Assembly: GCA_002269645.1 (NCBI GenBank)
Contig: NIVC01000067.1
Coordinates: forward strand, 310,001 to 374,000
Source: Macrostomum lignano
Lineage: Eukaryota
Length of the DNA stretch: 64,000 bases
Direction: 5' to 3'
Program-made: the position numbers and the translations under genes
The notes under the pieces: model-generated
Told to the model about the DNA's origin: nothing
Database searches by the model: none
What the model saw: only the letters and a program-made list of their open reading frames with translations
Part shown: positions 1-64,000 of the stretch, in pieces
Position numbering within the stretch: the first letter of the stretch is position 1
Layout: every line of letters begins with the position of its first letter

Positions 1-354
1 GTGAGAGTCTAACTGCTCAGCTGTGTGAGAGTCTAACTGCTCAACTGCGTGAGAGTCTAACTGCTCAACTGCGTGAGAGTCTAACTGCTCAGCTGTGTGA
101 GAGTCTAACTGCTCAGCTGTGTGAGAGTCTAACTGCTCAGCTGTGTGAGAGTCTAACTGCTCAGCTGTGAGAGTCTAACTGCTCAGCTGTGTGAGAGTCT
201 AACTGCTCAGCTGTGTGAGAGTCTAACTGCTCAGCTGTGTGAGAGTCTAACTGCTCAGCTGTGAGAGAGTCTAACTGCTCAGGTGTGAGAGTCTAACTGC
301 TCAGCTGTGTGAGAGTCTAACTGCTCAGCTGTGTGAGAGTCTAACTGCTCAATA
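1..354. repeat. 24-bp tandem repeat (GTGAGAGTCTAACTGCTCAGCTGT)n, runs off window start
   Basis: About 14 near-identical units visible directly. Confidence 0.95.
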
Positions 355-1173
355 GCGTGATCGGGTTTTCGAAATTGCGAGAGACCCTGGCTTAAAGTGA
401 TCGTGAGAGTCTAATTGCTTTTAGTTTGAGACTCTTGAACAATATTTGTCAAATTGTACACGTAAATCATTTGACAGATATCTACCTCTCTGCACGGTTG
501 ATCAAAGTTGCTAAAGCATGTTATTATAGCTGAGAGAAGAAACCAGAACAGCACATACTGTACTTTGTAGTTTATGAATTTATTTGTTGCTGCTTATTGC
601 AGACTTAGTAAGATTTGATAATTGAACAATAAGGACATATTCACGTATACTGTAAACTATGTACATTAGTTTATAAATTTTATGTCCACGATAATTGTTC
701 ACTTTCGAATGAAATTATGGCCTCCGCACAGTACACTCGATAGTACCTATTGCGGTCTGTGAAACGATTTGATCTAAATATAAAACACATATACACGTAC
801 GTCTACACGCCAATGATCTCATCTTTACTCTATTATGAAAATACATTCATAATAGAGTAAAGATTTTAATTTTTACTAAACATTACTACATTAATTTTTT
901 GGCAGCAGAGGCCTAAAAACATGTGCAGGTGTCATTTTTAGCATTATAATTTTCTCGAAGAACACAATATTTTATTTTTGCACTGAGTGGTTGGTTGAAA
1001 TTTAAATAGTGTAGCGAGTCCGGGAAGTTTTAGATTCACTTAGCGAAGGCGAAGGAGACTAGGTGCGCTACTATTAGTAGCATATGTTGAGCAGCTACGC
1101 CTGTCAGGCCTGGACGATTTACATAAGAAATCGTTCTGTCTTACGAGTACTATAAAATGCGTAAACTGATCTG

Positions 1174-1435
1174 GGGCCTTTTCATATAATTACCAATTCC
1201 AGAACCAGAATCGGTTCTGAATTCCAAGAAAAACAGCAGTATAACTATTAAACTCTGTTAATATTTGACTGCCTTAACAACCTAACTTGGCACAATTTTT
1301 CACTTTCTTCTTGGCGATTTTCGTTCAATAATAAAAACTTATAGCACGTATCTCCCTCTAGTTATGGAGACAAAAAGTTATACTTCACAAATTGGTTCTG
1401 GTTCTGGAACCAGAACAAGCAATATGAAAAGGCCC
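1174..1435. mobile_element. Harbinger/Tourist-type MITE
   Basis: 13-bp TIR GGGCCTTTTCATA/TATGAAAAGGCCC; 3-bp CTG (CWG) duplication at 1171-1173 and 1436-1438; non-coding. Confidence 0.75.
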
Positions 1436-2292
1436 CTGCTCTGCTCTGATTATTTATCACAACGTGCTGCGGTTTTCAAATGTTAATTTGATTGACATTT
1501 GAAAGGCTCGTCCAAGGCTCGGCTGCCATACTCTTGTCTTACAGAAATTAAGACTAATGTCTATAGGCCCCTAACTTATTTACATGTTAACTTACATGTT
1601 AAGTAGGAGTCGAATTTCTTGTTCAACCGTTACAATATAGTTATCTGCGAATTTTGCATGCATGTATTGTATTGTATGCAAATTATAATATAGCATAAAA
1701 CTGTAACTTATAAAATGGAAATGTGAAGCAGTTTGAGAGTTGTTTCTAGTAGGTCTAGGATTTTATTTTATTAAAAACTTAATTTCATAGGCTCTGGAAA
1801 ATATAAATTTGTATTTTTATACTTTTTCTTTGGAAGTCACCAGGCCTAGCTATTGCTATTATCTTGACATTAAAGGCTAAATTATTTATTTAGTAAACCT
1901 GTTTGCCATGTCTTGTTTTCATAAAAACTAAACAAAATTGTCTAAAAATGAAATCTTTCTATTAGATAAAATAATACTGTTTGGCTAAAAGGCCTAGGCC
2001 TATGACTTATTCATGGTCTTTCAATACCAATTTCAATACCAATTAATTAAAATATCTGAAATCAAGTATAATAGGCCTATATAGGCTACCCTAAAGCTTG
2101 ACTAATGTGAAATTAAAATTAAAGAAATAAATATAGGTCTAAATGACATTTCAAATATTCAAATAATATAAATTCTGTTTAATAAGCAAAATCCAATTTA
2201 GATTAGGCCTAGAAATAGAAATTAGATTTTTATAAAAAGGTCATTTCTTAAGCAAATTTTAAACATAGTCTATATGCAATATACAATATATT

Positions 2293-2468
2293 CAGGGGCA
2301 GACCCAGGATTTTATCGAGGAGGGGCAAGCCTCACGTCTGGTCAAGCCAAAGCTGCAATTAGGGTACCATGATACCAATATAGCATGATACCAATACATC
2401 TGAGGATTTTTTGGCAGAGCTAAGGGGGGGGGCATGGCCCCCTTGGCCCCTCTTTTGGTCTGCCCCTG
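2293..2468. mobile_element. hAT-type MITE
   Basis: 12-bp TIR CAGGGGCAGACC/GGTCTGCCCCTG; 8-bp duplication AATATATT at 2285-2292 and 2469-2476. Confidence 0.8.
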
Positions 2469-3750
2469 AATATATTTATAATATATAAATTATAATAGTG
2501 TTGTTTCTTTGTTTCTTGTTTTATAACAAAATATACAAAACATCAAAACAATTATTTCTTGTATAGGCCCTATACATTTTTAAATATTGTCCTAATAGTC
2601 ATTACTCATTTTATAACAAAATTCATTATATATTTAAAAAATAGAAATTTTCAAAAGCATAAAACTTTTAGTTACTTTGCCATTTATTGTATAACAGGCC
2701 TAGGAATACTTTTATTTCATAGAAAAAAAATTAAACCTATATAAAATTAAGGGTGGGGTTGGGTACAGTGGATAGGGCCTACCAAAAACCAGAAGGCAAT
2801 TAAGTGCCTGCAGTGCTAAAATGAGTGCCTGCGATGCCAAAATGAGTGCCTGTGGCACCAAAATAAGTTGCCTGTAGCACTAAAATGAGTGTCTGCAGCA
2901 TTAAAATGAGTGCCTGTGGCGCCAACTTACTTTCGTTTTTACTGTCTCATGGGGACTATATTCCAAGAGTCTATAAAAGTGACATACCATTTAAAAGAAG
3001 GTATTCTTATCTACAAAATGAGATAAAGTTTTGACAATCTGCTCGATAGATACTCAAGAAAATTAGCAATATTGATAGAAATTTTTGAAATAATATGCGT
3101 TTTGAAGTTTTTTCTTGATTTGGGATGTCTGTAGAAAAATTGCTCTACAGACCACTATTTTTAACTTACATTCAAAACGAAACACTTTTTGAATTCAGTG
3201 TTAAATTTTCTACAAAGTGATACAACACACATACCAATCTGATAAATAGTTCAGCAAAAAATGCCACTGTTCGGTTGATGATACCAAATTGACTGTTCGG
3301 TTCGGTTTTCAGATCTCGGGATCATCAACCGAACAGAAAAATCTTCAAAACCGAACGAACAAAAATGGTCCAAAAAAACTTATTTTTCGCTCGCTTATTC
3401 TACCTTACAATAAAAAAGATCTTTTTTAAAAAAGAAAAACTCATTTAAGCCACGTAATTGCAAATATTTCGAGCTTAAAAATGTACCAATTTTTATGCAA
3501 AATACATAAGAGGATTATTCCATTCTGACAAAATCTTGCTATTAATTGCTTCTATTTCTACTAAAAGTAGCTAAAAGCAACATATATATTTTCTTTTCAG
3601 AATTCCGCAGCATAAAAAAGAAAATCGAATCAACAAGACAGGCCAAGTTGGATGTGCTAGGCGGCCTACTATAGGCCTAGGCCTAATGGTAGCCGCTTTA
3701 CTGTTAAACGATTTAAGAGTAAAGCCTATTAAACGTCTAATTTAATTTAT

Positions 3751-3928
<178 letters not shown>

Positions 3929-3948
3929 CCACAGGTACAATACAAAAT

Positions 3949-6900
3949 TTGATACATGTAGATTGGTGGACTGAAGCAGTTAGAGAGGCGCCCACATGTA
4001 GATTGATGGATAGAAGCAGTTATAGAGAGGCGCCCTTGATACATGTAGATTGATGGATAGAAGCAGTTAGAGAGGCGCCCTTGATACATGTAGATTGATG
4101 GATAGAAGCAGTTAGAGAGGCGCCCTTGATACATGTAGATTGATGGATAGAAGCAGTTAGAGAGGCGCCCTTGATACATGTAGATTGATGGATCGAAGCA
4201 GTTAGAGAGGCGCTCTTGATACATGTAGATTGATGAACAGCCGTTAGAGAGGCGCCCATGATACATGTAGATTGATGGATAGAAGCAGTTAGAGAGGCGC
4301 TCTTGATACATGTAGATTGATGGATAGAAGCAGTTAGAGAGGCGCCCTTGATACATGTAGATTGATGGATAGAAGCAGTTAGAGAGGCGCTCTTGATACA
4401 TGTAGATTGATGGATAGAAGCAGTTAGAGAGGCGCTCTTGATACATGTAGATTGATGAACAGCCGTTAGAGAGGCGCCCATGATACATGTAGATTGATGG
4501 ATAGAAGCAGTTAGAGAGGCGCTCTTGATACATGTAGATTGATGGATAGAAGCAGTTAGAGAGGCGCTCTTGATACATGTAGATTGATGGATAGAAGCAG
4601 TTAGAGAGGCGCTCTTGATACATGTAGATTGATGGATAGAAGCAGTTAGAGAGGCGCCCTTGATACATGTAGATTGATGGATAGAAGCAGTTAGAGAGGC
4701 GCTCTTGATACATGTAGATTGATGGATAGAAGCAGTTAGAGAGGCGCTCTTGATACATGTAGATTGATGGATAGAAGCAGTTATAGAGAGGCGCCCTTGA
4801 TACATGTAGATTGATGGATAGAAGCAGTTAGAGAGGCGCTCTTGATACATGTAGATTGATGAACAGCCGTTAGAGAGGCGCCCATGATACATGTAGATTG
4901 ATGGATAGAAGCAGTTAGAGAGGCGCTCTTGATACATGTAGATTGATGGATAGAAGCAGTTAGAGAGGCGCTCTTGATACATGTAGATTGATGGATAGAA
5001 GCAGTTAGAGAGGCGCTCTTGATACATGTAGATTGATGGATAGAAGCAGTTAGAGAGGCGCCCTTGATACATGTAGATTGATGGATAGAAGCAGTTAGAG
5101 AGGCGCCCTTGATACATGTAGATTGATGGATAGAAGCAGTTAGAGAGGCGCTCTTGATACATGTAGATTGATGGATAGAAGCAGTTAGAGAGGCGTTCTT
5201 GATACATGTAGATTGATGGATAGAAGCAGTTAGAGAGGCGCCCTTGATACATGTAGATTGATGGATAGAAGCAGTTAGAGAGGCGCCCTTGATACATGTA
5301 GATTGATGGATAGAAGCAGTTAGAGAGGCGCCCTTGATACATGTAGATTGATGGATAGAAGCAGTTAGAGAGGCGCCCTTGATACATGTAGATTGATGGA
5401 TAGAAGCAGTTAGAGAGGCGCCCTTGATACATGTAGATTGATGGATCGAAGCAGTTAGAGAGGCGCTCTTGATACATGTAGATTGATGAACAGCCGTTAG
5501 AGAGGCGCCCATGATACATGTAGATTGATGGATAGAAGCAGTTAGAGAGGCGCTCTTGATACATGTAGATTGATGGATAGAAGCAGTTAGAGAGGCGCTC
5601 TTGATACATGTAGATTGATGGATAGAAGCAGTTATAGAGAGGCGCCCTTGATACATGTAGATTGATGGATAGAAGCAGTTAGAGAGGCGCTCTTGATACA
5701 TGTAGATTGATGGATAGAAGCAGTTATAGAGAGGCGCTCTTGATACATGTAGATTGATGGATAGAAGCAGTTATAGAGAGGCGCCCTTGATACATGTAGA
5801 TTGATGGATAGAAGCAGTTAGAGAGGCGCCCTTGATACATGTAGATTGATGGATAGAAGCAGTTAGAGAGGCGCCCTTGATACATGTAGATTGATGGATA
5901 GAAGCAGTTAGAGAGGCGCTCTTGATACATGTAGATTGATGGATAGAAGCAGTTAGAGAGGCGCTCTTGATACATGTAGATTGATGAACAGCCGTTAGAG
6001 AGGCGCCCATGATACATGTAGATTGATGGATAGAAGCAGTTAGAGAGGCGCTCTTGATACATGTAGATTGATGGATAGAAGCAGTTAGAGAGGCGCTCTT
6101 GATACATGTAGATTGATGGATAGAAGCAGTTAGAGAGGCGCTCTTGATACATGTAGATTGATGGATAGAAGCAGTTAGAGAGGCGCCCTTGATACATGTA
6201 GATTGATGGATAGAAGCAGTTAGAGAGGCGCTCTTGATACATGTAGATTGATGGATAGAAGCAGTTAGAGAGGCGCTCTTGATACATGTAGATTGATGGA
6301 TAGAAGCAGTTAGAGAGGCGCCCTTGATACATGTAGATTGATGGATAGAAGCAGTTAGAGAGGCGCTCTTGATACATGTAGATTGATGAACAGCCGTTAG
6401 AGAGGCGCCCATGATACATGTAGATTGATGGATAGAAGCAGTTAGAGAGGCGCTCTTGATACATGTAGATTGATGGATAGAAGCAGTTAGAGAGGCGCTC
6501 TTGATACATGTAGATTGATGGATAGAAGCAGTTAGAGAGGCGCTCTTGATACATGTAGATTGATGGATAGAAGCAGTTAGAGAGGCGCCCTTGATACATG
6601 TAGATTGATGGATAGAAGCAGTTAGAGAGGCGCCCTTGATACATGTAGATTGATGGATAGAAGCAGTTAGAGAGGCGCTCTTGATACATGTAGATTGATG
6701 GATAGAAGCAGTTAGAGAGGCGTTCTTGATACATGTAGATTGATGGATAGAAGCAGTTAGAGAGGCGCCCTTGATACATGTAGATTGATGGATAGAAGCA
6801 GTTAGAGAGGCGCCCTTGATACATGTAGATTGATGGATAGAAGCAGTTAGAGAGGCGCCCTTGATACATGTAGATTGATGGATAGAAGCAGTTAGAGAGG

Positions 6901-9900
6901 CGCCCTTGATACATGTAGATTGATGGATAGAAGCAGTTAGAGAGGCGCCCTTGATACATGTAGATTGATGGATCGAAGCAGTTAGAGAGGCGCTCTTGAT
7001 ACATGTAGATTGATGAACAGTTAGAGAGGCGCCCATGATACATGTAGATTGATGGATAGAAGCAGTTAGAGAGGCGCTCTTGATACATGTAGATTGATGG
7101 ATAGAAGCAGTTAGAGAGGCGCTCTTGATACATGTAGATTGATGGATAGAAGCAGTTATAGAGAGGCGCCCTTGATACATGTAGATTGATGGATAGAAGC
7201 AGTTAGAGAGGCGCTCTTGATACATGTAGATTGATGGATAGAAGCAGTTATAGAGAGGCGCTCTTGATACATGTAGATTGATGGATAGAAGCAGTTATAG
7301 AGAGGCGCCCTTGATACATGTAGATTGATGGATAGAAGCAGTTAGAGAGGCGCCCTTGATACATGTAGATTGATGGATAGAAGCAGTTAGAGAGGCGCCC
7401 TTGATACATGTAGATTGATGGATAGAAGCAGTTAGAGAGGCGCTCTTGATACATGTAGATTGATGGATAGGAGCAGTTATAGAGAGGCGCCCTTGATACA
7501 TGTAGATTGATGGATAGAAGCAGTTAGAGAGGCGCCCTTGATACATGTAGATTGATGGATAGAAGCAGTTAAAGAGGCGCCCACATGTAGATTGATGGAT
7601 AGAAGCAGTTAGAGAGGCGCCCTTGATACATGTAGATTGATGGATAGAAGCAGTTAGAGAGGCGCTCTTGATACATGTAGATTGATGGATAGAAGCAGTT
7701 AGAGAGGCGCTCTTGATACATGTAGATTGATGGATAGAAGCAGTTAGAGAGGCGTTCTTGATACATGTAGATTGATGGATAGAAGCAGTTAGAGAGGCGC
7801 CCTTGATACATGTAGATTGATGGATAGAAGCAGTTAGAGAGGCGCCCTTGATACATGTAGATTGATGGATAGAAGCAGTTAGAGAGGCGCCCTTGATACA
7901 TGTAGATTGATGGATAGAAGCAGTTAGAGAGGCGCCCTTGATACATGTAGATTGATGGATAGAAGCAGTTAGAGAGGCGCCCTTGATACATGTAGATTGA
8001 TGGATCGAAGCAGTTAGAGAGGCGCTCTTGATACATGTAGATTGATGAACAGCCGTTAGAGAGGCGCCCATGATACATGTAGATTGATGGATAGAAGCAG
8101 TTAGAGAGGCGCTCTTGATACATGTAGATTGATGGATAGAAGCAGTTAGAGAGGCGCTCTTGATACATGTAGATTGATGGATAGAAGCAGTTATAGAGAG
8201 GCGCCCTTGATACATGTAGATTGATGGATAGAAGCAGTTAGAGAGGCGCTCTTGATACATGTAGATTGATGGATAGAAGCAGTTATAGAGAGGCGCTCTT
8301 GATACATGTAGATTGATGGATAGAAGCAGTTATAGAGAGGCGCCCTTGATACATGTAGATTGATGGATAGAAGCAGTTAGAGAGGCGCCCTTGATACATG
8401 TAGATTGATGGATAGAAGCAGTTAGAGAGGCGCCCTTGATACATGTAGATTGATGGATAGAAGCAGTTAGAGAGGCGCTCTTGATACATGTAGATTGATG
8501 GATAGGAGCAGTTATAGAGAGGCGCCCTTGATACATGTAGATTGATGGATAGAAGCAGTTAGAGAGGCGCCCTTGATACATGTAGATTGATGGATAGAAG
8601 CAGTTAAAGAGGCGCCCACATGTAGATTGATGGATAGAAGCAGTTAGAGAGGCGCCCTTGATACATGTAGATTGATGGATAGAAGCAGTTAGAGAGGCGC
8701 TCTTGATACATGTAGATTGATGGATAGAAGCAGTTAGAGATGCGCTCTTGATACATGTAGATTGATGGATAGAAGCAGTTAGAGAGGCGCTCTTGATACA
8801 TGTAGATTGATGGATAGAAGCAGTTAGAGAGGCGCCCTTGATACATGTAGATTGATGGATAGAAGCAGTTAGAGAGGCGCTCTTGATACATGTAGATTGA
8901 TGGATAGAAGCAGTTAGAGAGGCGCTCTTGATACATGTAGATTGATGGATAGAAGCAGTTAGAGAGGCGCCCTTGATACATGTAGATTGATGGATAGAAG
9001 CAGTTAGAGAGGCGCTCTTGATACATGTAGATTGATGGATAGAAGCAGTTAGAGAGGCGCTCTTGATACATGTAGATTGATGGATAGAAGCAGTTAGAGA
9101 GGCGCTCTTGATACATGTAGATTGATGGATAGAAGCAGTTAGAGAGGCGCCCTTGATACATGTAGATTGATGGATAGAAGCAGTTAGAGAGGCGCCCTTG
9201 ATACATGTAGATTGATGGATAGAAGCAGTTAGAGAGGCGCCCTTGATACATGTAGATTGATGGATAGAAGCAGTTAGAGAGGCGCCCTTGATACATGTAG
9301 ATTGATGGATCGAAGCAGTTAGAGAGGCGCTCTTGATACATGTAGATTGATGAACAGCCGTTAGAGAGGCGCCCATGATACATGTAGATTGATGGATAGA
9401 AGCAGTTAGAGAGGCGCTCTTGATACATGTAGATTGATGGATAGAAGCAGTTAGAGAGGCGCTCTTGATACATGTAGATTGATGGATAGAAGCAGTTATA
9501 GAGAGGCGCCCTTGATACATGTAGATTGATGGATAGAAGCAGTTAGAGAGGCGCTCTTGATACATGTAGATTGATGGATAGAAGCAGTTATAGAGAGGCG
9601 CTCTTGATACATGTAGATTGATGGATAGAAGCAGTTATAGAGAGGCGCCCTTGATACATGTAGATTGATGGATAGAAGCAGTTAGAGAGGCGCCCTTGAT
9701 ACATGTAGATTGATGGATAGAAGCAGTTAGAGAGGCGCCCTTGATACATGTAGATTGATGGATAGAAGCAGTTAGAGAGGCGCTCTTGATACATGTAGAT
9801 TGATGGATAGGAGCAGTTATAGAGAGGCGCCCTTGATACATGTAGATTGATGGATAGAAGCAGTTAGAGAGGCGCCCTTGATACATGTAGATTGATGGAT

Positions 9901-11086
9901 AGAAGCAGTTAAAGAGGCGCCCACATGTAGATTGATGGATAGAAGCAGTTAGAGAGGCGCCCTTGATACATGTAGATTGATGGATAGAAGCAGTTAGAGA
10001 GGCGCTCTTGATACATGTAGATTGATGGATAGAAGCAGTTAGAGAGGCGCTCTTGATACATGTAGATTGATGGATAGAAGCAGTTAGAGAGGCGCTCTTG
10101 ATACATGTAGATTGATGGATAGAAGCAGTTAGAGAGGCGCCCTTGATACATGTAGATTGATGGATAGAAGCAGTTAGAGAGGCGCTCTTGATACATGTAG
10201 ATTGATGGATAGAAGCAGTTAGAGAGGCGCTCTTGATACATGTAGATTGATGGATAGAAGCAGTTAGAGAGGCGCCCTTGATACATGTAGATTGATGGAT
10301 AGAAGCAGTTAGAGAGGCGCCTTGATACATGTAGATTGATGGATAGAAGCAGTTAGAGAGGCGCTCTTGATACATGTAGATTGATGGATAGAAGCAGTTA
10401 GAGAGGCGCTCTTGATACATGTAGATTGATGGATAGAAGCAGTTAGAGAGGCGCCCTTGATACATGTAGATTGATGGATAGAAGCAGTTAGAGAGGCGCC
10501 CTTGATACATGTAGATTGATGGATAGAAGCAGTTAGAGAGGCGCTCTTGATACATGTAGATTGATGGATAGAAGCAGTTAGAGAGGCGCCCTTGATACAT
10601 GTAGATTGATGGATAGAAGCAGTTATAGAGAGGCGCCCTTGATACATGTAGATTGATGGATAGAAGCAGTTAGAGAGGCGCTCTTGATACATGTAGATTG
10701 ATGGATAGAAGCAGTTAGAGAGGCGCTCTTGATACATGTAGATTGATGGATAGAAGCAGTTAGAGAGGCGCTCTTGATACATGTAGATTGATGGATAGAA
10801 GCAGTTATAGAGAGGCGCCTTGATACATGTAGATTGATGGATAGAAGCAGTTATAGAGAGGCGCTCTTGATACATGTAGATTGATGGATAGAAGCAGTTA
10901 GAGAGGCGCTCTTGATACATGTAGATTGATGGATAGAAGCAGTTAGAGAGGCGCTCTTGATACATGTAGATTGATGGATAGAAGCAGTTAGAGAGGCGCT
11001 CTTGCTTGATACATGTAGATTGATGGATAGAAGCAGTTAGAGAGGCGCTCTTGATATTGATGGATAGAAGCAGTTAGAGAGGCGCT
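3949..11086. repeat. 45-bp satellite (TTGATACATGTAGATTGATGGATAGAAGCAGTTAGAGAGGCGCYC)n, ~7.1 kb
   Basis: Unit repeated ~155 times with 42- and 47-bp variants; explains all ORF-track entries 3742-10965. Confidence 0.97.
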
Positions 11087-12151
11087 TTTTTGAAAATTGA
11101 ATAGAAAAGAGGTTTGACATTATTGTAAAAATTTAATGTACTTTACCTTAAAAGTTGGTTGAATTGTAAAGTAAATTTGGTAGACTACACTTTCTTGTTA
11201 ATGCGCTTTCGATTGATAGGCCTTACTCGAGAGCTTTACTCCAGCATATATTTCAAAAATGGCCTAAGGATAAAAAAGATAGATAGCTACTCAAGAGCCT
11301 TGCTTTCTTTGAGCTAGCCTATGCCTAGTTTAAAAGCTGGCCTGTAGTGATGCAATCCTAGGCCTACCAATGTAAGAGTCAACCTACGAGTACTTGAGCT
11401 GTGGGATTTCCAACCAGCCAATGGGAATCAGACCGCGAGTTTTTACTCTTGTATGACTAGGCCTAACGTGAACTCCCACATTCACATGCCACTGCCAGGC
11501 TCCATAACCTTATATTTGAGCAGAACTAGGACCATTGCGCGTAGGCCTACTGATCGGTCTAGGCCTCATCAATAGAACCGGTATCGGCGCAGCGGGGGGG
11601 TGAGGCAGATCGAGAGGGCTGCTGCCCCCGGATGACCCTCCGGACCACCCTACCATCCCTTCGAGGGGTATGAGCAGCTCGTTGTATTGCGAGATTTTAG
11701 CTTAATGCACTGCTCTAATTTTAAAAATTCGCTGGGGGAGGGGGGTCACCACCCAAACACCGCCCTCTTAATCAGCAAGGGCGGATTTACTTGGAACCCC
11801 CCAAAATGAAACTCTAGATCCGCCACTGTTAATCAGAGGTGCAGCATCGCAACTGATTTGAACCAACATCGAAAGCAAAAATACATTTAGCCTATCGGCC
11901 ATTTCCGTCACTAGTTAGGGCCTAAAGCAAAACGTAGGCCTATAGTACTCGTATAGGCCTAAAATACCTAAATACTTCAATTTTAAAGAATACAAATTAA
12001 AGATACATATCTACATAATTTAATTCTTAACTGTACATGAACTCCTAGTTTTCTCTAAGAACTCATCCTAGACTTATAGTTATCAATTATTATAACTAAC
12101 ATAATTAGCCCTAATTAGTGTTTCAGTGAATTAAAAACAGCAAAATGTTTT

Positions 12152-13153
12152 CTGTGATTGAGTGAAAATGCTGAGCTGGGTCAGACTCAGCTCATTCTGA
12201 ATGCATGATGGACTCACGTGCTGGGACACACAGAGACAGTTGGAGAAGGAATCGGCCTGTTTGATGAAGAGGTTATAGCGGCTCTCAAGTCCTCTCTTTC
12301 TGTGTTTGAGTGAAAATGCTGAGCTGGGTCAGACTCAGCTCATTCTGAATGCATGATGGACTCACGTGCTGGGACACACAGAGACAGTTAGAGAAGGAAT
12401 CGGCCTGTTTGATGAAGAGGTTATAGCGGCTCTCAAGTCCTCTCTTTCTGTGTTTGAGTGAAAATGCTGAGCTGGGTCAGACTCAGCTCATTCTGAATGC
12501 ATTATGGACTCACGTGCTGGGACACACAGAGACAGTTAGAGAAGGAATAGGCCTGTTTGATGAAGAGGTTATAGCGGCTCTCAAGTCCTCTCTTTCTGTG
12601 TTTGAGTGAAAATGCTGAGCTGGGTCAGACTCAGCTCATTCTGAATGCATGATGGACTCACGTGCTGGGACACACAGAGACAGTTAGAGAAGGAATCGGC
12701 CTGTTTGATGAAGAGGTTATAGCGGCTCTCAAGTCCTCTCTTTCTGTGATTGAGTGAAAATGCTGAGCTGGGTCAGACTCAGCTCATTCTGAATGCATGA
12801 TGGACTCACGTGCTGGGACACACAGAGACAGTTAGAGAAGGAATCGGCCTGTTTGATGAAGAGGTTATAGCGGCTCTCAAGTCCTCTCTTTCTGTGATTG
12901 AGTGAAAATGCTGAGCTGGGTCAGACTCAGCTCATTCTGAATGCATGATGGACTCACGTGCTGGGACACACAGAGACAGTTAGAGAAGGAATCGGCCTGT
13001 TTGATGAAGAGGTTATAGCGGCTCTCAAGTCCTCTCTTTCTGTGATTGAGTGAAAATGCTGAGCTGGGTCAGACTCAGCTCATTCTGAATGCATTATGGA
13101 CTCACGTGCTGGGACACACAGAGACAGTTAGAGAAGGAATCGGCCTGTTTGAT
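12152..13153. repeat. 148-bp tandem repeat, ~6.8 copies
   Basis: AGTGAAAATG recurs at 12161, 12309, 12457, 12605, 12753, 12901, 13049. Confidence 0.95.
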
Positions 13154-13805
13154 TTCTTCGGCTATAGCTTTAAGTTCCTTTTGTGTCTAGGGCCTAGTCA
13201 AGTGACTGAAGGCTTAGTTTTGGTTTTATCTACAAACGATATTTTTAAAAAGAGTATAATATGCTCCAAAATTGGTAGTGGGCCAACAAACGACAGGGGA
13301 ACATCTCGGCGGGGCTTTTCGCATTTTTACGTAGACCGATGTCAGAGTCATTTTAGTTTGTCATGGGCAACTCTGTTTCTATTTAGACCCTTGCCATACG
13401 CCGTACACCATCAACATTTGAGCCAAATTGAGCCGAGTTGTCTAGGTGCGAAAAATTGGTTGGGCAGACTGTTTACGATAAGGGCTGTCTATTAGTCCAG
13501 TTTTACAGCGAACAGAAATGAAAATTCGCAAGTCCGTAGGAAGGATTCGGTTCAAATTTAAGCACGATTTTTCCTACCAAACAGTCAATCGTATTGTGCA
13601 GAATCCATGGGCCATACTCTTATAGGGGTAATATGCAAATTGATCTGCATATCCTTATCTTTCTGTTAACTCTTGACTGTTGCGCAAACTTCGGTTCGTT
13701 TTCGCACTTTGAATCGACTCATGCACGTTCTAAGCATGCTAGCTAGACCAAACGAAATGTCAGAAACTTAATCTCGTATGGAAGCTCCTAGAAGTATGTA
13801 TGGAA

Positions 13806-14371
13806 GATGGAGAGGAAGGGGCGATGGAGAAGAAGGGGCGGATAGAGAAGAAGGGGCGGATAGAGAGGAAGGGGTGGATGGAGAGGAAGGGGCGGATGGA
13901 GAGGAAGGGGCGGATGGAGAGGAAGGGGTGGATGGAGAGGAAGGGGTGGATGGAGAGGAAGGGGCGAATGGAGAGGAAGGGGCGGATGGAGAGGAAGGGC
14001 GGATGGAGAGGAAGGGGCGGATGGAGAGGAAGGGGCGGATGGAGAGGAAGGGGCGGATGGAGAGGAAGGGGCGGATGGAGAGGAAGGGGCGGATGGAGAG
14101 GAAGGGGCGGATGGAGAGGAAGGGGCGGATGGAGAGGAAGGGGCGGATGGAGAGGAAGGGGCGGATGGAGAGGAAGGGGCGGATGAAGAGGAAGGGGCGG
14201 ATGGAGAGGAAGGGGCGGATGGAGAGGAAGGGGCGGATGGAGAGGAAGGGGCGGATGGAGAGGAAGGGGCGGATGGAGAGGAAGGGGCGGATGGAGAGGA
14301 AGGGGCGGATGGAGAGGAAGGGGCGGATGGAGAGGAAGGGGCGGATGGAGGGAAGGGGCGGATGGAGAGGA
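13806..14371. repeat. 18-bp purine-rich minisatellite (GATGGAGAGGAAGGGGCG)n
   Basis: Direct observation. Confidence 0.95.
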
Positions 14372-15358
14372 TAGTGGATAGGGAGAAAGGATCCGCTGTC
14401 TCTCCTAGTCTCAGTGTCTATCTATATGTAGCTATTCTGCACCTTCAGATTTACGCATCAAAATCCTTTGGCTGATCTAATATTTGGATCCAGAAAACTT
14501 TGAAAGGTGAGTGGGCGCATAATGAATGGTGCAGTTGGCAAAGGAAGTGAAGAGAGAGAAAGAAAGAGAAAGGAAAAAGATATAGTGAGATAGATGTGCC
14601 CAGAGTGAGAGATGGATAATGCCATTCCATATAGATCAGCATGTTCGTGCATCTAAAGTTAAAAACTGAACGAAGAGGAAAAATAGGTCTTAAAAGAAAA
14701 GAACTTTAGGAACTTTTCTCGCGTTGTCATTGGTTAGCCTAGTTTATTGCTCAGCCATGAGGATTGGCTGTTCCTGGCTGCTTTTTTGGCGCAACCAATT
14801 AGCTATCATGAAATGTGTTCCCATAGGTCTTGAACCTTTGGCATTGGATCCAACGTCTCTTCCTGCGTTTCGCGATATATACAAGCTACATAAAATTTAA
14901 GACTGATTGCCCTTAATTACTTTAAACTTTCATTTTCAAAGCTCTTCAATAGCATCTGACATCTGCAACATCGTTTGGAGATCGTACAACCGGATATCTG
15001 CATCTTTCGTGAAACTTTTAAAATATTTTTTCTAATTATTGGCTTTTTATTCATATAGGCTTAGTCCAGGTCAATTAACATAATATCTCATTAGGTCTAA
15101 CTTAGTTTTATTAGCTAATAAACTCAAATAGCAATTTAGGGTCTTATAAGTCTAGTGATATTGTAGTGATCAAATCCATAATTCTAGCTGTGCTCCAGGG
15201 ATACTTTACTTAGACTAACCCAGTTAATATTTATTACTGTGTAGACTAGCGTATATACTTCGTATATAAACTAAATTTAGTCGAAGACTAGGCCGTATAG
15301 GTTTGTTTAGTAGTTCTTTAAGTTTTTTTACAAGGTCTAAATTAATAGAGAGACAGGT

Positions 15359-15718
15359 ATGGCAGCAATTAGAAGCAAGAAGGAGAGAGTCCAAGCCGCA
15401 GTGGACAGTGTAATTGAAAGAATTCGCACTGGCAAAGAGTGCAATTATCGAAAAATTGCTCAAGAATTTTCCGTACCTACCACCACCGTTTATGACAGAG
15501 CTCGCAGGCTGATGAACGGGCTGAAGGTGACGGAAAAAAATACTGCCAAGCGGTATTTGACGCAGGCCGAGGAGCGAGTCTTCTGTGATGCAATCAAGCA
15601 GGCCGCTCGACAGCAGGTCCCCATCACGAGGAAGAAGCTGCTCGAAATGGCAAGTGAGACTGTCCGCAACATCGGCGTTTCGAATGAGGAGCGCTGCGGT
15701 TTGCGTGACGCCACCAAG
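15359..15718 (+). CDS. pogo/Tigger-like transposase, exon 1 (psq-type HTH and start of CENP-B/Tc5 HTH)
   Basis: NYRKIAQEFSVPTTTVYDR helix-turn-helix; YLTQAEERVF..I motif; phase-0 donor AAG|GTAGGC at 15718/15719. Confidence 0.85.
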
Positions 15719-15798
15719 GTAGGCCAAATTTTAAAATAATAAGAAGCCTGCTTGGACTCAAACATATTTAACTGTTAATTCTCTATCAATCGCATGTC

Positions 15799-17944
15799 TA
15801 TCTCTGAATCAGCACCTGTCTATCACCTCTCTATCAGCCGCCCGTCTGTCTCCTCTCTATCAGCCGCCCGTCTGTCTCCTCTCTATCAGCCGCCCGTCTG
15901 TCTCCTCTCTATCAGCCGCCCGTCTGTCTCCTCTCTATCCGCCGCCCGTCTGTCTCCTCTCTATCCGCCGCCCGTCTGTCTCCTCTCTATCAGCCGCCGG
16001 CGCCCGTCTGTCTCCTCTCTATCAGCCGCCCGTCTGTCTCCTCTATATCAGCCGCCCGTCTGTCTCCTCTCTATCCGCCGCCCGTCTGTCTCCTCTCTAT
16101 CAGCCGCCCGTCTGTCTCCTCTCTATCAGCCGCCCGTCTGTCTCCTCTCTATCAGCCGCCCGTCTGTCTCCTCTCTATCAGCCGCCCGTCTGTCTCCTCT
16201 CTATCAGCCGCCCGTCTGTCTCCTCTCTATCAGCCGCCCGTCTGTCTCCTCTCTATCAGCCGCCCGTCTGTCTCCTCTCTATCAGCCGCCCGTCTGTCTC
16301 CTCTCTATCAGCCGCCCGTCTGTCCCTCTCTATCAGCCGCCCGTCTGTCTCCTCTCTATCAGCCGCCCGTTAATCTCTGAATCAGCACCTGTCTATCACC
16401 TCTCTATCAGCCGCCCGTCTGTCTCCTCTCTATCAGCCGCCCGTCTGTCTCCTCTCTATCAGCCGCCCGTCTGTCTCCTCTCTATCAGCCGCCCGTCTGT
16501 CTCCTCTCTATCAGCCGCCCGTCTGTCTCCTCTCTATCAGCCGCCCGTCTGTCTCCTCTCTATCAGCCGCCCGTCTGTCTCCTCTCTATCAGCCGCCCGT
16601 CTGTCTCCTCTCTATCAGCCGCCCGTCTGTCTCCTCTCTATCAGCCGCCCGTCTGTCTCCTCTCTATCAGCCGCCCGTCTGTCTCCTCTCTATCAGCCGC
16701 CCGTTAATCTCTGAATCAGCACCTGTCTATCACCTCTCTATCAGCCGCCCGTCTGTCTCCTCTCTATCAGCCGCCCGTCTGTCTCCTCTCTATCCGCCGC
16801 CCGTCTGTCTCCTCTCTATCAGCCGCCCGTCTGTCTCCTCTCTATCAGCCGCCCGTTAATCTCTGAATCAGCACCTGTCTATCACCTCTCTATCAGCCGC
16901 CCGTCTGTCTCCTCTCTATCAGCCGCCCGTCTGTCTCCTCTCTATCAGCCGCCCGTCTGTCTCCTCTCTATCAGCCGCCCGTCTGTCTCCTCTCTATCCG
17001 CCGCCCGTCTGTCTCCTCTCTATCAGCCGCCCGTCTGTCTCCTCTCTATCAGCCGCCCGTCTGTCTCCTCTCTATCCGCCGCCCGTCTGTCTCCTCTCTA
17101 TCAGCCGCCCGTCTGTCTCCTCTCTATCAGCCGCCCGTCTGTCTCCTCTCTATCAGCCGCCCGTCTGTCTCCTCTCTATCAGCCGCCCGTCTGTCTCCTC
17201 TCTATCAGCCGCCCGTCTGTCTCCTCTCTATCAGCCGCCCGTCTGTCTCCTCTCTATCAGCCGCCCGTCTGTCTCCTCTCTATCAGCCGCCCGTCTGTCT
17301 CCTCTCTATCAGCCGCCCGTCTGTCTCCTCTCTATCAGCCGCACGTCTGTCTCCTCTCTATCAGCCGCCCGTCTGTCTCCTCTCTATCAGCCGCCCGTCT
17401 GTCTCCTCTCGATCAGCCGCCCGTCTGTCTCCTCTCTATCAGCCGCCCGTCTGTCTCCTCTCTATCAGCCGCCCGTCTGTCTCCTCTCTATCCGCCGCCC
17501 GTCTGTCTCCTCTCTATCAGCCGCCCGTCTGTCTCCTCTCTATCAGCCGCCCGTCTGTCTCCTCTCTATCCGCCGCCCGTCTGTCTCCTCTCTATCAGCC
17601 GCCCGTCTGTCTCCTCTCTATCAGCCGCCCGTCTGTCTCCTCTCTATCAGCCGCCCGTCTGTCTCCTCTCTATCAGCCGCCCGTCTGTCTCCTCTCTATC
17701 AGCCGCCCGTCTGTCTCCTCTCTATCCGCCGCCCGTCTGTCTCCTCTCTATCAGCCGCCCGTCTGTCTCCTCTCTATCAGCCGCCCGTCTGTCTCCTCTC
17801 TATCAGCCGCCCGTCTGTCTCCTCTCTATCAGCCGCCCGTCTGTCTCCTCTCTATCAGCCGCCCGTCTGTCTCCTCTCTATCAGCCGCCCGTCTGTCACC
17901 TCTCTATCAGCCGCCCGTCTGTCTCCTCTCTATCAGCCGCCCGT
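15799..17944. repeat. 26-bp minisatellite (CAGCCGCCCGTCTGTCTCCTCTCTAT)n inside transposase intron 1
   Basis: ~80 units with a recurring variant TTAATCTCTGAATCAGCACCTG. Confidence 0.95.
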
Positions 17945-17993
17945 TTATCTCCTCAATGTGATTATACGAGTATATATTCTACTTGCCTACCAG

Positions 17994-19293
17994 GTCAAGC
18001 CAGCCGGACTGTCGAAGGGCTGGATTACCGGATTTCTGTTGCGCCATCCCGACATCGCTCAGCGAACGCCGCAGACGGTGAATCCTGCCCGGGCGATCGT
18101 AACGGAGGGCCGCATTCGTGATTGGTTTTCCGAGCTGGCCGACTTCGATGACGATGACCTTGTCGACGGCGCGCTGCAAGATCCGTCGCGAATTTTTAAT
18201 TGTGACGAGATTGCAGTGCCGCAAGGATTGAAGTCTCACGCTGTTCTGGCAGAGAAAGGAATGGTAAACGTGGTGCAGAAGGTCCACGGCAGTGACCGGA
18301 AGCACACCACAGTTTTAATTTGTGTTCAATGCTCAGGTTCTCTATTGCCACCCCGCTTTGTTTTTCCAGGAAAGACGCAGCCTCGAATGGATGGCTATCC
18401 CACTGATTGTCATTATTCTTTTTCACCCAACGGGTGGATGACCACCACTGGGTTTGAGGAATTTATTAAAAAAACATTCATGCCCTATCTAGAACAAAAG
18501 CGAGTTCGCCGTCCTGTTGTCCTTTTCACAGATTTACACGGCTCCAGATTTTCGCTGGAGGTTCTGGAGTATCTGAGGCAGCAGAAGGTTGTGCTCTACG
18601 GGCTGGTGCCGAACGCAACGCACGTCATGCAGCCTCTGGACCTCGCTGTGTTTCGTCCCGTCAAGATGGGATGGCGCGAGCTTCTCGCCGACAGGTCCCG
18701 GAGTGCTGCGATTGGAGACTCTGTCACCAGGCTGCGATTCGTGGAAATGCTCCGCGAGGTCCTGGCAGAGCGGGCTACTCCGCAGAACATCATGGCTGGC
18801 TTCCGAAAAAGTGGCATTTTTCCGCGGAACCCTGATGCTCTAGCGTATGACAAGCTCTGCAAGCGGCAAGACCCGGCTCCTAAGCAGCAAGCAGCAGGTG
18901 AGAAGGATTGTGAATGCGTGCTAAAAGCAAGCAACACCGCCCCCACCTCTAGCCTCCCACAGAAAAAATTTAAATCAAAAAAGTGCCAAACAGCCTCAGG
19001 CTCTGTGGAGCGCTGCTTCGAGGATGTTCTTGGCACCGCTAAGCTTCACGACTTGCAAACGAAGCCAGCAACGACCGACAATGATCGCGTACTGCAGCAG
19101 CTGCTGCTGCGCCTGACCGGACAGGTGAACTGCCAACAGATCAGTGACGAGCACGTGAGCTCCGACCAGCAGAGCACTGACAGCGAGGACCAGATCGAGA
19201 GCAGCCCACTGCATCATCCCTCTCTCGATGAGGATACCGTCGAGGCGGTTGAACCACAGAGTGAGGATTTGCTCGATGCAGAGAGACAGTCTG
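17994..19293 (+). CDS. pogo-like transposase, exon 2 (Tc5 HTH end plus DDE_1 catalytic domain, DD35D)
   Basis: Acceptor CAG|GTC at 17993/17994 in phase 0; SKGWITGFLLRHP; NCDE (D 18204), FTDLHGSR (D 18531), MQPLD (D 18639), 35 aa between D2 and D3; phase-1 donor GTGAGT at 19294. Confidence 0.92.
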
Positions 19294-19424
19294 GTGAGTA
19301 GTCGGTAAATTTTGAAAAGTAAACTCAAATTAACGTATAGTATACAAGTAAATTTCACGTAAAGACGTAAAAGATGTGACACTGTAAATTACATTGTACA
19401 CTACTTTGAGACCATCTTCCTAAT

Positions 19425-19700
19425 TTTCTCTCCTCTCCTCTCTCCTCTCTCCTCTCTCCCCCTCCTTCTCTCCTCTGCTCTCCCTTCTCCCCTCCTCTCC
19501 CTTCTCCCCTCTCCTCTCCCTTCTCCCCTCCTCTCCCTTCTCCCCTCTCCTCTCCCTTCTCCCCTCCTCTCCCTTCTCCCCTCCTCTCCCTTCTCCCCTC
19601 CTCTCCCTTCTCCCCTCCTCTCCCTTCTCCCCTCTCCTCTCATCTTCCTTATTTCCCCCTCTTCTCTCTCCCTTCTTTCTTTCTCATCTCCTGTCTATGT
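19425..19700. repeat. CT-rich low-complexity tract in transposase intron 2
   Basis: (CTCCCTTCTCCCCTC)n-like run. Confidence 0.85.
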
Positions 19701-19824
19701 TACGCAGTCATGCGCTATATTTTATATCTGATCATTAACTTAAAAGCTTATCGACTTCATCATTCATATATATTTTTTCTTCATGATTGCTAAGTTTGAG
19801 CTACAAATTATTTATTTCGTTCAG

Positions 19825-20933
19825 GTGCCTTTTGCTCTGTGACGTCAGTATCACCCGCAGCTCGAGAAACAGCCGAGTCGATGGCGTTCCCGATAAAGCG
19901 GAACCGGACTCCAGTTTCCGGCAAGAAAAGAAGAACGTCCGTTTACCAGGACATTCCGCATCCTAACTTAACTAGCCGCTCTACTTTAGCCTTTTTCAGA
20001 CTAAGACAGCAAAAGCGTCAGGCTGCTCTGGACGCCAAGGCCGCACGGCAGACCGCTCGGAGGCTTCGGGCACAGCAGCGTCAGCGTCAAGGTTCCCGGC
20101 GACTGCAGTCGAAGCAGACGGTCGCAGCTGAGCAACCGGTCGCCCAATCTGCCGTGCTGGATATGTCCGTCGCTTTAGGTCGGCTTGAGAGCAAGGCGAA
20201 GTCGTTGAATTGCTCCTTAGGTAAGGCAGATTCTTTTGGAAATTGTTTTTTTGACTCCGTCCGGCAGGTGCTGAGTTCCGAAGGCATCAATTCCGACGCC
20301 GACAGACTTCGATCAGACAGCTGCGCTTTCCTAGAGCAAAACTCCTATGTAAATGGTGAGAGTATCGTTGACTTTTTGGAAATGCCACTTAATGACTATT
20401 TACAAAAAATGAAACGTTCAAGTACCTATGCTGATCATCTTATTATCGTTGCATTAGCCAATTTCTTAGACAGGCCTTTTCAGATTTACCAGCCTGACCG
20501 TCCGGAGCCGGTAGTCATCATGCCAGAGGATCGCCACCCAGAAGGGCAACCAATCAAGCTGGCGCACATCCCAGAGCTGCACTATCTGCCGATGCTGCCG
20601 CTACCTCTGCCGGAGCTAAGCGTTGACTGCTGGGTGCTGGTTGCCGTGCAGGCAACTTGCAGAGGACGAAAAGCTTGGCAGCATTACCCGTGTCGAGTCA
20701 TTCAACTCCAGGGCGATGGCCAAGTCGTTGTCTCTGCCTGCACTCAGTCGGTGACAAACTGGATGGCTGGAGGTCAAAAGCCATTCATATTCCCGGCCAA
20801 GAGTGACGAGTTCAGCGCATTGGTGAGTGAGGTCGCAGTTTTACCCAATCCCCATTTTCCTACGGGAAGGAATCCTGGATTCCTCTGGACCCGTGATCAG
20901 CTCATGAATGCTCGCAGCCGCCTTATTCACTGA
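19825..20933 (+). CDS. pogo-like transposase, exon 3: basic linker, OTU cysteine protease-like domain, C-terminal Tudor/SH3-like domain
   Basis: Acceptor TTCAG|GT at 19824/19825 restores frame with exon 2; ADSFGNCFFDSV (Cys), STYADHLIIVALA, LAHIPELHY (His); WVLV...YPCRV...FIFPAKSD tail. Confidence 0.8.
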
Positions 20934-21002
20934 GTTGATCACTAGGCCTAGAAATTACGTCCCCATCGTTCTATCACATTTTATGAATTTTATGAACTCA
21001 AA

Positions 21003-22530
21003 TGACCGTTCACTGCTCATTTAATTTCCTGCATTGCTCAACAATTGCCTCATTGCCTAACCTTCAAATCATAATGAATGCTAACTTCACTTTGACATTG
21101 CTTCTATCAAACATCACCATGCACAAGACTTTCATCAAAAGTTTAAAATCTAAAAAAACAAAAAAATTACAAGTATTGCTTGCCTATTTTTCTTCAGCAC
21201 ATTCGCACTAAAATGACTGCTCACTGACTCAAGCTCTCTCATCTATATTTCCTCTCCTCTCCCCTGTCATCTCGCTCTCTTCTCACCCTCTCTTGTCGCT
21301 TCTCTCTTCTCTCCCCTACCATCATCCCTCTCATCCCTCTATCCCCTCTCCTCTCTACCATCCTCTCCTCTCTCCCCTTCTCCTCTCTCATCTCTCCTCT
21401 CCCTCTCCTCTCTCATTTCCTTTCTCCCTCCTTTCTCATCTTCCGGCCTCTCTCCATTCTCACCTATCCTCTCATCTCCTTTTTCATCTCCTTTCTCCCC
21501 TCTCCCTTTTTCTTTCTCTCTCATCTCCGCCTATCATCTCTCAGCTTGACTCTAATCTATTCGCTTTTCCCTTCTCTCTCCTCTCTCATCTCCCTTCTCC
21601 CCTCTCATCCGCTCTCTATCTCCTTTCTCACCTCTCACCTCTCATCTTCCCTCTTTATCTTTGCACTGTACTCAAAATTGAAAAAAAAAACAAAAAAATT
21701 ACAAGTACATGTATTGCTCGCCTATTTTGCTTCAGCACATTCGCACTAAAAATTACTGCACACTGATTGCTCATTAACTTTCATTTAATTTCCTGCATTG
21801 TTCAACAATTGCCTCATTGCCTAACCTGCACTCTCTATTTAAATCATAATGAATACTAACTCACTTTGACTTGTACATTGCTTCTATCAAACATCACCAT
21901 GCACAAGACTTTCATCAAAAGTTTAAAATCTAAAAAAAACAAAAAAATTACAAGTATTGCTTGCCTATTTTTCTTCAGCACATTCGCACTAAAATGACTG
22001 CTCACTGACTCAAGCTCTCTCATCTATATTTCCTCTCCTCTCCTCTCCTCAGCTGTCATCTCGCTCTCTTCTCACCCTCTTCTGTCGCTTCTCTCTTCTC
22101 TCCCTTATCATCTTCCCTCTCATCCCTCTATCCACTCTCCTCTCTACCATCCTTTCCTCTCTCCCCTTCTCCTCTCTCCTCTCCCTCTCCGCTCTCATTT
22201 CCTTTCTCATCTTCCCTATCTCCTCTCTCCAATCTCCCCTATCATCTCCCTTCTTCCCTCTCCTCTCTCATCTCCTTTTTCCCTCCTTTCTCATCTTCCG
22301 GCCTCTCTCCCTTCTCCATTCTGCCCTATCCTCTCACCCCTTTTTCATCTTCTTTCTTCCCTCTCCCTTCCTCTTTATTCTCTTTCATCTCCGCCTATCA
22401 TCTCTCAGCTCCCCTCTCCCATCTTTGCACTGTACTCAAAATTGAAAAACAAAAAAATTACAAGCATTGCTTGCCTATTTTGCTTCAGCACATTCGCACT
22501 AAAAATTACTGCATACTGACTGCTCATTAT
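21003..22530. repeat. ~770-bp imperfect tandem duplication with CT-rich cores
   Basis: TCATTTAATTTCCTGCATTG...GCACATTCGCACTAAAA block occurs twice (21.0 and 21.8 kb). Confidence 0.8.
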
Positions 22531-25500
22531 CATTAATTTTCCTTGTCTTGATACATGGCGCTATATATGTCTATAAATCTTACGAGCGTAATATTGGTGA
22601 CTTTTGACTTGGTGACTCAGCAACAAGCATTTCCAACGCACATTAATTTAAATTTGGGTCAAAAGCCTATTATCAACAATGGGAAAACATACGAGCTAGA
22701 TACAGTAGGTTTTAATAAGCCTTTAAATTTTTTATGGAACTGTAATACTTTTACTTGTAATCCCGATAGAAACATTATGCGTTCTTATACAAAACCATTG
22801 GATTTATTTTATGTGCCTGACTAATGTCAGAATTTTTTATAATTAAAGATGAACTCAAACTGATAGTGCGGAAGATATGCTTGCTGCTGCGGCAGGGAAG
22901 GGCCTCCTTCTCGGTTAAAAAAAGCCCCTGCCGACGAAGCCAAGGAAGAAAGGTGACAGTTAAAAAGAAATTAAAAATGCAACTGTCACTTTTTGAGTCA
23001 CGACGAGAAGGAATTGAGCAATATCCTGGAAGCTATCAATGTCAAAAGGCCTAGCTTCTATCCAATTAAGAATGACAATACATGTAGTTACGTTTTTGTA
23101 GTGCCTTATAGGCTTAATCATTGGCCAGCGAATTTAGTCATTTCAAATATTCTGAAGCATAAAAACAAACTCAATAAAGTTTGAGTGCATTCGAGTCTAT
23201 ATCTTTAATATCTTTCGGCATATTAATTACTGTGGAATATTTAAGGATGAGCTATTCTTGCTGAGTTATAATTATGTATTACATATATGTATGTAGCATT
23301 TGCTTTTTGTATTTCTATTTCGCGTATACATGTACGAGCCTATATCTCTAGTTGGCCTCTGCGAGTTTGGCGCCTATAGTCTGTGTACAGTATCGCAAAT
23401 ATGTAAGTCAGGTCAGTATTATAGCCTGGCTGCCAGGAGTCGGGGGCAAGAGGGAGCTGCGCCCCCACCCCCCAGGCTGGTAAAAGTATGTAGCGCCCCA
23501 TTGCCAGTGGGCTTGGCTCCCCCCCCCCTCTTGCCACCAAGCTTGCCCATCCGCCCAATTAGAAATTCTGGCTATGCCCTTGTATTAAGATGTTTACTCT
23601 ATTATACTGCGCACATATCTTAAACCTATAAAAAGGGTCAGCCGATTGCCTGCCATCGATTGGGCCTATGTGGCAATTAGTTTTGCACTCTCTTCAAAGA
23701 TCTTCTTGAGCCTGTATACATTAAGTTTAGACCTAGCCCCAGAGAAATGTTGGATTGTGGCCTCTTTTGCAATGTGTATGTGTACAAAATGTATGCAATA
23801 CAAGTATTCAATATATATACTAAGCGCACAGGCGCACCCAATGAGCCTTTTTTAGGGAGGGTTTAGCGGCCCCATCTTGCTGGTTGTGTCAAGGGGCCCA
23901 GTGATGACTCAGTGCTCAGAGTCATCAGACTCTGCAGACTCAGAACGAGATGATTGTTTTCAACAAAATTTTAAGAACTTACAGCATTTTTCTCTGCATA
24001 TTGGATTCATCTACTTGAAGTAGAAACATATGAGTATGGTAAGAAAAAAAGAAACAGAATATTTGCAGAATTTGTTTGCAGAAAAATGGACTTTTTTTTA
24101 CTATTTCTTGAATTTTTCGCTTTTTCTTCTTTAATGTTTAAAAATGACCAATAATATAGCAAGAAGAGCAGTAGACGAAACTAGTGGTACCTTGATTTTT
24201 TTTAAATCGTGGTATAATGGTGAAATACAGGCAAGTTTAGGAAGCGAAGGTCCCTTTGAAGAAATCTGAAATGAACAAAATATGAGGTCTGTTTAAAAAA
24301 AACAGGATTTTTTACCTTCGTAAATGATTGCTTAATTAAAAAAGTCTAAAATACGTAGAAAAATATAACTTTTTATCAATTTAGCATGAAAGAGTTCAAA
24401 TAAATCGCAAAAAAGTAAAAAATCACGATTTTTCTGTTCAATGGGGGGTACTATATTCAAATGCAGATAAACAATATTTTTCGGAATCTATCCATGCAAA
24501 AGTTATACCTTTTAGAAAGAGTATGAACTAATCTTTACAATGATATATATTTCAGAAAAAACGAACAAGAAATAAAAAAGTTATTAGTGTTTAAACACAA
24601 AAACCGAACATCAGATATCCTGTTCGGTTTGAAGATACCCTAGAATCATCGTTCGGTTTTGATATAAAATCATCAATAACTTTCTTTCTACTTGTGCAAT
24701 CAAGTAAAGCGAACATTCATTTGAAAGAAAAAAATGTTTTAAACAACTTCGGGGTAGTTTCATTTCATTACATATAAAACTTTCTTTCCTATCTATGAGA
24801 GAATGTCGAAAAATGACACTTTCATGTTCGGTTGATGAGATCTTACCCTGTCTGTAGCACCAAAAGTGGCAATGGCATAAGGCATGGCTAGCCAGGCCAA
24901 CTTGCCCCCCCCCAATTGAAATTCCTGGCTATACCATTGTTGATATAAATTTCAATTGTTTTTATCTTTTTTCACTTATAGAAATAATAATTAGCAAGCT
25001 ATTTTAAGTAATTAATTTGGCTTTTTAAAAGCTTATTAAAAGCTATCATAATATTAAATATATTGCTATTAAAAAATACAAAAATGTTTTTTTTGTATAA
25101 AAAGAAATAAAGATACTTGAATGTTGATATGCCAATGTTTTGGGCCCCAACCAATTTTAAATTGCACTAGATTGTTAGCTATAAAAAACTTGCATTGGCT
25201 TTAATAAAGCAAAATAATAAAAAAATCCTTTTATTTATGTCTGCTTTGTATGTATATTAAACCTAATAAGTGGTATAATAGAAATTAGACTGATTATTAC
25301 TAGCAAATGTCTAACTCTTGCATTGTAACCTCTAGAGTCTAGTTCATATCTATACATATATATTAATTTGGGTTTTATAGGTTTATTTGCAATTTATATT
25401 TTAGAAGGCAAACCCCCCAAGGCACGGAGAGTGTACATGCCTGGCAATTAGAAAGTCAGGATGGCTGTGCACCCTATGTGAGTCTGTGTATGAGTACATG

Positions 25501-25698
25501 TCTTTGTATAGTATTGGCATGTTTGTATGTGCTCAGGAATCAATGGAATGGGCAGAATGGCCTCAGTGCTATGTGAACATACATGCCCAACAGTCGGCTG
25601 AGTCGGCCGATCCGGTCGACCGATTTGGCGGCCAACCAAGGAAGTCGCAAAAATGCCCAGTAGAAGGCATGAGGGGGCTTCTGGGACAAAATTTTTCA

Positions 25699-27157
25699 CC
25701 TCCTCCATAATCCCATTAAATCCATCCATATTATCCCTGACAGAATCAGAAAAAAAGGGGGGTCGCACCTGCTCCAAAAACGTCCTCCATAATCCCATTA
25801 AATCCATCCATATTATCCCTGACAGAATCAGAAAAAAAGGGGGGTCGCACTCGCTCACAAAACATCCTCCATAATCCCATTAAATCCATCCATATTATCC
25901 CTGACAGAATCAGAAAAAAAGGGGGGTCACACTCGCTCACAAAACATCCTCCATAATCCCATTAAATCCATCCATATTATCCCTGACAGAATCAGAAAAA
26001 AAGGGGGGTCACACTCGCTCACAAAACATCCTCCATAATCCCATTAAATCCATCCATATTATCCCTGACAGAATCAGAAAAAAAGGGGGGTCGCACCTGC
26101 TCCAAAAACCTCCTCCATAATCCCATTAAATCCATCCATATTATCCCTGACAGAATCAGAAAAAAGGGGGGTCGCACCTGCTCCAAAAACATCCTCCATA
26201 ATCCCATTAAATCCATCCATATTATCCCTGACAGAATCAGAAAAAAAGGGGGTCGCACCTGCTCCAAAAACCTCCTCCATAATCCCATTAAATCCATCCA
26301 TATTATCCCTGACAGAATCAGAAAAAAAGGGGGGTCGCACCTGCTCCAAAAACATCCTCCATAATCCCATTAAATCCATCCATATTATCCCTGACAGAAT
26401 CAGAAAAAAAGGGGGGTCGCACCTGCTCCAAAAACGTCCTCCATAATCCCATTAAATCCATCCATATTATCCCTGACAGAATCAGAAAAAAGGGGGGTCA
26501 CACTCGCTCACAAAACATCCTCCATAATCCCATTAAATCCATCCATATTATCCCTGACAGAATCAGAAAAAAAGGGGGGTCACACTCGCTCCAAAAACGT
26601 CCTCCATAATCCCATTAAATCCATCCATATTATCCCTGACAGAATCAGAAAAAAAGGGGGGTCGCACCTGCTCCAAAAACCTCCTCCATAATCCCATTAA
26701 ATCCATCCATATTATCCCTGACAGAATCAGAAAAAAAGGGGGGTCGCACCTGCTCCAAAAACCTCCTCCATAATCCCATTAAATCCATCCATATTATCCC
26801 TGACAGAATCAGAAAAAAAGGGGGGTCGCACCTGCTCCAAAAACATCCTCCATAATCCCATTAAATCCATCCATATTATCCCTGACAGAATCAGAAAAAA
26901 AGGGGGGTCGCACCTGCTCCAAAAACCTCCTCCATAATCCTATTAAATCCATCCATATTATCCCTGACAGAATCAGAAAAAAAGGGGGGTCGCACCTGCT
27001 CCAAAAACGTCCTCCATAATCCCATTAAATCCATCCATATTATCCCTGACAGAATCAGAAAAAAGGGGGGTCGCACTCGCTCACAAAACGTCCTCCATAA
27101 TTCCATTAAATCCATCCATATTATCCCTGACAGAATCAGAGCATTATCCCTGACAGA
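25699..27157. repeat. ~82-bp tandem repeat, ~18 copies
   Basis: CCTCCATAATCCCATTAAATCCATCCATATTATCCCTGACAGAATCAGAAAAAAAGGGGGGTCGCAC... repeated head-to-tail with no unique spacers. Confidence 0.95.
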
Positions 27158-27272
27158 AAGAAAAGAAACAAAGACTCATTATATTTTATTTAAGATTTAA
27201 GATTATATTTTATTTTCGTAAAGGTGTTTTATGTTTACTAACAAACGACGACTGCAGAATCTTAAATCGAAA

Positions 27273-27572
27273 CTAATTTATTCGATGACTTTCAATCGCT
27301 CTCTCCATTGCCACATTTGTTTGCAATTGATCGATCGTCTTGGATGTTATCTCACGACATTCGGGGCATGTTATTTTATTTTCTGCCGCATTGTACAAAC
27401 GTTGGACGCATCTCAAGCAGAACGAATGCGGGCAGTCCAGCTTCCTAGAAGGCGAAAGCCAGTTGTAGCACACTGGGCATTCGCATCCACGCGGGATGTT
27501 TTCCCTCTCGCGGCTCTCCAACTCCTTCTCTTTAATTTGAATCTTTTCCTTTAGGTCTTTAACCACCTTCAA
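27273..27572 (-). CDS. RING-HC (TRIM-like) E3 ligase domain protein
   Basis: CPVC..CPHSFCLRC..CPECR..L.TN..ME; TTG start, true start uncertain. Confidence 0.8.
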   Translation of the reverse strand: MKVVKDLKEKIQIKEKELESRERENIPRGCECPVCYNWLSPSRKLDCPHSFCLRCVQRLYNAAENKITCPECREITSKTIDQLQTNVAMERAIESHRIN

Positions 27573-27840
27573 ATAGTAATAAATGAAACAATGCCATGAT
27601 TAATGATAAAAAAGTACCCAGAAATACACAGAAAACACAAAGTTCGAGTCTTACCTGCACTGATTTAAAAAATTCCGTATTTCTCTGAAGTGAACTTTCA
27701 TTCCACCCTTGATATATATTCTCTAGCGGGAAGTTTTTGAGGTCGCTATCAGCGTGCAACGCGGTTGTCACATTTTGTGCAGTCCGTAGTTTTGACTTAA
27801 GATTTTGCAGTCGCCGTTTATCAGTAGCAGTTGAGGGCAT
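27559..27840 (-). CDS. hypothetical protein, possibly the frameshifted N-terminus of the RING gene
   Basis: ATG-started ORF overlapping the RING ORF in another frame. Confidence 0.4.
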   Translation of the reverse strand: MPSTATDKRRLQNLKSKLRTAQNVTTALHADSDLKNFPLENIYQGWNESSLQRNTEFFKSVQVRLELCVFCVFLGTFLSLIMALFHLLLFEGG

Positions 27841-28244
27841 ATGTGGGGAGAAGCAGCCCGAGTGTTTCTGTGTTTGCTTAAATATAGCTAGCCGTAGAAA
27901 ATTCTAGAAAATTCCAGACTGTACAATCTTGGAGTCAAGCAGGGAAAACAATCGATATAGCTCAGTGTACGATAGAGCATGAGGCGTGTGAATGTGAGGG
28001 GTGAGACTTCTCTATAGACAAAGCATAGGGTGAGGAGGTGAGGAGCATGAAGGAGAAGCATGGTGGAACGAGAGATTGTAGCCGAAACCAGTGTGCTCAA
28101 GACTGTACACTTGTGTGGAGAAAAGCGAAGCGAAGGCCAAGGGGCCAGTTTGCGATAAAATTTGGCCTTACTCGAGGCCAAAATCCTTTGCGTTCTGGCC
28201 TTTTGGCCTTCGCTTCTTTTCGCTCCACACAAGTGGAGAGAGAA

Positions 28245-28694
28245 TCATTCTGCTCTCTCAACCCCCAGCTCTTTCAACAGTCTTCCTAGTTCTTGACTTG
28301 GCGCGTGCAATGCAAAACCCACCCCACCTTCGCCTTGAACCCCCAAACCCAACTTTGCCTTACTAAAAATAACAGCTTTAACTAGCTTCCGAGCGATCGA
28401 TTCCTTCCACCCGCTTGAAGCCCCTATATTGTCTAGTCTCTTAAGCATTTCTTTGTCCCAACGATTCTTCTCCTCAGGAAAATCTCTATATTTAACGTCA
28501 TGCCACATGCAGACAGAGTCTAGCTCGTTCACAGGCTCATGCCCAGGATTTGGATTATTGTTTTTATCTAACTGTATTTCAAGTGGATTCAAAGGCCCGC
28601 AATATTTATAGCCGGGAAGTGTCCAGCCTTTGTTTAGATGAGGAAGCTTTTCTATCAGTCCATGTGAATCTATTTTACCACCAGAGCGTTGCAT
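28245..28694 (-). CDS. parvovirus VP1u-type phospholipase A2-like protein
   Basis: LPGYKYCGP Ca-loop and LDSVCMWHDVKY catalytic HD motif. Confidence 0.85.
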   Translation of the reverse strand: MQRSGGKIDSHGLIEKLPHLNKGWTLPGYKYCGPLNPLEIQLDKNNNPNPGHEPVNELDSVCMWHDVKYRDFPEEKNRWDKEMLKRLDNIGASSGWKESIARKLVKAVIFSKAKLGLGVQGEGGVGFALHAPSQELGRLLKELGVERAE

Positions 28695-28724
28695 TATTTT
28701 ATTTTAAATTTTCTTTTTAAAAAA

Positions 28725-29761
28725 ATGACAGATCAGAAACTTAAAAAACTCTACTACAGCGACAAAGGATTCTTTGTAGGAAAAAATGCAGTCACCAAAC
28801 TCGCAGAACTAAGTAAGGAACCAAAAGCTAAAGTAGAAAAGTGGCTCTCTAAGCAGGCTGTCTTTCAAGTCTATTTCCCACCAGTAAAATTTGAAAGGCC
28901 CATTTCAGTATTTATAAACCTAATGAAGCGCACCAAGCAGATCTTTTGTTTCTCCCCAACGACTCAGGCTACAAGTATGCTCTTACAATTATTGACATTG
29001 CTTCCAGATATAAGGAAGCTCGCCCACTCAAGACGAAGAAGTCAGAGGTTGTTGCCAGCGCACTGCAAGATATTTATAAAAACTCTCCGCTCACATACCC
29101 CCAAATCTTTATGACCGACCCGGGTAAGGAATTCATGGGTGTAGTGAAATCCCTTATGGAAAAGAAAAACACAGAGATTCGCTATGGCAGAACAAACTTG
29201 CACAGAGACCAGGCTTTTGTGGAAAGATTCAATCTAACTCTAGCCAAGAGACTATTCACTAAGCAGACAGCGCAAGAACTCAAACTGAGTGCGGGGCAGT
29301 ACTATACCAAGTGGACAGAAATACTCCCCACTGTTATAGAGCAACTGAACAATGAAGTCACACGCATGACTGGATTGAAACCATCCCATGCAATTAAACA
29401 AGACACTGTCGAACTTAAGGCATCTCATAGAACAGACAACAACACGACAACCCCACACAACACACACAACACAAAACACACCTCGAACTACCCTAAGCTT
29501 CCAGGAGTTGAATCACCATACATACTGACAAACTCTGAGTTTCTACGCTTTTTATATCTACCTGGAGAGCTAGAGAAAGACACCAAAAGAAGAGCTACAG
29601 ATCCATACTTCAGCCTTGATGTGCATAAAATAGACAGACATTTTACCTCCGACTCCGGTGACTATTACTTTTTATCTCAAGCCTTTAACCCTAAATCCCC
29701 CACGCGGTCATTCACTAGAGCTGAACTCCTAGTGATACCAGCTGACACAGAAATTAATTAA
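28725..29761 (+). pseudogene. int: retroviral-type (rve) integrase with one 1-nt deletion at ~28899
   Basis: HQADLLFLP, KYALTIIDIASRY, TDPGKEF, VERFNLTL; frames join at AGG CC|CAT (RPHF). Confidence 0.88.
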
Positions 29762-29777
29762 AATATTAAAATAAAAA

Positions 29778-30233
29778 ATGACAAAGATTGAAACTAGAAC
29801 CATCAATAAACTCAATAAAATCATTGAATCAAAGAAACCAGGTATTATATCAATTAAAGGTGTCAAAGTAAAAATCGATCCCACGCAGCAAATAGTTCAG
29901 TGTAATGAACAAAGACACAGCATCACAGATGAAAAGTCAGGAGGAATCCTACCATTAGCAGCTCTTTTTCCGATCATTGCAGGCGCTGTAAGTGCCGCAG
30001 GTGGTGTAGCTGGAGGTGTAGCAACTGCTGTTAAAGCTGGGAATGATAGAGCCCACCAGCTGGAATTGCAAAAGATTGCAAGAGACAAAGGTATAACAAT
30101 TAAGGCAGGAGATGGTTGCCCTGATTTTGATGATTGTGATGATTGTGAGCATGAAAATTCTGTAAGCAAGTCTGACATTGTCAAAGCCATCATGACACTG
30201 CATAATGCTGGGTTTACAATAATGCGGATGTGA
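29778..30233 (+). CDS. virion core/membrane-active precursor-like protein
   Basis: SGG|ILPLAALFPIIAGAVSAAGG amphipathic segment after a Gly-Gly site; homologous motif at 53326-53778. Confidence 0.6.
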   Translation: MTKIETRTINKLNKIIESKKPGIISIKGVKVKIDPTQQIVQCNEQRHSITDEKSGGILPLAALFPIIAGAVSAAGGVAGGVATAVKAGNDRAHQLELQKIARDKGITIKAGDGCPDFDDCDDCEHENSVSKSDIVKAIMTLHNAGFTIMRM

Positions 30234-30539
30234 TGAGGTTTAAAACCCCACTTTATCCAGCTTCATAAACCTAATACTACTTATAGGATGTAGAAACAGT
30301 TCAACTTTTCTATCAGGGTGGTCACCCTCAAAATTTTTTTTATATTTTCGAGAAAAATGCCAAAAGCTAATCCAGCAAGAGATTTAGTCAACAAACTAGC
30401 AATCTTCGCCCCCCGATGGGGGACATCTGGATAGAATCTCTGTTTTCTAAAGTAACAAAAAGACAGCCAAAAATCCTTCAAAAAGACAACAGACAAACTG
30501 CTCAAATGAAGTGCATTGCAAAAAGAAATCATCCCAAGA

Positions 30540-31000
30540 CTGCAAGCATCCCCCAGATAGCAAGCATCCCCTAGATAGCAAGCATCCCCAAGATGGCAAG
30601 CATCCCCCAGATAGCAAGCATCCCCCAGATTGCAAGCATCCCCCAGATAGCAAGCATCCCCAAGATAGCAAGCATCCCTCAGATAGCAAGCATCCCCCAG
30701 ATAGCAAGCATCCCCCAGATAGCAAGCATCCCCCAGATAGCAAGCATCCCCCAGAAAGCAAGCATCCCCCAGATAGCAAGCATCCCCCAGATAGCAAGCA
30801 TCCCCCAGATAGCAAGCATCACCCAGATAGCAAGCATCCCCCAGATAGCAAGCATCCCCCAGATAGCAAGCATCCCCCAGATAGCAAGCATCCCCCAGAT
30901 AGCAAGCATCCCCCAGATAGCAAGCATCCCCCAGATAGCAAGCATCCCCAGATAGCAAGCATCCCCAAGATAGATAGCATCCCCAAATAGCAAGCATCCA
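30540..31000. repeat. 18-bp minisatellite (GATAGCAAGCATCCCCCA)n inside the Helitron
   Basis: Direct observation. Confidence 0.95.
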
Positions 31001-31099
31001 CCAGACAATAAGTAGCTAGTGCGACAATTTCCTTAGCATTATAGCGGCTCCTTTAAAATTCGCTTACTTTTACGTTTGAAATTGTGTATCTTTTTATGT

Positions 31100-33362
31100 T
31101 TAACAGGGTGGCTCTTTTATGTTCTACGCTCGTACATGGTAACTCTTTTATGTTTGATACGGTGGCTTTTCAATGTCTGACATAGTGGCTCTTCTATGTT
31201 TGACATGGGGGCTCTTCTATGTTTGACATGGGGGCTCTTCTATGTTTGACATGGGGGCTCTTCTATGTTTGACATGGGGGCTCTTCTATGTTTTACAAAG
31301 TGGCTTTTTAATGTTCAAAAAGGTGGCTCTTTTATGTTTGACATGGTGGCTCTTTAATGTTTGACATGGTGGCTCTTTAATGTTTGACATGGTGGCTCTT
31401 TAATGTTTGACATGGTGGCTCTTTAATGTTAGACAAAGTAGCTCTTTAATGTTTGACATGGTGGCTCTTTAATGTTAGACAAAGTAGCTCTTTAATGTTT
31501 GACATGATGGCTCTTTAATGATAGACATGGTGGCTCTTTAATTTTTGACATGGTGGCTCTTTAATGTTGGACATGGTGGCTCTTTAATGTTAGACATGGT
31601 GGCTCTTTAATGTTCGACATAAAGTCACTTATATGTTTGACATGATGGCTCTTTTATGTTTAACATGGTGGCTCTTTAATGTTTGACATGGTAGCTCTTT
31701 TATGTTCGACATGGTGGCTCTTTAATGTTCGACATGGTGGCTCTTTTATGTTCGACATGGTGTCGCTTCAATGTTTGACATGGAGTTACGTATATGTTTT
31801 ACATGGTGGCTCTTTTATGTTCGACGTGGTGGCTCTTTAATGTTTGACATGGGGTCTCTTCAATGTTTGACATGGAGTTACGTATATGTTTGACATGGTG
31901 GCTCTTTAATGTTTTACATGGTGGCACTTTCATGTTTGACCTGGTGGCTCTTAAATGTTTGACATGGTGGCTCTGTAATGTTTGACATGGTGTCTCTTTA
32001 ACGTTTGACATAGAGTCATGTATATGTTTGACATGGTGGCTCTTAAATGTTTGACATGGTGGCTCTTTAATATTTGACATGGTGGCCCTTTTATGTTCGA
32101 CATGGTGGCTCTTTAATGTTTGACATGGAGTCATATATATGTTTGACCTGGTGGCTCTTGTATTTTTAACACGTTGGCTCTTTAATGTTCGACATGGTGG
32201 CTCTTAAATGTCTAACATGGAGTCACGTATATGTTTGACATGGAGTCATGTATATGTCTGGTATGGTAGCTCTTTAATGTTTTACATGGAGTCACCTATA
32301 TGTTTCACATGGTGGCTATTTTATGTTTGACATGGTGCTTCTTAAATGTTCGACATGGTGGCTCTTTAATGTTTTACATGGTGGCACTTTCATGTTTGAC
32401 CTGGTGGCTCTTTAATGTTTGACATGGTGGCTCTTTAATATTTGACATGGTGGCCCTTTTATGTTCGACATGGTGGCTCTTTAATGTTTGACATGGAGTC
32501 ATGTATATGTTTGACCTGGTGGCTCTTTAATGTTTGACATGGTGGCTCTTTAATGTTTTACATGGTGGCACTTTCATGTTTGACCTGGTGGCTCTTTAAT
32601 GTTTGACATGGTGGCTCTTTAATATTTGACATGGTGGCCCTTTTATGTTCGACATGGTGGCTCTTTAATGTTTGACATGGAGTCATGTATATGTTTGACC
32701 TGGTGGCACTTTCATGTTTGACCTGGTGGCTCTTTAATGTTTGACATGGTGGCTTTTTAATATTTGACATGGTGGCACTTTCATGTTTGACCTGGTGGGT
32801 CTTTAATGTTTGACATGGTACCTCTTTTATGTTCGACATGGTGGCTCTTTAATGTTTTACATGGTGGCTCTTTAATGTTTGACATGGTGGCTCTTTAATG
32901 TTTGATAAGGTGGCTCTTTAATGTTTGACATTGTGGCTCTTTAATATTTGACAAGGTGGCTCTTTAATGTTTAAAATGGTGGCTCTTTAATTTTCGAAAT
33001 GGTGGCTGTTTTATGTTTGACATGGTGGCTCTTTAATGTTCGACATGGTGGCTCTTTAATGTTCTTAATGGTGTCTGTTTTATGTTTGACCTGGCGGCTC
33101 TTTAATGTTTGACATGGTAACTCTTTTAGGTTTGAAATGGTGTCTCTTTAATGTTTGCCATTGTGGCTCTTTAATGTTTGACATGGTGGCTTTTTAATGT
33201 TCGACATGGTGGCTCTTTTAGGTTTGAAATGGTAACTCTTGTATGTTTGATATGGTGGCTCTTTTATGTTCGACATGGTGGCTCTTTAATGTTTGACATT
33301 GTGGCTCTTTAATGTTTGAAATGGTGGCTCTTTAATGTTTCGACATGGTGGCTCTTTAATGT
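31100..33362. repeat. degenerate 23-bp minisatellite (ATGTTTGACATGGTGGCTCTTTA)n inside the Helitron
   Basis: Direct observation. Confidence 0.93.
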
Positions 33363-36300
33363 TGAGAATTTTGTGTTTTTTAACGTGTTTTAATAAAAAA
33401 AACATTTTTCACCACTAAGATTCGAACCAAGGTCGCTACATTAGCATTCCAGTCTGTTTGCATCCGGCTATCTCTTTTCAATTGGAGAACATGACTTGTG
33501 GCCCTTATAATTCAATACTTATAGCAAGTCGGTAAGAGTAAAAAGTTATGACATAATCAATTTCTCAGTCAGCCAGTATCAGTCTCAATTCAAGTTAGCA
33601 ATATGGTTACGCAATTTCAATGAAGTCTTGTGTGCGTTTCTGTGGCACTGTTTTCACCTTGTTGTGATGCAATCTTTATCACAATCGTAATTCAGCCAGT
33701 CAGTTTTTTCTCTAGCATTCTTACAATGCATTTCAAGTCAAAAATTTGGCTTGACCTTTGCAAAAAAGCATGTTTTTCGAATATTTAATCCCTTTAACAT
33801 TGAGCAATTTCTTAGCCAAGATACATGTACCGTCCCAGGAACATTTCTGATCGAATGGTGCAAGTTTGAAGAAAATCGGTTGAGCCATTTTTTCTGAAAT
33901 CTATCGCATAGCTAGTTAGTTACAGACATTTCATTTTTAGTATATAGGATATTTTTCAAAAGGCGTCTCATTTCAAGACAAAAGTAATTCACTAAGAGAA
34001 GCATGCAAACAAAAGTTCAACACCGACCCTGGTCACCTGGGAAGCTATGAAAAACAGTTGGAAATCATCAATCAATTAGAATCAAACCAGTATGCGCCTA
34101 TAAAAAATTCTGCAAAGGAACACCAAGAGAGGAGTCGCAACTTAGTTAACAAATATGAAACTCTCACTGGTGAAAAAGCAAAGTACCCACAAAATAAGCA
34201 GGAACAAGAGAAATTAGAGCAATTAATCCATTTAAAAGAGTCGGAGCTTGCCACTGAAGAGATTAATTTTGCACAGACGAAGTTTACAGAACATTACATA
34301 GAGTACACAATCCCAATTAACGGCACCAACGGTACCACCGCAAATATCTACGACTATAAAGACAGCATCCAATCAGTTGTTGATCACACACTCAAAACAC
34401 GCAAGACCTTTAAACTACAGATATCATTCAAGATTGCGTTTTATATGCCTGCAAAACCCACTGAGCATCTCGAGTATTACATGACAACAAAGGCAAAGCC
34501 ATTCACCCCAACAGACACACTGGATCCTTTCCTTCAAGATGTCAATAAGAAAATTGAAGCGTTTACATCCAGAGGTTCCGGATGGGTCGTGGGAGGGATT
34601 CAAAGAGCGACTGTCAGGGTCATGAAATATGACCCACTTAAAGCCTCCTCTTATATAGAGCTCCCGCATAAGCTAGCCGGTAAAAAAGCTTGCATAAATG
34701 TTAAAAATAAAGACAATTGCTGTGCTCTATGGGCAGTTCTTTCTGCACTTTTTAGTGTCCCTCACCACCCCGAAAGAACCTCAAATTATCAAAATTATTT
34801 TAACTACTATCTCATTGAATGCGAAAAGAAGGGAATCAGGTTTGACAAAGGAGGCTTGGCAATCTCTCAAATCCCAAAGCTAGAAGAAGTGTTTAATAAC
34901 AAAATTAGAATCACAGTCTTTGAGTGGAGTGAGAAAACTGAGAAAGTTCAACCGGTCAGATGTAGCAAAGACGTTTTAGATCCCGAGGGGAAAAGGCGGA
35001 CTGAAGTGGATCTTCTAGTGATTGGTAATTTACTAGAGGAGGCTCACTATGTTTGGATTAAAGATCTTTCAAGACTCATACACAAGCAGTTGAATAATCA
35101 TCACGAGGCTGTTGCCATCTGCCGCTTGTGCCTTAAGCATTACAGTGGACCTGAGCGCTTTGAAAAGCTAACAGAGCATGAATTATCATGCGAGGATCAC
35201 CCGACAAACTGCTCTCTTCCTTCAGCTGAAGAGAAGTATCTCCGGTTTAAGAACTATCACAAGATGGAGAAGCTCCCATTTGTTGTATATGCTGATTTCG
35301 AATGCTCAATCATGCCAGAAACTCAAAAACAAACTCCAACTCAAAAACAAACTCCAACTCAAAAACAAACTCAAACTCAAAAACAAACTCCAACTCAAAA
35401 ACAAACTCAAACTCAAAAACATGTCCCCAATTCAGTAGCATATGCCTTTATTAATACAAAAGGACTTGTTGAGTATAATTATTTCTTTGGAGAGCAGTGT
35501 GTGGAGCAGTTTATTGCCAGAATGTTAGAGTTGCAAAAAGTGATTAGCACCCTTCAACCTGTTCCAATAATGATGACTGAGGAGGATGAAAGCAATTTAC
35601 TATCAGCAACTCATTGCCACATCTGCAGGAAACATTTAACTTGCACTAATATTAAAAACCCCACCGTTAGGGACCACTGCCACTTTACTGGGAAATTTAG
35701 AGGTGCAGCGCATAACACCTGTAATCTAAAGCTAAAATCGAACATTCATGATCTAACGATATTTTGTCACAACGCAAAGAACTATGACATGCATTTAATA
35801 GTTGAAAAAATCGGCATGATTCCAGACATACACCTTGACTGCATCGCAGAGAACAAGGAGAAGTTTAAGTGTGTTGATATTAAACAGGATAATTCGGGTA
35901 CAGGTAAAATAAGACTGAAGGATTCATATCAATTTCTAGCTGCCAGTCTAGACGAACTAAGCAAGAATCTAAAAGATGAACAATGTACATATACAAAGAT
36001 GTTTGCAAGTAAAATTTACAACAGTGATGAATCATTTAAACTTTTAAGAAAGAAAGGCTTCTACCCCTATGAAAATATTACTGGGTATCACGTATTTGAA
36101 GAAGGTTTACCACCACAGGAGAAGTTCTTTTCAAAGCTAACAGACTCTGAAATCTCTGACAAAGACTATGAGCACGCGAAGCATGTCTATAATTACTTTA
36201 ATTGTCAAAACTTCTTCCAGTATCACCTGCTTTACCTCTACACAGATGTGTTTCTGCTGGCCGATGTGTTTGAAACCTTCAGATCCACCTGGTACACAGC

Positions 36301-37861
36301 ATACGGCCTCGATCCAGCACATTATGTGTCTCTGCCTGCCACTAGCTGGGAATCTTTGCTTAAAATGAAATGGGATCAAGATCCAGATTGGTACATTGAA
36401 CTTCTTACAGACATTGACATGTACAATTTTGTCGAATCGTCAAAGCGAGGGGGAATCTCAATTTGCACCCATAGATATGCAAAAGCAAACAATCCCTACA
36501 TTGAATCTTACAATAAGGAGCAGCCCTCAAACTACATTACTTACTTGGACGCTAATAATCTCTACGGGTGGGCGATGAGTCAAGATCTTCCAGTTAGAGA
36601 TTTTCGATGGCTACCCTCATCAGAATTTAAATGGGACTTTTCATTGGCTGCCATTTATGAGGTTGATGTTTACATTCCACCAGAGCTTCACGACTATTTC
36701 TCTGACTTTCCACCCTTCCCAGAGAACATCAAGTGCCCGAAAATAATCGAAACTCCCAATGATAATAATGGAACTTGGCACCTGTCAGGAACAGAAAAAG
36801 AACATACAGAGAAACTAACACAGAATCTAAACAACAAGACACGTTACAAAATCCATTACAAACTGCTTCAGTATTTTATCTCACTTGGTTGTAGGGTCAC
36901 CAAAGTTCACAGGGCTCTTACATTTACAGAGGAAGCGTGGATGAAACCCTACATTGATAAGAACACCCAGTTTAGGACCAAAGCAACCAACGACTTTGAC
37001 AAGAACCTCTTTAAGTTGGCCAACAACTCTGTCTATGGCAAGACTCTTGAGAATGAGCGGAAAAGAACAAACCTGAAACTTGTTACCTCATCAGAGCCTG
37101 ATGTTATTCAGGCAAATTTGTCAAAGCCAACATTCAAAGAACTCCATATCTTTAATAGCTACTTAGGTGTGATCATATTTTACAAAACCAAGGTGACGCT
37201 GCGCAAGCCGATCTATACAGGTGTCACTGTACTCGACGAATCAAAACGTCTGATGTACCAGTTCTTCTATGGCATGAAGCAGCAGTACAAGGATAAAATG
37301 AAACTCTTGTACACTGACACAGACAGTTTTATTATGGACATTCAAACAGAAGACATTTATCAGGACATGCTGCAGCAAAAAGATTTGTTTGACTTGTCTG
37401 AGTATGATAAATCTTTCAGGACACAGAATGGCGATCAAGTGTTTGACGCTACTAACAAGAAAGTGATTGGGAAAATGAAGGACGAGATTGCTGGTGACAT
37501 AATCACTGAATTCATTGGGTTGAGAGCAAAGTCCTATTTTGTAAAATGTGAGTCGTCAGACCCAATTAAAAAATCAAAGGGAATTCCGAAACGTGTGGTT
37601 AGGAAGGAAATTAATGAAGCTGAATACAAAGACGCCTTGAATTGCAACAAAAAGACATCACATGAGTTCTCAAAGCTACAATCCAAAAACCATATTATTC
37701 ACACAATTCGGCAAAAGAAGATTGGACTGTCAGGTGCAGATAACAAGAGATTCATTTTTGATGACAATATCAACAGTCTACCGTTCGGGCATTGGAGGTT
37801 AGGTTTAGGAGGTGGATATTGGGTTTAGGTTTGAGAGAAAGTTTAATAAACCTCATAAAAA

Positions 37862-38263
37862 ATGACAACAAATAACTTTCTTGAAGATTTGGCTAACGAA
37901 CTGGAAATCCCAAACTTTAGAGGAATATTTATGAGGGACACTCTGCCTGATTTTCCTCTAAGAAAAGAATGCGGCATCATGAACTTTGACACCACCGATA
38001 AGCCAGGATCTCATTGGGTTTGCTGGGTGATTGATCCCAATCGCAAGCACAAGTGTTATTACTTCGATAGCTATGGGACGGCAGTACCAGAAGAGCTAAG
38101 AAATTATATGAAGGGAAAAAATAATAAAAAAATTTATCGCTCAGACTTTATTCTCCAAGGTCTTAGCAGTGATATTTGCGGTGAGCTGTGCATGACTGTT
38201 TTGTATGCAATGACCAAAACACGAAAGACCTACAAGGAAATTATTCGTACCTGTGTTTCATAA
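37862..38263 (+). CDS. adenain-like cysteine maturation protease (Polinton 1)
   Basis: GSHWVC, YFDSYG, LQGLSSDICG: His-Asp-Gln-Cys present. Confidence 0.9.
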   Translation: MTTNNFLEDLANELEIPNFRGIFMRDTLPDFPLRKECGIMNFDTTDKPGSHWVCWVIDPNRKHKCYYFDSYGTAVPEELRNYMKGKNNKKIYRSDFILQGLSSDICGELCMTVLYAMTKTRKTYKEIIRTCVS

Positions 38264-38267
38264 GGGT

Positions 38268-38664
38268 TCATTGTGCATTCCTCGTTGTACTTCTCGTTGT
38301 CCTTCTTTCCACATAATGTTGAAGAACTTTCTCGAGTTCATTTCTCAGCTGACTCATGTCATCAGTACCGACCATGTTCAAGTTCATTCGAATTGATTGT
38401 TCATAAAGATCCTGAATGGTTTTGAACTCATCCTCTGAAATGAACTTATCGTCTATTGCTCTTGAAATGTACCCTATGATTGATGTGTGCACCCCTTTCT
38501 CTTTTACTTGCTTCTCCTGTAGCTGCTTTAGTTTTTTTCGCCTGTTTCGCGCTAATGCTCCAGTAATTGCTGAAATAAGTCCACATGCAGCACCCACAGA
38601 GCCGAGCGGGATTGCGATTGGGGCTGTGATGACTGGCAACGTTGAGACAGCTGCAGCAGATCCA
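38268..38664 (-). pseudogene. two-helix membrane protein of Polinton 1, 5'-truncated by the Polinton 2 TIR
   Basis: Hydrophobic GSAAAVSTLPVITAPIAIPLG..GLISAI plus SRAIDDKFISEDEF; same family pattern as 39289-40029. Confidence 0.7.
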
Positions 38665-39246
38665 AGTAGTAGTATGTTATAAGGGGCTGCGCCACACTTA
38701 TCGCTCGGGCGCATTACGCGCCAGCTCGCTGGATGACTCAGCCCCTTATAACATACTACTACTACCAGGTGGTCATGGATTCAAGTGTGTGTGTGATAAA
38801 TATAAAAAAAAAATATATAAATATACATATATCTGTGCCTGAGGGTGTTGAGGGTGAGGGCATGTGGGGGGCATTGGCCTGTGGTATATTTCTCAGAAGA
38901 CAGAATTTCCGGATTTTTATACTTTTAAAAAGGGGGGGTGCCCTCGCCCTCATGCCCTCACTCATTTTGAAAATCACTAAAAATAACTGAAAAATGACTA
39001 AAAACAGGTGAAAATGGTCTGAAAACAGCGATTTTTTGTGATTTTCTATTTTTTTTTAAAAAGTGCAATTTTCACGATTCCAGCTCTAAAACCATGAGAA
39101 AGGTTGGATCCTCGGGTCAATTTAATGCAATTTCAGGTATATACAATATGAAAGTGTCATCCAATTCAACGATAGTAAATTTTATATATATAAAATGGCC
39201 TTCAGTAAACCATTATTTCTAGGAAATGCTTTAGATATTCAGTCAG
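38665..39246 (+). repeat. left TIR of Polinton 2 (582 bp)
   Basis: Inverse of 56348-56913; about 16 substitutions and 4 indels by eye. Confidence 0.95.
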
Positions 39247-39288
39247 GTATAGACATAATTGACAATTAGGCATAATCGCCATATAAAA

Positions 39289-40029
39289 ATGAATGATAAA
39301 AATGAACACATCTATCCTGTGGTTGAGCTGCATGAAGCAGATTTGAGGGAGCGGGACTATTTCAATCAGAGAAAGGGTGAAATCAAAGGCAGTATTGAAT
39401 GCATTACGAAAGATCTTACAATTTATAGCAAAAAGGTAAAAAAGTACAAACGACAAAGTAGCAGGATAAATTGGATCAACATTGTGACAGGAAATGTAAG
39501 TCTCTTGGCTGCTACAGGAATTGGCATAGCAACATCGATACTGACATTGAATCCCTTAGTTATTGGAGTAGTAATCGGGGCAATGAGTGGTTTTGAAGCT
39601 GTAAAATCCACGTCGTTGTTTGCAACTGTGAAAATTCATTGCCAAAAGCAGAAGGCAAAATACATTGTTCTCAGAGATCTGGCCAATAAATACAGAGAGA
39701 GATTATATATTTACTCCCAAAAAGCAGTTGATGATTATAGATTAACTCTTGAAGAGGTTCAAGCAGCTACTGCAATTTATTCAGAATACAGAGAGAAAAG
39801 AGATCAATTGTTAGACGCCGGTGTTGCGCCTGAAGAAGTTAACCATTCGGAAGTCGTTGATAAAATTCTCAAAGAGAGTAGACTTGGTCATTCAGCGAAG
39901 GAAAAAATTAAAAAGGAACTGCTGGAGAAAGATCTGAGAGAAAAATTGGGTCTAGCCGATAAGCCAAAAGAGTACTCGGCAACACTCAATCTTCAATCAA
40001 ATGCTCCAAGTGCACCTCCCTACAATTAA
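39289..40029 (+). CDS. two-helix membrane protein typical of Polintons/adintoviruses
   Basis: KKYKR then a hydrophobic hairpin, KAVDDYRLTLEEV; TAAAAATG start. Confidence 0.7.
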   Translation: MNDKNEHIYPVVELHEADLRERDYFNQRKGEIKGSIECITKDLTIYSKKVKKYKRQSSRINWINIVTGNVSLLAATGIGIATSILTLNPLVIGVVIGAMSGFEAVKSTSLFATVKIHCQKQKAKYIVLRDLANKYRERLYIYSQKAVDDYRLTLEEVQAATAIYSEYREKRDQLLDAGVAPEEVNHSEVVDKILKESRLGHSAKEKIKKELLEKDLREKLGLADKPKEYSATLNLQSNAPSAPPYN

Positions 40030-40054
40030 TATTGTATAATTTTTTTTCTAGAAA

Positions 40055-43000
40055 ATGGAAAGGAAAATACCAGCGGCCTCTTATGAATATGATCTCGACT
40101 CCGTTGAAGAAATTCGCGGTTTAATCTCCCCAATTCTTTCCGAATATTTGATGGCTAGAGATTCAATAAAATACAGAATTTCCTTTGTCGCAGAATTTTA
40201 TAAAGGAACTACCGACAGTTGGATTGAGTTCCAATATCATTCAAAGTATCGAACTTTGTTAAATCTTCTCCAAGTGGAAACTAGTATAGAAAGTACAATT
40301 CAGGATGTTCTGGATGAATTCGATGGATGGAAGGATAGTTTTAATGAAAGGGGATCAGGATATTATTTTGTTAAGTTAGTAAAGATTGTGTTGAAAGTTG
40401 TTGGCATTAATCAGTTGAAAGGAGGAACTTATATTCTAATTCCAATTAAATCAAACGCATTAGTAAATGTTAAGAACACTAAAGACAATAGGTGCTTTCT
40501 CTGGTCTATTTTAGCAAAGCTCCATCCTGTGAAGGAACATAGATATAGAGTTGGTAAGTATACACAGTATATAAATGAAATAAACTTAGGAGACGTTAAA
40601 TTTCCAGTGGACATTCGAGATATCTCTGAGATTGAAAAGTTGAACAGTCTTCATATAAATGTGTTTGGATTGAGGGATATAAATACTAAAGAGTCAATAT
40701 ATTCTATTCGTCTGACAGAAGATTACGACAACCCCAATGTTATTGATTTACTACTTGTTGAAAATCATTATTGCTTAATAACAGACTTGTGTTTATTCCT
40801 CACGTCCCAAAATTACAACAGGGTTTTTCTTTGTCGAAAGTGTCTTCAAGTCAAATACTCCCAGGATGCACTGGATAATCATAAAGCAATCTGTAATGAC
40901 TTCAAAGTGTCAATTGAAGTTCCAAAGATTGATAAGAGGATATTAAAGTTTAAAAACTACCACATGAGTGTAAGAAAACCATTTGTGTTTTATGCAATAT
41001 TAGATTATGTAACGATGGATGATAAATCACTAGAGCTATCACAATGGACACTTTTTACTAGTTCCGACTATGAGGACATTATAAAATCAAATATTATTTT
41101 AAATACTACAGTGGAATCATTCGTTGAAACCGTAATAAAAAAGTTTGAGCATATAAAAAATGAAATGGATAGATATAAACATCCAAGATTAAGTGATGTC
41201 GAAGAGACTGATTACAAAGCGGCAGAACAATGTTTTCTCTGCTCAAGGCCATTTGTAGATAGTAAAAAAATTCGAGAGCATAATCACTACAATGGTAAAT
41301 ATCGCGGCGCAGCATGTCAATCATGTAATACCAAGGAGGGCAAGGCGAATCAAACGGTACCGTTGTTTCTCCTGAATGAATCTGGAAAAGATCTAAACTA
41401 TTTGATAGTTCCATTAACACGAATAAAGAATACAGCTTATAAATTGGATTTCATTTCTAAAACATCGGAAGACCATGTTGCAATTAAGTGGGGGAATTAT
41501 ACCAGTGGTGTTGTGTTTTTAGATGGATCTAGGTTTTTGGAACCACCATTTACACTCTCTGAAGAAGAAATAAAATATTTGCCACCCAGTGATACAACAG
41601 CAGTAATTAGAAAGATTTACTCATTTGTCAACGCTTTTGAGAAGTTTCGATCAACATTTTTGAAATATTTCAAGATAGATCCTGCGTATTGCTTTTCCCT
41701 TTCTGGATTATCGTGGGCATGTGGGTTGAAATATACTAATGTGGAATTGGAATTACTTGGTGATAAAGAAATGATATCCATGGTAGAAAGTGGTATTCGC
41801 GGCGGTTTCTCTGGAGTTCTTGGAGATCGATATAAAAAAATGAATAACAAGTATTTAGAAAGTTATGACAGCAATTCTGAATCGTCGTACATGCTATACT
41901 TGGACAAGAATAATTTATATGGTGAAGCAATGATGAAAAATCTACCTGTGGGAGATTTCAAGTTTGAAAATGATCTAGAGTATCACAAGAATATTCCTAA
42001 TGGCAGGGGTTGTTTTCTTGAAGTTGACCTTGAATATACAGAGGAATGTAAGAAAGCTACAAGTAAATATCCACTGGCTCCTGAGAAACGAACAACTAGG
42101 TTTGAGGATTTATCTGATATACAGAAGCAATATCGAAGTCGAAAAGAAAAAGTTTGTTCAATCCAAGTTGATGTTGACATTTTACAACAAGGAGAAATAT
42201 GTTTTACATCACAGACTACTTGAGTTTTATGAGAAGATGGGCATGCGAGTATGAGAGTTCATAGAATTCTTTCATTCAAAGAGTCAAACTGGTTGAGTAA
42301 ATACATCGAATTTAATACCAGGCAGAGAATGGAAGCAAAAACTAAATTTGAGAAAGACCTGTGGAAACTACTGAACAATTCATTCTACGGTAAAACAATC
42401 GAAAATGTAAAGAATAGGTCGAACTTTCATCTTGTAGCTGAAGAAAAAACTGCAAGGCGTTATTTTTCCAAACCAAATTTCAAAGATTTCATTATGTTTA
42501 GTGAGGATGCAGTTGGTGTCCAAATGTACAAAAAGACAATTGCGTGTGACAAGCCAATTTATTTAGGAATGGCTATTCTGGATTATGCAAAAATGCTAAT
42601 GTACGATTGCTATTACAATTTTATTGAGAAGAATTGGAACAGCTGTCAATTGCACTATTCTGATTGTGATTCGCTAATATTCTCAGTGATTACTCAGGAT
42701 GTTTATAGGATCTTGAAAAAATTAAAGAACACTTAGACACATCGGATTATCCAAGAGAGCATCCACTATACTCCGAGACGAACAAGAAAGTTATTGGAAA
42801 GTTGAAAGATGAAATGAATGGCTCAATAATTTCCGAAGCTGTATTCCTGCGGTCAAAGGAGTATGCTTTCACTACAGTTTCAGGGGAGTGTGTTACGATC
42901 AAGGGGGTTGATAAAAGCAGTACAAATATAAATTTTGAAACTTTTAAAAACATACTATTGACAGATTACAAAGATATTCAAAGAGGTAGAGTAAGTATGA

Positions 43001-43119
43001 CTGTATCTGAAAAAAATAAAATATATATTCGTGAGATTATGAAACAAACAATGAGTCCGTTAGATGATAAAAGATATTATTTGGATCCTATCAGATCTAT
43101 TCCTCATCAGCCAATGTAA
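40055..43119 (+). pseudogene. polB: protein-primed PolB of Polinton 2, three frameshifts, degenerate exonuclease
   Basis: ERGSG, DNRCFLWS..HYCLI, LDKNNLYG, KLLNNSFYGK, YSDCDS, KVIGKLKDE; shifts near 42140, 42250, 42708. Confidence 0.92.
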
Positions 43120-43140
43120 TCTCATTGATAACATCTTCGT

Positions 43141-45602
43141 TTATTTTTTTACACAGTAAAACAGAACATTTCTAGTTTCTTGCTGTTTACCATCTATCCT
43201 ACGCCTATATCTATCCTTATAATACTTACAATAGTCATTGTGATTCTTGAAGAAATCTGTTATGTATTGTTGTTGGAATTCACGTTTCTCACGTTGGGCT
43301 AGAGTCCTATAGTATTCACTCTCTGTTGCGGCAGTGTAAATTTCTCTAATAAGCAAAAATGTTTTTTCCTCAGTTTCTAAAAATTCATAATTCTCTTCAA
43401 AGAAGTGAGCAAACCAATTACAATTCTGTATGAATTCATTAGTGTTTTCAATTACGCTTTTCGATCGATATATTTCACCCTTTGTTTGCTTGAAAATTTC
43501 TAGTAGGTGTTTCATCTCAGCAAACTTATATTTATTCTTAAACTCCTCGGTCTTAAGATATGAATCGGCTTTATAAATGTGTTTCGCATGATCAATGATG
43601 TCGGTATCTGTTGTATATTTACATGGGTAATTAATATTTATAATTCGTCTTTTTTCTGCATCTCCAATATTTTGTCTAAAGTCAGGCTTGTTATTACATT
43701 CGACTATTAGGGTTGCGTGTAAAACGACATTACACTGGCTTGAATATAAATTTCTAGCTTGGATAACCCCACCACCAGTTAGTAATTTTATTGATGCATT
43801 GTTCAAGACACCACTTACTTCTTGACTGATAACCAACCTCTTTTTATTAATTTGTGCTAGGGCTGGTTGTGGCCTGTCTATTCTTATTGGTAAATTCAAA
43901 ACATCAGGACTCAGTGGTGCTGCATAATCAGATCCTAGAGTTCTAAGAAGTAGGTTGTCCTCAACCCCTTGCCATTTCCACCAGCGCCATCAAACATTAT
44001 AAAGTTTTCAACATTCTTACCCATTAGAGCTGTGGCTATAACGGATTCCCAACTTTTTCTATTTTCTGGATCGGGATGAATTTGGTTATGCAGATTAACA
44101 ATGAAGCCATAGTCGTAATCACTCACTCCAAGTACATCCGAGTAATTATATCCCACCGATTTAGTAACGTAATCGTCATATCTATACTCGCGAAACTCAC
44201 CTGTAAGGAGGTCGTATACTCCATCGTTAAACCCTAGCAAATTCCATTTCATGTCGAATTCAATTTCATTGTTAGTAAACCTCTCTTTGAACAAAGTAGT
44301 TACCTGTTTGAGTTTGTTGGCTCCTTGTATTGAATTTATATTCTTTATTGTACTCTGTAGTTTCTTTTCAAGTGCTTTTAACTTCTCTTTATCATCAGCC
44401 GCCTTCTTAATTGCAATTTCGAGTCTAGTCTTTCGGTGGTTTAACTCACTGCTAACAAGTTCTGATATTTTAAGAAATATGTCATTTATACTACTTAGTT
44501 CTCTCCACTTATCATCATCAAAATAGTAAATACCATCGCTATTGTAAATTATATTATTCTTCTTATATTCATAAACAAAGTTGGTTATGTTAACGTCAGT
44601 GAAATTATCATCAAGATACTCAATCCTACCATAGTAATCATATTTGCTTTTCCATTCCTTATATTTACAATAATTTTCTTCACTAGCCCATTTCTTCAAC
44701 GTACCGATAGTAAGTCTGTCCTGTGCATCAGCAGAGCTGGTATTGGTGCTATTCCACACATTTTTACATGCCTCGGAATCGAACTTATCATAATTTACTT
44801 TTGACCAATCAGTGAATACTTTGTACATTTCATCACCACTGTCTATGTCGCGGAGTATAAGTGCAACCTTGTACCAAGAATCATAGTCTTGGTTTTTGTG
44901 TTGTATTATACTTAACAACTTTGAAACTCCTTCACAACTGGGTGATGGAACGGTGCTTTTTAGTGCCTGTTTATCTTGTTCTTGGATTTCATTTTTATCC
45001 TGTCGCTTTATTAATCTATTTATCTCATCAAGAATTACATCTGGCATGTCTATAAGTCCCTCGCACTTTGTACGTTTGTATTCCTTCATTTCACCATCCA
45101 CATAATAGAAACCTGGTGGAGCAAATACTAAGCGGAATATCAAAACCCACACTTTGTTGAATCGTTACTTTCAATCCATCTACTTTGTTAAAGTAAAAGT
45201 GGTGTCCCTTGTTTGTCTGAACAACCCAATCACAATGAGTCATACACAGTTCATTCAACTCAGGGCATAGGTCAGCATTATCAATATCGATTACGGTTAT
45301 ATTTGAGTTTCTAGTATCTATCCAAATCATGTTGTCTACCTCTGGTCGAAATGGTGGGAGGTTGAATTCCTATCTGCTTTGTTTGGCATTCCTGACGGTA
45401 TTTTTTTCTTTGTTTTACTATTCCATGTTACACTGCAACTTCCGAATTTAAAATTAAGTTCTCCATAGAGATTAATTAGTTTATCGTACGATTTTGTTTG
45501 TTTTAAATTTGTCAATCTTGGTGGTGGGGCATCATGTTTTTGAAGCGGATCCTGTACGATCACAGGAGAGAAACTTGAATCGTTTTGATTTTTTCTTTCC
45601 AT
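43141..45602 (-). pseudogene. Prim-Pol primase + PriCT-2 + D5-like SF3 helicase, three frameshifts
   Basis: VIDID, TNKGHHFYF, YDSWYKVAL..WSK, GAGGNGKG Walker A, VISQE, ECNNKP; shifts near 45355, 45130, 43965. Confidence 0.88.
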
Positions 45603-45618
45603 TTTATTTAAAATAAAT

Positions 45619-45960
45619 TTAACAATATAATTCATCAGTTTCAATGTACTTCTCAAGGGTTATGGGGAGTTTGAAAATGTTCAACTTAAGCATGACGAAA
45701 AATTCATCATTCCTTATGTGCTGTCTTGAAATCAATGCCCATTTATCAACATGTGCAAGATATACTCTGAATGAATACAAATAAGGGGGGCATTTACAAT
45801 CGGTGTGTTTTAATATTTCTGCTTTATATTCATCGTAAGCTTTATCAATTTCTTCAATTAGTCGAGCCTTTCGAGTGGGTGTTTTTATTTGAGAGAAATT
45901 TATAATAGAATCATAATACTTTTGTGGCAGTGCATTTCGTACATTTGGGTTAGCTTCCAT
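45619..45960 (-). CDS. hypothetical protein
   Basis: 113-aa ORF with GAAAAATG start in a gene-dense block. Confidence 0.55.
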   Translation of the reverse strand: MEANPNVRNALPQKYYDSIINFSQIKTPTRKARLIEEIDKAYDEYKAEILKHTDCKCPPYLYSFRVYLAHVDKWALISRQHIRNDEFFVMLKLNIFKLPITLEKYIETDELYC

Positions 45961-46435
45961 TTTTCTATGAAAAATTTAACATTTTTGCTTTCTTTTGGGC
46001 AAATTTCTATAGATAATCCAACTTTAGCATTTTCTGTGTATCATTATACTTTGTCTTCTTAATTTTTCGCTACTTTTGCGCCTACTTCATTGGCAGCTTT
46101 TTTATTATTGACTGTCTTTGCGATTCCGGCTGCACCTGCCTGTCTTATGAGAGGTAGATTGTCTTTTAGTAAGTTGGAATGGTGCTTCTAGTATCAAAAT
46201 ACCTCTCCATTGTACTCTAGGGCTCACCTATTGTATACTCTCTTAGCTTGCGTGGATCTGTAACGGGGCACATTTTTGTCTATTTTTAGAAACAGAAAAA
46301 TAAACACAGGAACAGAAAGACTTTCAGACACCAAAGGCCAAACTCCATTGGGCTAAATGTGGCCTGCTCAAAGCGGTGATATATTTGTTTAAATTATTAC
46401 CTTAATAAATGTTTGATATCAAATCATGTTGATAA

Positions 46436-46750
46436 TTATGGCGCATTAGATGGTTCTATATCAGCGCGGCATGTTGGGCACCTAACCATGTTGCCCTCTT
46501 GAATTCCAGTGCGATAACATATTTCACAAACTACAGCTCGACAACATGCCATGGTAACGTTTGGTGGCCGTGGTTCGTGTTGGCAGATTGGACAAAGCCC
46601 TTGATTATTCCCCGGCTGAGCTGGATGGTTCTGTACTTGAGTCGGGTTATCCTCTGGTTGAATATCAGCTAGTTGGTGCTCCATATCTTGGCGATAAGCA
46701 ACCAAGCGCCTCTCTGCTTCTTGAACGCGACGTTTTTGAAGATAGTAGTT
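46436..46750 (-). CDS. RING finger protein (Polinton 2)
   Basis: CPIC..MACCRAVVCEIC..CPTCR; the frame is open upstream to ~46750, start uncertain. Confidence 0.7.
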   Translation of the reverse strand, partial: NYYLQKRRVQEAERRLVAYRQDMEHQLADIQPEDNPTQVQNHPAQPGNNQGLCPICQHEPRPPNVTMACCRAVVCEICYRTGIQEGNMVRCPTCRADIEPSNAP

Positions 46751-46819
46751 CTAGGAAAGGGTTTGGTGCGCTCGTATATGATTTTTGTAAACTAAAACCT
46801 TATAATGTAAAAACACTTT

Positions 46820-47011
46820 TTAACTAACCTTTAGCTGATTAAAGAAGCGCTCTTCATTAGCCAAATTTTGTGGGTTATACTCCAAAAAGATGTTGATGGC
46901 AATATCTCTAAACATTGAGTTCCTATGGTGTTGTCGCAAATTTCGCTCTCGAATTCTAAGAGTTGCTCTAGCGGCAGTAAGCCTCTCGTGCAAATTCGAG
47001 AAAGAAGGCAT
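46820..47011 (-). CDS. hypothetical protein, possibly the N-terminus of the RING gene
   Basis: ATG-started 63-aa ORF upstream on the same strand. Confidence 0.4.
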   Translation of the reverse strand: MPSFSNLHERLTAARATLRIRERNLRQHHRNSMFRDIAINIFLEYNPQNLANEERFFNQLKVS

Positions 47012-47227
47012 TGTAGGAATGATAATTTGTAAGAAGGTAAAGTTAGTAGAGAAAAATTACTAGACCTTGCCGCTCGTGGCCATTCATTTATATATTTTTA
47101 TGACAAAACGTCAGACCCCGCATTCCATTCAGACCAAAACACGAGACCAATTTTTATCTTTTTATTTTTCGAAATTTTCTTCTCGCGTTTTGGTCTCGCG
47201 TTTTGGTCTGAATGGAATGCATGACTC

Positions 47228-47708
47228 AGTGTAGCAAGAGTATAAGATAAAAAATATAAAACCCCGAATTCCTGTGTTAGTCATCGAGTGAAGTTTGCCT
47301 ACTTGCTTTGCTATCTTGGTCGGACAATAGCCGACCATATTGTTGCGGTGCGAGCTTGCTTCTGTGTAGCAAGAGTAGATGAAAAATATAAAACCCCGAA
47401 TTCCTGTGTTAGTCATCGAGTGAAGTTTGCCTACTTGCTTTACTATCTTGGTCGGACAATAGCCGACCATATTGTTGCGGTGCGAGCTTGCTTCTGTGTA
47501 GCAAGAGTATAAGATAAAAAATATACAACCCCGAATTCCTGCGTTACTCATTGAGTAAAGTTTGCCTACTTGCTTTGCTACGGTGGTTGGACAATAGCCG
47601 ACCATATTATTGCTCTGCGAGATTGCTTCTGTGTGTAGCAAAAGTAGATGAAAAATATACAACCCCGAATTCCTGCGTTAGTCACTGAGTGAAGTTTGCC
47701 TACTTGCC
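47228..47708. repeat. ~133-bp direct repeat, ~3.6 copies, intergenic in Polinton 2
   Basis: ACCCCGAATT at 47261, 47393, 47528, 47662. Confidence 0.9.
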
Positions 47709-47802
47709 AGCTTCCTAAGATAGTAATTTTTTGTTTATTGACCCCGTTGGGAGTTTTTGTACTTATGTTGTGTTTTTATGGTGACTATGGTATTATGTCT
47801 AA

Positions 47803-49181
47803 TTATGTGACAATTATGTCTAAAATCGGATAAAGTTGAAAGCCTGAAACAATAAGAACAGTTGATCCTTCAGTGGCTGAATTAATATGCACTCTATAAC
47901 CGGAGAATTTTTCGGTGGAAGCTACTTCAAAATATTTCATCACTCCAGGAACTAAACCAGCATTTTCGGTAGAAAAAATATTCCTAAAGTCTCTCTTGTT
48001 ATTGCTCCCTTTCAGAATAAAACTTTTTGGTTGATTTTTTATAATTTCACTACCTACTGCTTTGGTTCCTTTCAATCCGAATTTCCAAATTTGAATAGAT
48101 TCAGGAAGTTGTACTTCAATGTAAGAATTGGGTTCATTCCTCGATGCCCATTCTGAATTAGATACTATATAACCCCAATTATCTGACGTTTCAAATGCTC
48201 CTGATGACGCTACATTGAAACCCCTTTCTCTATAGTTTTGACGTGTTGCTAGTGAGGGAATATATCCTGTATAAGATTTGAAACCTAGTCCCCGCCTTAG
48301 TCGCAGCTCCACTGATTCAAGTGCATTGTCTACGTATAGCTTTGGTACAGCTTGAAGTCTATCTATAGGCCACACTAAATCATTAACCACTGTTTGTCTC
48401 TCAAGTAATTCAACTTTTGTAAGCTTTACGGAACCAGAAAAATTAAGAGAATAATGGAAATAATATGAGGGTTTGGGTATTTTTTTCCTAAGATGTGCAT
48501 TGCCCCTTCGTAGTTCAATGGGTGCACTTTGTTCAACAGGTGTCCAGTTTGTTCCATTTAGGCTCACACTAACAGACCAACCAGGCCACACCTCTCCTTC
48601 CAACTTTATCTCTACAACTTTCCTAGCTCTTTTCAAAATTGAAATCGTATCCACTTGTCTGAGTCATCTGCACTGCTCCATTCTGAAGCTGGGTTTGAAT
48701 CTGCAACATGATATGCTGCTGAAGAGTTATGAGAAGCGGTCACTTTCATGTCAGGATGGGAAGCGTTTGAAGTCAGTAATGAAAGAATATTGACTAATTT
48801 CGAACTCTCTGTACCTCCCGCAGTACCTTGCCTTTCTGCTAACAAAGTGTCAATCTCAGTTTTAGAATACATCTTAGTGTCAATTTCGGTTTTAGAATAC
48901 ATCTTAGTGTCAGTTTCGGTTTTTGTGTAGACATTGTTTACGCGCCCATGAGCATCGTCAATTAATTGTAGCATGGTGATATTCATTGCGTCACTATCTT
49001 CCTTTGAATAAGAGTCTGAAACATTTCTCTTTGCTAACAATAAATTATCTATTTCCTCTCTCTTATATCCTTCATTTTCATTGATGTATCGATCATCAGC
49101 TAACGCTATTGTTATTCCAGGTGCTATATCATTTGAATTTGACGAGTAACCAAATTGATTAGCAGTATTCTTGTAACTCAT
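47803..49181 (-). CDS. fibre/spike-like protein with YxKxEID repeats and discoidin (F5/8 type C)-like domains; one frameshift at ~48635
   Basis: YSKTEID repeats; EWSS..KWIRFQF; EWAS..SYIEVQLP..QPKSFILKGSN..FSGYRVHI. Confidence 0.65.
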
Positions 49182-49609
49182 TTTAATTGCTGCAAAATTT
49201 CATTATAGCTATCTCCTTTATCGATTCGATGTAAAAAGTACAGCGACATTTGACCACAAAATTTCTTATCTAAAGTTTGAATTTGTTCTTCCATGTCTCC
49301 ACATATTCTATTCTTTGTGTGATTAAACTTTTCCATAATTTCCAGTGTGGGCGGTAGTGCATAGGAATCAAAAAAATAAACCTTATCATGAGCTGAAAAG
49401 ATAGCTGAATGATGTATACCCCGTTCTTTCGAAGTGTGAATATTTGTCATAAAGTAACCATACTGTGGTAAATCAACAATTTCATCTCTCATGGCATAGC
49501 GAAATGGTTTTAACTTGAGATATTTTGCCCAATTTATCAGATCAATATTAGTCGTAGTGTCAGTCCCAAACTTTTGTTTAAATGCATTCCATGTCTCAGC
49601 TTCGCTCAT
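49178..49609 (-). CDS. adenain-like cysteine protease (Polinton 2)
   Basis: GIHHSA, FFDSY, QIQTLDKKFCG. Confidence 0.88.
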   Translation of the reverse strand: MSEAETWNAFKQKFGTDTTTNIDLINWAKYLKLKPFRYAMRDEIVDLPQYGYFMTNIHTSKERGIHHSAIFSAHDKVYFFDSYALPPTLEIMEKFNHTKNRICGDMEEQIQTLDKKFCGQMSLYFLHRIDKGDSYNEILQQLK

Positions 49610-49618
49610 TTTTAACAC

Positions 49619-50410
49619 TCATATTTGTCGTACGTGTAGATTTATAAATATTTCCTCGCCATCAAAGTCGTATAGAACACCAGACTCATCTTCGATGACA
49701 AAGTCGAATGTGCTCAACATGTTTGTAGTTAGTGGTAGGTACACAGGATTTGCAGGCTCTTGAATAATTTTACTTCCCATTGGGACAGAGAACGATGGAA
49801 TTGAAAGAAGTATTTGCTTATCAATTAAATGATTTCCATTGGCTGGATCAGTGATAAAACCCCCTTTGATATTGAGACAACGAACCATGATCGCACTTCT
49901 AGCTCCGTCTATCCGAGCTGGATTTGGAGCTCTCTCAAATGGTTTCAAATACACTTCCGAATTGAATCCCAACAGTCTTCTAAAGTTATTGGAATGTGCA
50001 TCCCTGAAATCAACTTGATACTCTGTGGCTAACCGTAACTCAACCCTACGCGTGTCTAGGCTTGCACTGAAAACAATAGCCCCCTCTTTCCAATCATTTG
50101 CAGCTGTTAGCAATCTTTGAATCTCGCTTGACAGACTTTTAACTTCCCAAGATCCTGCTTGAATCTTTATTTTCTTCCATGTTCTACCACTATCCCTCGA
50201 GTATCGCAACTCATTATTGCCTCCTTCAATATTGTTAATAGCATCAAAGACTGCAAACTTTTTTATACCAGCTTCGTATTCTCGATCTTCATACAAATTT
50301 ATCGGAGTGCCTAGAGTTTGTCGAAATGGGTTTTTAATTGAAAAGAAGTCAAATGTGCGTTGAAACTTTTTACTCAAGAGGATGTTGACTTTTTCTATTT
50401 CTTTTTCCAT
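49619..50410 (-). CDS. minor capsid protein (penton, single jelly-roll)
   Basis: LLGF, GSKIIQEPANPVYLP, IEDESGVLYDFDGE motifs; position in the structural block. Confidence 0.8.
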   Translation of the reverse strand: MEKEIEKVNILLSKKFQRTFDFFSIKNPFRQTLGTPINLYEDREYEAGIKKFAVFDAINNIEGGNNELRYSRDSGRTWKKIKIQAGSWEVKSLSSEIQRLLTAANDWKEGAIVFSASLDTRRVELRLATEYQVDFRDAHSNNFRRLLGFNSEVYLKPFERAPNPARIDGARSAIMVRCLNIKGGFITDPANGNHLIDKQILLSIPSFSVPMGSKIIQEPANPVYLPLTTNMLSTFDFVIEDESGVLYDFDGEEIFINLHVRQI

Positions 50411-50412
50411 TT

Positions 50413-51143
50413 TTAAGCAAGTAATTCTACTAGCTCTTTATCAACATTGTTATGTCCCTCTGCTTTTGCGGCTAGTAATGTCAACACTCTTTCACTGAGT
50501 CCAGATCCCGGTTTTACTCGATATCCTGGTGGATTATCTTTCAATATCCTTACTGCTTGCTTATAATTCCCACTTGATTTGGCCGCTGGATTTTTACAGT
50601 GTTCAATGAGGTTAACATAATCCTGCAATGTTTGCATCTTGAATTGCTTCAGCTCTTCACCATTTTCAGTTACTTTAGGCATTTTGAACAACTCTTCAAG
50701 ATCTTCAGAAAATGGCATTCGGAATTCGTTGACAATGATGTCCGACCTTGTTCATGGAATTCAACCTCTATTACAGATGATCCAAATATATATCCAGCAT
50801 CAGTTTTTTGAATCCGTATACTAGGCGCTGGTCTTTGAGTTATTGGAATCTTTCCAATTTCTTCAATTATTTTGTCAAATACTTCCAGAGGTTCAAATCG
50901 TCCTTTTGGTGTACTTAATTGCGGAACTGGAACTTTTTGATTCTGAAGTTTATCAACAAGGTTGGCATTGAAATCAATAAATTCATCAAGCTTTTCTGTG
51001 ACAGGTTTTTGAGCTAATGGAGCCACTCTTGCATATAAACTCTCTTCTCCAATTTTCAAATAGCGTTGAGCATCATTTCTGGATTTGTACGTTTCTCGCT
51101 GCTTTGCTAAATTAATGAGTTCTCTTATATATTCATTAGTCAT
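50413..51143 (-). pseudogene. conserved Polinton protein of unknown function, one frameshift at ~50740
   Basis: C-terminal GSGL..LTLLAAKAEGHNN motif; two ORFs join with one added base. Confidence 0.6.
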
Positions 51144-51145
51144 TT

Positions 51146-51919
51146 TTACAATGGGATTTTAGTTAGAACATCCTTATACAAATCTTGCTCATCCTCATCA
51201 GCTCTTGTATTTATATAGATATAGCCATACTTCTTTTTCCAAGCCTCTCTACATTTAGCCTTGAATATAGCGGGTTCATAATTCGTTTCTATATTTCTAG
51301 CAATGTGATTTAAGTTTGTATCTTTTTGTTTAAAGATTATGTAACATGTCGTATTCTCCCTGACAGTATTGCGATCTAGTTTGGTAAAATTTTGAGCTAG
51401 ATAAAAACCACAACAGTTTCCATGCCTGCCTCTCTGAAACAGACTTTCCTGAAATGTTTGATTAGCCTCTCCCAAAACATCGTCCAATATCACACATGTC
51501 TTTAGTCCATTATGAAAAATTTCTTCATTTGGAGTATGGGAAAGAGTGACAGGAATTTTCTCTATTACTTCTGAATTTTCTGATGTGCTTTGCACTCGAC
51601 CAGGGTTGGCTGCCTCTCGACAAATATGTCTAATATCTTCAGGAGATGCATCCTCACTCACCTGGTAGACATGATAGAGTGAGTTGATAAGAGAAGGTGG
51701 GAGACCATTTTCAAAGCCATATTTTAGAAACTGATACTCTGGATCCATTTGAGATGCTCTGGGAACATATAAAACTAACTCATTAAAGTCAACTAGTTTT
51801 TCAGGACTTGTAAGAATATGGAATAGTAAATATGTTTTACCCGTATTTGTAGCGCCGATAATACAACATAAAAGAGGATTAGGGAAAATAGGATCATGCT
51901 GAAATTTTACTTTGGGCAT
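51146..51919 (-). CDS. A32/FtsK-like DNA packaging ATPase
   Basis: GATNTGKT Walker A, VILDD Walker B, RGRHGNC..LAQ. Confidence 0.92.
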   Translation of the reverse strand: MPKVKFQHDPIFPNPLLCCIIGATNTGKTYLLFHILTSPEKLVDFNELVLYVPRASQMDPEYQFLKYGFENGLPPSLINSLYHVYQVSEDASPEDIRHICREAANPGRVQSTSENSEVIEKIPVTLSHTPNEEIFHNGLKTCVILDDVLGEANQTFQESLFQRGRHGNCCGFYLAQNFTKLDRNTVRENTTCYIIFKQKDTNLNHIARNIETNYEPAIFKAKCREAWKKKYGYIYINTRADEDEQDLYKDVLTKIPL

Positions 51920-51940
51920 TTAAAAAAAGAAAAAATGACC

Positions 51941-53305
51941 TTATTCGACGCGGGTCATTTGATATTCACTGGTAACTTTTATTACATTCTTTGTTTGTTC
52001 AAGAATTAGTGCAAAAGCAGTCAGCTCAACATTTGTTGACTTCTTGATAAATAATTGAATATTCACTCCACTCTTGACCAGAAACTCATCTTGAGCTGTT
52101 AGATCAAAGCAAAAGATTGGATAGATGGTTAGAAAGTCTTGTTTATTGAATGGAGGAGTTACACCGAAACGGCTGCAGATGTCTTCGTACATTTCATACG
52201 CTCTGTGAATGTCTTGAGCTACTGGATCAATTTCAACATAATCATTCGGATACATCACCTGATTTAATCTGACTTGAAGCTGGGTTATTTTCACTGCATT
52301 TGCTCCAGTTTTGTAAGACACATACTTGTGATCATTAACTATATATGATGGGTTGTTTACGTCATATTTGAAAGCTACAAAGATTGCAAGTGGCATATTG
52401 GAGATGTTGGCTATGTTCCATGTATATGGACTTCCTTGAATGAGTTGTGGTGGAACCGTTACCCTCTCTGGAAATGATACTGTAATGTCCTTGTTGAGTG
52501 ATTTTAGAAAAGCTGCTTCAGCACTGGGTGACAAAGTAATAGCAGGGATCCAAATCTCAAAGCTATTAATAGTTAACTTAGCTTCCGTCCCGGCAGCTCC
52601 AAAGAAAATTTCAGCATCGTTAGTCTTTCTTGTCCATGTGAATTTATATTTAATTCCTTTGCTAATCTTCTGCCAATCAAGGAACCCAATGAGAGGTGTT
52701 AATGATAGTTTGATTGTTCCACCTCTGTTTGGAGCATTAGTGACATTGTTATAATTTTCAAGCCTCCTAATGTATCCAGTATTCGAATCCTTCTTATTGA
52801 GTCTATTTTTCATAGCGATTGCTGCAGTTCTCACAGCTTCAGCATCTGCGTTGTTTGCTAGAGGTATATCAGAAACAGTCCCAGCATCTCCAGTGTCTGG
52901 AATCCATCCGTATGCTTCTCCAACTTCATTCATTAATTTTGAGTACATTACGGACTTTAAGATTGTGTCATACTCTCCAGGATCATTATAGACTTTCTTT
53001 GTTCCTCCAATGTCAACTATGAGTTGAGAGAAAAGTCTCATAGGCCAATTATGTTCTAGAGTAATGTTCGTATTCAAGTCGGTGTTATCTCGTTGTGTTA
53101 TTGAGTATTTTATACAACCGAATGCCTCTGACATGAGAATGTATGACTCTGTTGAATTGACTTCATGAACTATTTGACCTCCTGCAACATTGAGATTATT
53201 AGTGCTACCTGGAGTTGGAGAAATCTTAATATAGTCTTCTTTCTTTTTGAAAAAGCTAAAAGTTTTGTCCTCATATATGCTCAGTATATCCTTTTTGTTC
53301 TCCAT
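51941..53305 (-). CDS. major capsid protein (double jelly-roll)
   Basis: 454-aa beta-rich ORF, LQVRLNQVMYP and YPIFCFDLT motifs, next to ATPase and penton. Confidence 0.8.
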   Translation of the reverse strand: MENKKDILSIYEDKTFSFFKKKEDYIKISPTPGSTNNLNVAGGQIVHEVNSTESYILMSEAFGCIKYSITQRDNTDLNTNITLEHNWPMRLFSQLIVDIGGTKKVYNDPGEYDTILKSVMYSKLMNEVGEAYGWIPDTGDAGTVSDIPLANNADAEAVRTAAIAMKNRLNKKDSNTGYIRRLENYNNVTNAPNRGGTIKLSLTPLIGFLDWQKISKGIKYKFTWTRKTNDAEIFFGAAGTEAKLTINSFEIWIPAITLSPSAEAAFLKSLNKDITVSFPERVTVPPQLIQGSPYTWNIANISNMPLAIFVAFKYDVNNPSYIVNDHKYVSYKTGANAVKITQLQVRLNQVMYPNDYVEIDPVAQDIHRAYEMYEDICSRFGVTPPFNKQDFLTIYPIFCFDLTAQDEFLVKSGVNIQLFIKKSTNVELTAFALILEQTKNVIKVTSEYQMTRVE

Positions 53306-53325
53306 TTTTATAAGAGAAATTTCAA

Positions 53326-53778
53326 CTAAGCTTCATGAGGTCTAAGAATTATCCCATTACCCTGTTTCTCCTTTTCAACTTTAAAAGTCTTTAGCAGCCA
53401 CTTGACTGCTTCGCTGGGTACTTGTTCGACTCTTTTAGCCGCATCAACTAATACTCCACTCCCTTGAGCCTTTTTCAACTCTTCTAGTTTTTGCCGTTCA
53501 ATGCTTTCTATTGTCTTATTATGTTTAGCATTGTTGGCTGTATTAACACTTTTTGCAATCATTGTACCAACTCCTGAGGCTGCTCCGATACCACCCAAAA
53601 TTGCTGGTAGTAAGCCTAATAGAGGAATTATTCCACCTTCATGTTCTTTCTGTTTCTCTTGCAATTCTCGAATCTTCTCTTTAGAAAGATATTGCTTTTG
53701 CTTATTTACAGTAACATATCTTGGTTTTCCCTCTCGAACATATCGATTGAGTCTTGCTTCAGTGTTTTTCTCGCTCAT
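53326..53778 (-). CDS. core/membrane-active precursor-like protein
   Basis: EGG|IIPLLGLLPAILGGIGAASG; QGSG and QGNG sites. Confidence 0.6.
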   Translation of the reverse strand: MSEKNTEARLNRYVREGKPRYVTVNKQKQYLSKEKIRELQEKQKEHEGGIIPLLGLLPAILGGIGAASGVGTMIAKSVNTANNAKHNKTIESIERQKLEELKKAQGSGVLVDAAKRVEQVPSEAVKWLLKTFKVEKEKQGNGIILRPHEA

Positions 53779-53786
53779 TTTTAAGG

Positions 53787-54209
53787 TCAGAATTTCTTCA
53801 AACCATTGCCTTGTCTCAAAGACACTTGAGACTGTTCTGCTGTTCCTAGAGCCTTTTTAACAATATCTTGAATAGCCTTATTTGATTGAGAAGCTATCTG
53901 TTGCTCTTCTTCCATTCTTTTCTTTGCTTCTTTATCTCTACGTTTCTTTTTAATATATTCCAGTTCCTCACCTGCTTTAGACATGTCACTGTATGATTTC
54001 TTCGCATCGAATATGTTCTTCGCTGTGGTAGCTGTTTTACCTATTGCATCAGCTCCACTCACAATTTTACTTCCATGATTTGATAAAAAGTTTGTGACAC
54101 CACTGATCATATCACCAATTCCTTCACCCTCTTTATCAGCTAGTAGTTGTGAATCAGACGTTTCAATCTGACCTTTCGCCCGTTTGCAGTTTGTTCGATA
54201 GGCGCTCAT
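53787..54209 (-). CDS. core protein with a pVI-like amphipathic helix
   Basis: GEG|IGDMISGVTNFLS helix, basic C-terminal half, QGNG site. Confidence 0.55.
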   Translation of the reverse strand: MSAYRTNCKRAKGQIETSDSQLLADKEGEGIGDMISGVTNFLSNHGSKIVSGADAIGKTATTAKNIFDAKKSYSDMSKAGEELEYIKKKRRDKEAKKRMEEEQQIASQSNKAIQDIVKKALGTAEQSQVSLRQGNGLKKF

Positions 54210-55436
54210 TTTTAGTTGAAAAATTTGCTGGTAGAAGCTGGGATTTGTAAAATGATCCAATGATTTCTTCTCCATTCTCATCCTCAATAATGTAGGTTAT
54301 GGGATTGGAGTAAACTATTTTCTTTATCCTAAACACTTCTGAAATTTTCCAATATCCTCTTCGACCCTTTTCAAAGTGCTCCTTATATCTATAGATATGA
54401 ACTTTGTCACCTACTTTGAAGTTTGGTTTCTCATTTGAATACTCGAAAGTTGGCTTTGGTACTCGCTCAGGATGTTTAGATGCTTCTGAAGGAGTTATCA
54501 GAATCTCAGAATGGATTGTGTTGTTGTATTTTTCAACAATAGCTGGCAATGTGTGGAGCCACTTCTGATTACCCTGTAGATCAAATTCAAACCAGAGTTT
54601 ATTTGTGAGAGTACGATTGAACCTCTCAATCATTGCATTCTTGGACTCGCCATAAATTGAAAACATCTTGTTAATATATTCACCCTTTCATCCTTCTTTC
54701 TAATGTTGTCTTTTGAAAACGAGTATAGCTTGTACATATGCTGATTATAAAACTCCTTGCCTTCATCTACACAAAGTCTCTCTGATCGTCTTCCTGATTC
54801 CTTAAATACTTTTTGGAAAGCTTCTGCAACTTCCGCTCCCGTCTTTGTTTTCAAAGGAACTGCCCAGGCGTAACGTGTAAAACCATCTATGATAGTTAGA
54901 GCATATTTGTAACCTCTTTCGGGCGGTAGGATAATGATATCTGCATGCCAAATTGTGTCTTTTGCATAGTGAATCATTTTTCTAAATACTCTTGGCTTTC
55001 GATATTCTTTATGCAATTTTACTGCATCTTCATAGCTAAGACCCTTACCATAAATTGTTAGACAGTCAATACAATTGTTGGGGTTGTGAGTATGAATGCC
55101 TAATCCAAACCGAACTTTAGCCTTGATAATACGCTTTACTAGATTTCGAATGAGTCTCTCTTTCACAGACAAGTCACTGGTTGGAATAGCATCTAAATCA
55201 GCTATCATTTTTTCATCAGCTATATGCTTCTTTGCTAGAGCTTCCTCTGGATTTGAAGAAGTGTTTTCAGCATCTCTATAGTTTTTGTCATGATAGTAAG
55301 CAGTCCAATCGATTGGGTTAATTGGTAGACTGTCATACCGAGGCCGGTCTGTAATTGGATTGAGTCTCTTGTCTAAATTTGTACCCGGCAGTTGTTCCTC
55401 AATCTTTCGAAAGAGGCTGGACTTTATCTTAAGGCT
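54163..55436 (-). pseudogene. int: PLA2-like domain fused in frame to an rve integrase; frameshift at ~54685
   Basis: PGTNLDKRL..NPIDWTAYYHDKNY..ADEKM, then WHADI, IDGFTRY, VDEGKEF, IERFNRTL. Confidence 0.85.
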
Positions 55437-55503
55437 TCATCAGGATTGACCAGATCCTTCAGCCCCACCCCCATTAAGTCTCTGAACCTTCTCCATATCC
55501 TTG

Positions 55504-56189
55504 TCAACTTCGTTCGGACTTAGGAGCTTGGCTGCGGATTTCCACCATGTCCTCAAGCTTGTTACCATCGAACCATAGGTTCGCGGACGAAGTCCGATTG
55601 GGAACAGGAATTACCTGTGTTCCTTCAGAAGATTTCTCAACTGAAGTGGTACTTGAGGCTGTTATTGACGTACTAGAATCGGACGGAGTTCCCGCAATTT
55701 GAAGGTGTCGCCAATCACTAAGCACTTGTTTAATGTTGGTTATAATGTTTTTGTATTGATCACCATAAAGAAATTTCAATGCAAATTCTCCTGTTATAAG
55801 GGTGATTCCATTGTCTAGTAAAATATTCTTAGGTTCCTTTGTAGTTTTATTGATGCATACATAATACAACTGATAGATGGGATAAGAATTTTTATAGTCT
55901 AATAGTTTCTGATAATTCCTTTCACGACTTGATGAATGTCCGTGTTATCAGAAGATTTAAGCTCTAATGCAATCTTTCGCTCAACGTGAACCAGGTCAAT
56001 CTTTTTTACCTTCTCGAATCCAAAATAATTTTCTGCTAATATTTCATATAGTCTGCCTAGTCTCATTTGAATAACTTTAATCTTGTGTGAAATTATTAAC
56101 TCTTCTTGGAAAAGATCATGAAGAATTTGATCATGCCCAACCTTATCATCAATTGGTTTCAGAAGAATTTCTCGAATTGTTTGCTCCAT
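55504..56189 (-). pseudogene. PD-(D/E)xK restriction-endonuclease-like protein, one frameshift at ~55936
   Basis: QMRLGRLYE..IDL..ELKSSDNTD(N)SSSRERNYQKL when one A is restored. Confidence 0.65.
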
Positions 56190-56347
56190 TTTTACTATAG
56201 AAACTTTAACAAGTGCTTATTTGATGACTAGCAAGGACATTGACTTCCTCACTCAGGCCACTACGTAACCTGCAAAAGAATACCCTGGAATATGAAGTTC
56301 TCCTGGGTATTTTCCAGTGGCGAAGATGGGTGGTAGTTTTGTTATAG

Positions 56348-56913
56348 CTGACTGAATATCTAAAGCATTTCCTAGAAATAATGGTTTACTGAAGGCCATT
56401 TTATATATATAAAATTTACTATCGTTGAATTGGATGACACTTTCATATTGTATATACCTGAAATTGCATTAAATTGACCCGTGAATCCAACTTTTCTCAT
56501 GGTTTTAGAGCTGGAATCGTGAAAATTGCACTTTTTAAAAAAATTAGAAAATCACAAAAAATCGCTGTTTTCAGACCATTTTCACCTGTTTTTAGTCATT
56601 TTTCACTTATTTTTAGTGATTTTCAAAATGAGTGAGGGCATGAGGGCGAGGGCACCCCCCCTTTTTAAAAGTATAAAAATTCCGGAAAATCTGTGTTCGG
56701 TGAAATATTCCACAGGCCAATGCCCCCCACATGCCCTCACCCTCAACACCCTCACTCACAGATATATGTATATTTACATATCACACACCCACTTGAATCC
56801 ATGACCTCCTGGTAGTAGTAGTATGTTATAAGGGGCTGAGTCATCCAGCGAGCTGGCGCGCAATGCGCCCGAGCAATTAAGTGTGGCGCAGCCCCTTATA
56901 ACATACTACTACT
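56348..56913 (-). repeat. right TIR of Polinton 2 (566 bp)
   Basis: Inverse of 38665-39246. Confidence 0.95.
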
Positions 56914-56967
56914 GACAGTCACATTTTACTATGTTTAAAGCCAAAATGGATTACCGTTAGCAATATT

Positions 56968-59372
56968 GGGCCGTATGCAGAAAGCTTAGTCCAGACTAGC
57001 TAGTCCGGACCACAGATACTAAAAACACTAGATGGGTCACTTAATGCAAATTCGCTCGATGTCTGAATAGCCTACTCTCTTCTGGGCATATGAGCGCGCA
57101 AGACTATCGATTTTTGTTTTTCCACGTCAGCGCTATGGTTTGAGCCATAGACAAAAGTTTCTAGCAACGAAATTCAGCTTACTACGAGGGAGAATCAAAA
57201 AGTAGTAGTAGGGGTTCACCATGGCTTTCCTATGAGAAATCAGAGCTAAGCAAGGAGTGTATTTGTCTAACTTTTCTCCTTTGCAAGTACGCTATTTTGT
57301 TTTCCAAGTGTTGCCAAGACTAATCAGGGAGAAGCCACTTCAGAGAGAAGACGTCAATTAAGCGGCGCATCAGACTGTCCTTTCAGGAAGAGGGCGTTTG
57401 TGAAGTTACCATGAAGCTGATGAGAAAAAAGTTGCAAGACGTCTGCACAGAGCCAAATTTACCAGCCGGATCAAGCGCATCTTTTGCCGAAACCGTGCCG
57501 ACGACACGCACAGATGAGGTGCTTCAATGCAGTTTGCTTCTCCTGACACATCAATCGAAGCCATTGTTGCTGGCTACGTGTAGCAAAAAGTGGTGCACTG
57601 GATTGCCTGGATTGCAAGGAAACTCTGACCGCTCAAATCCCATCTGGAGTTCACTTGGCCAACAAGCAGTACAGTGTTGTTCACACTGGATTGACAGCAC
57701 CATCGTAAGCAGTTCTGGAAAGTTTCAGTCTTTTGGAATCTTTTTTGGCTCATTACCGAAGACTAAATTGCTGCAGAATCTCGTGAGCCATTCAATATTG
57801 AGACGCTTCCGACACGCAAATGTGACCTTCCCCTCGTGCTCCGTGCGTCAAGTTCGCTTGTCTCAGGCTGCATCACTGGTGCCGCTGTGAGGCCAAATCG
57901 CTGAAGGATAGGACAGTGCGATGTTCAGCAAGCAGAAAGATAAGTAAACCCAATTAACCTTTGTATTTGTAATAAACATTTGTATCAATAAATGTTTATT
58001 GATACAAATAAACATTTAGTATCAGTATTTCGAGACAGTATTTCGTTCTGTCATTCTTCTTCAATTTGTCGATGCACATTTGCTTCTAAGTTCAACTAAC
58101 TAGCTTAAACTAAAAAACTTTATTTGGTTTTTAAAAATGCTTTTGTCGTTCCCCATTGCTATACATGTATAATACTTATTTTTTTGAAATCATCTTTGTT
58201 TATATGAAAAGCTGATATGACCTGTGCATAAAAATACACAAGTGCTACGTGCATGCCACTATTAACAATTTTTCACGAAGCCCACATTTTTGCTCAAAGT
58301 TTTCATTGCCCGTCCGTGTGATAGAAAAATGAGGACCTGAAATGTCATAACTTTTCAATCTGCATCATAATAAAATTTTACTTGATGCACAAATATATCA
58401 AAAAAACTCTATACAGACGCCCAATTAAAAGTAGCTTATTCATTAAATAGGCGAGTGACCCATCTAGTGTTTTTATTATCTATGGTCCGGACTGGGTAGT
58501 TCTGTCTATGGTCTTAAAATCGGTATGCACAAAAGCTAGTCGCGACTACCGAGATTCGTCTAGGCTAGACTAGTCTAAGCTAGACAGAGCGCCCAACTTT
58601 AGCGCCTAGTTTCAATGATTTTTTTAGTTCTATGGCCCAAACCCCTGTAAATGCTTTCTGTTTATATACTGGGTCGCTAACTTAACCGTTCCTATACTGG
58701 TTCTCTGTGCATATGCGTACATACTTCTGAAATGTCAGCGACAACAGACTACGAAACAGTTCTTCTTGACATTCTACAAAGACATTCGGCTTCAATTTTG
58801 TCGAAGGGCCAAACCTTGAAGTCATTAGAGGACATTTTTGGAGCTGGCCCGCCTCCAGTCTTCTTCGTAGTTTTTTTCCTTAACTCGTTGCAAGATGTTT
58901 TTCCATTTTTTCTGCACCTGGTCGATCGTGTAATTGGTCTTGAAGTGGTCGTTTACTTGAGATGTTACGTCTTCCCAAGCGTTTGCCCTTCTTCGCCTGA
59001 ATGCAGGCGTTTGGCCCTTCGACAAAATTGAAGCCGAATGTCTTTGTAGAATGTCAAGAAGAACTGTTTCGTAGTCTGTTGTCGCTGACATTTCAGAAGT
59101 ATACGCATATGCACAGAGAACCAGTATAGGAACGGTTAAGTTAGCGACCCAGTATATAAACAGAAAGCATTTACAGGGGTTTGGGCCATAGAACTAAAAA
59201 AAATCATTGAAACTAGGCGCTAAAGTTGGGCGCTCTGTCTAGCTTAGACTAGTCTAGCCTAGACGAATCTCGGTAGTCGCGACTAGCTTTTGTGCATACC
59301 GATTTTAAGACCATAGACAGAACTACCCAGTCCGGACTAGCTAGTCTGGACTAAGCTTTCTGCATACGGCCC
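56968..59372. mobile_element. Harbinger/PIF-like non-autonomous element
   Basis: Perfect 43-bp TIRs starting GGGCCGTATG; ATT duplication at 56965-56967 and 59373-59375; Myb/SANT ORF; no transposase recognised. Confidence 0.8.
58825..59091 (-). pseudogene. Myb/SANT-like (trihelix) DNA-binding protein of Harbinger type, frameshifted and truncated
   Basis: E..LL.IL..H..IL..AWEDVTSQVN..YTIDQVQKKWKNI; KKTGGGP in the +1 frame after an A7 run. Confidence 0.8.
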
Positions 59373-60056
59373 ATTGAATCAGTTAATACGAGTATGTAGC
59401 CTAAGATGCGCTCGTAACAGCATCCATCTTTGACCTGTGGTATCTCAGATTCCCTCCTCGGTCTATGGCCTAACCCAAACCCCAATCCAAACTCTCCCTT
59501 TGATGCTCTAAGCAACTCCCAAGGACAACTTGATAACTGCCAACTTGACAACTTGGGTGAGTTCGCCACAACGCACCCAAACAATCGACGATACGACATT
59601 GCCACTATGCTCCAATCTGCTTTGCTTTACCTGATTAGCAGTATGTCAACGGTCAGCTCTTTGTAGAACATGCTCTATTTATCATAGTCAGCTCTTGTCC
59701 CGTTCTGTGACTGTTATTTTCCTCTCTGTTTGTAGTTCAGATGAAGAAAGAATCGTAAATTTTTTGCGAGTTTCCTTATACATGCTGCATGTACAGCTTT
59801 CCCATTGTGTATTTTCACGATGTTTACTTTATGTAATAAAACTATTCAACATTTAAGAAAACCGACCCGCACCCGCCTTCTGACTTCCTATCAAAAAGGC
59901 AAATATGATACGAGTATACATTGGCAACTGAAAGAATGTGCATACGGATGGGCCATAGAACAATGCTTTTAAACAAGCCTCATACTTTTTTCGCCATGAA
60001 TTGGCTCGTTTCCGGTCCTGAGTTATCAAGTTGTCCTTGGCAACTCCCCATTGGGT

Positions 60057-60358
60057 TTTAGCACCTCAGCAACACCCCCTGGGGCCCTAGCACCTCAGCA
60101 ACTCCCCCTTGAGTCCTAGCACCTCAACAACTCCCCCTTGAGTCCTAGCACCTCAGCAACTCCCCCTTGAGTCCTAGCACCTCAGCAACTCCCCCTTGAG
60201 TCCTAGCACCTCAGCAACTCCCCCTTGAGTCCTAGCACCTCAGCAACTCCCCCTTGAGTCCTAGCACCTCAGCAACCCTCCTTGAGCCCTACTACCTCAG
60301 CAACCCCCCCCCCCCGAGCCCAAGCGCCTCAGAAACCCCCATCTGAGCCCTAGCACTT
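60057..60358. repeat. 29-bp minisatellite (CCTAGCACCTCAGCAACTCCCCCTTGAGT)n
   Basis: Direct observation. Confidence 0.9.
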
Positions 60359-60659
60359 CAATAACCTCTTTCAAAAAGTGCACGAGGAATCAGAAAATGC
60401 AAACTTCATTTACGGTAAATATCTGCCTGATAAATAAATAGCCCCACTTCAAAGAAAAGGCGCAACCTGACTCCCAACCGACTCAATATTGACTACAAGA
60501 TAGATCTTTTTGTGATGAAAAAGACGATTGGGAGAAATGAACGCGAGAAATCGAAGAGCATCGCAGCAAATATTAAAATTCTCTCTTCGTGCTTTTAAAA
60601 AGCTTATATTTCCTTCGGTAATAGAGGAGCATCTGGCTGGAATTCTTTTTTTGTGGCTA

Positions 60660-61075
60660 AAGAGTAGAACGGAGAGTAGAACAGAAAATAACAGAAAATA
60701 ACAGAGTAGAACAAAATAGAACAGAGTAGAACAGAGTAGAACAGAGTAGAACAGAGTAGAACAGAGTAGAACAGAGTAGAACAGAGTAGAACAAAGTAGA
60801 ACAGAGTAGAACAAAGTAGAACCGAATAGAACAGAGTAGAACAGAGTAGAACAGAGTAGAACAGAGTAGAACAAAATAGAACAGAGTAGAACAGAGTAGA
60901 ACCGAGTAGAACAGAGTAGAACAGAGTAGAACAGAGTAGAACAAAATAGAACAGAGTAGAACAGAGTAGAACAGAGTAGAACAGAGTAGAGCAGAGTAGA
61001 ACAGAGTAGAACAGAGTAGAACAGAGTAGAGCAGAGTAGAACAGAGTAGAACGGAGCAGAGCAGAGTTGTGTAGA
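60660..61075. repeat. 10-bp repeat (AGAACAGAGT)n
   Basis: Direct observation. Confidence 0.95.
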
Positions 61076-61525
61076 GCAGAGCTCATCTCATATCAATCAT
61101 TGGGTCATCCCTATTTTATGAATGAGAAGCACACGCATTCAGCTAAAATCAATGAAGCCTCTCCATTGGCTGCAACTTCCCGGGCCGATCACAGCACATA
61201 CTGCAGTGCACTTGTACAAGTTAACCATCTATTAAGCCTATATCTCACATTAGAATTAGGAATCGAATAGCCTAGTTTAGTGCATCCTCAACTGAGCTCG
61301 TCTCAAACTCAGACTATAGCTATAACTGCTCAAACTAAAGTGCAACAGTGGGCATTGATATGCTGCATCCGGGACACGGCAAAATTGCTCCATCTGTTCG
61401 ATCAGAGGCTGGCCAGCAGCTCGGCCGGGTGCCCAGTCTGCAGAAGAGGCACGCCTACGCCAACAAGCCCTGCCGGTCATCGGATGACGCATGCTTTGCC
61501 GAGGAGATCGGGTGAGAGTGAGGCT

Positions 61526-62120
61526 GTGTGATCAGACTGGGAACTGGCTATATGATCAGACTGGGAACTGGCTATATGATCATACTGGGAACTGGCTGTA
61601 TGATCAGACTGGAAACTGGCTGTATGATCAGACTGGGAACTGGGTGTATGATCAGACTGGAAACTGGCTGTATGATCAGACTGGAAACTGGCTATATGAT
61701 CAGACTGGGAACTGGCTATATGATCAGACTGGAAACTGGCTGTATGATCAGACTGGGAACTGGGTGTATGATCAGACTGGAAACTGGCTGTATGATCAGA
61801 CTGGAAACTGGCTGTATGATCAGACTGGGAACTGGGTGTATGATCAGACTGGGAACTGGCTGTATGATCAGACTGGGAACTGGCTATATGATCAGACTGG
61901 AAACTGGCTGTATGATCAGACTGGGAACTGGGTGTATGATCAGACTGGGAACTGGCTGTATGATCAGACTGGAAACTGGCTGTGTGATCAGACTGGGAAC
62001 TGGCTGTATGATCAGACTGGAAACTGGCTGTGTGATCAGACTGGGAACTGGCTGTATGATCAGACTGGAAACTGGCTGTATGATCAGACTGAGAACTGGC
62101 TGTATGATCAGACTGGGAAT
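61526..62120. repeat. 24-bp minisatellite (GATCAGACTGGGAACTGGCTGTAT)n
   Basis: Direct observation. Confidence 0.95.
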
Positions 62121-62130
62121 TGGTAGTAGA

Positions 62131-62580
62131 ATCAGACTCAGAGCTTTATGACTAGACTCAGAGCTTTATGATCAGACTCGGAGCTTTATGATCAGACTCA
62201 GAGCTTTATGACTAGACTCAGAGCTTTATGACCAGACTCAGAGCTTTATGACCAGACTCAGAGCTTTATGACCAGACTCAGAGCTTTATGACCAGACTCA
62301 GAGCTTTATGACCAGACTCAGAGCTTTATGACCAGACTCAGAGCTTTATGACCAGACTCAGAGCTTTATGACCAGACTCAGAGCTTTATGACCAGACTCA
62401 GAGCTTTATGACCAGACTCAGAGCTTTATGACCAGACTCAGAGCTTTATGACCAGACTCAGAGCTTTATGACCAGACTCAGAGCTTTATGACCAGACTCA
62501 GAGCTTTATGACCAGACTCAGAGCTTTATGAACAGACTCAGAGCTTTATGACCAGACTCAGAGCTTTGTGACCAGACTCT
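62131..62580. repeat. 20-bp minisatellite (CAGACTCAGAGCTTTATGAC)n
   Basis: Direct observation; shares TATGA.CAGACT with the adjacent 24-mer. Confidence 0.95.
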
Positions 62581-63057
62581 ACAACAAGAATAGACGTGTA
62601 AAATCATAAAAAGATTACAGAAGATCCATTAGCACTGGCTTCTGCTGTTTAAAAGCCATTTTAGACATTAGGACTGAAGCCACCGCGGATTAGAAATCGC
62701 AAATTCTAGGAAATATTTGCTTGCTACCAACTGTATCGAATTAAACTCGAACGCAGATGTCCAGAAATTGATTCTAATTGTGGATAATCTGTCAGTGAAT
62801 TTTTGTTTATTTTTAGTCAAGAACAGTCTTGACTTTGCTACATTAAGTAGCTGATCTGATCAAAATAGATTAATGGGTTTATTGCTGCCTTATCAGAATG
62901 GCAATATTCAGGCACTTGCTCCCCTGTCCACCTGTCAAATATCTACTTCTTCCAGTCACACATCCATTTTCCCCAGTCACGCATCTACTCGTCCAGCCCT
63001 TCCTCCTAGCAGTGAAGTATTAATGAATCAGTGATCTTGTGCTCTCACTCAAAATAC

Positions 63058-63495
63058 AACTCTGTCACTCAGAATGCCACTCTGTCACTCAGAATGTCAC
63101 TCTGTCACTCAGATAGTTACTCTGTCACTCAGAATGCCTCTCTGTCACTCAGAATGTCACTCTGCCACTCAGAATGCCACTCAGAATGTCTGTCACTCAG
63201 AATGTCACTCTGTCACTCAGAATGTCACTCTGTCACTCAGACAGTTACTCTGTCACTCAGACAGTTACTCTGTCACTCAGAATGCCACTCTGTCACTCAG
63301 ATAGTTACTCTGTCACTCAGAATGCCTCTCTGTCAATCAGAATGTCACTCTGCCACTCAGAATGCCACTCTGTCACTCAGAATGTCACTCTGTCACTCAG
63401 AATGCCGCTCTGTCACTCAGACAGTTACTCTGTCACTCAGAATGCTGCTCTGTCACTCAGAATGTCACTCTGTTACTCAGAATGCCGCTCTGTCA
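63058..63495. repeat. degenerate 20-bp minisatellite (CTCTGTCACTCAGAATGYCA)n
   Basis: Direct observation. Confidence 0.9.
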
Positions 63496-64000
63496 GCCTA
63501 AATGCAACTATCACTCTGAATATCCCGCTGTCCCTATAATTGTAACCATCACTCTGTCACGGCCCTTACTCCAAATCCCTCATTCATCACTCAATCTCTG
63601 TCCCTCAATTGATTTGAGTTCAGTTTTTCGACAACAAAAACACAAACAGGTTTTTTTCTGGCGCATTGCTGACGAGCTGCAGAAATTAATCATTCTGCGG
63701 CTCACACAAAAAGCAATTAGCTCCATCGTAATAAAATATGCATGCGATTTCCGAGGCAGAACTGAATTGCACTGACGACTTTCGAGTTAATAGCGTGAAA
63801 GCAAAGGATTAGTGAGAGATGAGGGAATGGGGGGAAGCGGATTACGAACTCTTTTGTCGCGAGAATTTTCCTCAGTTCGACCAGGAAAGAATTCACTCCC
63901 TCTTCCCTTTGAGGAGGGTTTCGCCTTCCACCAGCCTACCTAGACTCCTGTGAGAGCAATTATAATATGGAACTCACCAGTTCGAGTGCTTTTTAACAAA

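Follow-up and report, generated by a model that had tools for sequence, protein, structure and literature searches.

An OTU-fold protease domain within a pogo-type transposase of the flatworm Macrostomum lignano

Macrostomum lignano carries a real, intact three-exon gene that encodes one polypeptide, in which a pogo-type DDE transposase is combined with an OTU-fold cysteine protease domain. The gene lies within a 64-kb stretch of contig NIVC01000067.1, referred to here as the window, and all coordinates are positions in this window. Judged by sequence comparison, the pogo-OTU fusion is no artefact of the gene model, and the window protein belongs to a small, rare clade of OTU-bearing pogo transposases. 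We assign a probability of about 0.5 to the reading that the window copy is transposon-encoded, either active or recently immobilised, and that its OTU domain serves in cis as an isopeptidase.

Gene structure

The three exons of the locus join into a 2769-nt open reading frame (ORF) with no internal stop, encoding 922 aa followed by TGA. Exon 1 (15359..15718, + strand, aa 1-120) contains the start codon, a psq-like helix-turn-helix (HTH; aa 9-50, 15383-15508, +) and the first half of a CENP-B/Tc5-type HTH. Exon 2 (17994..19293, +, aa 121-554, last codon split) carries the second half of HTH_Tnp_Tc5 (from the exon start to 18065, +), the DDE_1 core (~18186-18863, +) and, after it, an acidic and Ser-rich linker. 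Exon 3 (19825..20933, +, aa 554-922, TGA at 20931-20933) holds the end of the linker, a short motif, a coil, the OTU domain and the tail.

Both introns are of the GT...AG type with canonical splice contexts. Intron 1 (15719..17993, +, 2275 nt, phase 0) reads AAG/GTAGGC...TTGCCTACCAG/G and consists almost entirely of a 26-bp minisatellite present in ~82 copies (15818-17954), while intron 2 (19294..19824, +, 531 nt, phase 1) reads CTG/GTGAGT...TTTCGTTCAG/G, ends in TTCAG and contains CT-rich repeats at 19429-19690. If unspliced, the exon ORFs meet a stop 7 codons beyond donor 1 and 2 codons beyond donor 2, and the exon 3 frame has stop codons directly upstream of the intron 2 acceptor. Excision of intron 1 leaves a gap-free alignment across aa 120/121 with an intronless homologue, L001 (see below), whose ORF start aligns with the start codon of the model. 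Residues conserved with L001 (AFCSVTSVSPAARETAES) begin straight after the exon 3 acceptor, upstream of the first ATG in that exon. These features suggest that the predicted transcript would be spliced in vivo as modelled.

The predicted order is psq-type HTH, CENP-B/Tc5-type HTH, DDE_1 (DD35D), acidic linker, motif with basic coil, OTU and tail. An earlier note, made from the window sequence alone, had joined the same exons through GT-AG sites in matching phases into 922 aa, had given the order as HTH-HTH-DD35D-linker-OTU-tail, and had placed an intact DD35D core, a Cys at 20244 and a His at 20580; all of this was reproduced here, and two homologues share the domain order in a single ORF.

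Transposase region

In the 922-aa protein the Pfam DDE_1 profile scores E=1.5e-13 and 51.1 bits (cut-off 22), and neither an rve domain nor an integrase zinc finger was found by Pfam. The catalytic triad is formed by D191 (18204-18206), D300 (18531-18533) and D336 (18639-18641), all on the + strand, with 35 residues separating the last two Asp, and these columns are conserved with the relatives. HTH_Tnp_Tc5 (15.4 bits against a cut-off of 22.2) and HTH_psq (11.9 against 20.4) both remain below threshold in the window protein. They exceed it in a second homologue, P0095, with whose HTH regions those of the window protein align. The closest relatives that lack an OTU domain are 28-35% identical over the transposase.

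Exon 3 continues with the motif TSVYQDIPHPNLTSRSTLAFF and an Arg/Gln-rich basic coil (aa 591-645, 19935..20099, +), which are conserved with L001; the motif region includes KKRR/'LTSRSTLAFF'. A similar 'TS..W + basic coil' segment was seen as a pattern-level match in the OTU-less relatives P0004, P0007 and P0008.

OTU domain

The OTU-fold domain (aa 665-814, 20157..20606, +) was recognised by Pfam, PDB, AlphaFold2 and Foldseek comparisons. The Pfam OTU profile (PF02338) scores E=1.6e-7 and 32.3 bits on the whole protein (cut-off 23.3) and 33.9 bits on exon 3 alone, so that DDE_1 and OTU, the two profiles proposed in the earlier note as a check, both lie above their curated cut-offs. Sequence matches in the PDB were to OTUD5 and wMelOTU. 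Structure prediction, proposed in the same place, returned a high-confidence OTU fold when AlphaFold2 was given a 69-sequence alignment (pLDDT >90 over the OTU, model residues 11-160); the single-sequence model was uninformative (pLDDT 36). All of the top 50 Foldseek matches in the PDB were OTU domains, led by OTUD5 3tmp, OTUD3 4bou (TM 0.84 on target), Otu2 and OTUD1. Its nearest relatives among OTU domains belong to large multidomain proteins of invertebrates.

The catalytic codons are those of Cys694 (FGNC, 20244-20246, +) and His806 (LHY, 20580-20582, +), and a Y-A-D-H motif is also present in the domain. Both residues and the (W/Y)(G/A)DH motif are kept in the window protein, L001 and P0095; among the aligned relatives the Cys occurs in 50/52 and the His in 61/66. 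The third catalytic residue of OTU proteases is an Asp or Asn two positions after the His (His+2). As the earlier note had cautioned, the window OTU has FGNC in place of DGNC and no Asp or Asn at His+2, where the residue is Leu; the Asp at Cys-3, a further candidate third residue, is missing too. At His+2, however, the residue is non-acidic in 56/66 relatives and usually Val, so the absence of Asp/Asn there is the norm for this OTU subfamily. At Cys-3 the window protein has Phe and L001 has Tyr (YGNC), with Asp in 32/51 relatives, and the loss of this Asp would count against the catalytic competence of the window OTU. We infer from fold and conserved Cys and His that the protein is a candidate deubiquitinase.

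C-terminal tail

The last ~100 aa (aa 818-922, 20616..20930, +) are predicted to be beta-rich with a helix at the end, and are 57% identical to the tail of L001. The earlier note had called this region Tudor/SH3-like. That label is unproven: the tail is conserved and beta-rich, but its model confidence is low (AlphaFold2 pLDDT 34-66), it has no Pfam or PDB sequence match, the PDB profile search gave only a spurious repeat-lectin match, and the sole Pfam signal was a weak MBT match (E=0.002) in one relative. In a profile comparison with hhalign, the tail matched the C-terminal ends of pogo relatives without an OTU and that of the clam protein P0078 (probability 66%, E=5.7e-5). The tail therefore probably corresponds to the C-terminus of OTU-less pogo relatives, with the moderate support that these values give. 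If it is the ancestral pogo C-terminus, the OTU would have been inserted after the basic coil and ahead of the tail, and such an insertion, between an ancestral coil and an ancestral tail, appears to have occurred within the clade. The locus would then represent a domain insertion inside the C-terminal region of a transposase, not a simple terminal fusion.

Relatives with and without OTU

When the DDE_1+OTU architecture was sought elsewhere, as the earlier note had advised, the pairing was found in only two further sequence datasets, both from Logan (SRR30276804 and DRR639055), and in each it lies in a single frame. The contig L001 (SRR30276804) is intronless and colinear with the whole coding sequence of the window model, start and stop codons coinciding, with aa 6-813 in one frame at 49% identity and aa 818-918 at 57%; it is interrupted by an in-frame TAA and a frameshift, as a decaying copy would be, and has an Asp to Asn change at the second catalytic Asp. 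The other (L002, DRR639055; protein P0095) has an intact 838-aa ORF with HTH_psq, HTH_Tnp_Tc5, DDE_1 and OTU all above Pfam cut-offs and the DD35D triad retained. In a neighbour-joining tree of the transposase region the three sequences form a clade in 77/100 bootstraps.

When the window gene is compared with L001, dN falls far short of dS in every segment. Omega is ~0.06 for the DDE core, ~0.31 for the OTU and ~0.14 for the tail, values that are rough because dS is saturated; the comparison indicates purifying selection on the window gene.

No near-identical or paralogous protein was found in a collection of 5.8 billion proteins, M. lignano proteins included, and copy number therefore looks low. 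An exact look-up of the window ORFs of this gene in the protein collection also found none. Exon 3 alone, used as a homologue query, gave no matches, not even P0001, which is no evidence of absence because of the word-index limit of that search; an exhaustive HMMER scan did recover relatives. A scan of JGI metagenomes for clade members returned only five pogo fragments (21-34% identity) with no OTU.

We considered the ranking of OTU similarities as a test of single versus multiple capture. The OTU of P0095 ranks only 73rd among matches to the window OTU, and the test is uninformative, all OTUs having the same tandem-OTU proteins as best matches; these sequences cannot show a single acquisition.

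In the clam Mercenaria mercenaria, P0078 is a stand-alone 249-aa OTU+tail gene. It adjoins a 787-aa ORF, within candidate 33-nt inverted repeats; a search with its 'DFSEN' motif and searches of Pfam and the PDB, meant to identify this ORF, were all empty. In L011, a relative that lacks the OTU, the motif AATTTCGTCA occurs many times, in both orientations and on both sides of the ORF, resembling subterminal binding sites.

Termini and genomic neighbourhood

The earlier note had reported no terminal inverted repeats (TIRs), and our searches agree. No inverted repeat exceeded chance over 12000-24000; comparison of the flanks with exact 9-mer seeds gave no TIRs above chance; and Smith-Waterman alignment of the flanks gave a best local score of 21 against 21.1 +/- 2.6 for shuffles. 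Neither TIRs nor a TA duplication were found around the window gene, L001 or L002, and the 64-kb window contains no second copy of the gene. A 10-bp pair, TAGTGATCAA/TTGATCACTA at 15164/20944, was rejected as a TIR, as approximately two such pairs are expected by chance. GTCTA/TAGAC was likewise too weak a candidate for binding sites: the 320 bp before the ATG hold 5 copies, a number that 1.4% of windows attain, and downstream there are 0.

The gene lies in satellite DNA, in a neighbourhood rich in repeats and Mavericks, and for this reason the termini of the element may no longer be recognisable. The exons have a GC content of 52-54% and the flanks 37-40%.

Discussion

The window gene could be either a transposon copy that has become immobile or a host gene of recent domestication, a possibility that the earlier note had raised. 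In our preferred reading, the two HTHs of the protein would bind the element ends and the DDD triad would perform cut-and-paste transposition. The OTU domain would act in cis as an isopeptidase for ubiquitin or ubiquitin-like proteins, shielding the transposase itself, or factors present where excision or integration takes place, from ubiquitin-dependent turnover or signalling. The earlier note had proposed that the protein might remove ubiquitin from itself or from target chromatin, to gain stability or to counter silencing. The intact triad and one decayed relative point to a transposon, as do, among the sequence features, the GC contrast between exons and flanks, the L011 motifs and the repeat-rich neighbourhood, and the window copy may be, or have been, mobile. 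Evidence in the other direction comes from the lack of recognisable TIRs, the presence of two introns and the absence of paralogues from the protein collections.

These last observations are consistent with a domesticated host gene that has lost its ends, for instance a deubiquitinase that binds DNA and is directed to particular places in chromatin, comparable to POGK, POGZ, CENP-B and TIGD, which we hold to be possible though on balance doubtful. Domestication is recurrent among pogo transposases (PMC7386202, PMC7325037); neither TIRs nor a target site duplication (TSD) were seen; the ORF is unbroken, and dN lies well under dS across all domains; and in L001 the second catalytic Asp is gone with all else conserved. 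The two canonical spliceosomal introns fit a host gene, though transposable elements can carry introns. Against domestication, the DD35D triad is complete in both the window copy and P0095, the locus sits in satellite- and Maverick-rich DNA and not among conserved genes, and L001 is further disrupted by a premature stop and a frameshift, which indicate decay and not exaptation.

The catalytic role of the OTU may be questioned separately. It could be a dead ubiquitin-binding module, or could cleave a target other than ubiquitin, for example in self-processing between transposase and tail, and both the altered Cys-3 (FGNC, and YGNC in L001), together with the lack of Asp/Asn at His+2, and an omega for the OTU above that of the DDE core would fit. 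We consider this unlikely: Cys694, His806 and the (W/Y)(G/A)DH motif are kept in all three clade members, the state at His+2 is the rule in the subfamily (56/66 sequences), and the fold superposes on active deubiquitinases. It is more improbable still that the locus makes two products, namely a 554-aa transposase ending at a TAG inside a retained intron 2, and an OTU+tail protein produced from exon 3 through an internal promoter or spliced leader (SL) trans-splicing at the 19824 acceptor. Retention of intron 2 would at once yield ...ERQSGE*, exon 3 has an ATG at aa 575, flatworms use SL trans-splicing, and the clam P0078 is a stand-alone OTU+tail protein. Transposase and OTU nevertheless share one continuous frame in L001 and L002, the frame is maintained over the GT-AG pair, and L001-conserved residues run from the acceptor on, before exon 3 reaches its first ATG, with stops upstream of the acceptor. 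Such products could occur as an alternative isoform alongside the fusion.

A broader proposal, speculative and rather improbable, is that the OTU and beta-rich tail are a portable module swapped among unrelated DNA transposons to counter ubiquitin-dependent host control, or that the flatworm copy is a sequence-specific, DNA-tethered deubiquitinase of the host. The instances that this module would cover are the flatworm pogo transposase that contains it, the clam gene beside a 787-aa ORF, and the OTU alone in Ginger1 and Helitrons.

The window protein offers a compact test case, being a single intact polypeptide whose OTU has a clear catalytic Cys to mutate and whose transposase belongs to a group with well-characterised cut-and-paste chemistry. 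M. lignano is a laboratory flatworm for which transgenesis tools exist.

Comparison with known systems

The OTU domain resembles OTUD5/DUBA, OTUD3, OTUD1 and yeast Otu2 (probability 1.0, TM 0.72-0.84 on target, rmsd 2.2-3.5 A), with the Cys and His positions aligned. It differs from these OTUD-type deubiquitinases in its 14-18% identity, in lacking Asp/Asn at His+2 and Asp at Cys-3, and in being embedded in a transposase.

With canonical pogo elements (pogo, Tigger, pogoR, Passer) the protein shares a probable bipartite N-terminal HTH, a DD35D-type DDE_1 and an acidic C-terminal region; those elements typically have TIRs and a TA TSD, neither of which was found here. Like POGK, POGZ, CENP-B, TIGD and JRK, it is a whole pogo transposase with an extra functional domain and no TIRs. 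In those genes, however, the added domains (KRAB, zinc fingers, dimerisation) are mostly N-terminal and include no protease, and most have lost catalytic residues; the window triad is intact. The earlier note had held that pogo transposases normally lack a protease and that OTU cargo is known in other element classes, and the searchable literature bears out both points. Two large surveys of pogo elements make no mention of OTU, protease or ubiquitin (PMC7386202, PMC7325037), no pogo-OTU pairing was found in the searchable pogo literature, and OTU domains are documented in Ginger1 transposases and Helitrons (PMC2836005).

An OTU on a DDE transposase is therefore already known, and only the pogo carrier was not found in the searchable pogo literature. 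Ginger1, described by Bao, Kapitonov & Jurka (2010, PMC2836005) from the invertebrates Hydra, Aplysia and aphid, has a DDE transposase with an OTU (PF02338) C-terminal to the core and a coding sequence often interrupted by 1-4 introns. The window gene is similar in having the OTU C-terminal to the DDE core, one polypeptide and introns. The Ginger1 core, in contrast, is of the Gypsy-integrase type (rve-like, YPYY, H2C2 zinc finger, GPY/F), whereas the window protein has a pogo DDE_1 core and probable HTHs of the psq and CENP-B types; the window OTU lies inside the protein, with a conserved tail after it, unlike in Ginger1; and Ginger1 has clear TIRs. The Ginger1 OTU was proposed to connect the element with repair or turnover that depends on ubiquitin (PMC2836005), and the role suggested here is the one put forward for OTU as well as Ulp1 domains in Ginger1 transposases. 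Helitrons and Helentrons also place an OTU cysteine protease on an animal DNA transposon, but these are rolling-circle Rep/helicase elements and their OTU lies in a different protein architecture. Related Ulp1 proteases are carried by Mutator-like, CACTA and Ginger elements. With the present locus, OTU proteases would be known from three eukaryotic DNA transposon groups that are unrelated to one another, Ginger1, Helitrons and pogo, and such repeated, independent recruitment of OTU and Ulp1 domains would argue that removal of ubiquitin or ubiquitin-like proteins benefits transposition.

The fusion gene and its protein

The predicted gene lies on the forward strand of the window, with exons at 15359-15718, 17994-19293 and 19825-20933; these coordinates were taken from the earlier note, which held that the three exons join through GT-AG sites into one uninterrupted frame. 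They do so: the joined exons give 2769 nt without an internal stop, encode 922 aa and end in a TGA at 20931-20933. Both introns are GT...AG, intron 1 in phase 0 and intron 2 in phase 1, and the splice contexts are canonical (donor AAG/GTAGGC and pyrimidine-rich acceptor ...TTGCCTACCAG/G for intron 1; donor CTG/GTGAGT and acceptor ...TTTCGTTCAG/G for intron 2). Read-through closes the frame after 7 codons past donor 1 and after 2 codons past donor 2, and the exon-3 frame also meets stops upstream of acceptor 2. Intron 1 is nearly all 26-bp minisatellite (~82 copies) and intron 2 holds CT-rich repeats. The exon 2/3 boundary falls within the linker, upstream of a conserved motif that precedes a basic coil, so the OTU is not encoded as a separate exon.

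Against Pfam, DDE_1 (aa 224-351, E=1.5e-13) and OTU (aa 692-784, E=1.6e-7) scored over their curated cut-offs, and HTH_psq (aa 9-50) and HTH_Tnp_Tc5 (aa 71-144, across the exon 1/2 junction) fell under theirs. The catalytic aspartates are D191, D300 and D336, the last two separated by 35 residues.

Residue mapping placed the OTU Cys and His codons at 20244 and 20580, where the earlier note had them. AlphaFold2 run on the OTU part as a single sequence returned a poor fold (pLDDT 36); once a 69-sequence alignment was supplied, pLDDT rose above 90 over model residues 11-160 (aa 665-814). When this model was searched against the PDB with Foldseek, the top 50 matches were all OTU domains, led by OTUD5/DUBA (3tmp), OTUD3 (4bou; TM 0.84 on target, rmsd 2.2 A), the yeast protein Otu2, OTUD1 and wMelOTU of Wolbachia, and the OTU fold claimed at the outset is thereby upheld. 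A phmmer search of PDB sequences found OTUD5 (E=7e-4), with His806 aligned to the OTUD5 HYNS histidine.

Residues were counted in 68 OTU relatives, with denominators that differ by column. The catalytic Cys is kept in 50/52, the catalytic His in 61/66 and the Asp of the (W/Y)(G/A)DH motif in 63/68; the residue three before the Cys is Asp in 32/51, Phe in the window and Tyr in the homologous contig L001, described below. The caveat that no Asp or Asn stands two after the His was correct. Since this position is mainly Val among the relatives, with Asp/Asn in only 10/66, the absence is a trait of the OTU subfamily. Catalytic competence of the window OTU is plausible, if unproven. The closest OTUs are parts of large multidomain proteins that also bear Mab-21, HEPN_DZIP3, nSTAND, Roc-COR, kinase or TPR domains, and the domain was probably captured from a host gene of this type.

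Homologues with and without the OTU

The fusion was checked through homologues by sequence comparison. When 5.8 billion proteins were queried with the 922-aa model, a single match carried both DDE_1 and OTU (P0001, 44% identity); the remaining matches were OTU-less pogo transposases at 24-35% identity. The Logan contig that encodes P0001, L001 (3191 nt, SRR30276804), was compared with the model by tblastn: aa 6-813 of the model aligned in one frame (49% identity), aa 818-918 in another (57%). L001 is without introns at both junctions. The alignment is gap-free over junction 1, and a conserved stretch, AFCSVTSVSPAARETAES, starts immediately past acceptor 2, before the first ATG in exon 3. The start and stop of the L001 frame correspond in position to those of the model. 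This copy is damaged, with a TAA in place of a CAA (Gln) in the window, one frameshift ahead of the tail and an Asn replacing the second catalytic Asp. Directly upstream of its start codon, positions 1-140 hold seven tandem 19-20-bp units (CCGTTGCTTAAYTACTTAA), possibly subterminal repeats or a stretch of 5' UTR.

The OTU+tail segment was also searched exhaustively with HMMER through 1.84 billion cluster representatives. There were 126 matches, and a local screen of these with the transposase part found it only in P0001 and P0095. P0095, an unbroken 838-aa ORF, comes from the Logan contig L002 (2623 nt, DRR639055), from which the tail is missing; its HTH_psq, HTH_Tnp_Tc5, DDE_1 and OTU domains each exceed the Pfam cut-off, its DGDC motif is canonical and its FTDLH...QPLD triad is intact. 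The transposase-OTU fusion proposed from the window is thus borne out by the same architecture in L001 and L002. With both sharing it, the pogo-OTU architecture is present in three or more independent datasets, and it is very rare. In a neighbour-joining tree of the transposase region with 19 OTU-less relatives, the window, L001 and P0095 cluster together in 77/100 bootstraps, a clade that fits one OTU acquisition. The OTU sequences give no confirmation of a single acquisition, because the best matches of each are the same tandem-OTU proteins.

We computed dN/dS between the window and L001 by segment. dN was 0.21-0.60; dS, undefined or running from 1.5 to more than 3, was saturated, so that the omega values are rough. 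They came to ~0.06 (HTH2+DDE), ~0.18 (linker), ~0.31 (OTU) and ~0.14 (tail). The tail, the last ~100 residues of the protein, is 57% identical to that of L001. On these values every part has been maintained as protein.

The tail had been described as Tudor/SH3-like, and this was not confirmed: no Pfam or PDB family matched it, and the alignment-based AlphaFold2 model, beta-rich with a terminal helix, was of low confidence. The C-termini of the OTU-less pogo relatives P0002, P0004 and P0005 resemble it, with a hydrophobic strand, YP..V, W.WP..D and then RG.Y. Profile-profile comparison (hhalign) of the window and L001 tails with the OTU-less tails gave a probability of 66% (E=5.7e-5, 68 columns), and a small HMM gave marginal scores only. 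The motif and basic coil ahead of the OTU also have counterparts in OTU-less relatives. The OTU was likely inserted between the basic coil and an ancestral C-terminal domain.

Transposon or host gene

We give a probability of about 0.5 to the window gene being a transposon-encoded transposase. Its DD35D triad is intact, its relative on L001 has decayed, and its exons, with a uniform GC of 52-54%, are unlike the flanks (37-40%). The gene is embedded in satellites (12500-14400 and 21017-22560), namely a 148-bp repeat (12500-13239) and an 18-bp GA-rich array (13806-14371) upstream and, from ~80 bp past the stop codon, a ~780-bp-period repeat with CT-rich cores (within 21017-22560) downstream; Maverick elements lie nearby. 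In L011 (SRR10017625), the contig of the nearest OTU-less pogo relative, P0002, about a dozen AATTTCGTCA copies in both orientations stand on either side of the ORF (1-1300 and 4015-4056). They look like subterminal binding sites and suggest that the lineage uses subterminal-repeat arrays instead of simple short TIRs.

Domestication as a host gene is a tentative alternative, to which we would give odds well short of even. It agrees with the two introns, with the failure to find a paralogue in protein collections that include M. lignano proteins, and with the lack of TIRs or a TSD, none having emerged around the gene from an inverted-repeat search, flank comparison or Smith-Waterman alignment with shuffles; the earlier note had likewise seen no TIRs. 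Apparent inverted repeats in the satellites were rejected as TIRs because purine-rich arrays upstream and pyrimidine-rich arrays downstream, in opposite orientation, produce such low-complexity matches.

Five GTCTA/TAGAC copies in both orientations occur at 15095-15340, all within the 320 bp that precede the start codon, and none occurs downstream of the gene. This count is reached by only 1.4% of windows; the copies could be binding-site remnants or simply chance.

Other elements

Among the OTU matches is P0078, a stand-alone OTU+tail gene of 249 aa in three exons, confirmed to come from the hard clam Mercenaria mercenaria (contig L004, 10001-11405; CM038759.1, GCA_021730395.1). No pogo transposase lies within 10 kb. 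P0078 starts 164 bp downstream of a 787-aa ORF on the same strand (L004 7474-9837), for which neither Pfam nor the PDB gave a match, and 33-nt inverted repeats, 85% complementary, enclose both genes (6285-6317 and 12663-12695). The whole unit (6285-12695) sits within an intron of the gene for DNA polymerase alpha subunit B and runs antisense to that gene. It is a candidate composite transposon with the same OTU+tail module, and hints that other mobile elements can also carry this pair along.

Elsewhere in the window, 28245-55208 holds one or more Maverick/Polinton-type elements, with a protein-primed PolB carrying an Endonuclease_7 domain (34058-37828), a second, broken PolB copy (40055-42736), an adenovirus-type protease (37862-38263), a D5-like primase-helicase (43141-45152), a packaging ATPase (51146-51919), a double-jelly-roll capsid protein (51941-53305) and rve integrases (28946-29761 and 54163-55208). 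The capsid protein and the ATPase are each identical to a Macrostomum lignano entry at NCBI; one shares a cluster with M. lignano PAA48909.1 at >=90% identity, and the other is found on contig NIVC01000176.1 of GCA_002269645.1. A 149-aa ORF on the minus strand at 28245-28694 encodes a parvovirus-VP1-type phospholipase A2 domain (PF08398, E=3e-14) and adjoins a Maverick-type integrase ORF in divergent orientation; as an accessory gene of a Maverick it is unusual. A tandem minisatellite of ~7 kb occupies 3700-11000, and the long minus-strand ORFs within it (MYQERLSNCFYPSIY... repeats) were dismissed as its artefacts.

Comparison with known transposons

In the two comprehensive surveys of pogo elements (PMC7386202, PMC7325037), OTU, protease and ubiquitin go unmentioned, and broader literature text searches found no report of a pogo-OTU fusion. 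Precedents come from other element classes: an OTU is present in animal Helitrons, and in Ginger1 it is C-terminally fused to a DDE transposase (PMC2836005), so that, as in the window gene, DDE transposase and OTU are joined in one protein. As far as these searches go, the pogo-OTU pairing is therefore new, within a kind of fusion, of OTU with DDE transposase, already known from Ginger1.

Follow-up and report, generated by a model that had tools for sequence, protein, structure and literature searches.

The Polinton and its insertion site

The window, i.e., the whole 64-kb stretch of Macrostomum lignano DNA that was analysed, contains a Polinton of 18,249 bp at positions 38665-56913; its genes and terminal features are presented in Table 1. 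The ends of Polintons follow an AG...CT rule. The window element conforms to this rule, it carries the DNA polymerase B that is primed by protein (pPolB), RVE integrase, ATPase and double jelly-roll capsid that define the Polinton/Maverick group, and its size and TIRs fall within the published ranges of 13-25 kb and 100-1500 bp (PMC10748475). The target-site duplication (TSD) of 5-8 bp that also belongs to the definition is absent here and present in G002:C9, an element with hairpin tips described below.

The first ORF of the polymerase has kept the terminal-protein/vOTU region and an endonuclease-VII-like insert, and its ExoI motif is degenerate (the domain layout is taken from the accessible part of PMC11161782). 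The three polymerase ORFs show 24-42% local identity to intact pPolB. The element thus has both a pPolB and a primase-helicase remnant. In this it resembles the two-replicase virophages in the accessible part of a preprint on Halocafeteria (bioRxiv 10.64898/2026.07.28.741278), and its polymerase (40055-42223) forms a long branch. No HUH/Rep nickase family of Pfam was found among the 17 element ORFs scanned (ORFs of at least 100 aa).

The insertion point at 38664/38665, within a gene of another element (Polinton 1), is exact as judged from empty-site contigs in all four public runs and from other flanks in run X6. Since the Polinton 1 gene runs on with other letters past 38664 in these contigs, 38665 must be the true tip. 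There is no TSD; the left flank reads GATCCA and the right flank GACAGT. The right flank is not the continuation of the empty site found in the contigs. An assembly join, recombination between copies or a deletion that came later is the likely cause of both this mismatch and the missing TSD. A Polinton next to a Polinton was also seen elsewhere, as G002:C9 lies outside another element's AC-type tip at a distance of 8 nt (G002:C9 282-291). It is possible that Polintons target other Polintons.

Table 1. Coordinates and properties of the features of the window element, followed by hairpin-tipped Polintons from other sources.
Feature	Position	Strand	Remarks
Polinton 1 gene, cut at 38664 by the window element	38268..38664	-	continuation absent from right flank
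Left terminal fold-back, 99 nt	38665..38763	.	arms 38665-38689 (+) and 38739-38763 (-), 49-nt loop
Left TIR	38665..39251	+	~587 bp, fold-back included
Central 5-bp GGCGC/GCGCC stem, rod apex	38708..38722	.	left-end pairing probability 0.91-0.96; centre at position 51 of 99
TGACTCA (AP-1 consensus)	38734..38740	+	present, probably incidental
pPolB, broken	40055..43119	+	ORFs 40055-42223, 42251-42736, 42814-43119
Primase-helicase remnant, broken	43935..45089	-	PriCT-2 PF08707 E 4.7e-12; D5_N PF08706 E 1.7e-13; further pieces adjacent
Packaging ATPase	51146..51919	-	Pox_A32 (PF04665) E 6.9e-6
Double jelly-roll capsid	51941..53305	-	PF21738 E 1.9e-13; 100% identity to NCBI Macrostomum lignano protein
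Retroviral-type integrase, two ORFs	54163..55208	-	rve E 1.6e-10, rve_3 E 0.008
Right TIR	56343..56913	-	~571 bp
Right terminal fold-back, 100 nt	56814..56913	.	arms 56814-56838 (+) and 56889-56913 (-), 50-nt loop; outside-to-inside orientation as in the left one
G002:C9	291-15427		complete, with the 6-bp TSD TAGGAA; 174-nt fold-back at each tip, arms perfect over 28 bp and with a single mismatch over ~69 bp
G002:C67			159-nt fold-back at each tip, the tip carrying AC repeats
G005:C28			286-nt fold-back at one tip, arms perfect over 29 bp
L266			129-nt fold-back at one tip, arms perfect over 19 bp; lies 150 nt ahead of intact polymerase

The terminal fold-backs

The first-pass annotation reported a perfect 25-nt inverted repeat within each end of the element, and this is confirmed. 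A search of the 64-kb window found exactly four exact copies of AGTAGTAGTATGTTATAAGGGGCTG with no mismatches, two at each end, and 100 shuffles gave no match. The tips of the element are therefore fold-backs of 99 and 100 nt with perfect 25-bp arms, and both make up the outermost bases of their TIRs. The two fold-backs differ at three places in the loop and at none in the arms. In the rest of the TIR about 4% of positions differ; that the arms have no changes is by itself not significant, as only about two would be expected in 50 positions. Folding of all four single strands gave -32 to -35 kcal/mol with z-scores of -8.4 to -9.8, and none of 200 shuffled strands was as stable as the real ones.

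A T or Y shape, which had been proposed from GC palindromes in the loop, is not what the folding predicts. Both palindromes are present as letters. The GGCGC/GCGCC stem pairs with a probability of 0.62-0.96 over the strands, and since it sits at the centre of the big stem the hairpin is a rod; the CCAG/CTGG arm pairs at only 0.003-0.05. When 2000 structures were sampled for each strand, 61-87% had a single hairpin loop. The loop has no more structure than its shuffles (of 500 loop shuffles, a fraction of 0.16-0.47 was at least as stable). The AP-1 site pointed out in the loop does exist, but 12 such heptamers occur in the window and none of eight other terminal hairpins carries one. A short apex resembling GC-(A/C)TT-GC, often with flanking GCTCG repeats, was noticed in the window element, C9, C67, C265, C50 and L266 and lies in the same outside-to-inside direction in unrelated hairpins; C28 is without it, and the motif was picked post hoc.

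Other folded sequences were seen in the window. Small fold-backs with perfect arms of 20-21 bp lie at 47120-47220, inside the Polinton, and at 2285-2476, one of them MITE-like. An imperfect rod hairpin of 130 nt (28107-28236, about -50 kcal/mol) is found 9 nt off the end of a phospholipase-like ORF of Polinton 1 and may be a tip or subterminal structure of that element; a candidate Polinton 1 tip, AGTAGCAGT at 27823, has no fold-back. A fold-back element of 900 bp with near-perfect arms of about 330 bp lies at 58454-59373, and a piece of its end is present at 56967-57041, 53 nt past the right tip of the Polinton.

Copies in Macrostomum contigs

Contigs of four public runs (of 15 listed) were aligned to positions 38400-39299, which gave 959 contigs. 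The hairpin is covered in the three runs of organism A, with a summed depth of 4,652-6,311 in X9, 13,456-21,311 in X1 and 58-109 in X6; these figures are not copy numbers. One of the loop differences is carried by 15 different contigs in X9 and by 20 in X1. The hairpin is thus a multi-copy end feature within the species. In run X8 of organism B, a second species, contigs cover the TIR body and none lies on the hairpin; such contigs are informative on presence, not on absence.

Two diverged copies with 12 differences each cover the whole hairpin and have foreign flanks. One of them (X6 record 10) continues into the TIR body in the orientation of the window element. In the other (X9 record 29) the hairpin is followed on either side by letters that do not align, 69 on one side and 63 on the other; it may represent a solo copy or a diverged subfamily. 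Among the rows listed, all three differences between M. lignano copies inside the hairpin fall in the loop.

The first-pass annotation also suggested that the tip might be released as a solo element of 100 bp. Every hairpin with readable flanks has the body of the element on one side, and no solo hairpin with host DNA on both sides was found among the loci read, which lends this suggestion no support; X9 record 29 is ambiguous in this respect. Joints at which the strand changes were absent among those listed for the 959 contigs, a weak result because a masked repeat begins 21 nt into the hairpin and rare forms are lost from contigs. Nor did the contigs, which are unable to reveal such molecules, show a free, hairpin-closed or dimer form.

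Fold-backs in other Polintons

A survey of Polinton termini had been proposed as a check. A search by polymerase alignment found 28 viral loci and 68 loci in genome bins, most of which stop short of the end of the element. The census of tips comprises seven families with a resolved tip, drawn from the alignment loci and 20 further contigs; ends of G005:C2 and G004:C217 were excluded. The genome bins (G001-G005) are prokaryote bins which contain eukaryotic contigs with Polintons, with 145 polymerase matches in G003.

The fold-back recurs: it is found in four of the seven pPolB Polinton families, with lengths of 129-286 nt (Table 1). Four more hairpin ends, beside C9 and in G003:C265, G003:C441 and G002:C50, came from pattern scans and from searches led by hairpins or C9 genes and are not part of this count. 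The remaining three families have no fold-back, the longest arms being 5 nt in G004:C156, 5 nt in L228 and 3 nt in G003 family A (three right ends), so the structure is dispensable for Polintons in general. The tips of L259 and L246, which are defined by motif only, also lack it. In the window element and eight others the terminal AGT (or AC) tip is repeated in inverted form 100-290 nt inside the end, always in the same orientation. In the window ends, C9, C67, C28, L266, C265 and the AC-type end beside C9, the pairing is perfect out to the terminal base. Past the hairpin the TIR extends for only about 50-70 bp in C9 and C67.

A tree of 41 polymerases, built with FastTree, places the elements with hairpin tips at several positions among hairpin-less ones. 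The tree carries long-branch warnings for the window polymerase and was read solely as showing that the hairpin-tipped elements are not one close clade. The polymerases of C9 and C28 belong to a distant group with 23-29% identity to the window ORF or to L266. The complete C9 has a pPolB and gave no D5 match with Pfam or tblastn; a VSR-like domain in its polymerase, suspected by eye, was not confirmed by Pfam.

A scan of IMG/VR for AGTAGTAGT..ACTACTACT with a gap of 65-95 gave 102 loci, one of which (L053) has a perfect arm of at least 25 bp; it was dropped as a hairpin-tipped element, being at a contig end beside an ORF which we take to resemble an RNA-phage maturation protein. With a gap of 30-60 there were at least 121 loci, and the longest perfect arm among the matches listed was 16. 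The tip-apex-tip pattern had no match in IMG/VR, alignment of the window capsid to IMG/VR gave no relatives, and alignment of the C9/C28 polymerases gave one weak locus with no fold-back listed there. A metagenome scan with a 19-nt arm pattern gave two single matches without a partner arm, which were taken as chance. Of the wide-gap tip patterns, each run on five genomes, one gave no match and another gave two, one of them previously known.

Some further observations concern these contigs. The TIR of L228 has at its tip (15842-15852) the palindrome AGTAG-C-CTACT of 11 nt, which amounts to the tip duplication in minimal form. C47, C401 and C435 of G003 are one Polinton family, and their left ends all appear about 7-10 nt short compared with the right-end tip. 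Inverted duplications of 1.8-3.7 kb were seen in C606, C493, C315, C106 and C426 of G003, several of them over polymerase genes; these are head-to-head rearrangements or assembly artefacts.

Covariation and orientation

Four AC-type ends from three elements could be aligned over 37 pairs, and 99.3% of the 148 cells are paired. Nine pairs have changed on both sides and none on one side only; none of 500 shuffles scored as high, which because the sequences are related cannot be turned into a probability. All five AC-type ends, which come from four diverged elements, have a bulged G on the inner arm following pair 19, and GCTCG near the apex is invariant in these ends. Between C9 and C441 there are two clean two-sided changes in 39 aligned pairs, the remainder being blurred by small indels; C441 alone folds as a rod. 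The compensatory pairs and the invariant bulge together suggest that the structure is selected. Copying from arm to arm is an unlikely source of the two-sided changes, as it would erase the bulge, yet the bulge is kept. We consider it highly probable that the hairpin is a selected structure.

The orientation of the hairpin is the same in 5/5 AC-type, 3/3 C9-type and 3/3 M. lignano ends, a small sample with which rare inversions would be compatible. Five comparisons between elements, with the two ends of an element counted once, all show one orientation, the chance of which is 1/32 if inversion were 50:50. Only the apex bases (6-8 nt) vary, being locally inverted in C441 and AAA in C50. The AAV-like flip/flop which had been anticipated is therefore not seen in any comparable end, and no strand-switch joint is listed among the 959 contigs.

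A self-priming model

The fold-back is a recurring end structure in a subset of Polintons and is likely to form a rod hairpin on single-stranded copies. How Polintons replicate has, to our knowledge, not been demonstrated; replication is usually pictured as protein-primed on a panhandle formed by the two TIRs. Since pairing within one end would compete with this panhandle, synthesis in Polintons with hairpin tips must either begin in another way or depend on an origin that is rebuilt locally.

The model that we tentatively prefer, while giving it somewhat less than an even chance, postulates that the 3' end primes its own synthesis and that the hairpin is reopened, without inversion, by nicking next to the terminal CT on its inner side's far end, i.e. 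following that CT. Once a single strand has been excised or displaced, the arm at its 3' terminus would pair with the inner arm to the last base, and this local pairing would be faster than formation of a panhandle between ends 18 kb apart. The polymerase would extend the folded 3'-OH and displace the 5' hairpin to give a duplex closed at one end. As the stem resembles an ordinary end of the element, the integrase would be expected to make its nick at the base of the stem, following the terminal CT, which would free the original 3'-OH for strand transfer; the model assumes that a retroviral-type integrase can nick a tip still joined to long DNA. Gap repair by the host would copy the opened hairpin and restore the end in its old orientation, and hence there would be no flip/flop. 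Priming by terminal protein at open ends would probably go on in parallel. A dumbbell closed at both ends was rejected as intermediate; it would invert one end, contrary to the fixed orientation.

Self-priming had been suggested in the first-pass annotation. It has become plausible because the fold-back is multi-copy, recurrent and covarying; the priming itself is a prediction, with hairpin priming established for AAV according to the accessible part of PMC1131931. It should be noted that in the window element and the hairpin-tipped L266 the AGT slide-back repeats and the terminal-protein/vOTU region, Cys motif included, have been kept, and that these features fit protein priming equally well.

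A broader formulation, which we regard as rather doubtful, is that many Polintons, those of animals included, pass through a hairpin-telomere cycle in which the terminal fold-back self-primes and is reopened without inversion by the integrase or by a nuclease within the polymerase, acting at the conserved bulge. If it were true, the cycle would be a working intermediate between the protein-primed ends of adenovirus and PRD1 and the covalently closed hairpins of poxviruses and other large DNA viruses. The latter viruses are thought to derive from Polinton-like ancestors.

Alternative models

The main rival hypothesizes that the fold-back rebuilds a short duplex origin at the 3' end of the displaced strand for priming by terminal protein, or that it shields this end as the folded telomeres of Streptomyces do; no pairing of distant ends is needed. 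We hold this to be rather unlikely, though it deserves to be taken seriously. It would explain why the terminal-protein/vOTU region and the AGT repeats are kept, why the outer 19-29 bp are perfect while the loops are free to vary, and why so little TIR is left past the hairpin in C9 and C67; it predicts the lack of flip/flop with no need for a nick, and it has the precedent of Streptomyces (PMC4513846, accessible part). A fully paired 3'-OH beside a long template is, however, a ready primer, and extension of the Streptomyces fold-back does occur in vitro according to the same part of that paper. The ~70-bp arms of C9 and C67 exceed what an origin needs, and the Halocafeteria palindromes are found preferentially with replicases other than pPolB, as far as the accessible part of the preprint goes (bioRxiv 10.64898/2026.07.28.741278). 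A model in which the structure acts as duplex, the inner copy being a second site for the integrase or an origin protein, or a cruciform cut at excision or concatemer resolution, possibly by a nuclease domain inside pPolB, appears improbable. The inner copy does repeat the exact tip, the window and L266 polymerases have the endonuclease-VII-like insert, and inserts of the HNH and VSR kinds have been described for polymerases of Polintons (PMC10748475); but the hairpin-less C156 and L228 carry the same endonuclease-VII-like insert, and two-sided changes over 37-70 bp with a fixed bulge favour intrastrand pairing over a short binding site.

The fold-back could also be a by-product of occasional tip duplication by template switching or fold-back repair, with mismatch repair or arm copying keeping the arms alike and selection playing no part. 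The patchy distribution on the polymerase tree and the three families without a fold-back agree with this, arm copying can yield two-sided changes, and accidental annealing is the alternative named in the accessible part of the Halocafeteria preprint (bioRxiv 10.64898/2026.07.28.741278). The bulge kept in 5/5 ends has already weakened this explanation, and so do the conserved apex motif and the fact that the fold-back invariably reaches the last base; we find it quite improbable. The least probable of all, and very remote in our judgement, is a T hairpin of the AAV type that undergoes terminal resolution and flip/flop, or a mini-element of 100 bp that can be released. The paired 3' end resembles that of parvoviruses, GCTC repeats close to the apex are reminiscent of the GNGC Rep-binding repeat of AAV (PMC1131931, accessible part), the apex of C441 is locally inverted and that of C50 is AAA, and X9 record 29 has unaligned letters on both sides of a whole hairpin. 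Against these stand the folding, which does not support T arms, the fixed orientation of the whole hairpin (~1/32), the absence of HUH/Rep families in the 17 element ORFs scanned and of strand-switch joints among those listed, and, for the mini-element, the finding that no hairpin among the loci read is flanked by host DNA on both sides.

Comparison with known systems

The window element shares with Polinton/Mavericks the pPolB, RVE integrase, ATPase and capsid genes, TIRs of several hundred bp and short tandem tip repeats. It differs in that this copy has no TSD and that its polymerase, helicase and integrase genes are broken. Kapitonov and Jurka reportedly proposed a racket (panhandle) model of Polinton replication in 2006; at variance with that model the window tip can pair within its own end and not with the opposite TIR.

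The resemblance to the ITR of parvoviruses and AAV lies in a terminal fold-back of about 100 nt with a fully paired 3' end which could prime; the T arms, the flip/flop and the Rep/HUH nickase described in the accessible part of PMC1131931 were not found in the window element, which is integrase-bearing and has a double jelly-roll capsid. The telomeres of Streptomyces are likewise ends of a protein-primed linear replicon in which the terminal sequence pairs with an inner complement, but they form a clover-leaf of several palindromes, are patched by Tap/Tpg after internal initiation and do not integrate (PMC4513846, accessible part). Bidnaviruses have a Polinton-derived pPolB and GTGTGTGT tips like those of the AC-type family here, and the accessible part of PMC4061559 states that their ends do not form parvovirus-like hairpins.

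The closest relatives are the terminal palindromes in endogenous virophages (subtypes 1, 2, 5 and 6) and the PLV subtype 4 of Halocafeteria seosinensis, for which hairpin priming was proposed by analogy with parvoviruses and poxviruses (bioRxiv 10.64898/2026.07.28.741278, 2026, accessible part). In both cases the palindrome is in the TIR next to the host junction and an RVE integrase is present. The Halocafeteria palindrome is 52 nt long, was screened with a gap of at most 10 nt, and occurs in a protist host preferentially with non-pPolB replicases, whereas the ends described here are rods of 99-286 nt with loops or bulges in true pPolB Polintons, one of them from an animal; here it is the AGT or AC slide-back tip that is duplicated, and covariation and a fixed orientation are shown. 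The first-pass annotation knew of no description of such ends for Polintons. This has to be narrowed, since palindromes beside the TSD and the idea of parvovirus-like priming are in the accessible part of that preprint; for animal pPolB Polintons our literature search found no earlier report. The main texts of Starrett 2021, Jeong 2023 (PMC10748475) and the cryptophyte PLV paper do not contain 'hairpin' or 'palindrom', and other texts searched use these words only in unrelated senses; Kapitonov and Jurka 2006, Pritham 2007, Repbase and supplements were outside the scope of the search, and an earlier mention there is possible.

We thus describe a Polinton whose end structure is, in kind, one already reported from virophages of a protist; in pPolB Polintons it recurs and covaries without flip/flop. 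A feature of protist virophages is thereby extended to both of the major polymerase groups sampled among pPolB Polintons, and it bears on the origin of hairpin telomeres in large DNA viruses. The fold-backs are short, defined substrates for priming and integrase cutting in vitro, and hairpin ends would have clear long-read signatures in their fixed orientation, closed ends and head-to-head junctions.

Follow-up and report, generated by a model that had tools for sequence, protein, structure and literature searches.

Homing endonucleases built on a restriction fold are known, with long recognition sites (PMC3424549, PMC3984707, PMC6083498). In I-Ssp6803I and in the EDxHD family with I-Bth0305I, such a nuclease is encoded in a group I intron, its open reading frame (ORF) overlaps the ribozyme core and the target is split (PMC3984707, PMC3424549); these systems come from prokaryotes, and the recognition site of I-Ssp6803I spans 17 bp (PMC3424549). 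Short-site cutters are found in eukaryotic DNA viruses, the chloroviruses and marseilleviruses, where competitor exclusion or breakdown of host DNA has been proposed as their role (PMC7253447). According to an excerpt of PMC10964413, the only animals with group I introns are basal lineages and a few sharks, and in nuclear DNA these introns occur solely within rRNA genes. Among Polinton-type elements in eukaryotic genomes, the protist Polinton-like viruses contain introns matching Rfam RF00028, which occur in few protist groups, measure 309–376 bp in a cryptophyte and have no annotated endonuclease (PMC12220804); two supplements of that paper hold no Eco47II or PF09553 entry. The adintoviruses, or animal Polintons, combine pPolB, integrase, capsid, ATPase, a parvovirus-like PLA2 and AGTAGT ends (PMC8502044); excerpts of that description and of one supplement mention neither a group I intron nor a restriction enzyme, and such an intron is not described in excerpts of PMC11296320, PMC10748475 or bioRxiv 10.64898/2026.10.13.758929. 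A literature search, mostly of papers outside subscription, found no description of an Eco47II-type intron nuclease or of an animal Polinton with a group I intron.

The window analysed here, a stretch of 64,000 nucleotides from Macrostomum lignano, holds an adintovirus-like Polinton in which a gene is interrupted by a group I intron, probably a mobile one that has captured an Eco47II-family type II restriction enzyme, a predicted GGNCC cutter, as its homing endonuclease. The arrangement recalls I-Ssp6803I, but the nuclease belongs to the Eco47II family, its predicted site is only 5 bp long and is missing from the entire carrier genome. With the Eco47II-family type II systems (PF09553; kin EcoO109I and AvaII) it shares the profile, the D...E-x-K residues, the fold and the predicted GGNCC specificity, whereas it is encoded in an intron of a eukaryotic virus, without a methylase in the element. 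The chlorovirus and marseillevirus enzymes are free-standing and self-protection is by methylation; here neither holds. Unlike in adintoviruses as described (PMC8502044), PLA2 and integrase form a fusion here. An animal-type Polinton with a group I intron in one of its protein genes would extend the known range of these introns.

The interrupted gene and its intron

The element and the interrupted gene comprise the following features.

38665–56913, no strand: Polinton/Maverick, adintovirus-like, 18,249 bp with AGTAGT ends (inverted repeats, gene set, site counts)
38665–39255, plus strand: left terminal inverted repeat (TIR; blastn), repeating the first codons of exon 1 at 39195–39251 (tblastn)
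56340–56913, minus strand: right TIR, holding the start of the PLA2-integrase gene
56268–56399, minus strand: exon 1 of the PLA2-like/integrase gene, 44 codons (88.6% identity to residues 1–44 of relative P0161)
55389–56267, minus strand: group I intron, 879 nt (Rfam RF00028, P0161 boundaries, P1, terminal G)
56230–56272, minus strand: intron helices P1 and P2 (fold of 56285–56225)
55389–55709, minus strand: ribozyme core (Rfam alignment, helix coordinates, folds)
54630–55388, minus strand: exon 2, coding for what remains of the PLA2-like domain and for the beginning of the rve integrase (PF08398, PF00665; P0161 residues 45–273)
54163–54687, minus strand: remainder of the integrase, shifted to a different frame (the alignments of P0160 and P0161 cover two frames)
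28594–28598, minus strand: cognate site without an intron, GGGCC within the Cys-Gly-Pro codons, in the PLA2 gene of a second, different Polinton (sequence)

The TIRs, of ~580 bp, are 93.4% identical over 593 columns, with 18 mismatches and 8 gap openings (blastn). The gene set consists of pPolB, primase-helicase, RING finger, A32 ATPase, double-jelly-roll capsid and rve integrase, assigned by Pfam or, for pPolB, by the match to the polymerase of the neighbouring element; pPolB, the integrase and the primase-helicase are each in pieces. No methyltransferase family was matched by Pfam in the 24 element frames scanned, in agreement with the first-pass annotation, which had seen none. A 6-bp target-site duplication is not seen, the six bases on either side of the element being different.

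The first-pass annotation had made the nuclease the first gene inside the right TIR, a position that is instead taken by the PLA2-integrase gene: its exon 1 starts at 56399 within the TIR, and the nuclease sits in its intron. Exon 1 ends with Tyr-Ser-Phe-Ala-Gly at 56268, the last residue being the Gly of the PLA2 loop, and exon 2 resumes the frame with Pro-Gly-Thr of the PLA2-like domain, which is fused to the integrase; the integrase is itself frameshifted between ~54640 and 54690. A search with the PLA2 part yielded 4 relatives among 27 candidates. One of them, P0161, is uninterrupted, its residues 1–44 corresponding to exon 1 and 45–273 to exon 2 without a gap, and since it is contiguous across the junction both splice sites are confirmed to the codon. 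P0161 is possibly an intron-less gene or a spliced transcript, and its only Gly-Pro sits at the junction. P0159 and P0160 begin in the translation of the intron's P9/terminal-G tail and thus probably represent two further alleles interrupted by an intron at this position. The longest contig listed for P0160, of 4,853 bases, is also the one given for the intact nuclease P0006, which suggests that they form one intact locus.

The clue to the intron was that the C-terminal tails of nuclease relatives resembled translated intron motifs. RF00028 matches 55781–55398 over the full model (1–253) with 88.9 bits (gathering 50, E 5.6e-23), and is the sole Rfam match in the window; phage DNA gave no match to the intron core. 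The P, Q, R and S elements and the P3–P8 catalytic core are present. P1 consists of 8 pairs, among them that of the last exon base, U at 56268, with G at 56258, and is followed by the P2 hairpin (56253–56230). P3 joins 55709–55702 with 55471–55466, P4 and P8 also lie in the core, and a long P5 extension (55686–55542) is followed by Q (55540–55527), R/P7 (55488–55475), S/P7' (55430–55420) and then P9.0 and P9 (55418–55397), which precede the terminal G at 55389. The minimum-energy fold of P1/P2 (56285–56225) takes up 61% of the ensemble with a z of only -1.7, compared with -3.0 for the P5 extension and -2.7 for the ribozyme core. The P5 extension is predicted to be stable and branched, with a GAAA loop and an unpaired ACAAG bulge, which we take to resemble subgroup IC1; P9.1 and P9.2 are absent, and no clear register was found for a P10 pairing with the 3' exon. 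Guanosine-dependent self-splicing is predicted.

The intron is inserted between the Gly and Pro codons, as GGT/CC, and neither of its ends recreates GGNCC. The nuclease gene lies wholly inside it and overlaps its core, the ATG being located 66 nt after an in-frame stop at the intron start.

The intron-borne nuclease and its family

55899–56189, minus strand: nuclease piece 1, a 96-codon ATG ORF; nuclease homology stops at 55938
55504–55944, minus strand: nuclease piece 2, a 146-codon stop-to-stop frame; nuclease domain to ~55710, then ribozyme read-through

The two frames share the overlap 55899–55944, and the first-pass annotation had joined them by a single added base into a protein of ~228 residues. 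Intact relatives span both pieces as single ORFs and align with the window as two abutting blocks, in frame -3 (56189–55938) and frame -2 (from 55938/55935), with E down to 2e-64, so that the pieces are parts of one nuclease gene with a frameshift near 55937. The joining was right, but the length had been inflated: from 55709 onwards piece 2 continues for its final ~68 residues as read-through into the intron catalytic core, which leaves a predicted nuclease domain of about 160–165 residues. As separate queries, piece 1 recovered a single relative out of 62 candidates and piece 2 recovered 7 out of 17, P0003 being common to both searches; the seven closest relatives are all single ORFs of 168–233 residues. 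A profile search gave 276 relatives at E<=0.001 in a 50%-clustered library, the best 150 of which were used, and the alignment contains 116 of 156 relatives, with fragments, long fusions and one short close relative left out. The profile built from these 116 matches just the two window frames (E 8e-27 and 5e-23), over profile positions 9–107 for piece 1 and 103–181 for piece 2.

The Eco47II-like character proposed earlier was borne out. The Pfam family RE_Eco47II (PF09553) is matched at E<=0.01 by 110 of the 116 aligned relatives and by all seven closest ones, two of which pass the gathering score of 25.9 bits. The scores are modest; P0008, P0009 and P0012 exceed the gathering score with 30.2, 26.5 and 31.8 bits. 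The window pieces alone give no PF09553 match, Pfam returning just a weak Tox-REase-9 (E 0.057), and NCBIfam, PHROGs and PADLOC give nothing for them and at most weak matches for P0012. The catalytic residues of the PD-(D/E)xK arrangement are conserved in the alignment, D in 114, E in 111 and K in 115 of the 116 relatives. Piece 1 keeps D65 (as K-I-D), with no Pro before it, E76-L-K78, and the conserved helix with E49, at the end of QMRLGRLYE (residues 41–49); the family motif N-T-D-N-S-S-S-R is split across the break, with N-T-D in piece 1 and SSSR opening piece 2. Two relatives outside the alignment, P0026 and P0094, are single-chain fusions of a C5 methylase and the nuclease, and the family therefore includes true restriction-modification enzymes.

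Structure models were made from intact relatives and not from the window copy's own protein: P0004, from 7 sequences (pLDDT 61), and P0012, from 116 sequences (pLDDT 94.8). In VIA the top match of both was EcoO109I, with Z 8.9, rmsd 4.3 and 165 aligned residues for P0004 and Z 7.5, rmsd 4.7 and 166 for P0012, the next match having 6.2 in either case. Foldseek ranked the type II enzymes Ecl18kI, EcoO109I and AvaII first (best E 1e-3 and 2e-3; TM 0.62 to the EcoO109I–DNA complex); the better model, P0012, had no Foldseek match at E<=0.001, and its best Z is below 8. The scores are moderate but concordant, and the modelled fold is that of a restriction endonuclease, as the first-pass annotation had expected from the motifs and proposed to check with Foldseek. 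Its suggestion of a link to giant-virus nucleases was not borne out as to origin, the BFVD matches being weak, distant nucleases (best E 2.7e-4, TM 0.39). The Atlas clusters of nuclease relatives are viral, with the phylum known for few members. A homodimer prediction scored 0.30 against a mark of 0.32, which speaks neither for nor against a dimer. The I-Ssp6803I family (PF11645) is absent among the Pfam and fold matches listed, none of 56 pattern matches in GTDB genomes was confirmed as a nuclease relative, and the phage and plasmid collections contained no relative at the sensitivity used.

Residence in an intron is probably not confined to the window copy. Compatibility of the C-terminal tail with a translated P and Q was found in 8 of the 156 relatives, seven of which are the closest ones; in these seven the P and Q elements are 37–38 codons apart, in two reading frames over the core, which indicates a family of introns and not a single case. 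The eighth, P0118, probably passes by chance, while P0008 stops short of Q and P0015 falls below the threshold. A quick, unrooted tree of the 116 rows, computed with no bootstrap and with the fusions left out, places seven tail-bearing rows in one branch (SH-aLRT 87), with P0015 nearby in a 22-row branch (SH-aLRT 95). The intron-borne group thus appears nested in a broad, mostly tail-less nuclease family. A sister branch (P0019–P0023, P0025, P0079) has in common a short tail at the C terminus, with Leu-x-x-x-x-Cys at its end, which does not pass the P/Q test and is possibly read-through into another conserved element.

The window copy is non-functional in the form sequenced, and is either dead or mis-assembled. 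The break is not peculiar to the nuclease, pPolB, the integrase and the primase-helicase being equally in pieces. Programmed frameshifting was rejected, as no slippery heptamer was found at the break and the close relatives are all single ORFs. That the break is a sequencing or assembly error, or a programmed shift, instead of decay after integration, seems to us doubtful: the many frameshifts across the element and the 8 gap openings between the TIRs would fit an indel-prone assembly, and no new GGNCC has arisen from the 376 one-mismatch words of the element, which would indicate few substitutions since insertion. Against this, the 18 substitutions in the 593 TIR columns fit real decay, and this divergence predicts just ~2 new GGNCC sites, so zero is unremarkable. 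The inactivation may reflect toxicity, though other genes are broken too.

GGNCC sites and the proposed homing mechanism

Eco47II homologs cleave GGNCC after the first G (PMC10305163). Family membership alone does not fix a recognition site, and GGNCC specificity is predicted here from the Eco47II family, the insertion site and the purge of the genome taken together. As to the structural kin, EcoO109I recognises RGGNCCY and AvaII recognises GGWCC.

The 18,249-bp element contains no GGNCC, where 14.6–21 sites would be expected. Dinucleotide shuffles (n=60) gave 21.2±4.2 (z -5.0), the maximal-order Markov model 14.6 (Poisson P 5e-7), and codon shuffling 14.9±3.8, with zero sites in 0 of 1000 trials; even with the proteins fixed, synonymous resampling gave 6.0±2.4 sites and reached zero in only 2 of 1000. 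The other 15 palindromes of this form have z between -2.6 and +2.7, among 256 gapped words GGNCC has the lowest ratio, followed by one at 0.77, and the four most depleted 5-mers are the four GGNCC words, so that GGWCC and GGSCC are both missing. The proteome is affected as well. Gly-Pro codons always spell GGNCC, and the 4,687 residues of the element contain no Gly-Pro dipeptide against 7.9 expected (Pro-Gly occurs 10 times). The next GGNCC lies 55 bp outside the right end of the element, and 18,707 bp of host flank clear of tandem arrays contain 45. The neighbouring Polinton pieces have 6 in 7,667 bp, one of which is the uninterrupted Gly-Pro of their PLA2, somewhat low against 5.5–11.2 expected; the deficit of the whole window (56 versus 111 by shuffle) is due to the element and the tandem arrays. 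Chance or CpG loss was rejected as the cause, because CpG is dispensable in three of the four GGNCC words, CCNGG occurs as often as expected (21 versus 21.6) and the flanks are undepleted, and so was a 7-bp site of the EcoO109I type (RGGNCCY), which would leave about three quarters of the sites (~16). GGCGCC is also absent from the element (0 versus 6.4, both strands), a weak signal that may be chance.

The Walker A of the element's ATPase (51146–51919) reads G-A-T-N-T-G-K-T. Relatives of this ATPase often have Gly-Pro in Walker A, and its absence here may be a cost of the purge at the protein level.

With less assurance than for the captured enzyme itself, we favour a wider reading, in which an animal-associated DNA virus lineage would use a five-base restriction enzyme as a homing endonuclease, its genome and proteome rewritten without the site and hence without Gly-Pro, and the single indispensable site hidden under a self-splicing intron. 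Specificity would come from the purged genome and not from the enzyme, short-site homing would double as a weapon against competitors, and a group I intron would reside in a protein-coding gene within animal nuclear DNA. The lineage would have purged every GGNCC, even losing all Gly-Pro dipeptides, except for one that could not go: the PLA2 loop keeps its Gly-Pro and, as Gly-Pro always spells GGNCC, one unavoidable site. The intron would split this site in the DNA and splice itself from the RNA, giving a working gene in a genome without the target. When an intron-less purged sibling is present in the same cell, a single cut straddling the insertion point would be repaired by copying the intron; P0159 and P0160 are candidate intron-plus alleles, and P0161 (possibly a transcript) and the neighbour's PLA2 gene are uninterrupted ones. 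Unrelated DNA with many sites, such as other Polintons, a helper virus, or host chromatin if reached, would be shredded, with a competitive gain for the carrier that makes the intron hard to lose, and, as the site would become accessible if only the intron were lost, the arrangement would stabilise itself. The nuclease would probably be translated from unspliced RNA or from the excised intron, starting at its own ATG.

Self-immunity would consist of site purging and intron masking, with no protective methylase, as a five-base cutter without a methylase would be tolerable only in a genome free of sites. PacI, which recognises eight bases, offers a precedent for a restriction enzyme that lacks a methylase and resides in a genome lacking its site. 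The usual view is that homing endonucleases require long sites and that short-site restriction enzymes require a methylase. The short-site enzyme appears able to home safely because its carrier holds no other site, which would offer a testable direct route from restriction enzyme to homing endonuclease. Counting against the mechanism, a five-base cutter should be lethal to the host nucleus; host chromosomes might escape by silence of the enzyme while the element is integrated, by cytoplasmic replication or by partial CpG protection. The attack on co-infecting or resident elements proposed by the first-pass annotation is, by analogy, probably a side function, the primary role being more likely intron homing, and the truncated neighbour, suggested as a target, shows no tie beyond its 6 retained sites. 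A genome-wide purge would imply that the elements replicate as free, unmethylated DNA beside active enzyme, meeting competitors, and thus bears on whether and where animal Polintons live as viruses. Depletion of GGNCC could also serve as a cheap signature for surveying this intron-nuclease family.

An improbable alternative, and the one that survives best, is that the purge was driven by an outside enzyme, perhaps from GGNCC restriction-modification in a helper virus or a co-resident microbe. The intron would then shield the indispensable site, and the nuclease would be a later passenger of little importance for spread. It accords with the methylase-fused members of the wider nuclease family, with the use of restriction-modification by giant viruses against competitors (PMC7253447), with P0161, whose sole Gly-Pro is that of the junction, as though the site were avoided in its lineage as well, and with the mildly low GGNCC count of the neighbouring Polinton. 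However, the nuclease is intact, with its catalytic residues kept, in the seven tail-bearing relatives and in two frames over the core, which indicates selection on the nuclease inside the intron, and an intron that encodes a nuclease of the matching family and occupies that nuclease's own site is the textbook case of homing. The insertion, at GGT/CC, would destroy the target of the nuclease, given the predicted specificity.

We regard as very unlikely an ordinary long-site homing endonuclease with a restriction fold, like I-Ssp6803I, with GGNCC merely at the centre of its site. Most characterised homing endonucleases have sites above 14 bp (PMC3984707), and a long site would spare the host; it would leave the zero GGNCC in 18 kb unexplained, however, and the intron-borne members have a domain of just ~160 residues, without an extra DNA-binding module. 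The genome purge argues for a recognition site of 5 bp and not of more than 14 bp. Least probable of all is that the nuclease is a free-standing viral enzyme that degrades host DNA or senses methylation, the intron being incidental, since, although chlorovirus restriction enzymes break down host DNA (PMC7253447) and the G that follows the insertion site puts the site's last C in a CpG context, the gene lies wholly within the intron over its core, the insertion point is the family's site, an integrating element gains little by destroying its host, and no result points to the methyl-dependence that the first-pass annotation had entertained.

Surroundings and further features of the element

The left end of the element abuts a second, different, truncated Polinton, which it has cut off. 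This lies in pieces (28245–30233 and 34445–38664) and contains PLA2, integrase, pX-like and adenain genes and an unbroken pPolB of 1,127 codons. The flanks of the element are rich in satellite. An animal host agrees with these flanks, with the adintovirus-like gene set and its PLA2-like domain (PMC8502044), with a Myb/SANT transposon ORF and, weakly, with an Atlas cluster that is 60% eukaryotic and has Mollusca as the most frequent phylum among the 5 members assigned to one. No tRNA genes were found, and a sigma-70 scan, for a bacterial signal not relevant to a eukaryotic element, found nothing.

The TIR includes the start of the PLA2-integrase gene (56343–56399), and the second, truncated copy of this start at 39195–39251 is upstream of a 246-codon ORF (39289–40029) that adjoins the left TIR. 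This ORF has a weak SLATT two-transmembrane likeness (E 0.03), and its look-alikes in the Atlas belong to viral and eukaryotic clusters. The RING-finger ORF shares the region 46436–47707 with 3.6 copies of a 132-bp tandem repeat, and a 31-bp inverted repeat flanks them. Many ORFs of the element, including the nuclease and exon 1, start after an A run (TAAAAATG-like). Such starts are reminiscent of poxvirus late starts and may bear on cytoplasmic expression. Outside the right end, a Myb/SANT-like ORF lies within long, perfect nested inverted repeats (58454–59373), probably a non-autonomous Harbinger-type transposon, with a 44-bp inverted match at 56967–57010.
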